From an uncultured Collinsella sp. (GTDB lineage Bacteria > Actinomycetota > Coriobacteriia > Coriobacteriales > Coriobacteriaceae): DNA of 64,000 nt. The position numbers and the translations under genes were made by a program. Shown one piece after another: positions 1 through 64,000 of this stretch (its first letter is position 1; every line of letters begins with the position of its first letter). The notes beneath the pieces are model-generated. The model made no database searches and was not told the origin of the DNA. It worked only from the letters and a program-made list of their open reading frames with translations. The DNA lies in NCBI GenBank assembly GCA_900541055.1, contig UQHZ01000005.1, positions 50,504 through 114,503 of the forward strand, written 5' to 3'.

Positions 1-2
1 TT

Positions 3-425
3 GGTATGCCGGGCATTCCGTGCGTCTACTATGGCGGCGAGTGGGGGATTCCTGGCGAAAAGGGCGACCCCGATGGTGACTGGGCTCTGCGACCTGCGCT
101 CGATGAGCCTGCGCCCAACGAGCTGACGGCGTTCATCACGCAGCTCGCACACCTTCGTTCGGCCGACGACGCGGCGGCCCGTGCTCTCAACTACGGTGCC
201 TATCGCAACGTGGTGATCCAGAACAAGCAGCTGCTGTTCGAGCGCGCCTGCGACGACGCGACGGTGCTCGTGGCGGTCAATGCCGTGAACGAGCCCTATA
301 CCTTTGGAGCCGGCGAACTCAACGGCTCCTTCGTCGACCTGCTTGCCGACGGTGCGCCCACGGTCGAGCTGACGGGTATCCTCGAGCTTGCACCCTACGA
401 GGTGCGCTATCTGCTGAGGGCCTAG
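3..425 (+). CDS. glycoside hydrolase family 13 (alpha-amylase-like) protein, C-terminal fragment; the 5' end lies outside the window
   Basis: The ORF runs off the left edge. It has a GIPCVYYGGEWG motif like the last conserved GH13 catalytic-domain region, followed by a tail of C-terminal beta-domain length. Confidence 0.55.
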   Translation, partial: GMPGIPCVYYGGEWGIPGEKGDPDGDWALRPALDEPAPNELTAFITQLAHLRSADDAAARALNYGAYRNVVIQNKQLLFERACDDATVLVAVNAVNEPYTFGAGELNGSFVDLLADGAPTVELTGILELAPYEVRYLLRA

Positions 426-428
426 CTC

Positions 429-992
429 GTGGCCACGCTGGATGAGGGTTATCAACATATTGAGCATGGGTTTGAGCCCGTGTTTGACGAGCGCTCGCGC
501 ATTTTGGTGCTGGGGTCGTTTCCCTCGGTGCTTTCGCGCGCCAATTCCTTTTATTACGGCAACCCTCAGAATCGCTTTTGGCGCGTGATGCCCGCGTGCC
601 TCGGTGTGCCTGTGCCGCCCAACGAGGGCGACCCTTTGGCAAGCGGTGAGCCCGCGACGCTTGATGCCTCCATTGCCGCCAAGCGGTCCATGCTGCTGAA
701 CGGCGGCGTGGCCCTGTGGGATGTGATCGAGAGCTGCGACATTAAGGGTTCGAGTGACGCCAGCATCAAAAACGTCGTTCCGGCGCATGTCGAGCGCATT
801 ACCGGCGCAGCTCCTATCGAGGTCGTTGTCTGTAACGGCGGCACGGCAGGGCGGCTCTACAAGCGCTATCTACAAGAGCGCACCGGGCTGCCGGCCATCG
901 TTCTGCCGTCGACAAGTCCTGCCAATGCGGCATGGCGCCTGGAACGCCTTGTCGAGCGCTGGCGCGAGGCCGTTGACTGGGCTGTAATTTAA
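429..992 (+). CDS. uracil-DNA glycosylase superfamily protein, DNA-deoxyinosine (hypoxanthine) glycosylase-like
   Basis: GTG start 4 nt after the preceding stop. LGSFPSVLSR...FYYGNPQNRFWRVM matches the N-terminal signature of the deoxyinosine glycosylase branch of the UDG fold, recognised from memory. Confidence 0.6.
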   Translation: MATLDEGYQHIEHGFEPVFDERSRILVLGSFPSVLSRANSFYYGNPQNRFWRVMPACLGVPVPPNEGDPLASGEPATLDASIAAKRSMLLNGGVALWDVIESCDIKGSSDASIKNVVPAHVERITGAAPIEVVVCNGGTAGRLYKRYLQERTGLPAIVLPSTSPANAAWRLERLVERWREAVDWAVI

Positions 993-1005
993 TTTAGATT
1001 TTTGT

Positions 1006-1656
1006 TTAAGCGTGGGCGCCCAGACGTTTCAGAACGCCTCGCCAGATCGGCGCGGGCACGGCTGGCTCGGCGCAAACCATGCCGTCGGCGTCGACGTTGG
1101 CGGCATTGCCGCCGCCAAGTCGCTGTGCATGCTCGACGGAGCAGCCCATGCGCACAGCGCCCACAAGCTTATCCATCGCTTCCGAAAATGGTCGGCGCAA
1201 GAGGCCCATGCGTGGGGAATGGCGAAGCGCTGCGATGCCGCCGCCGGCGCAGATGGCAACGCCGCCACACCACAATTGGTCATGGCGCTCACATGCCTTG
1301 TGCAGGCGAACGGCGGTCCCACGCGCCTGCTCAGCGCCCTCTTGTGCGGCTCGAATCACGGCATAGACACGCGTTCCCGTGCTGCCAAAGTGCTCAAGCG
1401 CCTGCTCGATAGCAGTCAACGCCTCGTCGTCAGCCATATCTTCAATGGCCAGCACGATGCCATCGGCAACGCTGCCGGCGTCATTTGCCTTCAAGTCGAC
1501 CGGGCGGGGGAGTGCGGTGCCGGAAAGTTGAGCATAGGCGGCGATGGCATTCTGCAGGTCCCAGAGCAAAAACTCAAGATCGGCGCTATTGGGAATGTTG
1601 ATATACGCAATGTTTTGCAGCGTTTTTGGTACATCGCCGCGCGCGGTCGGCTCCAT
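1006..1656 (-). CDS. hypothetical protein
   Basis: 216-aa ORF preceded by a strong RBS (AAAGGAGG upstream of the ATG on the minus strand). The overlapping plus-strand ORFs are Arg/Ala-rich junk. No family recognised. Confidence 0.5.
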   Translation of the reverse strand: MEPTARGDVPKTLQNIAYINIPNSADLEFLLWDLQNAIAAYAQLSGTALPRPVDLKANDAGSVADGIVLAIEDMADDEALTAIEQALEHFGSTGTRVYAVIRAAQEGAEQARGTAVRLHKACERHDQLWCGGVAICAGGGIAALRHSPRMGLLRRPFSEAMDKLVGAVRMGCSVEHAQRLGGGNAANVDADGMVCAEPAVPAPIWRGVLKRLGAHA

Positions 1657-1749
1657 GCTGCCTCCTTTCCGGTTGGTTTCCGTTTAGGTTACACCGTCCG
1701 GCGGCGCCCCGCCGCGCTATCCTAGTGCAACCCTTACGAAAGGAACGCC

Positions 1750-2886
1750 ATGCGTCTGCCCATGAATACCTCGCTTGCCACGCTCAAGCCCTCCGGTATC
1801 CGCCGGATTAACGCGCTCGCCGCCCAGCATCCGGGGTGCATCGCGCTCGCGCTCGGCGAGCCCGATTTTCCCACGCCCGATGTGATTAGCGCCGAGGTGA
1901 CCGCCGCACTGGACCGCGGTGACACGCACTATCCGCCCAACAACGGTCGCCCCGCCCTGCGCGAGACGCTGTCCGCATATATGGGCGACGCGGGCCTGGC
2001 GTTTTCCGCCGATGAGGTCATCCTGACCGACGGTGCGACCGAGGCACTGTCGGCAACATTCATGGCCATGCTCAACCCTGGCGACGAGGTCATTATCCCC
2101 ACGCCGGCCTTTGGCCTGTACGAGAGCATCGTCGTGGCCAACCACGCCAAAGCGGTCTTTTTGGATACGGAGCCTGCGCAATTTCAGATTGACGAGGATG
2201 CGCTTCGTGCTTGCGTGACGCCGGCGACCAAGGCCATCGTCATCTGCTCGCCCAACAACCCCACGGGCTGCATCCTCAACGCAGCATCGCTCGACGCCGT
2301 GGCACACGTGGCAGAGCAGGCGGGCATCTACGTGGTCTGCGACGACGTATACAACCGCCTGGTTTATGTGGATGGCTACGAGCGCTTTGCCCAGCGTCAC
2401 CCGGAGCTTCGCGATCAGACGGTAGTCATCGAGAGCTTCTCCAAGCCCTGGGCCATGACCGGCTGGCGCCTGGGCTGGCTCGCAGCGGCAACCCCCGTCA
2501 TCGCCGAGATCGCAAAAGCCCACCAATACCTAGTATCGAGTGCTGTCTCCTTCGAAATGGACGCCGCAGCCCGAGCCCTCACCGTCGACCCCACCCCCAT
2601 GCTCGAAGTCTACCGAGCCCGTCGCAAACGTGTACTCGCAGCCTTAAACGCCATGGGCCTCGACGTAGTAGAGCCCGCAGGAGCCTTCTACACTTTCCCG
2701 AGCATCAAAAAGTTCGGCCTAACCAGCGAAGCCTTCTGCATCAAAGCCATCAAAGAGGCCAACGTAGCCCTAGTCCCCGGAAACTGCTTCGGCACCGAAA
2801 GCCACATCCGCCTAAGCTACTGCGTCTCCGACCAAGATCTGGACGAAGGCCTAAATCGCCTGTCCACCTTCATTTCAACCTTATAG
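1750..2886 (+). CDS. pyridoxal-phosphate-dependent aminotransferase, class I/II
   Basis: 378 aa with NPTG and SFSKPWAMTGWRLGW (PLP-lysine region), typical of AspC/PatA-like aminotransferases. Confidence 0.85.
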   Translation: MRLPMNTSLATLKPSGIRRINALAAQHPGCIALALGEPDFPTPDVISAEVTAALDRGDTHYPPNNGRPALRETLSAYMGDAGLAFSADEVILTDGATEALSATFMAMLNPGDEVIIPTPAFGLYESIVVANHAKAVFLDTEPAQFQIDEDALRACVTPATKAIVICSPNNPTGCILNAASLDAVAHVAEQAGIYVVCDDVYNRLVYVDGYERFAQRHPELRDQTVVIESFSKPWAMTGWRLGWLAAATPVIAEIAKAHQYLVSSAVSFEMDAAARALTVDPTPMLEVYRARRKRVLAALNAMGLDVVEPAGAFYTFPSIKKFGLTSEAFCIKAIKEANVALVPGNCFGTESHIRLSYCVSDQDLDEGLNRLSTFISTL

Positions 2887-2946
2887 CCCAACGGGACGCA
2901 ACACATCAGCCCACCGACACAAGGGTTATGCGTGGGGCGCGTCGCT

Positions 2947-3147
2947 CAACGGACACGAGGATTCGTAGCAAAGTTACCGCAGCTCCGGTCCGAGGGGCCG
3001 GGTTGAGATTTTCGTAGATTCCGCACGAGCCGAAGAGCACTTAATGTGCTCTTCGTGCGAGCCAGGACTTGACCGAGCGAAAATCTCAACCCGGCCCCTC
3101 GGACCGGAGCGTATGCAGGGTTTGTGTACGAATCCTCGTGTCCGTTG
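2947..3147. repeat. 201-bp nested palindromic intergenic repeat (copy C of a three-member family)
   Basis: Perfect 21-bp outer arms (2947-2967 / 3127-3147) and perfect 33-bp inner arms (2982-3014 / 3078-3110). They surround the core TTCCGCACGAGCCGAAGAGCACTTAATGTGCTCTTCGTGCGAGCCAGGACT, which is shared with 13951-14109 and 16126-16240. Confidence 0.8.
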
Positions 3148-3179
3148 ACCGACGCCGGGGTCCCCGCCATAATACTTTC

Positions 3180-3389
3180 GGTTCACGCACGAATCCGCTG
3201 CCAGAGACAGCCGGCGCAAACGGGTCTTACCCGCGAGCTTAATGGGACTTCCCGCCAGCCGAGGTGGTCGAGTAGATATGTCTTCTCGCCCCCGTCGCTC
3301 ATGCAGCGCGGGGGCTTTCTTTTTGGACATGCCCCCGTCACGTCCTTGTGGCGGACCGTGCCCGGAAAGAATTCGAGGAGGTGTAATTC
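3180..3389 (+). promoter_or_regulatory. probable ribosomal protein L10 (rplJ) leader with an internal terminator-like hairpin
   Basis: Long structured 5' region before rplJ. The GC hairpin GCCCCCG..CGGGGGC is followed by TTTCTTTTT at about 3288-3326, then GAGGAGG and the ATG. The position matches L10-leader autoregulation in Gram-positives. No covariance model was run. Confidence 0.4.
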
Positions 3390-3911
3390 ATGCCCCAGCA
3401 GTACAAAATCGACAAGGTTGCAGAGATCGAGTCCCGTATCGCCGAGAACGCCGGTCTGTTCGTCGTCAACTACAACGGTCTGACGGTTAAGCAGGCTCAG
3501 GAGCTGCGTCATCAGCTTCGCGAGTGCGGCGCCGAGATGAAGGTCTACAAGAACAACCTGGTCAAGATCGCCCTCAAGAACCAGGAGCAGCCCGAGATCG
3601 ACGAGATCCTCGCCGGCCCCGTCGCTTATGTGTTCTACGAGACCGAGCCGGTCGAGGCCGCTAAGGCCCTTAAGGACTTCTCCGCTAAGTCCAAGGGCGT
3701 CCTTGAGATCAAGGGCGGTATCTCCGACGGCAAGGCCGTTTCCGCTGATGATGTTAAGGCTATCGCCGAGCTGCCCACCAAGGATCAGCTTCTCGGCCAG
3801 ATCGCCGGTCTCATCTCCGGTTTCGCTCGCGACATCGCTGTCTGCGTCAACGGCGTTTCCTCTGGTCTCGCTCGTTCGATCCAGCAGGTCTCCGAGCAGA
3901 AGGCAGCCTAG
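3390..3911 (+). CDS. rplJ: 50S ribosomal protein L10
   Basis: 173 aa, directly upstream of L7/L12, with a GAGGAGG RBS and L10-like sequence (AEIESRIAENAGLFVVNYNGLTVKQAQELR). Confidence 0.95.
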   Translation: MPQQYKIDKVAEIESRIAENAGLFVVNYNGLTVKQAQELRHQLRECGAEMKVYKNNLVKIALKNQEQPEIDEILAGPVAYVFYETEPVEAAKALKDFSAKSKGVLEIKGGISDGKAVSADDVKAIAELPTKDQLLGQIAGLISGFARDIAVCVNGVSSGLARSIQQVSEQKAA

Positions 3912-4013
3912 TTGCTGTTTTCACCCGCGGCGGCAACGCCGCACCCCTGGCGCATTCGCGCTGTGTTTTAACTGATCTCCGTGCATCCGCACGGAAACCG
4001 AAAGGACTTAGAA

Positions 4014-4391
4014 ATGGCTAAGCTTACCACCGATGAGATCATCGATGCTCTTAAGGAAATGACCCTTCTCGAGGCTTCCGAGCTCGTCAAGGCTATCGAG
4101 GACACCTTCGGCGTTTCCGCCGCTGCTCCTGCCGCTGTTGTCGCCGCTCCCGCTGCTGGCGCTGCTGAGGCCGAGGAGAAGACCGAGTTTGACGTCGTGC
4201 TCGAGGGCTTCGGCGACAACAAGATCCAGGTCATCAAGGCCGTCCGTGAGCTCACCAACCTTGGCCTGAAGGAGGCCAAGGAGGTCGTCGAGGGCGCTCC
4301 CAAGGCTGTTCTCGAGGGTGCCAAGAAGGAGGACGCCGAGGCTGCCAAGGAGAAGCTCGAGGCTGCTGGCGCTGCTGTCACCCTCAAGTAA
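4014..4391 (+). CDS. rplL: 50S ribosomal protein L7/L12
   Basis: [30 protein letters not shown], an Ala-rich hinge, then a [22 protein letters not shown]-terminal domain. The internal ATG at 4014 was chosen over the 3981 start in the ORF track. Confidence 0.95.
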
Positions 4392-4418
4392 TCAGGCTTT
4401 CTCGCCAGATTTCTTTAA

Positions 4419-4455
4419 AGACGGGGTTCGCATTGCGAGTCCCGTCTTTTTTGTT
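4419..4455 (+). terminator. rho-independent terminator after rplL
   Basis: GACGGGG...CCCGTC hairpin followed by TTTTTTGTTTT. Confidence 0.8.
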
Positions 4456-4704
4456 TTCGGTCCCTCGGCATCGGTTGCTCAAACTGCCATATTCTGTGAT
4501 TTGCGTCGTATCGGGTGCCCTGCCGTTGGGCAATAAAATTGCACCATTCGAGCAATAATTTGCGTTGACCTGCTGAAGAATTGCCTCTGCCTTGTAGCGA
4601 CATATAGTTCCAGCGGTAAGATGCTTGGGTATCGCAATTTGGTCTGCGGCTGTGTGCCGCACGCATGGGGCGCTTTTGCGCCTGCGAAAGGATCTTTGAA
4701 TAAC

Positions 4705-5613
4705 ATGAAGGCAATCATCCCCGCCGCCGGTCTTGGCACGCGTTTTCTGCCTGGCACCAAGTGCACGCCCAAAGAGATGCTGCCGGTGCTCGACAAGCCC
4801 GTCATTCAGTACGTCGTCGAGGAGGCACTTGACCCCGAGGAAGTCGACGACGCCATCATCGTTACATCTCCCGGTAAGCCCGAGCTACTGAACTACTTCC
4901 AGCCCGATCGCTCGCTCGAGAACCTGCTGCGCGAGCGCGGCAAGAACGCCTATGCCGATGCCGTCGCCCACGCTGGCGGTATGCCGGTCGACTTCCGTTA
5001 TCAGTACGAGCCCAAGGGCCTCGGCCATGCTATCCGCTCTGCTGCCGACGCCGTGGCAGGGGAGAACTTCCTGGTTCTTCTGGGCGACTACGTTGTGCCT
5101 AATCGCGACATCTGCGACAAGATGCTCGCCGTTTCCAAGGAGCACGGTGGAGCTTCGGTTATCGCCGTCGCTGCTTGCTCGCCCGAGGAAGTCAGCCGCT
5201 ACGGCGTTATCGCCGGCGAGCGCGTCGGTTCGCTCGAGGGCGCCGAGGACGTTGCCGATGCAGAGCCGGGCGCTGTCTGGCGTATCGGCGGTCTGGTCGA
5301 GAAGCCCGCTCCCGAGGCTGCTCCGTCCAACCTGTACATCGTCGGTCGTTACCTGCTGAGCCCGCTGGTTATGGACCTGCTCGCCGATCAGCAGGCCGGC
5401 AAGGGCGGCGAGATCCAGCTCACCGACGCCATGGCCCGTTCGCTCGACCGTGAGGCCATGTATGCCGTCGTCATCGACCCGCTGTCGGGCTACGACACCG
5501 GCACTCCCTCTGGCTGGATGGCCACCAACGCCCTCATGGCTGCAAGCGATCCCCGCTTTGCCGATGCCTTCTGGGACGCCATCGACGAGCGCGGCGGATT
5601 GATGCGCAAGTAA
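4705..5613 (+). CDS. galU: UTP--glucose-1-phosphate uridylyltransferase
   Basis: MKAIIPAAGLGTRFLPGTKCTPKEMLPVLDKPVIQYVVEE is the canonical GalU N-terminus. The start was set at the internal ATG at 4705. Confidence 0.85.
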   Translation: MKAIIPAAGLGTRFLPGTKCTPKEMLPVLDKPVIQYVVEEALDPEEVDDAIIVTSPGKPELLNYFQPDRSLENLLRERGKNAYADAVAHAGGMPVDFRYQYEPKGLGHAIRSAADAVAGENFLVLLGDYVVPNRDICDKMLAVSKEHGGASVIAVAACSPEEVSRYGVIAGERVGSLEGAEDVADAEPGAVWRIGGLVEKPAPEAAPSNLYIVGRYLLSPLVMDLLADQQAGKGGEIQLTDAMARSLDREAMYAVVIDPLSGYDTGTPSGWMATNALMAASDPRFADAFWDAIDERGGLMRK

Positions 5614-5634
5614 GCCTTCGGACATCGACATTTA

Positions 5635-5668
5635 CGGGCGCGGGCCTCGGTTCGCGCCCGTTTTTTAT
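5635..5668 (+). terminator. rho-independent terminator after galU
   Basis: GGGCGCGGGCC...CGCGCCCG hairpin followed by TTTTTT. Confidence 0.8.
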
Positions 5669-5900
5669 AAGAGCTGCGATTGCCGGCTCTCTGTTCACAG
5701 AAAATATATGAACAGATGTTCGATACACACCCATCTACCTGCGTGTTTTCTGTCGAAAAACTTTGCTACTCCAAAAACTCAATCGCGTCAAGGCTTTTCT
5801 TGCCGAACGGTCGGTACCTGATAAACTATTAGGTTGCGATAACTGGCGAAGCTATGCCTCGCCAACCCACCGAGCATTTCCGTGAAGGAGGAAAAACCTG

Positions 5901-13877
<7,977 letters not shown>

Positions 13878-13905
13878 CTTCCAAGTACGTTAACCGCCCT
13901 TTCAA

Positions 13906-13942
13906 AGACCCGTTTCCCAGCAGGGAAGCGGGTCTTTTTTGT
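13906..13942 (+). terminator. rho-independent terminator after rpoC
   Basis: AGACCCGTTTCCC..GGGAAGCGGGTCT hairpin followed by TTTTTTGTT. Confidence 0.85.
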
Positions 13943-13950
13943 TGAGGAAC

Positions 13951-14109
13951 GTTGCCCCGACGAGCACGTCGGATTCCCGGAACGGGCGGCCCGCTGTTAA
14001 AGTTTGTCGCGAGTTCCGCACTCAAAGGAAAGCACTTAATGTGCTTTCCGTCTTGCGCAGGACTGTAGAGCAGCAAACTTAAACAGCGGGCCGCCCGTTC
14101 CGGGAATCC
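13951..14109. repeat. palindromic intergenic repeat, copy A (complete)
   Basis: A 30-bp leader, GTTGCCCCGACGAGCACGTCGGATTCCCGG, is identical to 16126-16155. The 36-bp arms (13971-14006 / 14074-14109) have one mismatch and surround the GCACTTAATGTGC core. Confidence 0.8.
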
Positions 14110-14136
14110 GCCCCCGCGCGCAGAAGGGGATTCCTT

Positions 14137-14164
14137 TTGCCAATAAGGGACAGGTTTATTTTGG
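14137..14164. repeat. left terminal inverted repeat bounding the sigma/anti-sigma cassette
   Basis: TTGCCAATAAGGGACAGGTTTATTTTGG is the reverse complement (3 mismatches) of 16093-16120. Confidence 0.7.
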
Positions 14165-14262
14165 TAGGTTTTTACTGCTTGAATTTGAAACATTCCGTTC
14201 GGTCAAAGCGTATCTATGGTGAGGGCCTCATCGAGAACCATTAACGTCACCGGGAGGTGATT

Positions 14263-14781
14263 ATGGAAGAACAAGCTTTTAGACAGGCAGTCGAAGATCA
14301 CCGGGATGTCGTGTTTCGAATCGCATTGACGTATCTGCGCGATTGCGCTGACGCCGATGATGTCGCTCAAGACGTCTTTCTAAAGTTGCTCAAAAGCGAT
14401 GCGCAATTTGAAAGCCGGGAACATCTTCGCCGCTGGCTTATCCGGGTCACGATCAATGAATGCAAATCGCTCTTTCGAAAGCCGTGGAGGCGTGTGGAGG
14501 ATATTGAGAACCTCGCCGATTCGCTTTCGGCAGCGCAGGAGGAGACCAAGGCGGTCCTGTCAGACGTTATGCGACTTCCGGAACGATTCCGTGTTCCCAT
14601 CATGCTCTATTACTATCTGGGCTTTTCGACCTCAGAGATTGCCGAGTTATTGCATGTGCCAGCCGCGACCGTTCGAACGCGTTTGGCTCGCGGCAGATCG
14701 AAGCTCAAGTTCATCCTAGAGGAGGGCGACCGTGAAATCCAACCAAATCAAGCAGGCCTTCGAGTCCGTCCAAGCCGATAG
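14263..14781 (+). CDS. RNA polymerase sigma-70 family (ECF-type) sigma factor
   Basis: Region 2 (DVAQDVFLKLL...WLIRVTINECKSLFRK) and region 4 HTH (LGFSTSEIAELLHVPAATVRTRLARGRSKLK). GGGAGG RBS 5 nt upstream of the ATG at 14263. Visibly lower GC than its neighbours. Confidence 0.85.
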   Translation: MEEQAFRQAVEDHRDVVFRIALTYLRDCADADDVAQDVFLKLLKSDAQFESREHLRRWLIRVTINECKSLFRKPWRRVEDIENLADSLSAAQEETKAVLSDVMRLPERFRVPIMLYYYLGFSTSEIAELLHVPAATVRTRLARGRSKLKFILEEGDREIQPNQAGLRVRPSR

Positions 14782-15808
14782 CGATCTTGCTGACCGTGTT
14801 CTTTATGCCGCTGCTGGTGAGCCGCTTCGCCGAAAGGGTCACGCGAAGCCTCTGTATGTTGCCGTAATCGGATGTCTTGCCGGAGTGCTCGCGACCGGAG
14901 GGGTCGCCTACGCCGTCGTCAATTCCAGTTATTTTGCCTCTGCCTGGGGAAACCATGGCAACGGAGAGTCCATTACCTGGACTCAAGGTGGCTCGTCGGG
15001 GACTAAATATACCTACACCAGAGAGTTCGGTGATGGCATCGCGCCCCAAAGCCTGGAGGGCACAGTACTGAAGGTCAATCTGTCCGTCGAGGGCAACGGC
15101 TATACACTCGATATCCATGAGATGGCTATCGATAAAAACGGTTGCGGTGCCGTGACGTTTACGCTGTCCAATCCAAATGGTGTTAACTACTACAAGCCGG
15201 CAGCAGAGACAGGCGAACTTGTTCTCTATGGTGAAGAAGAACAAGGCATCGGCACGCCCAGCATGAACTTCGGCGAGGAATGGGCTGATACACGCTGCAC
15301 AATTGATAAGGACACATCAAGCGACACGGTCATTAATGGCACGATGTACTTTGCTTCTATGGATCGCGAGCGAGGTTTTCAACATGCGGTCACCTGGAAT
15401 ATCTCGTGGACCGAGGGCGAAGGAGAGGATGCGAAGCCGTTCGAGGCATCGACGCCCGAGTTTAGCGTTGGAGCGTACGTCGATACTAAGGAACTCCGCT
15501 CCGATGACTCGCCTCTCGAGATCAGCCCGTTTTCGATCCAGACGCACATCGATGATCTGGGCATTGACGCAGTCACGAAGAAGTTGACGGTTACCTACAA
15601 GGATGGATCGGAGCAGATTATCGAAGATGACGACGCAGGGGCGTTCAACTTATATTTTTCTTATACGCGCAATAGCGGAGAGAACATCTGGGTGCCAACG
15701 AAGTTGATTGATGTCGACCAAGTGGTCTCAGTAACGCTTGAGGGCACACGCTGCACTTCAACGGGGGGCGCCGAAACGTCGGAACCCTTTACCATCGTCT
15801 ATTCGTAA
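14732..15808 (+). CDS. putative membrane-anchored anti-sigma factor (DUF4179-like architecture)
   Basis: GTG start overlaps the sigma gene by 50 nt. It has a short cytoplasmic N-terminus, one TM helix (LYVAVIGCLAGVLATGGVAYAVV) and a large extracytoplasmic domain, the usual partner layout for an ECF sigma. Confidence 0.6.
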   Translation: MKSNQIKQAFESVQADSDLADRVLYAAAGEPLRRKGHAKPLYVAVIGCLAGVLATGGVAYAVVNSSYFASAWGNHGNGESITWTQGGSSGTKYTYTREFGDGIAPQSLEGTVLKVNLSVEGNGYTLDIHEMAIDKNGCGAVTFTLSNPNGVNYYKPAAETGELVLYGEEEQGIGTPSMNFGEEWADTRCTIDKDTSSDTVINGTMYFASMDRERGFQHAVTWNISWTEGEGEDAKPFEASTPEFSVGAYVDTKELRSDDSPLEISPFSIQTHIDDLGIDAVTKKLTVTYKDGSEQIIEDDDAGAFNLYFSYTRNSGENIWVPTKLIDVDQVVSVTLEGTRCTSTGGAETSEPFTIVYS

Positions 15809-15815
15809 GATTTGG

Positions 15816-15849
15816 GGCCGCTTCCTACTAGGGGAAGCGGCCTTCTTTG
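15816..15849 (+). terminator. terminator after the anti-sigma gene
   Basis: GGCCGCTTCC..GGAAGCGGCC hairpin followed by TTCTTTG. Confidence 0.65.
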
Positions 15850-15893
15850 CGGTAAATGGGCGGTTAGACCGCACGATATTCGCCTGCATTTCT

Positions 15894-16014
15894 GAAGTAT
15901 GCGGCAAAATCTTGATGGGTCGACCACACCGTATATGCTCAAGTGTTCTACCTGCGGGTTTGTTATCGCAAAATCCCTGTGTGCTCGGTAAGTTCAAAAT
16001 TTGCCGCATACTTC
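15894..16014. repeat. 121-bp inverted-repeat structure
   Basis: GAAGTATGCGGCAAAATCTTGA (15894-15915) pairs with TTCAAAATTTGCCGCATACTTC (15993-16014). Confidence 0.6.
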
Positions 16015-16092
16015 CGAAAACGCCGCCGATTTCCATATGGCAGATGAGGGCGGACCACCGCTGGAGCGCGACGTTTCCCCAGATAAAACCGA

Positions 16093-16120
16093 CCAAAATA
16101 AACCTGTCCCTTTTTGGCAG
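16093..16120. repeat. right terminal inverted repeat bounding the sigma/anti-sigma cassette
   Basis: CCAAAATAAACCTGTCCCTTTTTGGCAG is the inverted partner of 14137-14164. Confidence 0.7.
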
Positions 16121-16125
16121 GTGGC

Positions 16126-16240
16126 GTTGCCCCGACGAGCACGTCGGATTCCCGGCCCGGGCGGCGCGGGGGCTAAGTTTGTCGCGAGTTCCGCACGAGC
16201 CGGAGAGCACTTAATGTGCTCTCCGTGCGAGTCAGGACTG
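16126..16240. repeat. palindromic intergenic repeat, copy B (left arm and core only)
   Basis: It has the same 30-bp leader as copy A, plus the left arm and the core GAGTTCCGCACGAGCCGGAGAGCACTTAATGTGCTCTCCGTGCGAGTCAGGACT. The right arm is missing next to the 3' end of the UPF0210 gene. Confidence 0.75.
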
Positions 16241-16298
16241 TCCGAGCAGGCGACCTTATATATTTGCCCTCCCCGGGGCTCTCGCCAGTCCCCCTCAG

Positions 16299-17663
16299 CT
16301 AGTTCTTGAGCGAGTTCAGCGGCGCTGGGAAGCGTCCGCCACGGTGGGCAAGCACGGTGCCGGCGTTGGGGTTCACCGGCATGATGGGCGCACGGCCAAA
16401 CAGGCCGCCGTACTCAACGCAGTCGCCCACGCCCTTGCCAATGGCGGGAATCACGCGGACGGCCGTGGTCTTGTTGTTGATGACACCGATAGCCATCTCG
16501 TCGGCGATGATGCCGGCGATGGTCTCGACCGGGGTGTCGCCGGGGATGGCGATCATGTCCAGGCCAACGGAGCACACGCAGGTCATGGCCTCGAGCTTCT
16601 CGAGTGAAAGCGCGCCGGCCTCGACGGCAGCGATCATGCCGGCGTCCTCGGACACGGGGATAAAGGCGCCCGAGAGACCGCCCACGCTGGAGCTGGCCAT
16701 GACGCCGCCCTTCTTGACGGCATCGTTGAGCATGGCGAGCGCACAGGTCGTGCCCGGGCCACCGCAGGTGCCCACGCCGATGATCTCGAGGATGCGCGCG
16801 ACGGAGTCGCCGATGGCGGGCGTGGGAGCCAGCGACAGGTCGACAATGCCCTTCTCGACACCCAGGCGATGGGCGGCCTCGCGGCTCATGAGCTCGCCAG
16901 CACGGGTGATCTTAAAGGCGGTCTGCTTAATCTTTTCGGCGACTTCCATCATCGATGCGGAATCGGGCAGCGTCTCCAGGGCTGCAGCCATAACGCCGGG
17001 GCCCGAGACACCTACGTTGATGACGGCGTCGGCCTCGCCACCGCCGTGAACGGCGCCCGCCATAAACGGGGAGTCCTCGACCATGTTGGCAAAGCAGACA
17101 AACTTGGAGGCGCCAACGGAATCCTCATCTGCCGTAAGCTTGGCGGCATCGATGATGGTCTGGGCGGCCATAAGCACGGCGTCCATGTTGATGCCGGCGC
17201 GCAGGCTGGCGACGTTGACGCTGGAGCAGACGCGGCTGGTGGTGGCGAGCGCCTGGGGGATGGAATGGATGACGCGGCGGTCGGCGTCGCCGATGCCCTT
17301 CTGGACGAGTGCGGAGAAGCCGCCCAGGTAATCGATGCCGAGCGTCTCGGCCGCGCGGTCGAGGGCATGCGCGATGGGGGTGAGGTCCTCATCCTTGCAG
17401 CACGCGGCGATCTGCGCCACCGGGGTGACGGAAACGCGCTTGTTGACGATGGGGATACCGTACTCGCGCTCGAGGTTCTCGGCGGTCTCGACCAGGTGCT
17501 CAGCCGTGTGCGTCACGTGGTCGTAGATCTTCGTGCACATGCGGTCGAGGTTCTCGTCACCGCAACCCATGAGCGAAACACCCATGGTGATGGTCCTGAT
17601 GTCGAGGTTCTGCTCCTCAACCATGCCGCGGGTTTCCGCGATTTCTGCGGGCGTGATCGCCAT
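16299..17663 (-). CDS. UPF0210 / DUF711 family protein (PFL-like fold)
   Basis: [16 protein letters not shown] near the N-terminus and the overall 454-aa length are typical of UPF0210. The start was set at the ATG at 17663. Confidence 0.8.
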
Positions 17664-17771
17664 CCTTGCACTCCTATCTGCCAAAACGAGCATAGTCTTA
17701 TCTATTCTAACGTGCCGCACGTGCCAAGTGGCGCATGCGGCACGTTTTGATGCTCGGTTGTTTCCGTTGTG

Positions 17772-20321
17772 TTACTGCCCAAAGACCTCTTCGGCAATAC
17801 GAGCGCTTTCGGCGGCGTCTTTGGCGTAGTAGTCCGCGCCGATCTGCTTGGCGTATTCGGGGGTGAGCACGGCGCCGCCTACGATGATCTTGACGCCCGG
17901 CACCTCGGCATGAAGCAGCTTGATGGTCTCTTCCATGGCGACGACTGTGGTAGTCATAAGCGCTGAGAGGCCGACGAGTTTGATGTCGCGCTCCTTGACG
18001 GTCTTGAGCACCTCTTGCGGGTCGACGTCGCGGCCTAGGTCAAAGACGGTGTAGCCGTAGTTATCGAGCAGCATCTTGACGATGTTCTTACCGATGTCGT
18101 GGATGTCGCCCTTGACGGTGGCCACGCAGATCTTGCCCTTGTCGGCAATCTCGCCGGCGGGCATCAGGCGCTTGATGGTGTCGAAGCCCACGCGTGCGGC
18201 CTCGGCCGAGGCCATAAGCTGCGGCAAGAAGAACTTGCCCTGGTCAAAGAGGACGCCCACCTCGTCGAGGGCGGGGATAAAGTGGTTGTTGATGAGGTCC
18301 ATGGCGTCGTGGTCTGCCAGCAGACGCTCGGTCTCGGCAGCGATCTCGCCTTTGCGGCCCGAGACGACCATGCGACGAATCGGGTCGTCGTTGCCGTCGG
18401 TGCCGGCGGCGGGCACGGTGTCGGTCGATGCGGCCTGAGCCGCTGCCGGGTTGGCGGCGATCTTGTACGGATCGGTCCAGCCGGCATAGCGCTCGATGTA
18501 TCCGGTCGAGCCCTCGTCCTCAACGCTCAGGACGCGATAGCTGTAGACGGTATCCATAAAGCGCTTGGAGCCCGGGTTCATGATGGGGGCGTCCAGGCCC
18601 GCGCCAAAAGCGGCAGCCAAAAAGACCGAGCCCAGCAGCGGGCGGGCAGGCAGGCCAAAGCTGATGTTCGACACGCCGAGCGCGCATTTGACGCCCAGAC
18701 GCTCCTTGCACAGGGACATGGCGCGCAGGATCTGCTCGGCTTGGCGTTGATTGGTCGAGGCGGTCATGACTAGACAGTCGATGAGGATGCGGTCCGGGCC
18801 GATGCCGTAGCGGGCGGCCTCGGCCACGATGCGCTCGGCGATGGCGAAGCGGGCCTCGGCGGTATCCGGGATGCCGCCTTCGTCGAGCGTGAGGCCGACG
18901 ACGTTGGTGCCGTAGTGGGCGACCAGCGGGAAAATCTCGTCCATGATCTGCTGTTTGCCATTGACCGAGTTGATGATGGGCTTGCCGGCGTAGCGACGTA
19001 CGGCGGCCTCGACGGCGGCGGGGTCGGTGGAGTCGATCTGCAGCGGCAGCAGCGTGGAGCCTTGGAGCTGTTCGGTCGCCTGTTGGATGATCTTGACCTC
19101 GTCAATCTCGGGCAGGCCCACGTTGACGTCCAGGATGTCGGCGCCCTGCTCCTGCTGGCTGATGCCCTGGCTCACGACGTAGTCCAGGTCGCCGTCGCGC
19201 AGGGCCTGCTGCAGGCGCTTTTTGCCGGTGGGGTTGATGCGCTCGCCGATGACGGCGATCTTGTGGCCGTCGCAGGGAAGGTCCACGACCGTTTGGGCGC
19301 TCGTGACCGACATGCTGGGCTTGCGGCGGCGCGGGCTGGGCGTGTGGTTGTCGATAAGCGTGCGCAGGGCCGCCATGTGCGCCGGCGTGGTGCCGCAGCA
19401 GCCGCCCACGACGCTCACGCCGTCGGCGATCATGCCGGCGACGGCCTCGGCGTATTCGGGGGCCTGGATATCAAAGACGGTGTTGCCGTCGTCGTCCACA
19501 TGGGGGAGTCCTGCATTGGCCTGCACCATAACGGGCTTGTCGGTAACGGTGAGCATACGTGCGGCGAGTCCTCGGAGCTCGGCCGGTCCCTGGCTGCAGT
19601 TGATGCCCAAAACGTCGGCGCCGATAGCGTCGAGCGTGATGGCGGCCACCTCGGGACTCGTTCCCAGGAAGGTGCGACCGTCTTCCTCGAAGGTCATGGT
19701 GGCAAAGACGGGCAGGTCGGAGTTCTCGCGGCAGGCGAGGACGGCGGCCTTGATCTCGGCCAGGTCGGTCATAGTCTCGATAATAAAGAGGTCCACACCC
19801 GCGGCGACGCCTGCGCGCACTTCCTCGGCAAAGAGGTCGTAGGCCTCGTCGAAGCTGAGGGTGCCTAAGGGACGAAGCAGTGCGCCGATGGGGCCGATGT
19901 CGCCGGCGACGTAGCGGGCGCCGGCCGCGCGGGCACAGGCGACGGCCGCGGCAAAGACGTCTGCCACGGTGGCGGCACCGTCGAGCTTGTGGGCATTGGC
20001 GCCAAAGGTGTTGGCGGTAATCACGTCGCAGCCGGCCTCGACATATTGACGTTGGATATCGGTGATAACCTGGGGTTCCTCAAAGTTGAGCAGCTCGGGC
20101 AGGGCGCCCGCCTTCATGCCAGCGGCCTGCAACATGGTGCCCATGCCGCCGTCGAACAGCAGGTGCCCCGTGCCCTCGATGGCGGCGCGCAGGCGATCGT
20201 CCTTAATGCGCAGATCGTCGATCGTGCGCGTCTTGTACGTGGCACCGTTGCGACGTGCGGCATCAACGGGTGCCGCCAATGCAGTGCCGTCAGAATTATG
20301 AGTGATAAGCGGAGTAAACAT
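17772..20321 (-). CDS. metH: cobalamin-dependent methionine synthase, short form lacking the AdoMet activation domain
   Basis: Homocysteine S-methyltransferase module (LFDGGMGTMLQ, GGCCGTTP), pterin-binding module, and B12 cap and binding domain (VKGDIHDIGKNIV). Confidence 0.9.
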   Translation of the reverse strand: MFTPLITHNSDGTALAAPVDAARRNGATYKTRTIDDLRIKDDRLRAAIEGTGHLLFDGGMGTMLQAAGMKAGALPELLNFEEPQVITDIQRQYVEAGCDVITANTFGANAHKLDGAATVADVFAAAVACARAAGARYVAGDIGPIGALLRPLGTLSFDEAYDLFAEEVRAGVAAGVDLFIIETMTDLAEIKAAVLACRENSDLPVFATMTFEEDGRTFLGTSPEVAAITLDAIGADVLGINCSQGPAELRGLAARMLTVTDKPVMVQANAGLPHVDDDGNTVFDIQAPEYAEAVAGMIADGVSVVGGCCGTTPAHMAALRTLIDNHTPSPRRRKPSMSVTSAQTVVDLPCDGHKIAVIGERINPTGKKRLQQALRDGDLDYVVSQGISQQEQGADILDVNVGLPEIDEVKIIQQATEQLQGSTLLPLQIDSTDPAAVEAAVRRYAGKPIINSVNGKQQIMDEIFPLVAHYGTNVVGLTLDEGGIPDTAEARFAIAERIVAEAARYGIGPDRILIDCLVMTASTNQRQAEQILRAMSLCKERLGVKCALGVSNISFGLPARPLLGSVFLAAAFGAGLDAPIMNPGSKRFMDTVYSYRVLSVEDEGSTGYIERYAGWTDPYKIAANPAAAQAASTDTVPAAGTDGNDDPIRRMVVSGRKGEIAAETERLLADHDAMDLINNHFIPALDEVGVLFDQGKFFLPQLMASAEAARVGFDTIKRLMPAGEIADKGKICVATVKGDIHDIGKNIVKMLLDNYGYTVFDLGRDVDPQEVLKTVKERDIKLVGLSALMTTTVVAMEETIKLLHAEVPGVKIIVGGAVLTPEYAKQIGADYYAKDAAESARIAEEVFGQ

Positions 20322-20330
20322 CGGGGGCTC

Positions 20331-21119
20331 CTAATGGCTGGAATAGCAGGTGGTGTGGGCGGCACGGAAGCGGCAGTTCTCGCGCATGCGGCAGATATTG
20401 CAGGTGGGGCGGCTCTGGGCGTCGTGGACTTCGCCATCGAACAGGCCGATCACCGCGGTCACGCTTTTGGTGGGCATGAGCAGGCTGGTAGGTGTGACGG
20501 TAAGCCCGATGAGCCGTGTGGCGTTGAGTGCAGCTACGATTGAGCGCTGGGCCGAGAGCGGGCAGTCGCCGTAGCCGGGACTAAAGCGCCAGTTGCCGGC
20601 GAGCCCATGAACGGCGGCGTCCGTCTTGACCCGCTGGTCCATTTGCTCAACGGCGGCTTCCACGTAAGCGGAGCACGCGGCGTCGAGCACGGCGCCCTCC
20701 AGGGGATGTTGGGCTCCCGTGGTGCGCAGGCGACGCTCGGCGTCCATGCCGAGGGTGCATGCCATGAGCGCGGCAAAGCGGGCATCTTTGAGATGTCGAT
20801 AGATATCGCGACCTCGCAGCTCAACGTTGGTGCCAACCAGACGGATGCTGGGCTCGCCCTGCTCGTCAACGCCCGTGGCATCGACGGCAAACACGCGTCG
20901 CACGCCACGGGGTTCAATGTCCAATTCCAGACGCTCGACCACAAGCTCAATACGTCGTGATAGTTCGGGCTCAATCTGCTGGCCGCCGTAACCCAGATAC
21001 CGCAGCATCTCGGCACGGTCGACACGGGGACGGTGCGCGGCATCGATACGGTAGAGCGCCGGCGACGCAAGGTCGGCCGGCACTTCGACAGCGGTTGTAT
21101 CGATGTGCGGTTTTTCCAT
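20331..21119 (-). CDS. methionine synthase activation-domain protein (separate polypeptide)
   Basis: RFSPGYGDCPL motif of the MetH reactivation domain. Its start overlaps the metF stop (TAATG). Confidence 0.75.
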   Translation of the reverse strand: MEKPHIDTTAVEVPADLASPALYRIDAAHRPRVDRAEMLRYLGYGGQQIEPELSRRIELVVERLELDIEPRGVRRVFAVDATGVDEQGEPSIRLVGTNVELRGRDIYRHLKDARFAALMACTLGMDAERRLRTTGAQHPLEGAVLDAACSAYVEAAVEQMDQRVKTDAAVHGLAGNWRFSPGYGDCPLSAQRSIVAALNATRLIGLTVTPTSLLMPTKSVTAVIGLFDGEVHDAQSRPTCNICRMRENCRFRAAHTTCYSSH

Positions 21120-21991
21120 TACCCCAGGCGCTCCATAATGGTCGCGGCGATCGCAGGACGGTTCATAGTGTACAGGTGCAGGCCGTCGGCGCCGTGCTCC
21201 TTGAGGTCGCAAAGCTGGCGGGCTGCATAATCTACACCAGCTGCCTGCAGGCTCTCGGGGTCATTCTCGTACTTGGCGAGAATCTTGATGACGGGGGAGG
21301 GCAGCGACGCGCCGCACATAAAGACCATGCGGCTGATCTGTGACTTGCCCATAAACGGCATGATGCCCGCGGTAATGGGCACGGTGATGCCGGCCTTGTC
21401 GGCAAGCTCGCGAAAACGGTAGAAGCACTCGTTATCAAAGAAGAGCTGCGTCACAAAGAAGCTCGCGCCAGCGTCCTGTTTTTGCTTGAGGTGTTCGACC
21501 GAGAGGTTGAGATCCTCACAGGCAATGTGGCCCTCGGGGTAGGCTGCGGCGCCCACGCAAAAGCCGGCGTCGACGAGCTCGGGGATGAGGTCGCGGGCGT
21601 AGGCGTAGTCCGAGGCGGGCTTGTCGTCCTCGGTCGCGCCAGCGGGAAGATCGCCACGCAGGGCCAGGATGTTTTCTACGCCGGCGGTGCGATACTCGTC
21701 GATCTTGGCGGCGATATCGGCGTGCGAGCGGCCCACGCAGGTAAGGTGTGCCACCGAGGGCGTGTCGAATTCGCTCGTAATCATATGCGCGATGGGGGCG
21801 GTGGCGGCACCGTTGCCCGAGCCGCCGGCCGAGCAGGTGACCGAGACAAAGCTCGGCGAAAGCTTGCACAGATTGCCTGCCACTTCGCGAGCCGTGTCGA
21901 GGGTCAGCTCGCCCTTGGGCGGGAACATCTCAAACGAAATGGGCGCGGTGCCCTGGGATGCTGCCTGCTTAAAAACCTCGTCGACGCGCAT
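21119..21991 (-). CDS. metF: 5,10-methylenetetrahydrofolate reductase
   Basis: ISFEMFPPKG...FVSVTCSAGGSG...ALRGD motifs. RBS GAGGAG upstream of the ATG at 21991. Confidence 0.9.
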   Translation of the reverse strand: MRVDEVFKQAASQGTAPISFEMFPPKGELTLDTAREVAGNLCKLSPSFVSVTCSAGGSGNGAATAPIAHMITSEFDTPSVAHLTCVGRSHADIAAKIDEYRTAGVENILALRGDLPAGATEDDKPASDYAYARDLIPELVDAGFCVGAAAYPEGHIACEDLNLSVEHLKQKQDAGASFFVTQLFFDNECFYRFRELADKAGITVPITAGIMPFMGKSQISRMVFMCGASLPSPVIKILAKYENDPESLQAAGVDYAARQLCDLKEHGADGLHLYTMNRPAIAATIMERLG

Positions 21992-22417
21992 ATCGTGCTC
22001 CTCTAGATACGTAATAGTGTGATGTGTTGTAAGGATTCTACAGCACCACTGTGCCACGGTGGAGTTTCACTCGCTATTTGAGGATACCAATCAAAGATGC
22101 CTTGCTATCGGCTTTCTCTATAACAGAGCGGCTAATCTAGGCACGGACTATAAAGACTGGTATCTGATGCAAAATACCAGTTAATAGAGCTCCATCCCAA
22201 ATTGACTACCCTTAAACCATGGGGAGAGGTCTGCAATTTATACAGTTGATTGGCTGTTGAGGGTGGCAACGCCGCCTCGATAGGGTAACCTCATTGATTG
22301 GTTTCGCGACAGCAACATAACGGTAATGTCGCGGAAACACGGCGAGTCTAAGCTATGACTCGTTCGTTAGTAATCAACACCGCTTCTCACGCGGTGCCGA
22401 TACGAAGGGAGTTCCGT

Positions 22418-24505
<2,088 letters not shown>

Positions 24506-24536
24506 GGCGTAACTGACATATCGTCACGGTATTGAG

Positions 24537-24572
24537 CCGGGGTCCGCATCATGTGGGCCCCGGTTTTTGTTT
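24537..24572 (+). terminator. rho-independent terminator after glnA
   Basis: CCGGGGTCC...GGGCCCCGG hairpin followed by TTTTTGTTT. Confidence 0.75.
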
Positions 24573-24630
24573 GCGAAGGACGCTTTGAAGCCCGTTTTGC
24601 ACCTGATTCGCCCACGCAATAAGGGGGCGT

Positions 24631-24846
24631 GGACAAAAAACGTCAAATATGAGTACTGTCACAAGTCCTGTAGCATTATTTATTTGCAAAATATGAAGTG
24701 TTACGCAACATATGTCCAAGTACTTAGCCGATAAACGTCTGCAATTTTTCCGCCGTAGGACGCCTGACGGCTAAATCGCCTTCTGAAGGCATGAAATCGC
24801 TGTAACTAAAATGGTAACAGTACTCATATTTGCCATTTTTTGCCCG
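24631..24846. repeat. MITE-like element of about 216 bp with roughly 33-bp terminal inverted repeats
   Basis: GGACAAAAAACGTCAAATATGAGTACTGTCAC (left) and GGTAACAGTACTCATATTTGCCATTTTTTGCCC (right) are inverted copies around an AT-rich, non-coding interior. Confidence 0.55.
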
Positions 24847-24871
24847 CTGGCTTTGCGATGATGCCGGGGTC

Positions 24872-24970
24872 CGCACCCTGTCGGGTTCGAATCCCGGCAT
24901 ATCGGTAGCAAAGAGCCCGTCACCGCGGGGGTAACGGGCTTCTAGTTTCAAATGGTGCCCCCAGCGGGAT
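24872..24970. repeat. 99-bp direct repeat, copy 1, ending in a duplicated 3' end of tRNA-Glu
   Basis: Near-identical to 25061-25159, with a few substitutions inside the hairpin. It ends with TGGTGCCCCCAGCGGGAT, the last 18 nt (with CCA) of the minus-strand tRNA-Glu. Confidence 0.8.
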
Positions 24971-25060
24971 GTCCGCGTGCGGCTGGCGCCGCCCGCTTCC
25001 GCTGCGTCGCTCCGCTCCTTGCGTGCTGCGCTGGAAAACGCTTGCGCGTTTCCTCAGCTT

Positions 25061-25159
25061 CGCACCCTGTCGGGTTCGAATCCCGGCATATCGGTAGCAA
25101 AGAGCCCGCTACCGCGAGGGTAACGGGCTCTTCAATTCAAATGGTGCCCCCAGCGGGAT
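25061..25159. repeat. 99-bp direct repeat, copy 2, continuous with the intact tRNA-Glu
   Basis: See copy 1. It contains the hairpin AAGAGCCCG..CGGGCTCTT (the tRNA terminator) and runs into the tRNA-Glu 3' end. Confidence 0.8.
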
Positions 25160-25218
25160 TCGAACCCGCGATATCCACCTTGAAAGGGTGGCGTCCTTGG
25201 CCGCTAGACGATGGGGAC
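25142..25218 (-). tRNA. tRNA-Glu(UUC): tRNA-Glu (anticodon UUC), CCA encoded
   Basis: Reverse complement: GTCCCCATCGTCTAGCGGCCAAGGACGCCACCCTTTCAAGGTGGATATCGCGGGTTCGAATCCCGCTGGGGGCACCA. It has a 7-bp acceptor stem, anticodon stem CCACC/GGTGG with loop CTTTCAA, and T-loop GGTTCGAATCC. Confidence 0.9.
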
Positions 25219-25324
25219 AGCGGGAAAGAGTATAGCAGACTTTTTTGCCGGCGCGTATATCGTTGGCAAACTGGAAAACCACCACATAGGAGCTGGCTCT
25301 CTATCCCGATCTTCAAACATCTCA

Positions 25325-25458
25325 ATCTGTAACATCTGGGCGGGCAAATTGGCTCTATCTGTTACAGATCGAGACAAAAGGCAGACGTCGGGACGAACAT
25401 CTCATTCTGTAACAGTAAGACGACTTTTAACGGTCTAGATGTTACAGATTGAGACAAA
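25325..25458. repeat. two roughly 80-bp units, each an inverted pair of TCTGTAACA / TGTTACAGA sites
   Basis: ATCTGTAACAT (25325) pairs with TGTTACAGATCGAGACAAA (25360), and TTCTGTAACAG (25406) pairs with TGTTACAGATTGAGACAAA (25440). The 19-mers differ at one position. Confidence 0.65.
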
Positions 25459-25470
25459 CCGCTGGGATGG

Positions 25471-25511
25471 GTCAAAACCACCACAAAGGCGCCTGTCCCC
25501 TTTGTGGTGGT
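25471..25511 (-). terminator. rho-independent terminator after murT-gatD
   Basis: On the minus strand, ACCACCACAAAGG..CCTTTGTGGTGGT is followed by TTTTGAC. Confidence 0.7.
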
Positions 25512-25517
25512 GAGGTG

Positions 25518-27695
25518 CTAGGGGAGGAGCTTCATGGCGGCGTCGTGGGCGGCGTGCTCGTAGGTGTCGTCGAGGGGCTTGAGCGGCAGCAGGGCTGTGG
25601 CCTGCGCATCGTCGCGCCGCTCGAGGGCGTGCGCGATCAGCCAGTCGGCGAGCTCGGGGTTCTTGGGCAGTGCCGGTCCGTGTAGGTACGTGCCGATGAC
25701 GCCCTTGTAGATCAGGCCCTCAAAGCCATCGTCGCCGTTGTTGCCGGTGCCCGTGACGACGGACGTTCCGAGCGGCGTGGCCTCGGCGTCCAAAAGCGTG
25801 CGACCTCCATGGTTCTCGAATCCCACAAAGGGCTCAGGTGCCAGATCGGTTTTGACGGCTACGTTGCCGATCAGGCGATCGGAGCCACGTACGGTTTCGG
25901 CGGCAATGACGCCCAGGCCCTCGATGCGATCGTCGCCCATGTAGTACGAACGGCCGAGCAGCTGATAGCTGCCACAGATGGCGAGCAACGAGCCGCTGTC
26001 CTCAACATAGGATGCGACCTTGTCTTTTTGGGCGAGCAGCTCGTGTGCCACGGCTAGCTGGTCGCGGTCGGAGCCGCCACCCATCATGACGATATCGGCA
26101 TCGGTGAGATCGAGTGACTCGCCCATGCGGACCTCGTCCACGCGAACGGGGATGCCGCGCCAGGCGCAGCGACGCTCGAGGGCGATAACGTTGCCGCCGT
26201 CGCCGTAGAGGTTGAGGGCATCGGGGTACAGGTAGACGATGCGCAGCGGGCGCGAAAGCTCGACTGGCGCGATGCCGACGGGGACGGCACTGCCATCGGC
26301 ACACGTTGCAGCGCGGGCAGCAACCGTGGCTGCATCGGCACCCTTCAGCCCATCGAGTTCTTTGACCAGCGGCGGGAAGGCCGTGTAGTTGGCGACGGCA
26401 TAGAAAGTGTCGCCTGCGGCTTCATCCGCAACGGCGCCAATTGCCTGCGCGACGTCCGAGATAATCGCGGCATCGATGCCGGCGTACTTGAGGCGTACCT
26501 GCATGTCGTGCGCACGCGTGCCTCCGGCAAAGGCGACAAGACCCGGTGTGTCGGCGATACGCTCGAAGTCGACGTCGTAGATCCACGAGACATCGTGGCC
26601 GTCGGCGTCGTTGTCGTTCAGGAAGAAGGCGCAGAGCCTGCCGCCTGCCGTTTTAATGGACTGGATCTGGCGATCGAAGCCCACGGGATTTTTGGCCAGG
26701 TTTGCCTCGACGGTACGGCCGGCGATCTCCCAGCGGCCCATACGTCCGCCGGCGGGGACGTAGGCATCGAGCGTAGGCTGTAGAAACGCCGTGTCCACGC
26801 CCAACTCGCGTGCGGCAAAGAAGGCGGCGGCAACGTTATAGACCATGTACAGACCGTTGTAGCGTGTGGCGATGTGTACGGCAGCCGCGTCGGGCGCAGA
26901 TCCAAAGACCAGGTCGAAGCCGTAGCCGTCGCAGCCGAGCTTCACGCCCGTCACACGGCGGACCAGTGCGGGGCGTGCCCAACCGCACGAGGGGCAATGG
27001 TATGCGCCAAGCTGGCCGTATTGCACGTAGTCGTACTCCAACGGGGCGTTGCACTGCGAGCAAAAGCGCGAGTCGCTAATGCGGTCGGACTCGGTGTCGG
27101 TGGCGCCGTCGATGCCAAAGGCAATACTCGCATTGGGAACGCGCGCGGCAATCGAGGCGCACAGCGGGTCGTCGGCGTTGTAGATGAGCGTCGTTGCCGG
27201 CGAAAGCTCCAACGCGTGGGCGATGACCTCCTGGGTGTGATCGATCTCGCCATAGCGATCTAGCTGGTCGCGGAACAGGTTGAGCAGCACAAAGTACGTC
27301 GGCTTGAGCTTGGGCAGAACGCGTACGGTGTAAAGCTCATCGCACTCAAAAACGCCCACGCGCTTGCCGCTGCTGGTGTGTTTAAGGCCGCCGCGGGCCT
27401 CGAGCAGAGCACCTACCACACCAGGCTCCATATTGTTGCCGGCACGGTTGCACACCACGGCAGCACCGCTGGCAGCAACGGCGTCGGCGATGAGGTTGGA
27501 AGTGGTGGTCTTGCCATTAGTACCCGTAATCACCACGCTGCGGTCGACAAGGCCAGCGAGGTCGCTCAGCAACTCGGGGTCGATCTTCATGGCGATGCGG
27601 CCGGGGAGTACGCCGCCCTGGCGCTTAAGGACGGAGCGCAGCCCCCAGCGAGCGATATCGCTCGAGGTGCAGGCAAGAGATGAGCGGAGGTTCAT
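25518..27695 (-). CDS. murT-gatD: fused lipid II isoglutaminyl synthase: MurT (Mur-ligase-like) N-terminal part and GatD (glutaminase) C-terminal part
   Basis: N-terminal part: ITGTNGKTTTSNLI P-loop and the MurT-specific Cys4 ribbon CSQCNAPLEYDY..YHCPSCGW. C-terminal part from about aa 480: LNLYGDGGN, GGGSDRDQ, ICGSYQLLG, GFENHGGRT and YLHGP match GatD. Confidence 0.85.
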   Translation of the reverse strand: MNLRSSLACTSSDIARWGLRSVLKRQGGVLPGRIAMKIDPELLSDLAGLVDRSVVITGTNGKTTTSNLIADAVAASGAAVVCNRAGNNMEPGVVGALLEARGGLKHTSSGKRVGVFECDELYTVRVLPKLKPTYFVLLNLFRDQLDRYGEIDHTQEVIAHALELSPATTLIYNADDPLCASIAARVPNASIAFGIDGATDTESDRISDSRFCSQCNAPLEYDYVQYGQLGAYHCPSCGWARPALVRRVTGVKLGCDGYGFDLVFGSAPDAAAVHIATRYNGLYMVYNVAAAFFAARELGVDTAFLQPTLDAYVPAGGRMGRWEIAGRTVEANLAKNPVGFDRQIQSIKTAGGRLCAFFLNDNDADGHDVSWIYDVDFERIADTPGLVAFAGGTRAHDMQVRLKYAGIDAAIISDVAQAIGAVADEAAGDTFYAVANYTAFPPLVKELDGLKGADAATVAARAATCADGSAVPVGIAPVELSRPLRIVYLYPDALNLYGDGGNVIALERRCAWRGIPVRVDEVRMGESLDLTDADIVMMGGGSDRDQLAVAHELLAQKDKVASYVEDSGSLLAICGSYQLLGRSYYMGDDRIEGLGVIAAETVRGSDRLIGNVAVKTDLAPEPFVGFENHGGRTLLDAEATPLGTSVVTGTGNNGDDGFEGLIYKGVIGTYLHGPALPKNPELADWLIAHALERRDDAQATALLPLKPLDDTYEHAAHDAAMKLLP

Positions 27696-27740
27696 GAAAC
27701 CGTTCCTAACGTAAACGACATGGTCGGGTCGAGTGCGTCA

Positions 27741-28784
27741 CTAAAATCCGTAGCGGCGCGCAAATTCCTGGGCAAGCTGCGATACATCTTCGCAGGCGTT
27801 GGCCCAGGGGGCAAAGTCGGGAGTGTCCGAGATAATACCGTCCGCTTCCCAAACGGCCTGGTGCGAAAGATCCCAGGGATCGTGTGGCTCGGGCCGGCAG
27901 GGAAGGTACGGTGTCTGGTACATGGGGTTCAGTAAGAAGAACGCGCCACCCTCGCAGCGGTTGGCGAACTCACGCAGCGCGCGTGTCGCCGGGCGCATCT
28001 TGTTTGTTTTGAACAGCAGAATCGTGCGGGCGAGCAGATACCAAGGAGAGTTCTCGAGGGCATCGGCCCCCATCTGCTCCTCGAGCTGGTGGGCCAGGGC
28101 AAAAAAGCCGTCCTCGTCTTCCAAGCGAGCGAGGGCGAGTAACACGGTGCCTGCCGCTCGGGTGGGATAGCCTTCCGCCTTAAGAACACGGCGAGAATAG
28201 TTGACGGCAGCACGGTAGCGGGCGCTCGCCATGCACAGCTGCGAGATGGCCTCGAGTGTGTGAAGCCACCCGATAAGCGCCGGCTCGCTCACGGTGAGCT
28301 CTGCCGCCGTCACGCCGTCCGTCAAAACTTTGTTGGCCCAGTAGTGCGGGGCCTCCATATCGAACCCGGGCACGCTTTGCTGCAGGTAATCGGCCGTGGT
28401 TGCCTCGAGCTTCATCAGGTCGCCCAGGCAGGCGTCAACGGGTGTGTCGGCCAGGATGATGGCGAGCAGCTGCGCGTCGACGGTCAGTGCGTCGACGCGG
28501 ACAATCTTGAGCAGCTCATCGCGCATGTCGTCGAACAGGCGATTGCGCGTCTGCTCAAACTCCTCGTCGCTGCCCATATCTTCGATGCGATGGAGCTCGT
28601 CGAGCAGGTGGCGATGAACACCGGCATAGGACAGCAGCGCCTGGGCATGCTCGGACTGCGCGTACTTTTGGGGATTCGCACTAATGTCGTTATGGACAAG
28701 CTCGCGTGCTGCATCGGTGAGCTCGGGGTGCGACGCCAGATAGGTGCGCTCCAGGTAGGCGGGGATGTAGACGCTCGGATCCAT
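27741..28784 (-). CDS. hypothetical protein (helical, TPR-like), distant paralog of the upstream gene
   Basis: 347 aa. Its start codon overlaps the stop of the upstream ORF by 1 nt. It lies 45 bp upstream of murT-gatD on the same strand. No family recognised. Confidence 0.6.
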   Translation of the reverse strand: MDPSVYIPAYLERTYLASHPELTDAARELVHNDISANPQKYAQSEHAQALLSYAGVHRHLLDELHRIEDMGSDEEFEQTRNRLFDDMRDELLKIVRVDALTVDAQLLAIILADTPVDACLGDLMKLEATTADYLQQSVPGFDMEAPHYWANKVLTDGVTAAELTVSEPALIGWLHTLEAISQLCMASARYRAAVNYSRRVLKAEGYPTRAAGTVLLALARLEDEDGFFALAHQLEEQMGADALENSPWYLLARTILLFKTNKMRPATRALREFANRCEGGAFFLLNPMYQTPYLPCRPEPHDPWDLSHQAVWEADGIISDTPDFAPWANACEDVSQLAQEFARRYGF

Positions 28785-29860
28785 TAGAGGTCTCCTCCCT
28801 TAAATGGAAGCCCCTGCTCGGCTGCGCGCAGGATGCGCTCGTCGATTTGGGAGCGCACGATGTCGTTGGTGGCGACCCAGGCGGCAAAGCTGGCGTTGTC
28901 GGGGGCGCCCAGGCCCTCCTGCAGTACCGGCGTCGCCTCGGACAGCGCAAGGACAAGCTCGTCGGTGGAGCCCACACCCACGTTGACGCGGGCATAGACG
29001 CCATCGGGAAACTCGGTTTGGAAGTAGAGTGCCTCGGCTGCGTGCGGACACGAGCGCACAAGGATACGCAGGTAGTGCTCGGCGCCCTCGTAGTCCAGTT
29101 CGCGCCAAGCCGTGCTCATCAGCGCGATGAGCGTCCACGGGTCCAAGTCGCGCTCCGCATCTTTGGGGCGGCGGCGCAGTGGGGTATTCGCGAGGTACGG
29201 CACGGAGTGTGCGGAGCGAAAGCGCTTGAGCTCCTCGGCGGGGTATTCGAGCTTTGCCATGGCGAGCATCGCGGTGTGGCGGACACCGGCGGGGTCGTTG
29301 GGCGCAAAGTCCAAGCTGCGATTCGCGGCTTCGAGCGACATGCGATAGCGGCCGCTAATGAGGGCGCGCGATGCCAAGGCGGCAAGCCAGCGCAGATAGG
29401 GGCGGCGCGTAAGGTCGCCTGCGGCCTCGCGCTCGTAGGGGTCCTGGGCCGAGGCGATTTTGAGCGCTAGGTCGTGCTCGACCTCATCGCACTTGGATAC
29501 CAGGTACTGTACGTATTCCTCGTTGGATTCGGCGGTGAGTGCCGTCAGCATGCGCTGAGCGTCCCAGTTGGCCGGATCGAGTGCGGCCGCCTCGCGGAGC
29601 ATGTTCTCGGCAGCTGTCTCTTCTTGCTCTGCCTGGGTATCGTCAGGGATAAAGGGAATGCGGTAGTCGACAGCCTCGACCACCTTGGCAATGAGGTGCC
29701 CGGCGCGGTCGCGGTCGTGCACGATGAGCGGTGCGGGGTTGCGGGTGAATTGTTCCATCAGACGCTCTACGGCGGCAGCGTCGGTGAGCGGGATATTGTC
29801 GCGGCGCAAGGCCTCAAGAACGAGGCGATGGCAATCCTCTTGAATGGGATCGAATGCCAT
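28784..29860 (-). CDS. hypothetical protein (helical, TPR-like), distant paralog of the downstream gene
   Basis: Start set at the ATG at 29860, preceded by AAAGGAGG. It shares blocks with the 27741-28784 product (for example ...RYR...L...P..AG...LA.A.LE... and DPW.L.A...). Confidence 0.6.
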   Translation of the reverse strand: MAFDPIQEDCHRLVLEALRRDNIPLTDAAAVERLMEQFTRNPAPLIVHDRDRAGHLIAKVVEAVDYRIPFIPDDTQAEQEETAAENMLREAAALDPANWDAQRMLTALTAESNEEYVQYLVSKCDEVEHDLALKIASAQDPYEREAAGDLTRRPYLRWLAALASRALISGRYRMSLEAANRSLDFAPNDPAGVRHTAMLAMAKLEYPAEELKRFRSAHSVPYLANTPLRRRPKDAERDLDPWTLIALMSTAWRELDYEGAEHYLRILVRSCPHAAEALYFQTEFPDGVYARVNVGVGSTDELVLALSEATPVLQEGLGAPDNASFAAWVATNDIVRSQIDERILRAAEQGLPFKGGDL

Positions 29861-30360
29861 GGGGCCTCCTTTGCTGCGGTTAGGGTTCAAATGTTTCTAT
29901 ATAAGGTTCTAGTTTACCCGCATGTGGCACACCGGGGGTGCCGCACTTGGACTTGCACCTTTGCACCACGAAGACGGATGTCGCACAAATGTCGGCACCT
30001 TGGACGACCGAGTGGTATCACGGTGCCGCAAACGGTCGATTTTTGCCGGCGAACGGTGCATATTTTGGAGGGGCACCGTCCTGCCCAGGATATGTAGTCA
30101 ACCTTGATAAAACGTTTGCCCAGCTTGGGAGTATGAATGCCGCACAAGGGTCTTCAGGGATAGAAAAAACGTTTCATCATTGGCGGCTTTAGGTGAATAA
30201 CTGACCAACCAGAACGGTAAAATAGTGTTTGTCTGAGCGTTGAGACGTTTAGACATCGCGCATTGTCATCGCCGGCAACGCGCAAACCGGTCCTAACGGA
30301 GCCAATTGGGTGCTCCGTTATATACGCAAGTCTAAGAGGGGCTTGTTTAGGAGGCACAGT

Positions 30361-31584
30361 ATGGGACGTTTTACCAATCCTCGCGATCTGTACTTTGGTG
30401 AGGGCGCTCGCCACGAGGTGAAGAACCTCAAGGGCAAGAAGGCCATCATCGTTTCTGGCGGCAGCTCTATGCGCCGCGGCGGGTTCCTGCAGGACGTCGA
30501 GGCCGACCTCAAAGAGGGCGGCTTCGAGGTCAAGCTGTTCGAGGGCGTCGAGTCCGATCCGTCCATCGAGACGGTCATGAAGGGCGCCGAGGCCATGCGC
30601 GAGTTCGAGCCCGACTGGATTATCGCCATCGGCGGCGGCTCGCCCATCGATGCCGCTAAGGCCATGTGGGTCTTCTACGAGTATCCCGAGGAGTCCTTCG
30701 ATAACATCATCCAGCCGTTCAGCTTCCCCGAGCTGCGTCAGAAGGCTCACTTCTGCGCCATCTCCTCTACCTCCGGTACCGCTACCGAGGTCACTGCCTT
30801 CTCCGTCATCACCGACTACGCCAAGGGCATCAAGTACCCGCTGGCCGACTTCAACATCACCCCTGATGTCGCCATCGTCGACCCCGAGCTCACCTACACC
30901 ATGCCCGCCAAGCTGTGCGCTCACACCGGCATGGACGCTCTGACCCACTGCATGGAGGCCTACGTTTCCACCTGCGCCTCTATGTTCACCGATGCCAACG
31001 CTCTGCACGGCATCCGCGAGATCGTCGAGTGGCTGCCCAAGTCCTATGCTGGCGACCATGAGGCCCGTCAGCACATGCACGAGGCTCAGTGCATCGCCGG
31101 TATCGCCTTCTCCTCGGGCCTGCTCGGCATCGTTCACTCCATGGCTCACAAGACCGGTGCTGCCTTCGAGAACGGCCACATCATCCACGGTGCTGCTAAC
31201 GCCATGTACCTGGGCAAGGTCATCCAGTGGAACTCCAAGGATCCCCGTGCTGCCGAGCGTTACGCTTACGTGGCCAAGGAGATCCTGCACCTTCCCGGCG
31301 AGACCAACGAGGAGCTCATCGCTGCACTCGTCCAGAAGATTCGCGACCTCAACGACCAGCTCGACATTCCGCAGTCCATCAAGGATTACGCGAATGGTGG
31401 CGTGAAGGTCGACGCCGAGAACCCGCAGATGGTTTCCGAGGAGGAGTTCCTCGCCAAGCTGCCCGAGATCGCCGCGAACGCCGAGCAGGACGCTTGCACG
31501 CCCGAGAACCCGCGTGAGACCAAGGCTGCCGACTTCGAGAAGATCCTCAAGGCCTGCTACTACGACACCGACATCGATTTCTAA
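30361..31584 (+). CDS. iron-containing (group III) alcohol dehydrogenase
   Basis: GGGSPIDAAKAMW and HSMAHKTGAAF..HG metal-site motifs. RBS TAGGAGG upstream of the ATG at 30361. Confidence 0.85.
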   Translation: MGRFTNPRDLYFGEGARHEVKNLKGKKAIIVSGGSSMRRGGFLQDVEADLKEGGFEVKLFEGVESDPSIETVMKGAEAMREFEPDWIIAIGGGSPIDAAKAMWVFYEYPEESFDNIIQPFSFPELRQKAHFCAISSTSGTATEVTAFSVITDYAKGIKYPLADFNITPDVAIVDPELTYTMPAKLCAHTGMDALTHCMEAYVSTCASMFTDANALHGIREIVEWLPKSYAGDHEARQHMHEAQCIAGIAFSSGLLGIVHSMAHKTGAAFENGHIIHGAANAMYLGKVIQWNSKDPRAAERYAYVAKEILHLPGETNEELIAALVQKIRDLNDQLDIPQSIKDYANGGVKVDAENPQMVSEEEFLAKLPEIAANAEQDACTPENPRETKAADFEKILKACYYDTDIDF

Positions 31585-31605
31585 TCGACTCTTGTTATCG
31601 TAACG

Positions 31606-31648
31606 AGGGGCTCCGCACGTATCTGTACGGAGCCCCTTTCTTTTTTCT
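31606..31648 (+). terminator. rho-independent terminator
   Basis: AGGGGCTCCG..CGGAGCCCCT hairpin followed by TTCTTTTTTCTTTT. Confidence 0.85.
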
Positions 31649-31667
31649 TTTAGAGAATGGGATAGTT

Positions 31668-32768
31668 ATGGCTGCAATTTTCAATAGCCCCAGCAAGTAC
31701 ATCCAGGGTCCGGACGAGCTCGCCAAGCTCGGCTCTTACGTTGAGCCGCTCGGCGCTAAGGCCCTCGTCATCGTGACGCCTTCGGGCAAGAAGCGCGTCG
31801 GTGCCAAGATCGAGGGCGGTTTTACCGAGGCTAAGGCCGAGCTGCTGTTTGAGGACTTTAACGGCGAGTGCTCCAAGGGCGAGGTCGATCGCCTGGTTGC
31901 GCTCGCTCGCGACAACGGTTGCGACATCATCGTCGGCGTCGGTGGCGGCAAGATCCTCGACACCGCGAAGGCCGTCGCCTATTACCTGGAGTCCCCGGTT
32001 ATCATTTGCCCCACCATTGCTTCGACCGATGCCCCGTGTTCGGCGCTTTCGGTGCTCTATACCGATGACGGCCAGTTCGACAAATACCTCTTCCTTAAGG
32101 CAAACCCCAATATCGTCCTTATGGATACGACGGTTATCGCGGCGAGCCCGGTGCGCCTGACGGTTTCCGGTATGGGCGATGCGCTCGCAACCTATTTCGA
32201 GGCTCAGGCGACGCACGATGCCGACGGCGGCACCTGCGCCGGCGGCAAGGGCGGCATGGCCGGCCTGGCGCTCGCCAAGCTCTGCTACGAGACGCTTATG
32301 GCCGATGGCGTCAAGGCCAAGGTTGCGCTGGAGAAGGGCGCGCTCACGCCTGCCGTCGAGCACATCATCGAGGCCAATACGCTGCTTTCGGGCATTGGCT
32401 TTGAGAGCTCGGGCCTTGCTGCCGCTCATGCCATCCACAATGGCCTGACGATGCTGCCCGAGTGCCACAGCATGTATCACGGCGAGAAGGTCGCCTTCGG
32501 CACCATCGTCCAGCTGGTACTCGAGGATGCCCCGACCGAGAAGCTCGAGGAAGTCTTGGGCTTCTGCATTGAGCTTGGCCTGCCGGTCACGATGAAGGAA
32601 CTTGGCGTTGCCGAGCTTACGCGCGAGCAGGCCATGATTGTTGCCGAGGCCGCCTGCGCACCCGATGACACCATGTGCAACATGCCCTTTGAGGTGACGC
32701 CCGAGATGGTCGCAAACGCCATCCTGGGTGCCGACGCGCTGGGCCACTACTATCTCATGGATGAGTAA
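31668..32768 (+). CDS. gldA: glycerol dehydrogenase
   Basis: YIQGPDEL..., GVGGGKILDTAKAVA, PTIASTDAPCSALSV, GMGDALATYFEA: a close pattern match to GldA. Confidence 0.9.
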   Translation: MAAIFNSPSKYIQGPDELAKLGSYVEPLGAKALVIVTPSGKKRVGAKIEGGFTEAKAELLFEDFNGECSKGEVDRLVALARDNGCDIIVGVGGGKILDTAKAVAYYLESPVIICPTIASTDAPCSALSVLYTDDGQFDKYLFLKANPNIVLMDTTVIAASPVRLTVSGMGDALATYFEAQATHDADGGTCAGGKGGMAGLALAKLCYETLMADGVKAKVALEKGALTPAVEHIIEANTLLSGIGFESSGLAAAHAIHNGLTMLPECHSMYHGEKVAFGTIVQLVLEDAPTEKLEEVLGFCIELGLPVTMKELGVAELTREQAMIVAEAACAPDDTMCNMPFEVTPEMVANAILGADALGHYYLMDE

Positions 32769-32781
32769 ATCAAGCTAAGGA

Positions 32782-32817
32782 AGGGGCAAAGCCAACAGAT
32801 GGCTTTGCCCCTTTTTG
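32782..32817 (+). terminator. rho-independent terminator after gldA
   Basis: AGGGGCAAAGCC..GGCTTTGCCCCT hairpin followed by TTTTG. Confidence 0.85.
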
Positions 32818-32881
32818 CTATGGTGCAAAGGGGCAAGGTTACTTTGCACCAATCGTTGTTTGATGAAGGGCGGATTCTCGT

Positions 32882-33388
32882 ATGGCGCTTCCCATGGTTT
32901 ATGGCGGTCCCGGCCGGTATGTTCAGGGGCCGGGCGAACTGTCGCGTCAAGGCAAGTATTTGTCATGGTTGGGCTGCGCTGCCTATGTCTTGTTTGACCA
33001 GGGCACCGAGGATCGGCTGTGCAGGCAGATCGTCGATGGATTTCTGGACGAAGATCTAAGCGAGCCGTTCTTTAAGATTTATGACGGTCCGTGTACGGAA
33101 GAGGCCGTTGTCGAAATGGCTAAGGAAGCCCAGGCCGAGTATTGCGACATGGTAGTGGGTATTGGCGGCGGCAAAATGCTCGATATCGCCAAGGCCGTTG
33201 CGTTTTATGCCGAGTTGCCGTTGTGCGTATGCCCCACGGCGGCATCGATGGACGGTCCGTGCAGCGTGATTTCCGATGGCGACCTGCAGGGTGTTGCAAA
33301 TGCGGTCTTTAGAAACGAGCGCAATATGGCTAACGAACAGGCCAAGGTGACCAAACAAAAGCTCGTGCAGCTTATGTGCGAGGCATAG
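32882..33388 (+). pseudogene. truncated glycerol-dehydrogenase paralog (N-terminal roughly 135 aa only)
   Basis: RYVQGPGEL, GIGGGKMLDIAKAVA and PTAASMDGPCSVIS align with the GldA N-terminal half. After that the ORF diverges and stops at 168 aa, against about 365 aa for GldA. Confidence 0.6.
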
Positions 33389-33539
33389 CTTGGCACTTGA
33401 TTGACCTTGTGCAATCGAGGCGGCGATAGGCCATAGGCTATTTGCCCCAAAGGTGCACCGCGTGTAATTTGCCCAAGGTGTGGGCCGATAGCGTATCATT
33501 ATCTCTTGCTTGTTTGCACTGCTCAGGGAGGGGCCGCGC

Positions 33540-34793
33540 ATGGCGCAGGAACACGATCTGTTTGATGACATTATCGAGATCAGCAAGGGTTTCGACTTTC
33601 TTAAAAACCCGCTTGGCGGTGTGACCGATGCACTCGATCCGTCGGCGCCGCAGTGGAATCCTGCCGACTACAAGGAGCGTCCGCGCGGCAACACCATTCC
33701 GTGCCTGACCTGCAAAAACGAAAAGAGCGGCTGCACCGCGTGCATGGACGTGTGCCCGGTCAACGCTATCGAGGTCGAGGAAGACGCCATCGAGATCCTC
33801 GACTCCTGTCGCAAGTGCGGCCTGTGCGCCGCTGCCTGTCCGACCGAGGCGATTATCTCGCCGCGCCTTGCACCCAAAAACGTCTACGACGACATTGTCT
33901 CGGCGGCTACGAGCCACGAGACCGCCTACGTCACCTGCACGCGCGCCCTCAAGCGCATGCCGCGCGAAAACGAGGTCGTCGTTGCCTGCGTGGGCGATAT
34001 TACGGCCGAGACCTGGTTCTCGGTACTGGCAGACTATCCCAACGTGAGTGTGTACCTGCCGTTGGGCGTGTGCGATAAATGCCGCAACACCGGCGGTGAG
34101 GACATTCTGGGCGAGGCGATTGCGAAGGCCGAGGAGTGGTCCGGCACGGGTATGGGCTTGGAGGTCGACCCCAAGAGCCTCAAATGCCATAAGCGCCGCG
34201 AGTACGAGCGCAAAGAGTACATGGAAAAAATTGCCCGCACCACGGGCCTGACGGTGACCAAGCTCAATCCGGCGACGGCGGCGCTGGCTTCGGTGACGCA
34301 AAAGCTCAAGGCCCATCGCCATCAGATTACCCAGCTGGAGCGCACGCTCAACACCATGTGCGGCACCACGACGACCAAGCGTCGCCGTTCGCTCACCCAT
34401 GGGCGGCAGCTGGTGCTCTCGACACTGCAGAACCATCCCGAGCTTGCCCAGAATATGCAGGTGAGCACGCCGGAGTGCGATTTTGACAAGTGCACGTCGT
34501 GCGGCGAGTGCGTCAATGTATGCCCCACGTTCGCCTGCGATTTGGTGGGAAGCGGCCGCTTTGCGTTGGAGTCCACGTATTGTTTAGGCTGCGGCGCCTG
34601 TGTCAAGGTTTGTCCCGAGCATGCGCTCAAGCTTGTTGAGCACGACGCGTCCAATCTGGTCGTCGTCGATCCCGAAGCCGAGGAAAAGGCCGCCCAGAAG
34701 GCGAAGGCTCACGAAGAAGCTGAGAAGGTCAAGGCCGAAGCAAAGGCCAAGCTCGACAAGATGCTCGACCAGGTAGAAAAGCTCGCGGACTAG
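33540..34793 (+). CDS. 4Fe-4S dicluster domain-containing protein with a Lys/Glu-rich C-terminal tail
   Basis: Several CxxCxxCxxxCP ferredoxin motifs: CTACMDVCP, CRKCGLCAAACP, CTSCGECVNVCP and CLGCGACVKVCP. Confidence 0.75.
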   Translation: MAQEHDLFDDIIEISKGFDFLKNPLGGVTDALDPSAPQWNPADYKERPRGNTIPCLTCKNEKSGCTACMDVCPVNAIEVEEDAIEILDSCRKCGLCAAACPTEAIISPRLAPKNVYDDIVSAATSHETAYVTCTRALKRMPRENEVVVACVGDITAETWFSVLADYPNVSVYLPLGVCDKCRNTGGEDILGEAIAKAEEWSGTGMGLEVDPKSLKCHKRREYERKEYMEKIARTTGLTVTKLNPATAALASVTQKLKAHRHQITQLERTLNTMCGTTTTKRRRSLTHGRQLVLSTLQNHPELAQNMQVSTPECDFDKCTSCGECVNVCPTFACDLVGSGRFALESTYCLGCGACVKVCPEHALKLVEHDASNLVVVDPEAEEKAAQKAKAHEEAEKVKAEAKAKLDKMLDQVEKLAD

Positions 34794-34848
34794 CTTAAAG
34801 AGCGTAAATGATGGCCGGTGGGACAGGTGCTGCCCCGCCGGCCAAAAA

Positions 34849-34915
34849 AGTTGCGGTGGAATAGTTCCTGTTTTGCCCTTAAGCTGGCCATTCTAGGAAC
34901 TATTCCACCGCAACT
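34849..34915 (-). terminator. strong terminator of the GntR-family gene (21-bp perfect stem)
   Basis: AGTTGCGGTGGAATAGTTCCT / AGGAACTATTCCACCGCAACT arms. On the minus strand the hairpin is followed by TTTTTTGG. Confidence 0.8.
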
Positions 34916-34924
34916 AATAGATGG

Positions 34925-35680
34925 TTAGCTCATACTGCTCTGATGGGTCTCGCTGCCGTTATTGCGGCGTGTGACCGTTTCGTGGAGTAAAAAGAAGCTG
35001 GGAACCTGCTTTGTCTCGGTGTATTCCATAAGGATACCGTCGGCGTTGTAGGTCTGCCCGCGTACAACGGCGAGTGCGTTAAAGTCGTCGAGATCGAGCA
35101 CGCGTGCATCCTCGGGCGTGGGATGCTCAATCGTTACATCGCGTTTGCCCGTGGCAATCTTAATGCCAAGGTCTTCTTCGAGGTAACGATAGATCGAGTC
35201 GTTGACAATCTCGGGTGTCAGCCCCGGTACCTGTGAGCTTAGGTAATAGGAGTCGTCGGAGCACACGGCCCGTCCGTCTGCATAACGGATGCGTTTGGCG
35301 CGTGTGAGCTCACAGCCTTCAGGAAACCCGGTAATCTTGGAGAGCGCCTTGTTGCAAACGAGGAGCTCAAAGACAGTGGTAACCGTTTTGAGCTCAAAGC
35401 CTCGGCTGGCTGCGATTTCCTTAAAGGTCTCGAGTCCGCCGCCACCACGATTCGTCTCGTCACTGATGTTGCGAATGACGCGCATGCCTTTGCCTTGCTG
35501 GGGGAGCACGTAACCATCTGCCGCAAGCATCGAGATGGCGCGACGGACCGTCATGCGCGAACAGTCAAACAGCTGCGTGAGCTCAGTCTCCGAAGGCAGA
35601 TAACTCTGATAGGCGTATGTGCCGTCGTCAATCGACTGCTTCACGTTGTCATAAATAGTTTGGAAGATGGCTCGCGCCAC
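34925..35680 (-). CDS. GntR-family transcriptional regulator, HutC subfamily (UTRA effector domain)
   Basis: N-terminal winged HTH (LPSETELTQLFDCSRMTVRRAISMLAADGYV) and a C-terminus of UTRA length. Confidence 0.85.
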   Translation of the reverse strand: MARAIFQTIYDNVKQSIDDGTYAYQSYLPSETELTQLFDCSRMTVRRAISMLAADGYVLPQQGKGMRVIRNISDETNRGGGGLETFKEIAASRGFELKTVTTVFELLVCNKALSKITGFPEGCELTRAKRIRYADGRAVCSDDSYYLSSQVPGLTPEIVNDSIYRYLEEDLGIKIATGKRDVTIEHPTPEDARVLDLDDFNALAVVRGQTYNADGILMEYTETKQVPSFFLLHETVTRRNNGSETHQSSMS

Positions 35681-35745
35681 GACGGTCTCCTAGAGCTGAG
35701 TGCGCGAGCGGTGGATGAGGACCGCTCGCGCAGGTGTCGATCGAT

Positions 35746-36771
35746 TTACTTGCTGGGGTCGATTATATATTTACCCATGGCACGCAGAGCTGGGTCTGAC
35801 AGGATGGCGCCGAGTTCGTCGAGGGAAGCCACCTTGGCGACCATCGAGGATACGTCGAGCCTGCCAGAGTCGATGAGCTCGAGCGCGCGACGCTGCGTAT
35901 AAGGGTTAATGTAGGACGAAGTAAGCACAAGCTCCTTCTGGAAGACCTCGAAGGGCTTGACGGTGATTGTCTCATCGGGCTTGGTGAGGCCGAACATCAT
36001 GACCGTAGCCTTGTGGCCGGCGATCTGGATGGCCTGCTCGATGGTGACGGGCTTGCCAACACACTCGATAACGACATCGACGTTGCCGACGCCCTCCTGC
36101 TTCAGGCGGGCCGGGACGTCCTCGTGGATGGAATCAATTGCCAGGTCGGCGCCGAGTTTGAGCGCAACCTCGCGCTTGCCTTCGACAGGCTCGAGCAAGA
36201 CAACCTTGGTGGCGCCGGCGTTTTTAGCAAGCTGCATCATGAGCAGACCGATCATGCCACCGCCGATAACGACAACTGTGCTGCCGGGCTTGATGTTGCA
36301 CATATCGATGCCGTGCAGGCAGCAGGCGACGGGCTCGGTCATGGCGCCCTGCTCGAAGCTGGTGTGATCGCCCAACTTGTAGACTTGCTGCATATCGACG
36401 GAGCAGTACTCGGCAAAGCCGCCGTTAACGGTGGTGCCGTAACCGGTCATATGCTCGCAGTAGTGGTTGATTCCGTCGCGGCAGGGTTCGCAGCAGCCGC
36501 AGGGATGGTTTGGGTCGATGCACACGCGATCGCCCGGTTTAAAGCCGGTGACATCGCTGCCCACGGCCTCGACAACGCCGGCGAACTCATGACCAAGGAT
36601 CGTGGGCGGGGTAACGTCGGCCGCACCCTTGTCGCCTTCATAGATATGAACGTCGGTACCGCAGACGCCGCAAGCTTTGACGTTGATCAGAACGTCGCGC
36701 CTGCCCACGGCCGGCTTTGCCGATTCCTCGACTCTGAGGTCGTGCTTTCCATAGAAGACCGCGCTTTTCAT
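35746..36771 (-). CDS. zinc-dependent medium-chain polyol/alcohol dehydrogenase (sorbitol or threonine dehydrogenase-like)
   Basis: GVCGTDVH, GHEFAG, the structural-Zn cysteine cluster CGCCEPC and the Rossmann motif VIGGGMIG. Confidence 0.85.
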   Translation of the reverse strand: MKSAVFYGKHDLRVEESAKPAVGRRDVLINVKACGVCGTDVHIYEGDKGAADVTPPTILGHEFAGVVEAVGSDVTGFKPGDRVCIDPNHPCGCCEPCRDGINHYCEHMTGYGTTVNGGFAEYCSVDMQQVYKLGDHTSFEQGAMTEPVACCLHGIDMCNIKPGSTVVVIGGGMIGLLMMQLAKNAGATKVVLLEPVEGKREVALKLGADLAIDSIHEDVPARLKQEGVGNVDVVIECVGKPVTIEQAIQIAGHKATVMMFGLTKPDETITVKPFEVFQKELVLTSSYINPYTQRRALELIDSGRLDVSSMVAKVASLDELGAILSDPALRAMGKYIIDPSK

Positions 36772-36817
36772 GGTGACTCCTTAACGTGGCGGTGAATGTT
36801 GTAATGAAGTATAGGCA

Positions 36818-36851
36818 TGTCTATAGATATAGACAAGCACATCTAGACAAG
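36818..36851. promoter_or_regulatory. HutC/GntR-type operator candidates in a divergent promoter region
   Basis: TGTCTATAGATATAGACA (8-bp palindromic arms) is immediately followed by ATCTAGACAAG. The GT.TA.AC-like half-sites resemble HutC-subfamily operators. Confidence 0.45.
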
Positions 36852-36969
36852 TAGAAAAGAAAAATGAAATGCAGCCATCAGCTATGTCAGATTTAAACAG
36901 GCGAAATACTGGCCATATACCGTTTACGGCCAATAATCAACCGTTTACCGACCGTAATATTTATGCTAA

Positions 36970-36980
36970 CTTGTCTAGAT
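36970..36980. promoter_or_regulatory. third operator-like half-site, an inverted copy of 36841-36851
   Basis: CTTGTCTAGAT is the reverse complement of ATCTAGACAAG. Confidence 0.4.
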
Positions 36981-37129
36981 AAGTGATATGATAAAAAATG
37001 AAGCGCAAGAAGTCAGGGAAGCGGGCCCACCCGTCCTATTGCACGAGGTACACGCAAACGGCGCGTCTGCGGTCTCGAGTGAAGCCAAAACCGCAGTCGC
37101 TCCGAATGAAGAGAGGGGGATTCCCCGTC

Positions 37130-38740
37130 ATGATGCAAAAGATACAACGTTTCGGCGGTGCAATGTACACGCCTGCAATTCTTTTCGCATTTTCCGGAAT
37201 CGTCGTCGGCCTGGGTACGTTGTTTACCACCGAGGCGATCTTTGGCGAGATGGCCACTGCGGGCCATCTTTGGTTTGATTGCTGGAATGTGCTGCTCCAG
37301 GGTGGTTGGACGCTCTTTAACCAGATGCCGTTGCTGTTTTGCGTAGCGTTGCCAATCTCGCTCGCGAACAAGCAGAATGCTCGCTGCTGCATGGAGGCTT
37401 TGGCCATCTACCTTACCTTCAACTACTTTGTAAGCACAATCTTGGGGCAGTGGGGCCCTGTCTTTGGGGTCGACTACTCTGTCGAGGCGGGCAGCGGTAC
37501 TGGTCTTGCCACTATCGCAAGCATCAAAACGCTTGATATGGGCATCATGGGCGCACTCATTATCTCTGGTATCGCCACGATGCTGCATAATAAGTTCTTC
37601 GACACCGAGCTCCCCGAGTGGTTGGGTGTGTTCTCGGGTTCCGTGTTCATCTATATGATCGGTTTCTTCGTTATGGTTCCGGTCGCTCTTATCGCCTGCC
37701 TGGTGTGGCCGCATGTTCAGGCTGCTATCTCCGCCTTCCAGGGATTCATCCTTTCCGCCGGTACGTTTGGCGTGGGTGTCTTTGCTTTCTTCGAGCGCGT
37801 GCTGATCCCTACAGGCCTGCACCACTTTATCTATACGCCGTTCTATTACGACAACGCGGCGGTCAACGGCGGCATCTTTGCTGCTTGGGCCAACATCCTG
37901 CCCCAACTGGCTGCCGATCCGAGCATTGCTCTTAAGGATGCCGCACCCTGGGCTGCCTATACCTGCCCTGGTTGGACTAAGGTCTTCGGCTCGCTTGGCG
38001 TCGCCATTGCGTTTTATATGACCGCCAAACCCGAGCGCAAGCAGCGCGTCAAGGCTCTGCTGATCCCGGTCACCCTTACCGCTATGCTTTGCGGTATCAC
38101 CGAGCCGCTTGACTTCACCTTCCTGTTCATCGCGCCCGGCCTGTTCGTCGTCCACTGCGTGCTCGGAGCGCTTGGCTGCATGGCTCAAAACCTCCTTGGC
38201 GTCGTGGGCATCTTCGACGGCGGCATCATCTCGATGCTCTCGTGGGACTGGCTGCCCCTTTGGGCCGCACACGGTCTGCAGTACGCCATCTCCATCCTTG
38301 TCGGTCTGTGCTTTACCGCCCTTTGGGTCGTGGTCTTCCGTTTCCTGATCGTCAAGTTCGACTTTAAGACCCCCGGTCGCGAGGATGACGATGTTGAGGT
38401 CGAGCTCAAGTCCAAGGCCGACTACAAGCAAAAGCAGGGCGGTGCTGCTGCTGGCAAATCGGTCGCCCAGAGTAAGGATGATGAGCGCTTGGTGCTTGCC
38501 GAGAACATCCTCGATCTGCTCGGTGGCGCGGATAACATCATCGATGTAACTAACTGCGCTACCCGTCTGCGCGTTAACGTCAAGGACAAGAGCGTCGTTG
38601 CACCCGAGGCTTCCTTCAAGGCGATCGGTACGCATGGCTTGGTGGTCCAAGGTCAGTCAATCCAGGTCATCATCGGCCTTACCGTCCCGCAGGTTCGCGA
38701 GAAGTTCGAGAGTCTTCTGAAGTTCGAGAGTCTTCTGTAA
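37130..38740 (+). CDS. PTS alpha-glucoside/maltose-type transporter, EIICB
   Basis: N-terminal EIIC membrane domain (MQKIQRFGGAMYTPAILFAFSGIV) and C-terminal EIIB with CATRLR. It sits upstream of a GlvA-type 6-phospho-alpha-glucosidase gene. Start set at the ATG at 37130. Confidence 0.85.
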   Translation: MMQKIQRFGGAMYTPAILFAFSGIVVGLGTLFTTEAIFGEMATAGHLWFDCWNVLLQGGWTLFNQMPLLFCVALPISLANKQNARCCMEALAIYLTFNYFVSTILGQWGPVFGVDYSVEAGSGTGLATIASIKTLDMGIMGALIISGIATMLHNKFFDTELPEWLGVFSGSVFIYMIGFFVMVPVALIACLVWPHVQAAISAFQGFILSAGTFGVGVFAFFERVLIPTGLHHFIYTPFYYDNAAVNGGIFAAWANILPQLAADPSIALKDAAPWAAYTCPGWTKVFGSLGVAIAFYMTAKPERKQRVKALLIPVTLTAMLCGITEPLDFTFLFIAPGLFVVHCVLGALGCMAQNLLGVVGIFDGGIISMLSWDWLPLWAAHGLQYAISILVGLCFTALWVVVFRFLIVKFDFKTPGREDDDVEVELKSKADYKQKQGGAAAGKSVAQSKDDERLVLAENILDLLGGADNIIDVTNCATRLRVNVKDKSVVAPEASFKAIGTHGLVVQGQSIQVIIGLTVPQVREKFESLLKFESLL

Positions 38741-38868
38741 ACCATCGTCCATCGAAACAATCGGCCTTGCAGAGCCGGTATGCACCGCAAGGCCGATTCT
38801 AGAGATAAAAAACTCCACTTCTAGGTAACAATTCCAAACCGTACAGGCCGCGTGCGGGGATGGATTGA

Positions 38869-40239
<1,371 letters not shown>

Positions 40240-40366
40240 GGACTACTGTCTCGAACCCTCACGCATCTCTGCTTCATTTGCGCCGCCGCGGTGTCCGGAT
40301 TCGCCCGGATGCTGCGGCGGCGCTATACTTATACGGTTTGAAGTACCTGTACCAAAAGGAGCTGTC

Positions 40367-41443
40367 GTGTCCCTTTCCATCGGTATCGTGGGCCTGCCCA
40401 ACGTGGGCAAGTCGACGCTGTTCACCGCGCTTACCAAAAAGACCGGCCTTGCCGCCAACTACCCGTTTGCCACGATCGACCCCAACGTGGGTATCGTCGA
40501 TGTGCCCGATAGCCGCCTGCAAAAGCTCGCCGACATCGTCAACCCCGGCCGCATTGTGCCGGCTACGGTCGAGTTCGTCGACATCGCAGGCCTGGTGAAG
40601 GGTGCCAACGAGGGCGAGGGTCTGGGCAACCAGTTCTTGGCAAACATCCGCGAGACCGACGCCATCTGCGAGGTCGTGCGCTACTTTAAGGATCCCAACG
40701 TCATGCGTGAGGTGGGCCGCACGGGTGAGTTCGTCGATCCCGCCGGCGATGCCGACACCATCATGACCGAGCTCATCCTGGCCGACATGGGCACGCTCGA
40801 GAAGCAACTGCCCAAGCTCGAGAAGGAGGCCAAGCGCGACAAGGAGCTCATGCCCAAGTTCGAGGTGGCCAAGCGCCTGCTTGCCTGGCTCAACGAGGGC
40901 AAGCGCGCCGCATCCATGGAGATGACCGACGAGGAGCGTGCTGCCGCCAAGGGCCTGTTCCTGCTCACTATGAAGCCCATCCTGTATGTGGCCAATGTGG
41001 ACGAGGATATGCTCAACGAGGATCTGGCGCCCATCGATGGCGTCAAGCCGCTGCCGATTTGCGCCAAGATTGAGGCCGAGCTTTCCGAGCTCGATCCCGA
41101 GGATGCGGCCGACTACCTGGAGAGCTTGGGCCTGGAGCAGCCCGGTCTGGACGTGCTCGCGCAGGCCGCTTACAAGCTGCTCGGCCTGCAGTCGTTCTTT
41201 ACGGCCGGCGAGATGGAGGTCAAGGCCTGGACGGTTCGTCAGGGCGCGACCGCCCCGCAGGCCGCCGGCGTCATCCACACCGATTTTGAACGCGGCTTTA
41301 TTAAGGCCGAGGTTATTGGCTACGACGACTACATCGAGCTCGGCGGCGAGCAGGGCGCCAAGGCCGCCGGCAAGCTGCGTATTGAGGGCAAGGACTATGT
41401 CATGGCCGATGGCGACGTCGTGCACTTCCGCTTTAACGTGTAA
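40367..41443 (+). CDS. ychF: redox-regulated ATPase YchF
   Basis: [19 protein letters not shown]-loop, DIAGLVKGA, and a C-terminal TGS-like [16 protein letters not shown] start after AAAAGGAG. Confidence 0.9.
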
Positions 41444-41454
41444 GGACGACGCAT

Positions 41455-41838
41455 ATGTTTAAATATGGCAAAAAAGCTGGCTACATGGGTATTGCGCTGC
41501 TCGTGCTTGCGGTGATTCCGCTGGTGGTCGCAGCGTTTGTGATCCCCAACATTGGTCCCGAGGTGGCAACAAAGTTTAATGCTGCCGGCGAGGCGACGCG
41601 CTGGGGCAAGAGCTACGAGTTGCTGGCATTGCCGGTGCTCAACCTGCTGCTGAGCGTGGCGACGTACTTTACGGCGGGACGCCAGGCTAAAAACAATGAT
41701 GACTCCGCCGCCATGGCGCGCATCGTGTGCGAGCGCTACCTGCGCAACGGTTGCATCACGGGTGTGTTCCTCAACGTGGTCAACGTTTACTTTATGTACT
41801 CGGCGATTACCGGAACGGGCTTTGGCCTTGGTTTCTAG
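41455..41838 (+). CDS. small membrane protein (DUF1648/SdpI-like N-terminus)
   Basis: 127 aa with three predicted hydrophobic helices. It starts 11 nt after ychF. Confidence 0.55.
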   Translation: MFKYGKKAGYMGIALLVLAVIPLVVAAFVIPNIGPEVATKFNAAGEATRWGKSYELLALPVLNLLLSVATYFTAGRQAKNNDDSAAMARIVCERYLRNGCITGVFLNVVNVYFMYSAITGTGFGLGF

Positions 41839-41847
41839 CTTGTCCTT

Positions 41848-42261
41848 TTAGGCAACGAGCCTGCACATATATTCAATGGCTGCTGCGAGGCCGCCGCTCG
41901 ATCGTGGTTGAAAGACCATGTCGGCGGCGGCCTCGTTCTCGTATCCGGCACCGCGAAGGGCGAGTGCGATGCCGGCTTCCAGGAGAAGGGGCAGACCGCG
42001 TTGGCTGGTTGCGATTACGGCAGCCTGATTGAGCGAGCAGCTGTGCGCTTGGCATTGGATGGCAAGTTCACCTTGCGCCGGGCAAGGGACCAGAACAGCG
42101 GCGACGCGACTTGATAGCAATGCAAATGCTGTGCGCTCATCGGGCGAAAGGCATTCTGCTTCAACGACGACGAGCTTGGGCGGTGCGCTGTTTGTGCGAA
42201 GCGTGGCTCGGTACATGCGGACCGAAGAACCCGACATAGAAAACTCCTGTGTATTCGGCAA
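41848..42261 (-). CDS. hypothetical protein, divergent from a small XRE regulator
   Basis: 137-aa ORF with no recognised family. It is retained because it shares a palindrome-containing promoter region with the HTH gene. The start is uncertain (an alternative ATG lies 8 codons in). Confidence 0.35.
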   Translation of the reverse strand: MPNTQEFSMSGSSVRMYRATLRTNSAPPKLVVVEAECLSPDERTAFALLSSRVAAVLVPCPAQGELAIQCQAHSCSLNQAAVIATSQRGLPLLLEAGIALALRGAGYENEAAADMVFQPRSSGGLAAAIEYMCRLVA

Positions 42262-42284
42262 AACGTAAACTATAGTTTACGTTT
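42261..42284. promoter_or_regulatory. perfect 24-bp palindrome, candidate operator
   Basis: AAACGTAAACTATAGTTTACGTTT lies between the divergent 41848-42261 ORF and the XRE gene. Confidence 0.55.
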
Positions 42285-42313
42285 ATGTTCGGCTCCATTT
42301 CAAACTCGGCTGC

Positions 42314-42532
42314 ATGGACGAACGTGCGAAACAGATTCTTGGCAGGCGGGTCGAAGAGACACGCAGGGACCTTGGTATCTCCAAGGTTGATTTTTGTGTG
42401 GCGACAGGAATCAGCCGACCCTACCTCGACCGAATCGAAGATGGGACGGCAAATTTCACGCTCAAGGTTCTATTTAAGATCGCGCCCGCACTCGGCATGA
42501 CGGTGTCAGAACTTCTCGAGGGTATCGAATAG
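42314..42532 (+). CDS. XRE-family helix-turn-helix transcriptional regulator
   Basis: 72 aa. LGRRVEETRRDLGISKVDFCVATGISRPYLDRIEDG is a classic Cro/C1 HTH. Confidence 0.7.
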   Translation: MDERAKQILGRRVEETRRDLGISKVDFCVATGISRPYLDRIEDGTANFTLKVLFKIAPALGMTVSELLEGIE

Positions 42533-42567
42533 GGCGTTCCTCGCTGCTAATTGACGCTCTTTGGGCG

Positions 42568-42811
42568 GGTCCCCCTGGTTTCGATGTGCAAAATCGCGAG
42601 TATTCAGCACTTGTTCAGCCGTAGATGGTAGCTCGAGCGGCTGGCTTTGCCTTTTTGACAGTAGTTAATCCACACGCTTAATAAAAATGTGGAATAAATA
42701 TTTACTAGACGGCCTCTTCGCCCTAAAAGTTCGTCTAACAATCGGCCGATTCTATGTCTCCGGCGGAGAAATTGCAGAATACTCCGATTTTTGCACGGCC
42801 CGAGGGGGACC
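42568..42811. repeat. MITE-like element of about 244 bp with roughly 36-bp imperfect terminal inverted repeats
   Basis: GGTCCCCCTGGTTTCGATGTGCAAAATCGCGAGTATTC (left) pairs with GAATACTCCGATTTTTGCACGGCCCGAGGGGGACC (right). The interior is AT-rich and has no credible ORF. Confidence 0.55.
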
Positions 42812-42853
42812 ACCTGTCGTTTGAGGCTGCGATAAGTGGAACTGCCTTAGGGA

Positions 42854-43867
42854 TTACGCCATCGGGATGCGGTCGTGGTTGACTTGGCTGTAGAACAGGC
42901 GCTGAATCTCGGCCGCATCACGTGACTGGCCGAGTGCCCACATGGTTTTGGCCACGAGCGTCTCGGTGGTCATATCATCGCCGCGCAGAATGCCCGGATG
43001 ATCGGCGTAAGCGCGGCCGACCTCATAAACGCCCAGATCGAGGCCCTCTTCGGGGACCTGCGTGGTCATAACGACGGTGCGACCCGAATCGACCCAGCGG
43101 AAAATTGCCTCTTGGAACGACTCGCCGGACTCGCCAAACTCGGGAATACCGCCAATGCCAAAGGTCTCCAGAATCACGGCGTCGTAGCTGTCGGCAAGGG
43201 CGTCGAGGATGCCCGGGTTCTCGCCGGGCGTAAGCTTGAGTACAAATACGCGCGGGTCGATGCTGTCGTAGAAACGCACCGGGTTTTCGCCCTGATGAGT
43301 GCCGTGGAGCCCGTTGCGCACGATGCGGTCGTTGCGGATGTAGGCAATGGGCGGATAGTTGACGCTAATGAACGCGTTAAAGCTCATGGTGCGCTGCTTG
43401 CGGGCTCGCGTGCCGGCAATGGCGACGCCGCCAAACACGATCGAGACGTCGTGCGAATGCTCGTCGAGCGCATAGAGCAGGCTCTGATACAGATTGAGCT
43501 TGGCGTCGGTAAAGGGATTGCCCATGGGCTTTTGCGAGCCGGTGAGCACGATGGGCTTGGGGCTGTCCTGAATCAGGTAGGAAAGCGCTGCCGCGGTGTA
43601 GCTCATGGTGTCCGTGCCGTGCAGGACCACAAAGCCGTCGTGGTCGGCATAGCCCTCGACGATGACGTCGCGGATACGCATCCAGTCGCTCGGGCGCATA
43701 TTGGTGCTGTCGATGTTCATGGGCTGTACCACGTCGAGCTCGCAGAGGTCCGAGATCTCGGGGACGCTCTGGGCGAGCTCCTCACCGGTCAGGGCGGGGG
43801 AGAGGCCGTTGCCGTCCTCGGTCGATGCGATGGTGCCGCCCGTGGCGATGAGAAGGATGCGCTTCAT
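42854..43867 (-). CDS. ansA: L-asparaginase, type I
   Basis: LIATGGTIAS catalytic threonine motif, HGTDTM and GSQ motifs. Start set at the ATG at 43867. Confidence 0.85.
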   Translation of the reverse strand: MKRILLIATGGTIASTEDGNGLSPALTGEELAQSVPEISDLCELDVVQPMNIDSTNMRPSDWMRIRDVIVEGYADHDGFVVLHGTDTMSYTAAALSYLIQDSPKPIVLTGSQKPMGNPFTDAKLNLYQSLLYALDEHSHDVSIVFGGVAIAGTRARKQRTMSFNAFISVNYPPIAYIRNDRIVRNGLHGTHQGENPVRFYDSIDPRVFVLKLTPGENPGILDALADSYDAVILETFGIGGIPEFGESGESFQEAIFRWVDSGRTVVMTTQVPEEGLDLGVYEVGRAYADHPGILRGDDMTTETLVAKTMWALGQSRDAAEIQRLFYSQVNHDRIPMA

Positions 43868-44134
43868 GCTGGTATTCCTATCGTATTTGCCGCCGCAAGG
43901 GCGGAGTCGTTCGGCAGTATTGTGGCACAGGGCGTCCAATGTTCAAACGTATTACATCATCTGTAACGTTCGGTAACACTTCAATTGCCGTCAAATAGGG
44001 GCCTAGGTCGTGCGTTTGCCGTGCGCTGATGGCTGCGAGGGACGAGAAACCCCATATAACGTGTACACTATGGAAGTTATTCTCGTTTATTCGCGCGGGT
44101 GGGCACCGGCTCCCCGCCAACAAGAGGGGGAACC

Positions 44135-45733
44135 ATGGATCAAAAGGCTTCCGCAAAGGTCCTCGTACTCGACTTTGGTGCGCAGTACGGTCAGCTCATT
44201 GCCCGTCGCGTCCGCGACCTCAACGTGTATTCCGAGATCGTCCCCTGCGACATCTCGGCCGACGAGATTCGCGAGATGAACGCCTCTGCGCTCATCCTTT
44301 CCGGCGGCCCGGCTTCCGTGTATGCCGAGGACGCTCCGTCCATCGATCCTGCCATCTTTGACCTGGGCCTTCCCGTCCTGGGCTTTTGCTACGGCCATCA
44401 GATCACGGCCGTGACGCTCGGCGGCAAGGTCGGCCACTCCGAGGTGGGCGAGTACGGCCGCGCCACCATCACGCGCACGGCCGGCGCCAAGCTCTTTAAC
44501 TCCACGCCTATGGAACAGACCGTGTGGATGAGCCACCGCGACGCCGTTTCCGAGGTGCCCGAGGGCTTTACCGTTACCGCCAGCACTGACGTGTGCCCGG
44601 TTGCTGCCATGGAGTGCGTCGAGCGCAAGATTTTTACCACGCAGTTCCACCCCGAGGTCAAGCATTCCGAGTATGGTCAGCAGCTGCTGAGCAACTTCCT
44701 GTTTGAGATCTGCGGCTTGGAGCCCAACTGGAGCATGGACAACCTGGTCGAGACCATGACGGCCGAGTTCCGCGAGAAGGTCGGCGACGACCGCGTGATT
44801 CTGGCTCTGTCCGGTGGCGTCGACTCCTCTGTCGTGGCTGCGCTGGGCGCTCGCGCCGTGGGCAAGCAGATGACCTGCGTGTTCATCAACCACGGTCTGC
44901 TGCGCAAGGGCGAGCCCGAGCAGGTGGAGGAGGTCTTCACCAAGCAGTTTGACGTCGACTTTATTCACGTTCACGCCGAGGACCGTTATGCCGAGCTTCT
45001 GGCCGGCGTGACCGAGCCCGAGGAGAAGCGCCGCATCATCGGTACGCAGTTCTGGAAAGAGTTCTTCGCGGTTGCTCAGCAGCTCGAGACCGATGGCAAA
45101 CCGGTCAAGTACCTGGCTCAGGGCACCATCTACCCCGACATCATCGAGTCCGGCGCTCGCAAGACGGGTGGCAAGACGGCCACCATCAAGAGCCATCACA
45201 ACCTGATCCCGTTCCCCGAGGGCGTGCACTTCGACCTCATCGAGCCGCTCGATCACTTCTTTAAGGACGAGGTCCGCGCGCTTGGCCTGGCGCTGGGCCT
45301 GCCGGGTCACATCGTGTTCCGTCAGCCTTTCCCGGGCCCGGGTCTGGCCATCCGTATCATCGGTGCAGTCGACAAGGAGAAGCTCGAGATCCTCAAGAAC
45401 GCCGATGCTATCGTGCGCGAGGAGCTGGATGCCTACAACCAGCGTCTGTTTGAGCAGACCGGCGAGCGCAACTCCGAGCACAGCTGCTGGCAGTATTTCG
45501 CGGTCCTGCCCGACATCAAGTCCGTTGGCGTCATGGGCGACGAGCGCACCTATCAGTGCCCGATCATCCTGCGTGCCGTCGAGTCCAGCGATGCCATGAC
45601 CGCCGACTGGGCCAAGCTGCCCTACGACGTACTGGCCCGCATCTCCGGCCGCATCGTTGCCGAGGTCTCCGGCGCCAACCGCGTGTGCTACGACATCACG
45701 TCCAAGCCGCCCGCGACGATTGAGTGGGAGTAG
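44135..45733 (+). CDS. guaA: GMP synthase (glutamine-hydrolysing)
   Basis: GATase domain (LDFGAQYGQLIARRVR, GFCYGHQ), ATP-PPase SGGVDSSV, and the C-terminal dimerisation domain ending in PPATIEWE. Confidence 0.95.
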   Translation: MDQKASAKVLVLDFGAQYGQLIARRVRDLNVYSEIVPCDISADEIREMNASALILSGGPASVYAEDAPSIDPAIFDLGLPVLGFCYGHQITAVTLGGKVGHSEVGEYGRATITRTAGAKLFNSTPMEQTVWMSHRDAVSEVPEGFTVTASTDVCPVAAMECVERKIFTTQFHPEVKHSEYGQQLLSNFLFEICGLEPNWSMDNLVETMTAEFREKVGDDRVILALSGGVDSSVVAALGARAVGKQMTCVFINHGLLRKGEPEQVEEVFTKQFDVDFIHVHAEDRYAELLAGVTEPEEKRRIIGTQFWKEFFAVAQQLETDGKPVKYLAQGTIYPDIIESGARKTGGKTATIKSHHNLIPFPEGVHFDLIEPLDHFFKDEVRALGLALGLPGHIVFRQPFPGPGLAIRIIGAVDKEKLEILKNADAIVREELDAYNQRLFEQTGERNSEHSCWQYFAVLPDIKSVGVMGDERTYQCPIILRAVESSDAMTADWAKLPYDVLARISGRIVAEVSGANRVCYDITSKPPATIEWE

Positions 45734-45848
45734 GCTGATAGGGTTCTGACCTGCATTTTTGAGTGCCGCACTGTGCCGCTGAGTTTCGTTTCGTACGAGA
45801 GTCATGGCAAAGCCGCCAGCGATGTTGGTGAGTAAATACGATAACCGA

Positions 45849-45885
45849 GCCTCCGTTCCCGCGTTGGGACGGAGGCTTTTTCTTT
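45849..45885 (+). terminator. rho-independent terminator after guaA
   Basis: GCCTCCGT..GGGACGGAGGC hairpin followed by TTTTTCTTTG. Confidence 0.75.
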
Positions 45886-45891
45886 GTCGTT

Positions 45892-46263
45892 TTACTCCCT
45901 TTCACCTGCGATTTCGCAATTTACTCCCCCGTGTTTCAAGACGGCAAGGCACGGTGCGGCATTCGGAGGAACGGGAGTAAGGATTCATCCCAAGTGAGTA
46001 GACGCGCGATTTTTGTCTCCGAGAGCCAAACGGGGCCGTTTCGGGGCCTGTGAAACTCAAATCGAACTCAATAGGCTTTTCGGCGGTCTTCTCACAGCGT
46101 TTTCCCAGGTGGTTAATGGGGAGTAAAGAATCTCGCCGCCTCAATGAAAACGGGAGTAACCAGGGGAAATGCCGCGGCGTACTGCCGCGTGCCGCCGTGT
46201 AAGCCACCGCGTCATTTACTCCCCAGGTGCGCCGGAAATGCCTTGGCATGCAATGGGGAGTAA
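45892..46263. repeat. array of seven GGGAGTAA / TTACTCCC sites (candidate integrase or Xis arm-type sites)
   Basis: TTACTCCC at 45892, 45921 and 46216. GGGAGTAA at 45973, 46119, 46152 and 46256. Extended matches: AATGGGGAGTAAA twice and AACGGGAGTAA twice. Confidence 0.75.
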
Positions 46264-46351
46264 AAACTCAGCTTACGCAGGCCCGAGCGGCGCTCGCCGC
46301 CTGGTCCACCGTCCTGATTCGGTTGCGTTGATCGCGAAATGCGGAGAGCCG

Positions 46352-46765
46352 CTACAGCGAGGCTTTCCAGTCCTCGTATTCGTCGGCGTCGATCTTGCCG
46401 TTTTCGAGCTGCGCGCGCTTCTCTGCCCACAGCTCGATCGCCATCGCGGCTTTGGGCGCGTGCGGCGCCCTGGGGTTCAGGGAGAGGCCCGTGCCGTCGG
46501 CTGCGGGCACGATGCCGAAGGAGTCCTCGAGCCGCACGAGCAGCGACATGAGGTCGCCCGCAGTCTCGACGCCGTAATCCTTGAGGGCGTTGACGGACAC
46601 GCCGAGCGCCGCGGAGATGGACTCGAGCAGCTCGGGCTTCACGGCGCGGATGCCGCTCTCGTAGTGGCGCACGGCCCCCTCGGTCAGGCCGACCGCCTCG
46701 GCGAGCTGCGCCTGCGTCATGCCGCGCGACTTGCGGTACCGCCTTATGTTCTCGCCTACGGACAT
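46352..46765 (-). CDS. XRE-family transcriptional regulator (element repressor candidate)
   Basis: IRRYRKSRGMTQAQLAEAVGLTEGAVRHYESG HTH. Start set at the ATG at 46765 after GGAGGAGGG. Divergent from xis-int. Confidence 0.8.
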   Translation of the reverse strand: MSVGENIRRYRKSRGMTQAQLAEAVGLTEGAVRHYESGIRAVKPELLESISAALGVSVNALKDYGVETAGDLMSLLVRLEDSFGIVPAADGTGLSLNPRAPHAPKAAMAIELWAEKRAQLENGKIDADEYEDWKASL

Positions 46766-46830
46766 GAGCCCTCCTCCTGGAATTACGTACCAGCACATCT
46801 TATCAGCGTACGCAAATGTACGCAATTCTA

Positions 46831-46859
46831 TTGACAGTACAGATATGTACGTTTACTCT
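46831..46859 (+). promoter_or_regulatory. candidate promoter of the xis-int-mobC operon, embedded in GTACG repeats
   Basis: TTGACA (46831-46836), a 17-bp spacer, then TACTCT. Five GTACG cores lie between 46808 and 46886. Confidence 0.4.
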
Positions 46860-46905
46860 GAATCTGTGAACCGTACGTATCCGTACGCCATTGATTGGAG
46901 GAGCC

Positions 46906-47109
46906 ATGGACGAGAAGGTGGCGAAGACGCCGAGGCCGCACATGCTGGACGCCGACGAGGTCGCGGAGCTGCTGAGGATCAAGAAAGGCAGCGCCTACGA
47001 GGTGATCAGGAAGATAAACGCCGAGCAGGAGGCGCGCGGGCGCGTGGTCATCCGCGGGCGCGTTCGAAGCGACGTCTTCGACGCCCTGTACTTCCCGGAG
47101 GTGGACTGA
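46906..47109 (+). CDS. excisionase-type helix-turn-helix DNA-binding protein
   Basis: 68 aa. LDADEVAELLRIKKGSAYEVIRK is MerR/Xis-like. GGAGGAG RBS. The stop lies 1 nt before the integrase ATG. Confidence 0.6.
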   Translation: MDEKVAKTPRPHMLDADEVAELLRIKKGSAYEVIRKINAEQEARGRVVIRGRVRSDVFDALYFPEVD

Positions 47110-47110
47110 C

Positions 47111-48175
47111 ATGCCCGTGTACAAGGACGACGGCACCTTCTACGTGCAGTGCTACTACCGCGACGCCCGCGGCTCGAAGCGCCACAAGACGAAGCGCGGC
47201 TTCTCCTCCGAGGTGGAGGCCGCAGTGTGGGAGAGCCAGTTCAAGAGCCTTAACGGCGGGGCCATGGACATGACGTTCTCCGAGTTCGTCGAGGTGTACG
47301 CCTCCGAGGTGAAGCCGCGCATACGCGAGCACACGTGGATCACCAAGGAGTACATCATCAACGACAAGCTCGTGCCGTTCTTCGGGGACATGCGCATGTG
47401 CGACGTGAGGCCGATCGACGTCATCAGGTGGCAAAACGAGCTCACCGAGCACCGGGACGCCGACGGGAAGCCCTGGGCACCGACGTACCTGCGCACAGTG
47501 AACAACCAGCTCAACGCCATCTTCAACCACGCCGAGCGCTACTACGGCCTCAGCGACAACCCGGTGCGCAGGGTCGACAAGATAGGCTCGAAGAAGGGCG
47601 GCGAGATGCAGTTCTGGACCAAGGACGAGTACCTGAGGTTCAGCGAGGCCGTCATGGACAAGCCTCTCTCATTCCACGCCTTCGAGCTGCTTTACTGGAC
47701 GGGCATACGCTGCGGCGAGCTCCTGGCGCTCACGCCGTCCGACTTCATGCTGGAGAGCTCGCGGCTGCGCATCAACAAGTCGTACCAGAGCCTCAACGGC
47801 GTTGACACCGTGACCGACCCCAAGACGCCCAAGTCCGTGCGCACGATCGTCATGCCCGCCTTCCTGCGCGACGAGATGGCGGACTTCATCGAGATGCGCG
47901 ACGACGTCGCCCCCGACGAGCGCCTGTTCGCCGTGACCAAGCACTTCCTGGCCCACGAGATGGAGCGCGGGTGCAAGGCGTCGGGCGTGAAGCGCATCCG
48001 CATACACGACATACGCCACAGCCATGTGAGCCTGCTGATAGAGATGGGCTTCTCCGCGCTGGCCATCGCCGAGCGCATGGGCCACGAGGCGGTGGACATC
48101 ACCTACCGCTACGCGCACCTGTTCCCCACGAAGCAGGACGAGATGGCCGCCGCGCTCGACGGGGCGAGGGGGTAA
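47111..48175 (+). CDS. tyrosine-type site-specific recombinase / integrase
   Basis: N-terminal arm-binding-like domain (YYRDARGSKRHKTKRGF), core-binding domain, and catalytic residues in TGIRCGELLAL, HDIRHSHVS and GHEAVDITYRYAHL. Confidence 0.9.
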   Translation: MPVYKDDGTFYVQCYYRDARGSKRHKTKRGFSSEVEAAVWESQFKSLNGGAMDMTFSEFVEVYASEVKPRIREHTWITKEYIINDKLVPFFGDMRMCDVRPIDVIRWQNELTEHRDADGKPWAPTYLRTVNNQLNAIFNHAERYYGLSDNPVRRVDKIGSKKGGEMQFWTKDEYLRFSEAVMDKPLSFHAFELLYWTGIRCGELLALTPSDFMLESSRLRINKSYQSLNGVDTVTDPKTPKSVRTIVMPAFLRDEMADFIEMRDDVAPDERLFAVTKHFLAHEMERGCKASGVKRIRIHDIRHSHVSLLIEMGFSALAIAERMGHEAVDITYRYAHLFPTKQDEMAAALDGARG

Positions 48176-48180
48176 GAAGG

Positions 48181-48606
48181 ATGCCGTGCGAGAACAGCGC
48201 CCGCAAGCGCAGCAAGACGATGGCGTTCCGCTGCACGCCCGAGGAGCGCAAGCTCATATGCGAGATGGCAGCCTGGAGCGGCATGAACAGGCAGGACTAC
48301 ATCATCGCCAAGCTCACCGATACCCAGGTCGAGGTGAGGCCCTCCGTGAGCGTGCAGAAGGCACTGAGGGACTCGATGGCGGAATTGGCCAAGGAGGTGC
48401 GGCTGGCGGCCTCCTACGGCGAGCTGAGCGAGTCCCTGCAACAGAGAATTGAGCACGTGATGAGGTTCTTCCTAGCGCTCGGCGAGCCTGTTGACGCGCC
48501 GACGGAAGAGACATCGCCACGAACTACGTTTTTGGAAGAGCCGGTTCCATCCGTCATCGATGCGGGTTCCGACACCGCAAGCATCTTCGAGATGGGACGC
48601 AGGTAG
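48181..48606 (+). CDS. mobC: MobC-like mobilisation (relaxosome accessory) protein
   Basis: RSKTMAFRCTPEERKLICEMAAWSGMNRQDYIIAKL resembles the RHH-type MobC N-terminus. No relaxase gene follows. Confidence 0.55.
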   Translation: MPCENSARKRSKTMAFRCTPEERKLICEMAAWSGMNRQDYIIAKLTDTQVEVRPSVSVQKALRDSMAELAKEVRLAASYGELSESLQQRIEHVMRFFLALGEPVDAPTEETSPRTTFLEEPVPSVIDAGSDTASIFEMGRR

Positions 48607-48609
48607 GGC

Positions 48610-50313
48610 CTAGCGCCAGACCTCCAACGCCTTGTCCGCAAGCCATTCGGCGCGATCGGCGATATCGCCCTCGTTCCAAGACTCCTTCTCTAGGGCGCCG
48701 GCCATGGTCGCAAGGCCGGCGGCGCAGAGGGCAAGGCCGTCCTTGTATCCCTTTCCCTGCTTCTTGGTGGGCCAATCGGCATCGCGGATGGAGGCGTTGA
48801 GCGAATGCGTGATGATGGCGAGGTTGCCGAGCGTGAGGAGCTTCCGGTCCCTTCGCGTGGCAGCCTCATCGTCGAGGGCTCCCCATTTGTTGCGCCACTT
48901 CTTGGGCATCATGTGCTCGAGGGTGTACTGGTTGAATCCGAGCAGGGCTGTGCTGCTCATGCCTGGGCGAATGGCGCTTTCCAGCAGATAGAGGACGCCC
49001 TTGGACTGGAGGTTGTACAGACACGATTCCTCGAATGCCGCTCGAACCTCGGCGTCGCCGGGCATGTATGTCGTCGCCTCGTCATTGGCTTCGAGAGCCT
49101 TCCTCAGCGCCTCCGCGTCCTTCACCTCGTTCAGGATCAGCGAGGTGAACAGCCTGTTGTAGTTCTTCGTGGTCGCCTGAACCAGCGTTCGGCGGATGAT
49201 GTAGGTCTCAAGCAGGGCGAAGACCTCGGATTCCTCGCCCGAAGACTCCGCGTTCTTGCGAACGTAGAGCACGTACGGGATGAGCGTCGAGTTCTTGAGG
49301 CCGAATATGAGCACGTTCAGGCGCTCGATGCCGGGGGCGGAGGGGATGTCCGCGTCGCAGTAGCCAGGGTCGAACGTGGACTCGAACGCCTCGGCATACG
49401 CCTTCATGTTGTCGAGAATCTCGACCTTGTCGCCGTTGCAGTACCTGCCGATGAAATCCTTGTAGGACTGGAAGAGGTTGGACGTGCGCGAATAGAAGAG
49501 CTTGTCCTCGGTCGTGACGCCACGCCTCTTGTCCTGGACCAGAATCTGGAGGAACGCGTCGAAGAAGAGGTCGACGAGCGTGCGCTTGATGCGCCCGGTA
49601 ACGATCTCCTGCTCCCAATACTCCCTCTTCTCAGCCGTGGGCTCGAAGACGTCTTCCCAGCACTCCTTGAACGCCTGCTCGTTCTCGCGGTTGAAGAAGT
49701 AGTTCTTGAGGAGCTCCGCCGTCGTCAGGCGCACCCCGAGCGAGTTGATGGTGTCGAATATCTGCTGCTCGTCCTCGCCCTCGGTAAGGTCGATGCAGAC
49801 GAACTGGACGTTCGACTTGATCGTGTTCCTGTCGACCCTCTCTGGGTCGATATTCTTGAGGAAGTAGTTGTAGGCGCGGATGATGGCCGAGGTGCCCTCG
49901 ATGGGCTCGCAGTCCGTGGCGCTGACGACCCTCTCGAAATCCTGCCGGTCGTACTTGCCGTGTCTTAGGGCGATTTGGCCGGTCTCCAGGACGAAATCTC
50001 GCTCAAACAAATTGTTGGTGCCGTTTTTTGCACAGAGTGCCTTGAAGAAGATGACCATGGTCGTGAGTCGCTGCTGGCCGTCGATGACGGTGCGAACCTC
50101 GGAGACCTCGGACCAGGTGTTGCCGGAGGAGGCCTGCTTCAGGATGATGGAGCCCAGGAAATAGGGCCGCTTCGAGGCCGTGACGAACTCCATGTCGCCG
50201 AGGAAACGCTCCCATTGCTCTTCTCCCCAGACGTACGCCCTTTGGTAAAAAGGTATTTCGAGCAGGCGCGATCCGTTGAACACGCCGCTTATCGTTGCTT
50301 TTCCTGCATCCAT
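48610..50313 (-). CDS. GmrSD-family type IV restriction endonuclease (DUF262 N-terminal, DUF1524 C-terminal)
   Basis: IPFYQRAYVW and DGQQRLTT (DUF262 ParB-like NTPase motifs). The C-terminal LEHMMPKKW...LGNLAIITHSLNASI is a His-Me/HNH-like DUF1524. Confidence 0.85.
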   Translation of the reverse strand: MDAGKATISGVFNGSRLLEIPFYQRAYVWGEEQWERFLGDMEFVTASKRPYFLGSIILKQASSGNTWSEVSEVRTVIDGQQRLTTMVIFFKALCAKNGTNNLFERDFVLETGQIALRHGKYDRQDFERVVSATDCEPIEGTSAIIRAYNYFLKNIDPERVDRNTIKSNVQFVCIDLTEGEDEQQIFDTINSLGVRLTTAELLKNYFFNRENEQAFKECWEDVFEPTAEKREYWEQEIVTGRIKRTLVDLFFDAFLQILVQDKRRGVTTEDKLFYSRTSNLFQSYKDFIGRYCNGDKVEILDNMKAYAEAFESTFDPGYCDADIPSAPGIERLNVLIFGLKNSTLIPYVLYVRKNAESSGEESEVFALLETYIIRRTLVQATTKNYNRLFTSLILNEVKDAEALRKALEANDEATTYMPGDAEVRAAFEESCLYNLQSKGVLYLLESAIRPGMSSTALLGFNQYTLEHMMPKKWRNKWGALDDEAATRRDRKLLTLGNLAIITHSLNASIRDADWPTKKQGKGYKDGLALCAAGLATMAGALEKESWNEGDIADRAEWLADKALEVWR

Positions 50314-50364
50314 CCTTAAAGCCCTATCTATCCTTTGCGGTTATTGCTGGCGGGGTCAATTTTA

Positions 50365-51492
50365 TCAATACGCTGCTTGACCCTTTAATGTTCCCGGTCC
50401 TTGCCGTCTTCTCCCCAGAAGGTGCTCGAAGATGATGCGCAGGTCCTCGTCATCGAGGTAGCCGCCCTCAAGGCAGCCGCGGTCGATGGCGTCGAGCATC
50501 GTCTGCTCCTTCTCCTTCGAGCGGTCGTAGATCACGGCGTCGAGGGATAGCTCCCTGCCGTCGCGCGTGAACATCTCGTGCATGAATTCGGCACTGTTCG
50601 CTTGACTCCAATCGCGTACCGCGTGCTCGAGCGGGCCGCTTCCCCTCGATATGGCGACATCCCAATGCTCGCAGTTAAGCAGAAGAAGTCGGTTCATGAA
50701 CTCGACGCCCGAAAAACCGAGTCTCGCAAACGGCGGAAATAGAGGGTCATCCGAAAAGACCGCAGCATACTCACTGCTCAACGGCATATACGCGAGATGA
50801 AAATCGTACGAGTCGTCCTCGGGCCCGATGATGAACATAGGCATCGACGTCGTAACGAACCCTGAGCCGACGGGTGCCCTAAGGATGGAGAAGCTCTTCT
50901 CAAAAAAAGCCTTTCGAATACGGTTAACTGGCACAATATCATCGTTGGAGAAGAGCATGGTTGCGGCGGCGGCAAGCTCGACCACCGCTTGGGAATCCCC
51001 GCGCCAATCCGACCAATCGAGCAAGCCGAGCTCATAGGGTGTCAGATGAACGTTTCTGAGCAGCTCTTCGGCAGTCTCGCGTGACCATTTCTTGTCGACG
51101 CGCATACTGATAGGGTGCCGGACGATGATATTTGCTGCCAGCTCGCAAACGGCGGCTTTCCCATCAGAATACCCTTCGTCTTCGCACTGGTCTTCTTTCT
51201 GGCGTTCCAAAAAGCGATTGTAAAACGGCGCAATACGGCTCTCGAACTCAGATAGCTTAACCTCGATGAGATTCTGCGCATAGAATCTGTCTGTCGCATC
51301 GCCTGTTGCATCGGCATGCTTGACTTCATAAAGATCGCGCATGCTGCAAAGGTTCTCGCAATTCGTGCGGAAGAAGGAGCCCTTCTGTCTGCTGTAGGCA
51401 TGGAGCTGCCCGGAGGAATCCGCGAAATGGCGCAGGTAGAACCGCGGCACCCAGTGCTGCTTTCGCGTCATCTTTCCGGGCAGCTTCGACAT
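50365..51492 (-). CDS. DUF4238 domain-containing protein
   Basis: The N-terminal KQHWVPRFYLRHF is the hallmark of DUF4238, from memory. The start codon lies 1 nt after the Res stop. Confidence 0.7.
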   Translation of the reverse strand: MSKLPGKMTRKQHWVPRFYLRHFADSSGQLHAYSRQKGSFFRTNCENLCSMRDLYEVKHADATGDATDRFYAQNLIEVKLSEFESRIAPFYNRFLERQKEDQCEDEGYSDGKAAVCELAANIIVRHPISMRVDKKWSRETAEELLRNVHLTPYELGLLDWSDWRGDSQAVVELAAAATMLFSNDDIVPVNRIRKAFFEKSFSILRAPVGSGFVTTSMPMFIIGPEDDSYDFHLAYMPLSSEYAAVFSDDPLFPPFARLGFSGVEFMNRLLLLNCEHWDVAISRGSGPLEHAVRDWSQANSAEFMHEMFTRDGRELSLDAVIYDRSKEKEQTMLDAIDRGCLEGGYLDDEDLRIIFEHLLGRRRQGPGTLKGQAAY

Positions 51493-51493
51493 C

Positions 51494-54400
51494 CTAAGCC
51501 TTCACCGCCTCGTATTGGTAGGTCGTGCGCACGTTGTAGTGGAAGTCGTTTCCGAGGTCCAGCGCCTCGAAGTGCTTCTTGGCGCAGCCGATCTTGATCT
51601 TCTCCGCGTCGCGCAGGGCGGGCTCGCCGTTCTTGCCGCCCTTGGTCTCGGTCACGAAGTACACGCGGCGCTCGCCGTCGGCCTCCTCGACGTACGCCCA
51701 GTCGGGGTTGTAACTGCCGAGCGGCGTGTCGATCTTGAACGCCGAGGGCAGTTTCGCGAACACGAGAACCTCCTCCTGCTTGTCGAGAGCCTCGGCAAAG
51801 GAGCGCTCGACCCCCGCCGAGTCGTAGACCACGTAGTTGTACAGGCTCTTGCTCGTCATGTCCGGCTTCCACGCGTTCTGCCCAAGGTAGGCTGTGTAGT
51901 CGTCGAGCTCGAGGTCGCGCATGGTGTACCACTCGTCCTCGGGAAGGCGCACGTACTTGATGCCCTGGGCGATGAGGTCGTTCTTCACGCGGTTGATCTT
52001 GTCGCCGACCTGCGCGAGGAAGGTCGCGGGGTCGATCTCGAACTCGTCGAGGCGGCTGCAGCCCTCGAGGATCGCCTTGATGGTGCCGCGGGTGAGCCCG
52101 ACGGCGTCCTGCAGCTCTGCGATCGGGTCGGGAAGGTCGTATTTCACCTTTCCCGAAACGGACACCACGGAGGTGCCCGTGCCCTCGGCGCTCACGCCCG
52201 CGTCGTCGATGCCCAGCGAGGCGCGCTCGCTCGTCACCTGGGGCGGGCGCACGGCGAGCATGCCGTCGACAGCTTCGATGGCATGCTCGATGAGCTTGCC
52301 GGAGTCGACCTCGACCTGGAAGCGCGTGCGCTGGCGGATGCGGTCCCACAGGGCCTGGAACGCAGGGTCGAGCGTGACGTCCTTCTGCAGCTCGACCGAG
52401 ACCTCCTTGGCCTTGTCACGGATCTGGACCCTCTGGGACTTGTGGATGATGATCGCCTCGACCTGCTCCTTGGCAGGCTCGAGCTCGGCGGGGAGCTCGA
52501 CCTTGCCCTCCTCGGCGGCCGCCTTCAGCTCGGGCGTCACCGCGCCCTTGCCGTCGACCATGCCGGTCGCGACGAGGTGGTCGTAGACCTGCTTGGACTT
52601 CTCGTAGCCCAGGCGCTCCTCGACGCCATCATCGCCCTTGACCGTGACCTTCGTGAAGCTCTCCGGAGTGATGACGCCGAACTTGAAGTCCTCAGCCTCA
52701 AGCTCCTTCTGCAGGCCGTTGGCGAAGTCGTCGTAGCTCTCGTTCGCGATGACGGTGAGCACGTTCGCCTCTGGGTCGTACAGGCGCTCGCCATCCTGGT
52801 TCACGCACAGGCGCAGACCGCGGCCGATCTTCTGGCGCTTGGTCAGGTTGTCCTTTGTCTCGACGAGCGTGCAGATCTGGAACACGTTGGGGTTGTCCCA
52901 GCCCTCCTTGAGCGCGGAGTGGCTGAAGACGAAAGAGACGTCCTTGTCCGCGTCCTTGCCGTCCGGGAAGGAGATGAGCGTCTCCTTCTTCTGCATGATG
53001 AGCTCGAAGGCCCCGGCGTCGTCGGCGGTGCCGGCGGCTCCCTTGGAGTCCTTGAACTTGCCCTTCTTGTCCTTGGCGAAGTATCCCTGGTGCACGGCGT
53101 GGGGGTCGCGCACCAGCGGGGCGCCGACGGCTTCGTAGCACTCGAGCCACGTGCCCTTGCCGATCCCCGCCGCCTTTGCGATGCGACGAGGCGCCTTCGA
53201 GTTCAGGGCACCTGCGTACTCCTCCTCAAACATCAGGGCGTACAGGCCGCCGTGGACTTCGGGCTCGTAGACGCGGTATCGGTCGACGCGGTCGATGAAG
53301 AAGAGCGAGAGCACCTTCACGCCGCGCGGCCACAGCTCGAACTGGCGGGCCAGGTGGTCCTCGATGGTGCGGCGGATCTGCGCGCGCTTGACGACCTCCT
53401 CGTTGACGTCGCCCAGCGCCTCGCCGAGCTCGAGCACCTCGCCGTTCTGGAACTCTATGAACTCGTCGCCCACTGCGGCGCCGATGTTGTTGACCACCCA
53501 GCCGCTCTCGTAGTCGCTGTTCTCGCCGCTCTTCTGGTAGAGGTCGTTGCCGGTCTTCACCGTGACGGCCTTGCGCTTCTGCGTGCCGTCGGCCTGGCGC
53601 ACGTCGATGGACACCTTGGCGGAGAACGGGTCGGACTTGACGGACTCGAGCCTCACGTACGCGCCGTTGAGGTTCGCCTCGGCCTTGATCGAGTCCACGC
53701 AGATGCCCTTCACCAGGTGGCGCTCGAAGGCGTCGACCGGCGTGAGGCGGTAGATCATGTTGTAGGCCTGCTTGTGCGTGGCCGAGTAGCGCAGCACGAA
53801 CAGCGGGTTCAGGCTCTTGATGGCGGCCTTGGCCTGCTTGGTGTTGTCGACGCTCTGGGGCTCGTCGATGATGACGACGGGCTTGCAGGCGCTCACGAGC
53901 TCGCGAGGGCTGAAGCCGCCGACGAGCTTCTCGCTGGGACGGTGGAAGAGGTTGCCCTCCTTCGCGGTGCCATCCTTCTCGAGGCCCTTGTTGAACGCGT
54001 CGATGTTGATGACCATGACCTGGATGGAGCTCGACGTGGCGAAGTTACCCACCGGCCCCATGTCCTTCGAGTCGTACACGAAGTAGTCGAGCGGCGTGCG
54101 GTCGTAGAGCGTCTCGAAGTGCCTGCGGGTGGTCTGGAGGCTCTTGAGGACGCCCTCGCGGATGGCCACGCTCGGCACGACGATAACGAACTTGGTGATG
54201 CCGTAGCGGCGGTTTAGCTCGTAGATGGAGCGGATGTAGACGTAGGTCTTGCCGGTGCCGGTCTCCATCTCGACGGTGAAGTCTCGCAGGCGCCCATCGG
54301 TGAGGACGTCGGTTGCCGGGAGGCAGCCCTCCTCCTGCACGGCGTGCAGGTTGTCGAGGAGCTGGCCCGGCGCCACGCGAAGCTCGTTGCCGTGGCCGAC

Positions 54401-54556
54401 CATGAGCTCGCCGATTGCCGTCTGGCCTTTGCGGCCGGAATCGGCGGAGAATACGCTGCCAATAAATTGTTGTCCGCGGAACAGGTCGCAGGTTGCTTCG
54501 ATGGCCTCCAGCTGGTGCTGCTGGTCGGATGAGAACTTGAACTCGAGCGCCGCCAT
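51494..54556 (-). CDS. Type III restriction enzyme Res-like helicase-nuclease
   Basis: Helicase motif I METGTGKTY and motif II VVIIDEPQ. C-terminal PD-(D/E)xK-like YNPDWAYV...FVTETKG. 1020 aa. The start lies 1 nt after the stop of the methyltransferase remnant. Confidence 0.85.
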   Translation of the reverse strand: MAALEFKFSSDQQHQLEAIEATCDLFRGQQFIGSVFSADSGRKGQTAIGELMVGHGNELRVAPGQLLDNLHAVQEEGCLPATDVLTDGRLRDFTVEMETGTGKTYVYIRSIYELNRRYGITKFVIVVPSVAIREGVLKSLQTTRRHFETLYDRTPLDYFVYDSKDMGPVGNFATSSSIQVMVINIDAFNKGLEKDGTAKEGNLFHRPSEKLVGGFSPRELVSACKPVVIIDEPQSVDNTKQAKAAIKSLNPLFVLRYSATHKQAYNMIYRLTPVDAFERHLVKGICVDSIKAEANLNGAYVRLESVKSDPFSAKVSIDVRQADGTQKRKAVTVKTGNDLYQKSGENSDYESGWVVNNIGAAVGDEFIEFQNGEVLELGEALGDVNEEVVKRAQIRRTIEDHLARQFELWPRGVKVLSLFFIDRVDRYRVYEPEVHGGLYALMFEEEYAGALNSKAPRRIAKAAGIGKGTWLECYEAVGAPLVRDPHAVHQGYFAKDKKGKFKDSKGAAGTADDAGAFELIMQKKETLISFPDGKDADKDVSFVFSHSALKEGWDNPNVFQICTLVETKDNLTKRQKIGRGLRLCVNQDGERLYDPEANVLTVIANESYDDFANGLQKELEAEDFKFGVITPESFTKVTVKGDDGVEERLGYEKSKQVYDHLVATGMVDGKGAVTPELKAAAEEGKVELPAELEPAKEQVEAIIIHKSQRVQIRDKAKEVSVELQKDVTLDPAFQALWDRIRQRTRFQVEVDSGKLIEHAIEAVDGMLAVRPPQVTSERASLGIDDAGVSAEGTGTSVVSVSGKVKYDLPDPIAELQDAVGLTRGTIKAILEGCSRLDEFEIDPATFLAQVGDKINRVKNDLIAQGIKYVRLPEDEWYTMRDLELDDYTAYLGQNAWKPDMTSKSLYNYVVYDSAGVERSFAEALDKQEEVLVFAKLPSAFKIDTPLGSYNPDWAYVEEADGERRVYFVTETKGGKNGEPALRDAEKIKIGCAKKHFEALDLGNDFHYNVRTTYQYEAVKA

Positions 54557-54557
54557 G

Positions 54558-55225
54558 CTAGACCGTCCTCAATTCGATCTCACAGCCCATGCGCTCGCCG
54601 GCGTGCTTGAAGATCTGCACGGCGTTGAGCTTGAGGGTGTCGTCGAGGACGGAATCGAGGATGAGAACGCGCCTGGGCTCCATGTCGGCGATGGCCTCGA
54701 GCGCCTCAATGGTGAGGCCTCGGGACATGCAGCAGACGAGCTCGTCGCAAGCGACGGACCAGATGGGATAGCCCGCGGCTTCAGACTTCTCGACGGGCAG
54801 CGTGAGCTCGAGGCCCCATTTGAGCATCATCTCGAAGACGATATCCATATCGGAGCGATCGGGCTTGACCACGTCGAAGAGGAGCTGACCGGGCTCGGGC
54901 TTCTCAATGCCGGACTCATCGAGCTCGAACACACGGAAGCCGATGTCGGGAAGCTGCTTGGGTCCCTCGCCAAGCTTGAGTTGACGGTTGGATTCCTCGA
55001 GCTCGGTTTTGATTTTGTCGCCTGCGCGGCGAATGCGTCCTTCGCCTATGTCGCAGAGAGTCTCATACCCGTCCTTGTAGGCGTCGCGTTTCGGGTCACA
55101 AGGCTCTGGAAGCTGGACAAGGATAAACTGATAGCGATCATCTTTTCCGAGCTCCTGCAGGAACATGGCATGGGCGGTCGATGCTGAGCCTGAGAAAAAA
55201 TCAAGCACAATATCACCCGTGCTTA
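54558..55225 (-). pseudogene. C-terminal remnant of a beta-class (Type III Mod-like) DNA methyltransferase
   Basis: Only the AdoMet motif I region (GDIVLDFFSGSASTAHAM) and the C-terminal about 210 aa remain. No DPPY/NPPY catalytic motif is left. Upstream of about 55,225 the sequence switches to low-GC tet(W)-associated DNA. The 305-aa ORF in the track is a chimera. Confidence 0.7.
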
Positions 55226-55792
55226 GATGCTCATGTACGGTAAGGAAGCAAGCAACCGAAAACAATAGATAGACCGCCAGCACTACACTATTCCGAACCA
55301 AAGACCAAAAGATAAGCATTTTGAGAAAATCTAAACTTTTGGATTTTCCTACAATGCCGACTACGGCGGAATCCCTCCCACTCCTTATATATTTCTTTCT
55401 GTATACATTGAATTTGTATTTAGTAAAATGCAGACAACACCACGGATCGGCTTTTGGCTGGACAATTCCAACCAAACACCGCAGCAGACAGTAGAAACCA
55501 TTCTGAACGTTAGGAAGCCGGTATGATTGTTACATATAAGGGGAAGAAAAATTTCTTTTAGATACTTGTTTTCCTAAAACTGATGTGATATAATAATTCA
55601 AGTCCAGAAAAGGAGTAAAAAATATGCGGCAAGGTATTCTTAAATAAAACTATAATCAAATAGTGGGAACAAAGGATTATGATAGCTCCTTTTGTAGGGG
55701 CTTAGTTTTTTGTACCCAATTTAAGAATACTTTTGCCTTATCAATTTTGACATATCCCCAAAAACAGCACTCACAAACAGGTGTAGCTGTAT

Positions 55793-55828
55793 ATGTGTAT
55801 GTCCGCAAATTATCATCCCCAGTGGTAA
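55793..55828 (+). CDS. putative tet(W) leader peptide (MCMSANYHPQW)
   Basis: An 11-codon ORF whose 3' end overlaps the 5' arm of the attenuator hairpin. This matches the leader-peptide attenuation known for tet(M)/tet(O)-class genes. Confidence 0.4.
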   Translation: MCMSANYHPQW

Positions 55829-55855
55829 AAGTATTTTACTGCTGGGGATTTTTAT
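55817..55855 (+). terminator. transcriptional attenuator upstream of tet(W)
   Basis: CCCCAGTGGTAAAAG..TTTTACTGCTGGGG hairpin followed by ATTTTTAT, 33 nt before the tet(W) ATG. Confidence 0.65.
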
Positions 55856-55887
55856 GCCCTTCGGGGCAGTAAAGGGAGGACAATCAC

Positions 55888-57807
55888 ATGAAAATAATCA
55901 ATATTGGAATTCTTGCCCATGTAGACGCTGGAAAGACGACCTTGACGGAGAGCCTGCTATATGCCAGCGGAGCCATTTCAGAACCGGGGAGCGTCGAAAA
56001 AGGGACAACGAGGACGGACACCATGTTTTTGGAGCGGCAGCGTGGGATTACCATTCAAGCGGCAGTCACTTCCTTCCAGTGGCACAGATGTAAAGTCAAC
56101 ATTGTGGATACGCCCGGCCACATGGATTTTTTGGCGGAGGTGTACCGCTCTTTGGCTGTTTTAGATGGGGCCATCTTGGTGATCTCCGCTAAAGATGGCG
56201 TGCAGGCCCAGACCCGTATTCTGTTCCATGCCCTGCGGAAAATGAACATTCCCACCGTTATCTTTATCAACAAGATCGACCAGGCTGGCGTTGATTTGCA
56301 GAGCGTGGTTCAGTCTGTTCGGGATAAGCTCTCCGCCGATATTATCATCAAGCAGACGGTGTCGCTGTCCCCGGAAATAGTCCTGGAGGAAAATACCGAC
56401 ATAGAAGCATGGGATGCGGTCATCGAAAATAACGATGAATTATTGGAAAAGTATATCGCAGGAGAACCAATCAGCCGGGAAAAACTTGCGCGGGAGGAAC
56501 AGCAGCGGGTTCAAGACGCCTCCCTGTTCCCAGTCTATCATGGCAGCGCCAAAAATGGCCTTGGCATTCAACCGTTGATGGATGCGGTGACAGGGCTGTT
56601 CCAACCGATTGGGGAACAGGGGAGCGCCGCCCTATGCGGCAGCGTTTTCAAGGTGGAGTATACAGATTGCGGCCAGCGGCGTGTCTATCTACGGCTATAC
56701 AGCGGAACGCTGCGCCTGCGGGATACGGTGGCCCTGGCCGGGAGAGAAAAGCTGAAAATCACAGAGATGCGTATTCCATCCAAAGGGGAAATTGTTCGGA
56801 CAGACACCGCTTATCCGGGTGAAATTGTTATCCTTCCCAGCGACAGCGTGAGGTTAAACGATGTATTAGGGGACCCAACCCGGCTCCCTCGTAAAAGGTG
56901 GCGTGAGGACCCCCTCCCCATGCTGCGGACGTCGATTGCGCCGAAAACGGCAGCGCAAAGAGAACGGCTGCTGGACGCTCTTACGCAACTTGCGGATACT
57001 GACCCGCTTTTGCGCTGCGAGGTGGATTCCATCACCCATGAGATCATTCTTTCTTTTTTGGGCCGGGTGCAGTTGGAGGTTGTTTCCGCTTTGCTGTCGG
57101 AAAAATACAAGCTTGAAACAGTGGTAAAGGAACCCTCCGTCATTTATATGGAGCGGCCGCTCAAAGCAGCCAGCCACACCATCCATATCGAGGTGCCGCC
57201 CAACCCGTTTTGGGCATCCATAGGACTGTCTGTTACACCACTCTCGCTTGGCTCCGGTGTACAATACGAGAGCCGGGTTTCGCTGGGATACTTGAACCAG
57301 AGTTTTCAAAACGCTGTCAGGGATGGTATCCGTTACGGGCTGGAGCAGGGCTTGTTCGGCTGGAACGTAACGGACTGTAAGATTTGCTTTGAATACGGGC
57401 TTTATTACAGTCCGGTCAGCACGCCGGCGGACTTCCGCTCATTGGCCCCGATTGTATTGGAACAGGCATTGAAGGAATCGGGGACGCAGCTGCTGGAACC
57501 TTATCTCTCCTTCATCCTCTATGCGCCCCAGGAATACCTTTCCAGGGCTTATCATGATGCACCGAAATACTGTGCCACCATCGAAACGGCCCAGGTAAAA
57601 AAGGATGAAGTTGTCTTTACTGGCGAGATTCCCGCCCGCTGTATACAGGCATACCGTACTGATCTGGCCTTTTACACCAACGGGCGGAGCGTATGCCTTA
57701 CAGAGCTGAAAGGATATCAGGCCGCTGTCGGTCAGCCGGTCATCCAGCCCCGCCGTCCAAACAGCCGCCTGGACAAGGTGCGCCATATGTTTCAGAAGGT
57801 AATGTAA
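55888..57807 (+). CDS. tet(W): tetracycline resistance ribosomal protection protein Tet(W)
   Basis: 639 aa, starting [81 protein letters not shown]. The length and many diagnostic residues match Tet(W) rather than Tet(O) or Tet(M) as I remember them. Confidence 0.95.
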
Positions 57808-57857
57808 AGATACATAATCGTCAAGACGGCAACAATCAGAAGTTATGGAGGGTAACA

Positions 57858-58037
57858 ATGGAATATAGTAAGGAAGATTTAATGGAAGCAAAAAAGCAAA
57901 TTTGGGGAGTGGGAGAGAACATGGGAACAGAGGAAAGTAAAAAAATCTGGGAGGAGAACGCACAATTTTGGGATAATGCAATGGGTGACGAATCTAATGA
58001 ATTTCACAGAGAGGTAGTGCGTCCCAAAGTAACAGAA
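57858..58037 (+). pseudogene. N-terminal fragment of a SAM-dependent methyltransferase-like ORF that commonly trails tet(W)
   Basis: ...MGTEESKKIWEENAQFWDNAMGDESNEFHREVVRPKVTE is followed by an abrupt switch to high-GC antisense DUF4391 sequence. It is a fragment only. Confidence 0.4.
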
Positions 58038-58810
58038 CGGCCATTGCAGATCTCCTTTATCTCATCGGCGACCGCCCTCAGGCGTCGCTCCTCTTCCTTC
58101 ATTTCCATCCTCAGCTTCGCGGACTCGTTGAGCGTTATGTCCTTCGACCGCCGCTGCTCCTTCAGCCGCTTGACGGAGGCTCCCATCTCATCGTAGCGCG
58201 ACGTGAGGGCGATCAGCTTTTCCCGGTCTCGAGCGGGGCATACGGGGTAGAACCCCAGGCCGCCAATCGCGCGGGACAGCGCTACGGTGCGCGACAGGTC
58301 GACCAGGTACTCCCAGAGGTCGCCCTGCGAGAGCCGCCCGAATGCCAGCGCGCCTAGGAAGTCCGCGTATTCTGAACGGCCAGGATCGAACGCGCCCGTC
58401 GACTCGATTCGGTCGACGACCGTCGCGCCCTGCTCGGCCTGGCTCCTCCGCGTGAGGGCGACCGATATGCACGCGCAGCCGCCCGCCTCGACCAGGAGCA
58501 CCGTCGGGTTCGGGAAGCACTTGTGCACGAGCTCCGCCACCTCGGCCACCGCCATGGTCCCGGCTGTCATCTCGCAACGGAGGAAGACGACGCTCTGCAC
58601 GTTGCGCTCGTCGTCCTCGTACGGCGGGATGCGCGTCGTGGACTTCTGGATCGTGGCGAAGTGCTCGAGGCGCGCGACCTTGTCGAGCCTCTTCTGCTCG
58701 GTCTTGGTGAGCATGGCCTGCTTGACGAGCACCGTCTTGGGAATGCGGCGGCATCCCGCGAGCGCCGCTTCGGGCAGGCGCAGGATTCCGTTCCAGTCGA
58801 TGCCGCTCAT
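58004..58810 (-). CDS. DUF4391 domain-containing protein (last ~11 codons supplied by the tet(W) cassette junction)
   Basis: Its start, ATGA, overlaps the SNF2 stop. The size and position between the SNF2 helicase and the methyltransferase match the usual DUF4391 context. The family was assigned from context and memory, not from an HMM. Confidence 0.6.
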   Translation of the reverse strand: MSGIDWNGILRLPEAALAGCRRIPKTVLVKQAMLTKTEQKRLDKVARLEHFATIQKSTTRIPPYEDDERNVQSVVFLRCEMTAGTMAVAEVAELVHKCFPNPTVLLVEAGGCACISVALTRRSQAEQGATVVDRIESTGAFDPGRSEYADFLGALAFGRLSQGDLWEYLVDLSRTVALSRAIGGLGFYPVCPARDREKLIALTSRYDEMGASVKRLKEQRRSKDITLNESAKLRMEMKEEERRLRAVADEIKEICNGRSVTLGRTTSL

Positions 58811-61800
58811 CGCAGCACCGCGAAACATACCAACGAGTAGTCGTTGAAGCCCATGACGGTGCCGCTGCCGACCTCTCCCAGGCTGAACAGGCTCTCGATG
58901 CCTTTGTCCTGCTGCGTTCCGGTGATGGCCGCAACGACATCGTCAAGCAGGTCGGTGTAGGCGTCCATCCTCGTCCCGTCGCGGGTCTCGCGGTTGAACT
59001 CGCGGCACAGCTTAGCGATGGGCTCGGGATGCCCAGAGCAGACGGCGCGCATGATGTCGAGCGCCGGCTTGGGCTGGGTGTGCTTCGTCATGACCTCGCC
59101 GTCGGCCGACACGTACACCACGTAGTACGGGAAGACAGGGTTCGTGTCCCTGGGATCGTTGCCCTCGTCGTTCTGCTTGAGGCAGAAGACCACGCCTGGC
59201 TTCACGTCGCTGCGAAGCTCGTCGGGGATGGGGGCCACGGCGTGCAGTCCCGCCGGCGAGTTCTCCAACGCGCCGGGATGCTCCTTGGCGTAGCGCTGGA
59301 GCTCCACGCGGAAGTCGTCGAAGGCGAAATCCGTGATCGAGATGCCGCCCGAGATGTCCTCGAGGTCGAGCACCTCGCTCTTGAGCTGCTGGAGCTGCCG
59401 GCGACGGTACTTGAGGTCGTTCATCTCTCCATTGCCCTTGGCCTCCAGCACGTTCTCCTCGCCGGTTGCCGACGCGTCGAGCAGCGCCATGCGCCCCTTC
59501 ACGCGGCCCTCGAGCTGGATGTACTCGTCGAGCGCGATGTCCGGCCAGAAGTTGACCAGCTGGATCTGGGAGTTCTTCGATCCCAGGCGGTCGATGCGGC
59601 CGAAGCGCTGGATGATGCGCACGGGGTTCCAGTGGATGTCGTAGTTCACCAGGCAGTCGCAGTCCTGCAGGTTCTGGCCCTCGGAGATGCAGTCCGTCGC
59701 GAAGACGACGTCGATCTCGCCGAGCTCCCGCTGGCTCTCCGGCAGCTCCTTTGAGACGGGAGAGAACCTCGCGAGGATGTTCTCGAAGGTGGTCCTGGGA
59801 AGCTTCAGCGAGTAGGTCCGGTTGGAGCTGCCCGCCACCTCGGCGCACTCGATTCCGAGCTCGCGCTTCAGCCAGGGCGCCAGCTGCTCGAAAAGGTACG
59901 CCGTCGTGTCGGCGAACGCGCTGAACACCAGCACCTTGCGGTTGCCGGGGTTGTACGGCTCGCTGACCTTGCCCGCGATGAAGTCGCGCAGCTTCACGAG
60001 CTTGGCATCGCGCTCGGGCGTCACCGCGTCGGCATAGGTTAGCAGGGCCCGGAGCACCTGGATGTCGAAGTCGAGGTCCTGGCCCAGGCGCAGGGCGTCG
60101 ACGTCTCGCAGGTCGACTCGCACCTTGCCGCCGGCCTCGAACTCCTCGGCATCGTCGTCGTCGAACCCGTCCTCGAGGCCCTCGGTGCCGTAGGCGACCC
60201 CCGACGCGTCGGCGTCGAGCCTCGCGCGCAGGTCGACGCAGCCGTCGAGGATTCGTCGCAGCGTGATGCGGAAGCTGTTCACGGAGGACTCCATGCGCTT
60301 GAGGACGTTGACGCGCATGAGGTTGGCCACCGCCGTCGTGCGGTGGACCTGGCTCTCGAAGTCCTTGCCCCACGTGTCCCCGTAGCGGTCCTCGTACTTG
60401 CGGCGCTGGTCGGCGCGCACGTAGGAGAGCACCTGGTACTGGGCGAACGTGAGCTGGGCGATCATGTCGTTGAGCACGGCAATCGGCGGCAGCTCGCCTT
60501 CTAGGTCGATGGGCGTCTGAAACGACAGGGGCGGCCGGCGCGCCGGGAAGGTACCGCTCGCGGCGCCGTAGTACTTCGTGATGTGCTTGCGGCTGCGCGC
60601 GATGGTCAGCACGTCGAGCAGCTTGAAGTAGTCGGCGTTCACCGCGTTCACGAAGCTCTCGGTCGTGCGCTCGGAGTCGGAGAGCTTGCTCCACTCGTTG
60701 AACCTCTGCTGGGCGACGCGCGTCACGTGGGTGATCGACGGGATGCCGTCGGTATCGGCGAGGTACGCGTCGTCTCCCTCGGTGATGAGCTCGATCTGGT
60801 TTCGCAGGTCGAGCAGGCGGTTGTTCACCGGGGTGGCAGAGAGCATGAGCACCTTCGTGCGCTGGCCCGACTTGATGACGTCCTCGATGAGGCGCGTGTA
60901 GCGGTCGGTCTTGTCCGCGTCGGTGCTCTTGTTCCTGAAGTTGTGGCTCTCGTCGATGACGAGGAGGTCGAAGTGGCCCCAGCGCAGGTGCTCGAGGTCC
61001 ACCTCGCCGCTCATGCCGTGGTAGCGCGACAGGTCGGTGTGGTTGAGCACCGTGTAGCTGAAGCGGTCGTCGGCCAGCGGGTTGCGGTCGTCGTTGTCCT
61101 GCGTCCACAGGGTCCAGTTGTCCCGCAGGCGCTTCGGGCACAGCACGAGGATGCGGTCGTTGCGCTCCTGGTAGTACTTCATGACGGCGAGCGCCTCGTA
61201 GGTCTTGCCCAGGCCCACCGAGTCGGCGATGATGCAGCCCTTGTACTTCTCCAGCTTGCGGATGGCGCCCACGACGGCGTCCTTCTGGAAGTCGTAGAGC
61301 TTGCTCCAGACCACGGACTCCTCGAACTTGAGGCCGGGGCGGATGCCGTTGTCCTCGTCGTCCTCCATGAAGTCGCGGAACAGGTGGTACAGGGTCAGGA
61401 AGTAGATGAACTCGGGCGGGTTCTCGCGGTAGAGCGTCTCGACCTGGGCGGCCACCTGCGCGGTGACCTCCTCGACCATGGCGGGGTTGTCCCAGACCGA
61501 CTCGAACATCATCTTGAGGCCGACGGCCTCGGTCGCGTTCTCGAAATGGCTCACGCAGGTCACGGTTCCCGGACGGCGCTCGTAGCCGAGGCCCTCCTGC
61601 GTGAAGTTCGCGGCGGCGCCCATGAAGGCGTGGTCGTCGCCGGATGGGTTCTCCACCACGTAGGTGCCGCCCGGCTGGATGGCGCCGGACGTCTTGGCGG
61701 ACTTGAAGACGCCCTTCTCGCGGATCCACTCGGCGCATTCGCGGGCGAGCGCGCGTTGGTTTAGGTTGTTGCGCAGCGTGAGCTCGAGCCCCGAGCCGCC

Positions 61801-62052
61801 GACGCCGACCTCGCGCGCGCGGCGGGCTACCTCGAACTCGCGCGGCTCCTTCGAGTCGGCCATGCGCTTGATGAAGGTGGGCTCGCTGAACAGGAAGCGC
61901 ACCTCGTCGACCTTGGAGAGCTCCTCTTTGAGCTCCCCGTAGGCGAACACGGTGAAATACGAGCTGATTATCGACAGCTTCGCGCCGTCGTCGATGGATT
62001 CGCCGAGGGCGTCTCCCAGGCGCTCCGCGCCGACGTTGCTTAGCGACTTCAC
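58807..62052 (-). CDS. SNF2-family helicase with an additional N-terminal domain of about 250 aa
   Basis: Motifs: ADSVGLGKTYEALA (I), VIDESHNFRN (II), LSATPVNN (III) and QRFGRIDRLGS (VI). The identity of the N-terminal domain (LSIISSYFTVFAYGELKEEL, possibly PLD-like) is uncertain. GTG start. Confidence 0.85.
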   Translation of the reverse strand: MKSLSNVGAERLGDALGESIDDGAKLSIISSYFTVFAYGELKEELSKVDEVRFLFSEPTFIKRMADSKEPREFEVARRAREVGVGGSGLELTLRNNLNQRALARECAEWIREKGVFKSAKTSGAIQPGGTYVVENPSGDDHAFMGAAANFTQEGLGYERRPGTVTCVSHFENATEAVGLKMMFESVWDNPAMVEEVTAQVAAQVETLYRENPPEFIYFLTLYHLFRDFMEDDEDNGIRPGLKFEESVVWSKLYDFQKDAVVGAIRKLEKYKGCIIADSVGLGKTYEALAVMKYYQERNDRILVLCPKRLRDNWTLWTQDNDDRNPLADDRFSYTVLNHTDLSRYHGMSGEVDLEHLRWGHFDLLVIDESHNFRNKSTDADKTDRYTRLIEDVIKSGQRTKVLMLSATPVNNRLLDLRNQIELITEGDDAYLADTDGIPSITHVTRVAQQRFNEWSKLSDSERTTESFVNAVNADYFKLLDVLTIARSRKHITKYYGAASGTFPARRPPLSFQTPIDLEGELPPIAVLNDMIAQLTFAQYQVLSYVRADQRRKYEDRYGDTWGKDFESQVHRTTAVANLMRVNVLKRMESSVNSFRITLRRILDGCVDLRARLDADASGVAYGTEGLEDGFDDDDAEEFEAGGKVRVDLRDVDALRLGQDLDFDIQVLRALLTYADAVTPERDAKLVKLRDFIAGKVSEPYNPGNRKVLVFSAFADTTAYLFEQLAPWLKRELGIECAEVAGSSNRTYSLKLPRTTFENILARFSPVSKELPESQRELGEIDVVFATDCISEGQNLQDCDCLVNYDIHWNPVRIIQRFGRIDRLGSKNSQIQLVNFWPDIALDEYIQLEGRVKGRMALLDASATGEENVLEAKGNGEMNDLKYRRRQLQQLKSEVLDLEDISGGISITDFAFDDFRVELQRYAKEHPGALENSPAGLHAVAPIPDELRSDVKPGVVFCLKQNDEGNDPRDTNPVFPYYVVYVSADGEVMTKHTQPKPALDIMRAVCSGHPEPIAKLCREFNRETRDGTRMDAYTDLLDDVVAAITGTQQDKGIESLFSLGEVGSGTVMGFNDYSLVCFAVLR

Positions 62053-62056
62053 GCCT

Positions 62057-62281
62057 CTATGCCCCCTTCTTCGCGAGCTCTTCGATCATGCAGGTGCGCA
62101 CGAAGGCGGAGAAGCTCATGCCCCGCAGGGCCGCCTCCTCCTTCGCCGCGTCGCGCAGGGTGTCGGGGATGCGCAGGGTCACGGAGACCTGGTCGCCGTC
62201 CACCAGGAAGCTTCTGATCTCGGTCTCGTCGGGATTGCTCTTGATGAGCTCCTTGTAGCTGTCGGGCATCTGCGCTCCCAT
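62057..62281 (-). CDS. ribbon-helix-helix (CopG-like) protein, first gene of the defence operon
   Basis: 74 aa. VSVTLRIPDTLRDAAKEEAALRGMSFSAFVRTCMIEEL has the beta-strand then two-helix RHH pattern. The stop lies 4 nt before the helicase start. Confidence 0.6.
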   Translation of the reverse strand: MGAQMPDSYKELIKSNPDETEIRSFLVDGDQVSVTLRIPDTLRDAAKEEAALRGMSFSAFVRTCMIEELAKKGA

Positions 62282-62437
62282 CGCTCGAAATGCAATACAA
62301 ATGCGTTTGCAGCATTATAACGCGGCGGCACGCGGCGGCACTGGGAATGCGAGGACGGCCGATGCCCAGGCTTTATATGAGCGCGGACGGCGATGGACGC
62401 CCTGATAGGGCTTGGATGGCCGCTTTCGTTCGGGTCC

Positions 62438-62713
62438 TCATCTCTCGTTTTCGCGAGGTTTGGCGTTTGCCCGCTCCTCGGCGTAGAGAACCTCGTTCTG
62501 AGCCTCCAAGATTCGCGCGGCGTCGCCGATGCGCTCGGCGCACCTCTCGCTTATCGACTTCAGGGCCAGGATCCCCTCGACGTCGAGCGGGTCCAGCTGG
62601 TCGGCGTGCGCCAGGGACTCGAGCAGCTGGTCCAGGCCCCTCGCCAGCCTCCCGGCATCCGCCACCGCGTCGAGCAGTTCGAGGCGCTCCACCTTCTCTT
62701 CGTAGCCCAACAT
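62438..62713 (-). CDS. hypothetical small acidic helical protein
   Basis: 91-aa ORF from the ATG at 62713, preceded by GAAGGAGA. No family recognised. Confidence 0.4.
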   Translation of the reverse strand: MLGYEEKVERLELLDAVADAGRLARGLDQLLESLAHADQLDPLDVEGILALKSISERCAERIGDAARILEAQNEVLYAEERANAKPRENER

Positions 62714-63258
62714 CAGCTCGTCTCCTTCTCTCAACGGACGTGTCGCGCAGCACCGTAGCCGTTCCGCGCAACGAAAGCCTCACCGCCAGCGATCTTGTGC
62801 GCACATCGGCCGCAAGCGGCGCGGGAAAGCCGTCCGTCCCGACTCATGCCGCGGCGCCGCGACTCGGGAACCCGCCTCCGTCCCCGCAGCGACGTCGTCG
62901 CCAATCCCCGCGGGAGCCCAGCAACCGCCGACGGGTCGCATCCCATGCCCGGAGGGTCTCGGCGCCCACGCCGGATTCCATGCCGCACGCCTCCGCCCCT
63001 CCGACCCGAAACCCGCCCCGGCGCTCCTTGGACGCGCAGGGTCGCACGCCGGCAGGCGGCCCGCAAGGGCCGCGACACTTTTTCGGGTTCTTCGCCCCAT
63101 GCGCTGCGCGCGCGAACAACGCGAAAAACTGACGTCGGGAGATTTCTACAACCACGTCCGACTTCGCTTCCTCCCTTGCCGGCACGCCCGCGCTGCATGC
63201 GACTCACGCGACGCAAGGCACGCCACAGGGGCGGGCCTCAGAGTCTAAGGAGCAAGAC

Positions 63259-63630
63259 ATGAACGACATGAAGGAAAAGGCGATGGGCGCGGTCAAGGCC
63301 TTCCTCGAGCGCAAGGGCTACGAAATCGTCGACGAGGCCTGGCAGGGGCCCGAGGGCATCGGCGGGATCGACCTCGTGGCGGTGGACGAGGACGGGACCC
63401 TGGTCTTCGTCGACGCCACGGTCCGGATCGGGACGGACGGCTTCCCCGAGGCCCACAGGGCGCGCGGGCTGCGCGAGGCGCTGGCGGCGACGTGGCTCGC
63501 CGGCAACGGCGACGACTACGCCGACACGCCGGTCCGCTTCGACGAGGTGGCGATGATGGTCGTCAAGGAGAACCGAGCGCTCCTGCGCCACCACATCAAC
63601 TGCTTCGGCGAGATGGAGCCGCTCTCCTAG
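63259..63630 (+). CDS. YraN/UPF0102-like (PD-(D/E)xK fold) protein
   Basis: AFLERKGYEIVDEAW...GGIDLVAVDEDGTLVFVDATVR follows the YraN pattern (GEIDLIA...VFVEVKxR), but DAT replaces the usual E-V-K. RBS TAAGGAG. Confidence 0.6.
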   Translation: MNDMKEKAMGAVKAFLERKGYEIVDEAWQGPEGIGGIDLVAVDEDGTLVFVDATVRIGTDGFPEAHRARGLREALAATWLAGNGDDYADTPVRFDEVAMMVVKENRALLRHHINCFGEMEPLS

Positions 63631-63683
63631 GCGGCGCGCCCGGCCCCGGGCTCCCGGGGCCGGGTCTCCCCGAATCCGGCCCC

Positions 63684-63765
63684 TGTACCACGAAAGCGTA
63701 CATATCCGTACGTTTTCGTGGTACACTCCGCTTGTCGGACAAATCCGTACGGTTTTGTCCCGACG
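63684..63765. promoter_or_regulatory. two adjacent hairpins/palindromes carrying ATCCGTACG, upstream of parA
   Basis: GTACCACGAAA..TTTCGTGGTAC (63684-63726) and GTCGGACAAA..TTTGTCCCGAC (63733-63765). Each encloses ATCCGTACG, a 9-mer also present at 46878-46886. Confidence 0.5.
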
Positions 63766-63840
63766 CTCCGAGACTCGGGGCGCGCCGGACCGGATGCGGC
63801 GAGGCGCGCCCCACGCTACACGCTAGAGAGGACGCGACCC

Positions 63841-64000
63841 ATGCGCACGATAGCCATTTCCAACTACAAGGGCGGCGTCGGCAAGACGACTACCGCCGTC
63901 AACCTGGCGGCCATCTTCGCCGCCCGGGGCCTCCGGACCCTGCTCGTCGACCTCGACCCGCAGGCGTCGGCCACCGACTTCTTCGGCCTCTACGACCGGG
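63841..64000 (+). CDS. parA: ParA-family partition ATPase, N-terminal part (runs off the window)
   Basis: [24 protein letters not shown] deviant Walker A motif. Confidence 0.85.

What the first reader, a model, noticed from the sequence alone, without database searches (positions are those of the whole stretch)
50365..62281. Tightly coupled operon of RHH, SNF2 helicase, DUF4391, methyltransferase, Type III Res-like protein and DUF4238: candidate uncharacterised defence system
Six minus-strand genes are packed with 1-4 nt gaps or overlaps. The RHH stop lies 4 nt before the SNF2 GTG. The SNF2 stop overlaps the DUF4391 ATG as ATGA. The Mod remnant stop lies 1 nt before the Res ATG, and the Res stop lies 1 nt before the DUF4238 ATG. 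This is the signature of one translationally coupled machine. The Mod-plus-Res pair alone would be a Type III R-M system. The 1081-aa SNF2 ATPase with an extra N-terminal domain, DUF4391 and DUF4238 are not part of canonical Type III systems, and I know of no mechanism assigned to this combination. It differs from DISARM (no DrmA/DrmB/DrmC) and from BREX (no PglZ/BrxC). It rides on a mobile element next to a type IV nuclease, which is typical defence-island context.
Basis: partly seen in the sequence, partly recalled or inferred. Interest (0 to 1): 0.8.

Follow-up and report, generated by a model that had tools for sequence, protein, structure and literature searches.

The report
Extended Type III restriction system, broken
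This is a copy, knocked out by a tetracycline-resistance insertion, of a widespread but unstudied four-gene restriction-modification system in which an ordinary Type III methylase/nuclease pair always travels with an extra SNF2 motor protein and a small protein of unknown fold (DUF4391).

Summary
The gene junctions are exactly as described, and the HMMs support every family call.

- **The operon here is dead.** A 2.8-kb tet(W) block on the opposite strand replaces the first ~400 codons of Mod, plus an optional 264-aa gene. No methyltransferase remains.
- **The conserved unit is four genes, not six:** SNF2 ATPase, DUF4391, Mod, Res. In 76 related genome loci, SNF2 was present in 66/66 informative loci, Mod in 58/58 and Res in 32/34. 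The same cassette sits on plasmids of Paraburkholderia, Vibrio, E. coli, Bacillus cereus, Lactococcus, Mycolicibacterium and an archaeon.
- **DUF4238 and the RHH are exchangeable extras.**
  - DUF4238 follows Res in only 11/35 loci. Elsewhere that position holds GmrSD or ABC-type ATPases. DUF4238 is already a published single-gene anti-phage system.
  - The identical RHH also heads an unrelated R-M operon.

Mod and Res are a distinct branch of Type III R-M. SNF2 plus DUF4391 (confident model, no fold match) is an uncharacterised add-on. I found no paper on its function.

Verdict: a new variant of a known kind, of moderate interest. It is best studied in an intact homologue, for example on E. 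coli plasmids.

The parts
62057..62281 (-). Small RHH/CopG-like protein (74 aa). It is the probable operon regulator and a portable leader gene, not specific to this system.
   Evidence: NCBIfam YlcI_YnfO_N at 36.4 bits against a cut-off of 30; weak DUF6290/CopG_antitoxin hits. The exact protein also sits upstream of a DUF4357/HsdM/HsdS operon in L098. No similarity to the small upstream gene in Paraburkholderia.
58807..62052 (-). SNF2-family ATPase (1081 aa, GTG start). It has an unassigned N-terminal domain of ~245 aa and a C-terminal region of ~200 aa. It is a core gene of the cassette.
   Evidence: Pfam SNF2-rel_dom, ResIII and Helicase_C. Motifs GLGKT280, DESH367, SATP405 and QRFGRIDRLG815 are intact. 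The best PADLOC hit is C3a139 'HKD+Snf2' at 4.6e-112, over residues 171-1050 only. DrmD scores 154 bits against a cut-off of 610. The N-terminal domain has no Pfam, PADLOC or PDB sequence hit and no conserved HxK. SNF2 lies upstream of DUF4391 in 66/66 loci.
58004..58810 (-). DUF4391 protein. Its ATG overlaps the SNF2 stop as ATGA. The last ~10 residues are foreign, because homology to intact relatives ends at 58034. It is a core gene of the cassette.
   Evidence: Pfam DUF4391 at 1.9e-26. Junction. Homology break. AlphaFold model with pLDDT 96.8. No fold match in PDB or BFVD. The family holds 462 clusters at 50% identity.
55229..58033 (.). Foreign low-GC block carrying tet(W) (CDS 55888-57807, + strand) and its leader. 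It replaces Mod codons 1-399 and the optional 264-aa gene of the intact element.
   Evidence: GC of 0.52 against ~0.65 in the flanks. EF-G-like domains. 98.7% identity to tet(W) regions of plasmids, for example C. acnes pTZC1. Replacement mapped against the intact locus L033.
54558..55228 (-). 3' remnant of the Type III mod gene. It corresponds to residues 400-622 of the intact 622-aa Mod. It keeps motif I (FSGS) but has no DPPY motif and no target-recognition domain.
   Evidence: 99.6% identical to L033 Mod residues 400-622. 75% identical to residues 442-657 of the Actinomyces Mod. Motif check. PADLOC MTase_III profile positions 406-614 of 621.
51494..54556 (-). Type III-like Res subunit (1020 aa): an SF2 ATPase with a C-terminal PD-ExK nuclease. 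It is a core gene of the cassette.
   Evidence: Pfam ResIII plus RE_endonuc (5.2e-35). PADLOC REase_III at 3.9e-300. NCBIfam PRK15483 at 342 bits, below its cut-off of 564. Motifs TGTGKT99, DEPQ231 and PDW951...ETK970.
50365..51492 (-). DUF4238 protein (375 aa). It is an accessory gene, probably an independent defence gene coupled to the end of the operon.
   Evidence: Pfam DUF4238 at 83 bits. Present directly after Res in 11/35 loci. Alleles are 60-100% identical, or the gene is absent. GC3 of 0.68. A single DUF4238 protein protects against T7 (PMC9122126).
48610..50313 (-). Neighbouring GmrSD-family type IV restriction enzyme. It is not part of the operon.
   Evidence: Pfam GmrSD_N plus GmrSD_C; PADLOC hits.
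47111..48175 (+). Tyrosine integrase at the end of the mobile element, next to a GMP-synthase gene.
   Evidence: Pfam Phage_integrase, SAM_3 and Arm-DNA-bind_4. The neighbouring genes in L001 include a NikA-like gene and GMP synthase. Relaxase, ParA/ParB and sortase genes lie on the other side in L099-L101.

Best explanation
The locus is an inactivated copy of a conserved four-gene, Type III-derived restriction-modification cassette: SNF2 ATPase, DUF4391, Mod, Res. It is carried as cargo on a conjugative or integrative element inserted beside a GMP-synthase gene.

**How intact relatives most likely work.**
- Shown by homology and motifs: Mod (a beta-class N6-adenine methyltransferase with a swappable target-recognition domain) marks host DNA and supplies sequence recognition. 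Res (SF2 ATPase plus PD-ExK nuclease) cuts unmodified DNA, as in EcoP15I-type enzymes.
- Inferred: the SNF2 protein is a dsDNA translocase with no recognisable nuclease motif. With its obligate partner DUF4391, it forms a second ATP-driven module that acts together with Mod-Res and is not an independent nuclease. Its likely job is to move along or remodel target DNA, so as to extend, license or protect Type III restriction.

**What happened here.** A tet(W) block replaced the 5' two-thirds of mod. Methylation is lost, and restriction is lost with it, because Type III Res depends on Mod to recognise DNA.

**Accessory genes.** DUF4238 (a known single-gene defence), the RHH regulator and the GmrSD enzyme are interchangeable neighbours, not subunits.
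For: **Core synteny.** In 76 genome loci, SNF2 was present in 66/66 informative loci, Mod in 58/58 and Res in 32/34. DUF4391 identity in these loci ranges from 100% down to 42%.

**Distant relatives.**
- Metagenomic contigs encoding DUF4391 proteins 26-29% identical to the window's carry the full cassette (L087, L094/L095); three shorter contigs (L089, L092, L093) show the parts they span.
- A Paraburkholderia plasmid (DUF4391 28% identical) also carries the cassette.

**Reciprocal test starting from Res.**
- Full-length Res relatives (33-43% identity) are preceded by helicase-DUF4391-MTase on plasmids of an archaeon, Vibrio, B. cereus, L. lactis, E. coli and Mycolicibacterium.
- In Listeria a 185-aa hypothetical gene takes the DUF4391 position.
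- EcoPI-type Res proteins form a separate group, matching at 29-30% over residues 6-636 only.

**Coupling.** Start and stop codons overlap in the window and in intact relatives.

**Intact motifs.** The ATPase and nuclease motifs of SNF2 and Res are intact, and intact Mods carry DPPY.

**Mosaicism typical of Type III.** SNF2 and Res are 92-99% identical at nucleotide level between relatives, while the middle of Mod drops to ~45-55%.

**Natural knock-out argument.**
- tet(W)-disrupted copies occur in 14 of the related loci (13 of them 99% identical in DUF4391); where the flanks are long enough, SNF2, DUF4391 and Res are still full-length. They come from Collinsella, Olsenella, Bifidobacterium, Arcanobacterium, Varibaculum, Eggerthella, Slackia and Atopobium.
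- So SNF2, DUF4391 and Res are tolerated without methylation.

**Accessory status of DUF4238 and RHH.**
Against: - No experiment or paper links SNF2 or DUF4391 to restriction. The joint-machine idea rests on gene order alone.
- Mod-Res of this branch occur without SNF2/DUF4391 on a Staphylococcus hominis plasmid, and with only a DUF4391 stub on an L. plantarum plasmid. The add-on is therefore dispensable for keeping the R-M pair.
- One orphan DUF4391 exists.
- The SNF2 N-terminal domain could not be assigned. The full-length model is poor (pLDDT 57.9), so a cryptic nuclease cannot be excluded.
- Tolerance of the Mod-less copies could also come from polar loss of Res expression.
Confidence: 0.6

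Rival explanations
1. There are two independent defence systems side by side. One is an ordinary Type III R-M pair. The other is a separate two-gene SNF2-DUF4391 system with its own sensing and effector activity. They are linked only because defence genes cluster and are co-selected.
For: - Mod-Res of this branch exist alone on a S. hominis plasmid.
- One orphan DUF4391 exists.
- SNF2 ATPases are effectors in several unrelated defence systems, as shown by PADLOC hits to DrmD, ZorD, HmaA and DpdE.
- The slots around the cassette clearly collect unrelated defence genes.
Against: - No SNF2-DUF4391 pair without Mod-Res turned up: every locus with enough flank has Mod downstream, and the only losses seen are of Res or of SNF2.
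- The gene order is fixed across Bacteria and an archaeon, with overlapping stop and start codons.
- The Res branch itself tracks the presence of SNF2-DUF4391.
- No nuclease or other effector motif was found in SNF2 or DUF4391.
Confidence: 0.2
2. All six genes (RHH, SNF2, DUF4391, Mod, Res, DUF4238) form one obligate, translationally coupled machine.
For: - Gaps of 1-4 nt or overlaps at every junction.
- DUF4238 follows Res at a 1-nt spacing throughout the closest clade, including Actinomyces graevenitzii.
Against: - DUF4238 is absent from 24 of 35 informative loci and from all distant cassettes. GmrSD or ABC-type ATPases take its place, or the position is empty.
- Its alleles are only ~61% identical between operons whose SNF2 and Res are 97% identical.
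- Its GC3 is 0.68 against 0.93 for the core genes.
- It works alone against T7.
- The identical RHH heads a different R-M operon.
Confidence: 0.07
3. SNF2-DUF4391 is a control or housekeeping module and plays no part in attacking foreign DNA. For example, it might clear Mod-Res complexes from host DNA, prevent self-restriction after replication or on entry into a new host, or tune methylation.
For: - SNF2 enzymes such as RapA, the closest solved relative (E 5e-9), recycle stalled protein-DNA complexes.
- The module sits upstream of mod, so it is made first.
- Mod-Res can exist without it.
Against: - Canonical Type III systems manage without such a module.
- Mod-less copies keep intact SNF2 and DUF4391 reading frames in many genera. 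This may only reflect how recent the insertion is.
- No direct evidence points either way.
Confidence: 0.13

Closest known systems
Type III restriction-modification systems (EcoP1I, EcoP15I)
   Same: - A mod gene followed by a res gene in one operon.
- Mod is a beta-class N6-adenine methyltransferase, with DPPY ahead of FxGxG and a variable middle region.
- Res is an SF2 ATPase with a C-terminal PD-ExK nuclease.
- PGAP names the E. coli homologue of this Res 'type III restriction-modification system endonuclease'.
   Different: - Res belongs to a separate branch. It is only 29-30% identical to EcoPI-type Res, over residues 6-636 alone. It scores 342 bits against the NCBIfam cut-off of 564.
- This branch is nearly always preceded by an SNF2 ATPase and DUF4391, which canonical Type III systems lack.
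- In this window Mod is truncated, so the pair is non-functional.
DISARM class 1 (DrmD SNF2 helicase + DrmMI adenine methylase + DrmA/B/C)
   Same: An SNF2-family ATPase is encoded next to an N6-adenine methyltransferase in a defence operon. DrmD models are among the better hits (PADLOC 1.1e-37; NCBIfam 154 bits).
   Different: - No DrmA, DrmB (DUF1998) or DrmC (PLD) is present.
- The DrmD hits cover only parts of the protein and fall far below the cut-off of 610 bits.
- The nuclease partner here is a Type III Res.
- DUF4391 is not a DISARM component.
Single-gene DUF4238 anti-phage system (Rousset et al. 2022, P2/P4 hotspots)
   Same: The last gene of the operon is a DUF4238-domain protein (83 bits). 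A lone DUF4238 protein gave strong resistance to T7.
   Different: Here it is fused onto the end of a Type III-like operon with a 1-nt spacer. Its sequence relationship to the tested E. coli protein was not measured. PADLOC 2.0 has no model that hits it.
Other SNF2-containing defence systems (Zorya ZorD, Hma HmaA, Dpd DpdE, lactococcal AbiR)
   Same: Each uses an SNF2-type dsDNA translocase in defence. Weak to moderate HMM hits support the link. ZorD appears among the fold matches.
   Different: Those proteins either carry their own nuclease domain (HmaA C-terminal PD-(D/E)xK, PMC11232893; ZorD) or work with other partners. None is paired with DUF4391 or with a Type III Mod/Res pair.
'HKD+Snf2' accessory cluster C3a139 of type III CRISPR-Cas loci (Shah et al. 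2018)
   Same: It is the best PADLOC model for the SNF2 protein (4.6e-112).
   Different: - The match begins at residue 171 and skips the model's N-terminal (HKD) part.
- No HxK motif is conserved in the N-terminal domain here.
- No CRISPR-Cas genes lie nearby.

Membership tests
Type III R-M | Mod: an N6-adenine methyltransferase with the catalytic DPPY motif, a target-recognition domain and the AdoMet motif FxGxG. | tested here: not met
   The window copy keeps only residues 400-622. It has FSGS but no DPPY and no target-recognition domain. Intact relatives (L033, L004) have DPPY at residue 126 and FSGS at 411 or 446, so the family feature is met there.
Type III R-M | Res: an SF2 helicase-like ATPase fused to a C-terminal PD-(D/E)xK nuclease. 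| tested here: met
   Pfam ResIII plus RE_endonuc. PADLOC REase_III at 3.9e-300, covering residues 5-1009. Motifs TGTGKT, DEPQ and PDW...ETK.
Type III R-M | mod lies immediately upstream of res in one transcription unit. | tested here: met
   A 1-nt spacer in the window and in intact loci.
Type III R-M | Membership of the curated EcoPI/EcoP15I Res equivalog (NCBIfam PRK15483). | tested here: not met
   342 bits against a cut-off of 564. tblastn splits the plasmid Res proteins into this branch and the EcoPI-type branch.
Type III R-M | ATP-dependent cleavage that needs two inversely oriented unmethylated sites, with hemimethylation of one strand. | not testable with these tools
   This needs biochemistry and a methylome from an intact homologue.
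DISARM | The core DrmA helicase, DrmB (DUF1998) and DrmC (PLD). | tested here: not met
   No operon protein matches DrmB or DrmC. The only DrmA hit is a weak secondary match of the SNF2 core (3.7e-22). DrmD reaches only 154 bits against a cut-off of 610.
BREX | PglZ phosphatase and the BrxC ATPase. | tested here: not met
   None of the operon proteins carries these domains. The SNF2 core gives only partial BrxHI/BrxHII helicase hits.
DUF4238 single-gene defence (Rousset 2022) | A protein consisting of a DUF4238 domain. | tested here: met
   Pfam DUF4238 at 83 bits against a cut-off of 27, covering residues 11-277 of 375.
DUF4238 single-gene defence (Rousset 2022) | Confers phage resistance on its own. 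| not testable with these tools
   Shown only for the E. coli P2-hotspot protein.
SNF2-DUF4391-Mod-Res cassette (unnamed, defined here) | An SNF2 ATPase of ~1080 aa, immediately followed by DUF4391, then a Type III-like Mod, then Res, all on the same strand. | tested here: met
   The order is present in the window, with Mod truncated. It was confirmed in 66/66 (SNF2), 58/58 (Mod) and 32/34 (Res) related loci, and on plasmids from four bacterial phyla and one archaeon.

The most novel reading that the evidence does not exclude
SNF2 plus DUF4391 turns a Type III enzyme into a distinct four-component class of restriction machine. A dedicated dsDNA translocase and an adaptor of new fold would change how target sites communicate. 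Possible outcomes are cleavage that does not need head-to-head sites, removal of anti-restriction proteins, or control of self-restriction. If so, the cassette would deserve its own R-M or defence-system type, found in both Bacteria and Archaea.
Probability: 0.3. Interest if true: 0.7.

Novelty: new variant of a known kind. Interest (0 to 1): 0.5.

Why it matters
If SNF2 and DUF4391 do work with Mod-Res, this is an overlooked family of restriction systems that annotation pipelines currently split in two. The pipelines call one half "Type III R-M" and the other half "helicase-related protein" plus "DUF4391". The family occurs in gut Actinomycetota, dairy lactococci, Listeria, B. cereus, Vibrio, E. 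coli plasmids and an archaeon.

It would assign a function to a DUF with a confidently predicted, unmatched fold. It would also add a case to the recurring but poorly understood use of SNF2 motors in prokaryotic immunity.

Separately, the window documents tet(W) knocking out a restriction barrier. The element that carries it now occurs in many genera of Actinomycetota. This is relevant to how resistance elements travel.

Tried and rejected
1. **SNF2 N-terminal domain as a PLD/HKD nuclease.** This is rejected as a catalytic HKD. The candidate histidine (H140) is not conserved, and no Pfam, PADLOC or PDB sequence hit was found. The fold itself remains unresolved.
   - The full-length model was poor (pLDDT 57.9).
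   - Its Foldseek hits were only SF2 cores.
2. **Fold assignment of DUF4391.** The model is excellent (pLDDT 96.8). Nothing matched in PDB (best E 0.11), in BFVD (best E 0.027) or by profile against PDB sequences.
3. **Broad alignment-based scan for DUF4391 loci.** Two alignments were too diverse for the pattern search. A narrower one worked.
4. **Literature searches.**
   - DUF4391, PF14335 and IPR025503 gave nothing functional.
   - The one DUF4391 'hit' in a phage-structure preprint looks like a slip for DUF7941.
   - The lactococcal R-M survey treats its Type III systems as R plus M only.
   - The LlaFI paper is not held.
5. **Hma and DISARM as identities.** Both are rejected on architecture and on scores.
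6. **Co-variation of DUF4391 with the Mod specificity domain.** This is not supported. In L035 the middle of Mod is swapped while DUF4391 stays 97-100% identical.
7. **Promoter and terminator scan.** It gave nothing above background.

Full report
**Observation.** All four junctions are as described:
- RHH TAG, then 4 nt, then the SNF2 GTG.
- The SNF2 TGA overlaps the DUF4391 ATG as ATGA.
- Mod TAG, then 1 nt, then the Res ATG.
- Res TAG, then 1 nt, then the DUF4238 ATG.

The HMMs support every family call. The description underplays one thing: the operon is split. Bases 55229-58033 form a low-GC block (0.52 against ~0.65). The block carries tet(W) on the opposite strand and is 98.7% identical to plasmid tet(W) regions.

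**What happened to Mod.** An uninterrupted version of the same element exists in a Collinsella MAG (L033). Its gene order is RHH, SNF2, DUF4391, a 264-aa gene with no family, Mod (622 aa), Res, DUF4238, GmrSD, integrase.
- Window 63998-58034 aligns to L033 4816-10777.
- Window 55228-47225 aligns to L033 12771-20774.
- Both stretches are 98-99% identical.

So the tet(W) block replaces 1,993 bp: the 264-aa gene and Mod codons 1-399. The remnant keeps motif I (FSGS) but lacks the catalytic DPPY and the recognition domain. No other piece of Mod lies in the window.

Most other tet(W)-bearing relatives still hold the 264-aa gene and the Mod N-terminal part. These come from Olsenella, Bifidobacterium asteroides, Arcanobacterium, Varibaculum, Eggerthella, Atopobium and Slackia. 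The window therefore carries a further deletion. The system here cannot methylate. By the known dependence of Type III Res on Mod, it cannot restrict either.

**What the conserved unit is.** I collected 76 genome loci encoding relatives of DUF4391, at 42-100% identity, and scored their flanks.

| Gene and position | Informative loci with the gene |
|---|---|
| SNF2 upstream of DUF4391 | 66/66 |
| Mod downstream of DUF4391 | 58/58 |
| Res further downstream | 32/34 |
| DUF4238 directly after Res | 11/35 |

More distant DUF4391 proteins (23-29% identical to the window's) show the following contexts:
- The full four-gene order on metagenomic contigs L087 and L094/L095; shorter contigs (L089, L092, L093) show the parts they span.
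- The same order on a Paraburkholderia plasmid.
- One orphan DUF4391.
- One decayed copy.

I then ran the reciprocal test, searching plasmids with Res.
- The hits split into a full-length group (33-43% identity) and the EcoPI-type group. The EcoPI group matches at 29-30% identity over residues 6-636 only.
- In the full-length group, six of nine sampled records had helicase-DUF4391-MTase-Res: Methanomethylovorans (an archaeon), Vibrio, B. cereus, L. lactis, E. coli and Mycolicibacterium.
- Listeria has the same layout, with a 185-aa gene in the DUF4391 position.
- L. plantarum has a DUF4391 stub plus Mod-Res.
- S. hominis has Mod-Res only.
- Ten of 5,426 complete E. coli genomes carry the cassette, mostly on plasmids.

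The core is therefore SNF2-DUF4391-Mod-Res, and the Res branch tracks the add-on.

**What is accessory.**
- *DUF4238.*
  - It follows Res only in the clade closest to the window.
  - Its alleles are ~61% identical between operons whose SNF2 and Res are 97% identical.
  - Its GC3 is 0.68 against 0.93-0.94.
  - In other relatives the same position holds GmrSD, AAA_21/AAA_15-type ATPases, an AAA_13 protein, or nothing.
  - A single DUF4238 protein is published as sufficient for T7 resistance (PMC9122126).
- *RHH.* It is not universal. The identical 74-aa protein heads an unrelated DUF4357/HsdM/HsdS operon in another genome. It behaves as a portable regulator.
- *The 264-aa gene.* It is present or absent among near-identical operons.

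**Mosaic structure.** Nucleotide identity profiles show SNF2 and Res at 92-99% between relatives, while the middle of Mod falls to ~45-55%. This is the classic pattern of specificity-domain exchange in Type III mod genes. A second swap zone spans the C-terminal half of DUF4391 and the 264-aa gene. DUF4391 does not co-vary with the Mod specificity region (L035).

**The unknown proteins.**
- *DUF4391.* The AlphaFold model is very confident (pLDDT 96.8). It shows an N-terminal alpha/beta domain followed by three long helices. It has no significant match in PDB or BFVD and none by sequence profile. P13, H96, P100, P102, S116 and R121 are nearly invariant across 79 diverse members.
- *SNF2.* All ATPase motifs are intact. 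Its nearest solved relatives are RapA and the chromatin remodellers. Its ~245-aa N-terminal domain matches nothing and has no conserved HxK. The full-length model was too poor to assign that domain.

**Mechanism.**
- Shown by homology and motifs: the Mod-Res pair is a Type III-like methylase/ATPase-nuclease.
- Inferred: SNF2, a dsDNA translocase lacking any visible nuclease, and DUF4391 act with Mod-Res as a second motor/adaptor module.
- Grounds for the inference:
  - invariant gene order across two domains of life;
  - overlapping codons;
  - linkage of the add-on to this Res branch;
  - no SNF2-DUF4391 pair found without Mod-Res.
- The widely spread Mod-less copies, which keep intact SNF2, DUF4391 and Res, show that these three genes are tolerated without methylation. 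That fits target recognition residing in Mod.
- Against the inference, Mod-Res can persist alone, and no experiment exists. I give the joint-machine reading about 0.6. The precise role (site communication, remodelling or self-protection) is open.

**Comparison with known systems.**
- It is not DISARM: there is no DrmA/B/C, and DrmD scores 154 against a cut-off of 610.
- It is not BREX, and not Hma.
- PADLOC's best SNF2 model is a type III CRISPR accessory cluster, not a defined system.
- I found no paper on DUF4391 function.
- A recent lactococcal R-M survey counts such loci simply as Type III R plus M.
- I cannot exclude that REBASE or subscription literature has noted the association.

**Verdict.** This is a new variant of a known kind: Type III R-M extended by an SNF2-DUF4391 module. 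The window's copy is a tet(W)-inactivated relic on a conjugative/integrative element. Interest is moderate (0.5). The family-level question is real and readily testable in E. coli homologues.

Noticed in passing
window 55229-58033; also L016, L019, L022, L024, L025, L027, L036, L043: The same tet(W) insertion into the Type III mod gene occurs in elements from at least eight genera of Actinomycetota: Collinsella, Olsenella, Bifidobacterium asteroides, Arcanobacterium, Varibaculum, Eggerthella, Slackia and Atopobium. The deletion end-points on the tet(W) 3' side differ between them. The window has the largest loss. The resistance gene has knocked out the element's own restriction barrier.
   Followed up: partly
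L098 10001-10225 (NCBI GCA_000156215.1, DS995474.1): The exact 74-aa RHH of the window sits directly upstream of a different R-M operon (DUF4357, a 919-aa HsdM-like methylase, HsdS genes and a Type I HsdR nearby). This suggests a portable regulator or leader cassette shared between R-M systems.
   Followed up: partly
L033 10767-11561 (absent from the window): A 264-aa gene with no Pfam family lies between DUF4391 and Mod in some operons and is missing from near-identical ones (L004, L039). Other relatives have different small inserts, for example a 139-aa gene between Mod and Res in L087 and a second methyltransferase in L. lactis.
   Followed up: partly
L056, L062, L064, L065, L070, L071, L076 (just downstream of Res): The position held by DUF4238 in the window is a variable slot. 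In relatives it holds GmrSD, AAA_21/AAA_15 ABC-type ATPases (one with a PHP domain) or an AAA_13 protein.
   Followed up: partly
window ~46000-64000; L099-L101 1-10000: The operon is cargo on a mobile element that ends at a tyrosine integrase beside a GMP-synthase gene. Beyond the RHH, the element carries ParA/ParB, a NikA-like protein, a relaxase, a sortase and a SpaA/TED-type surface protein.
   Followed up: partly
L108 1256-10584 (E. coli plasmid CP057895.1); hits H80-H87: An intact SNF2-DUF4391-Mod-Res cassette is present in 10 of 5,426 complete E. coli genomes, nine times on plasmids. These are convenient experimental models.
   Followed up: yes
window 62300-62345 (minus strand, upstream of RHH): A tandem 11-bp direct repeat (GTGCCGCCGCG x2) sits next to a TTATAAT box and a short TGCAA...TTGCA inverted repeat just upstream of the RHH start. 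This may be the promoter and operator.
   Followed up: no
window 14001-16000: A dip in GC content (0.527 against ~0.63 in the flanks) lies just after two very long + strand ORFs (1163 and 1494 aa). It was not examined.
   Followed up: no
bioRxiv 10.64898/2026.04.21.720040: The only recent text mentioning 'DUF4391' (phage Goslar/PhiKZ gp127) appears to mean DUF7941. It is not evidence about this family.
   Followed up: yes
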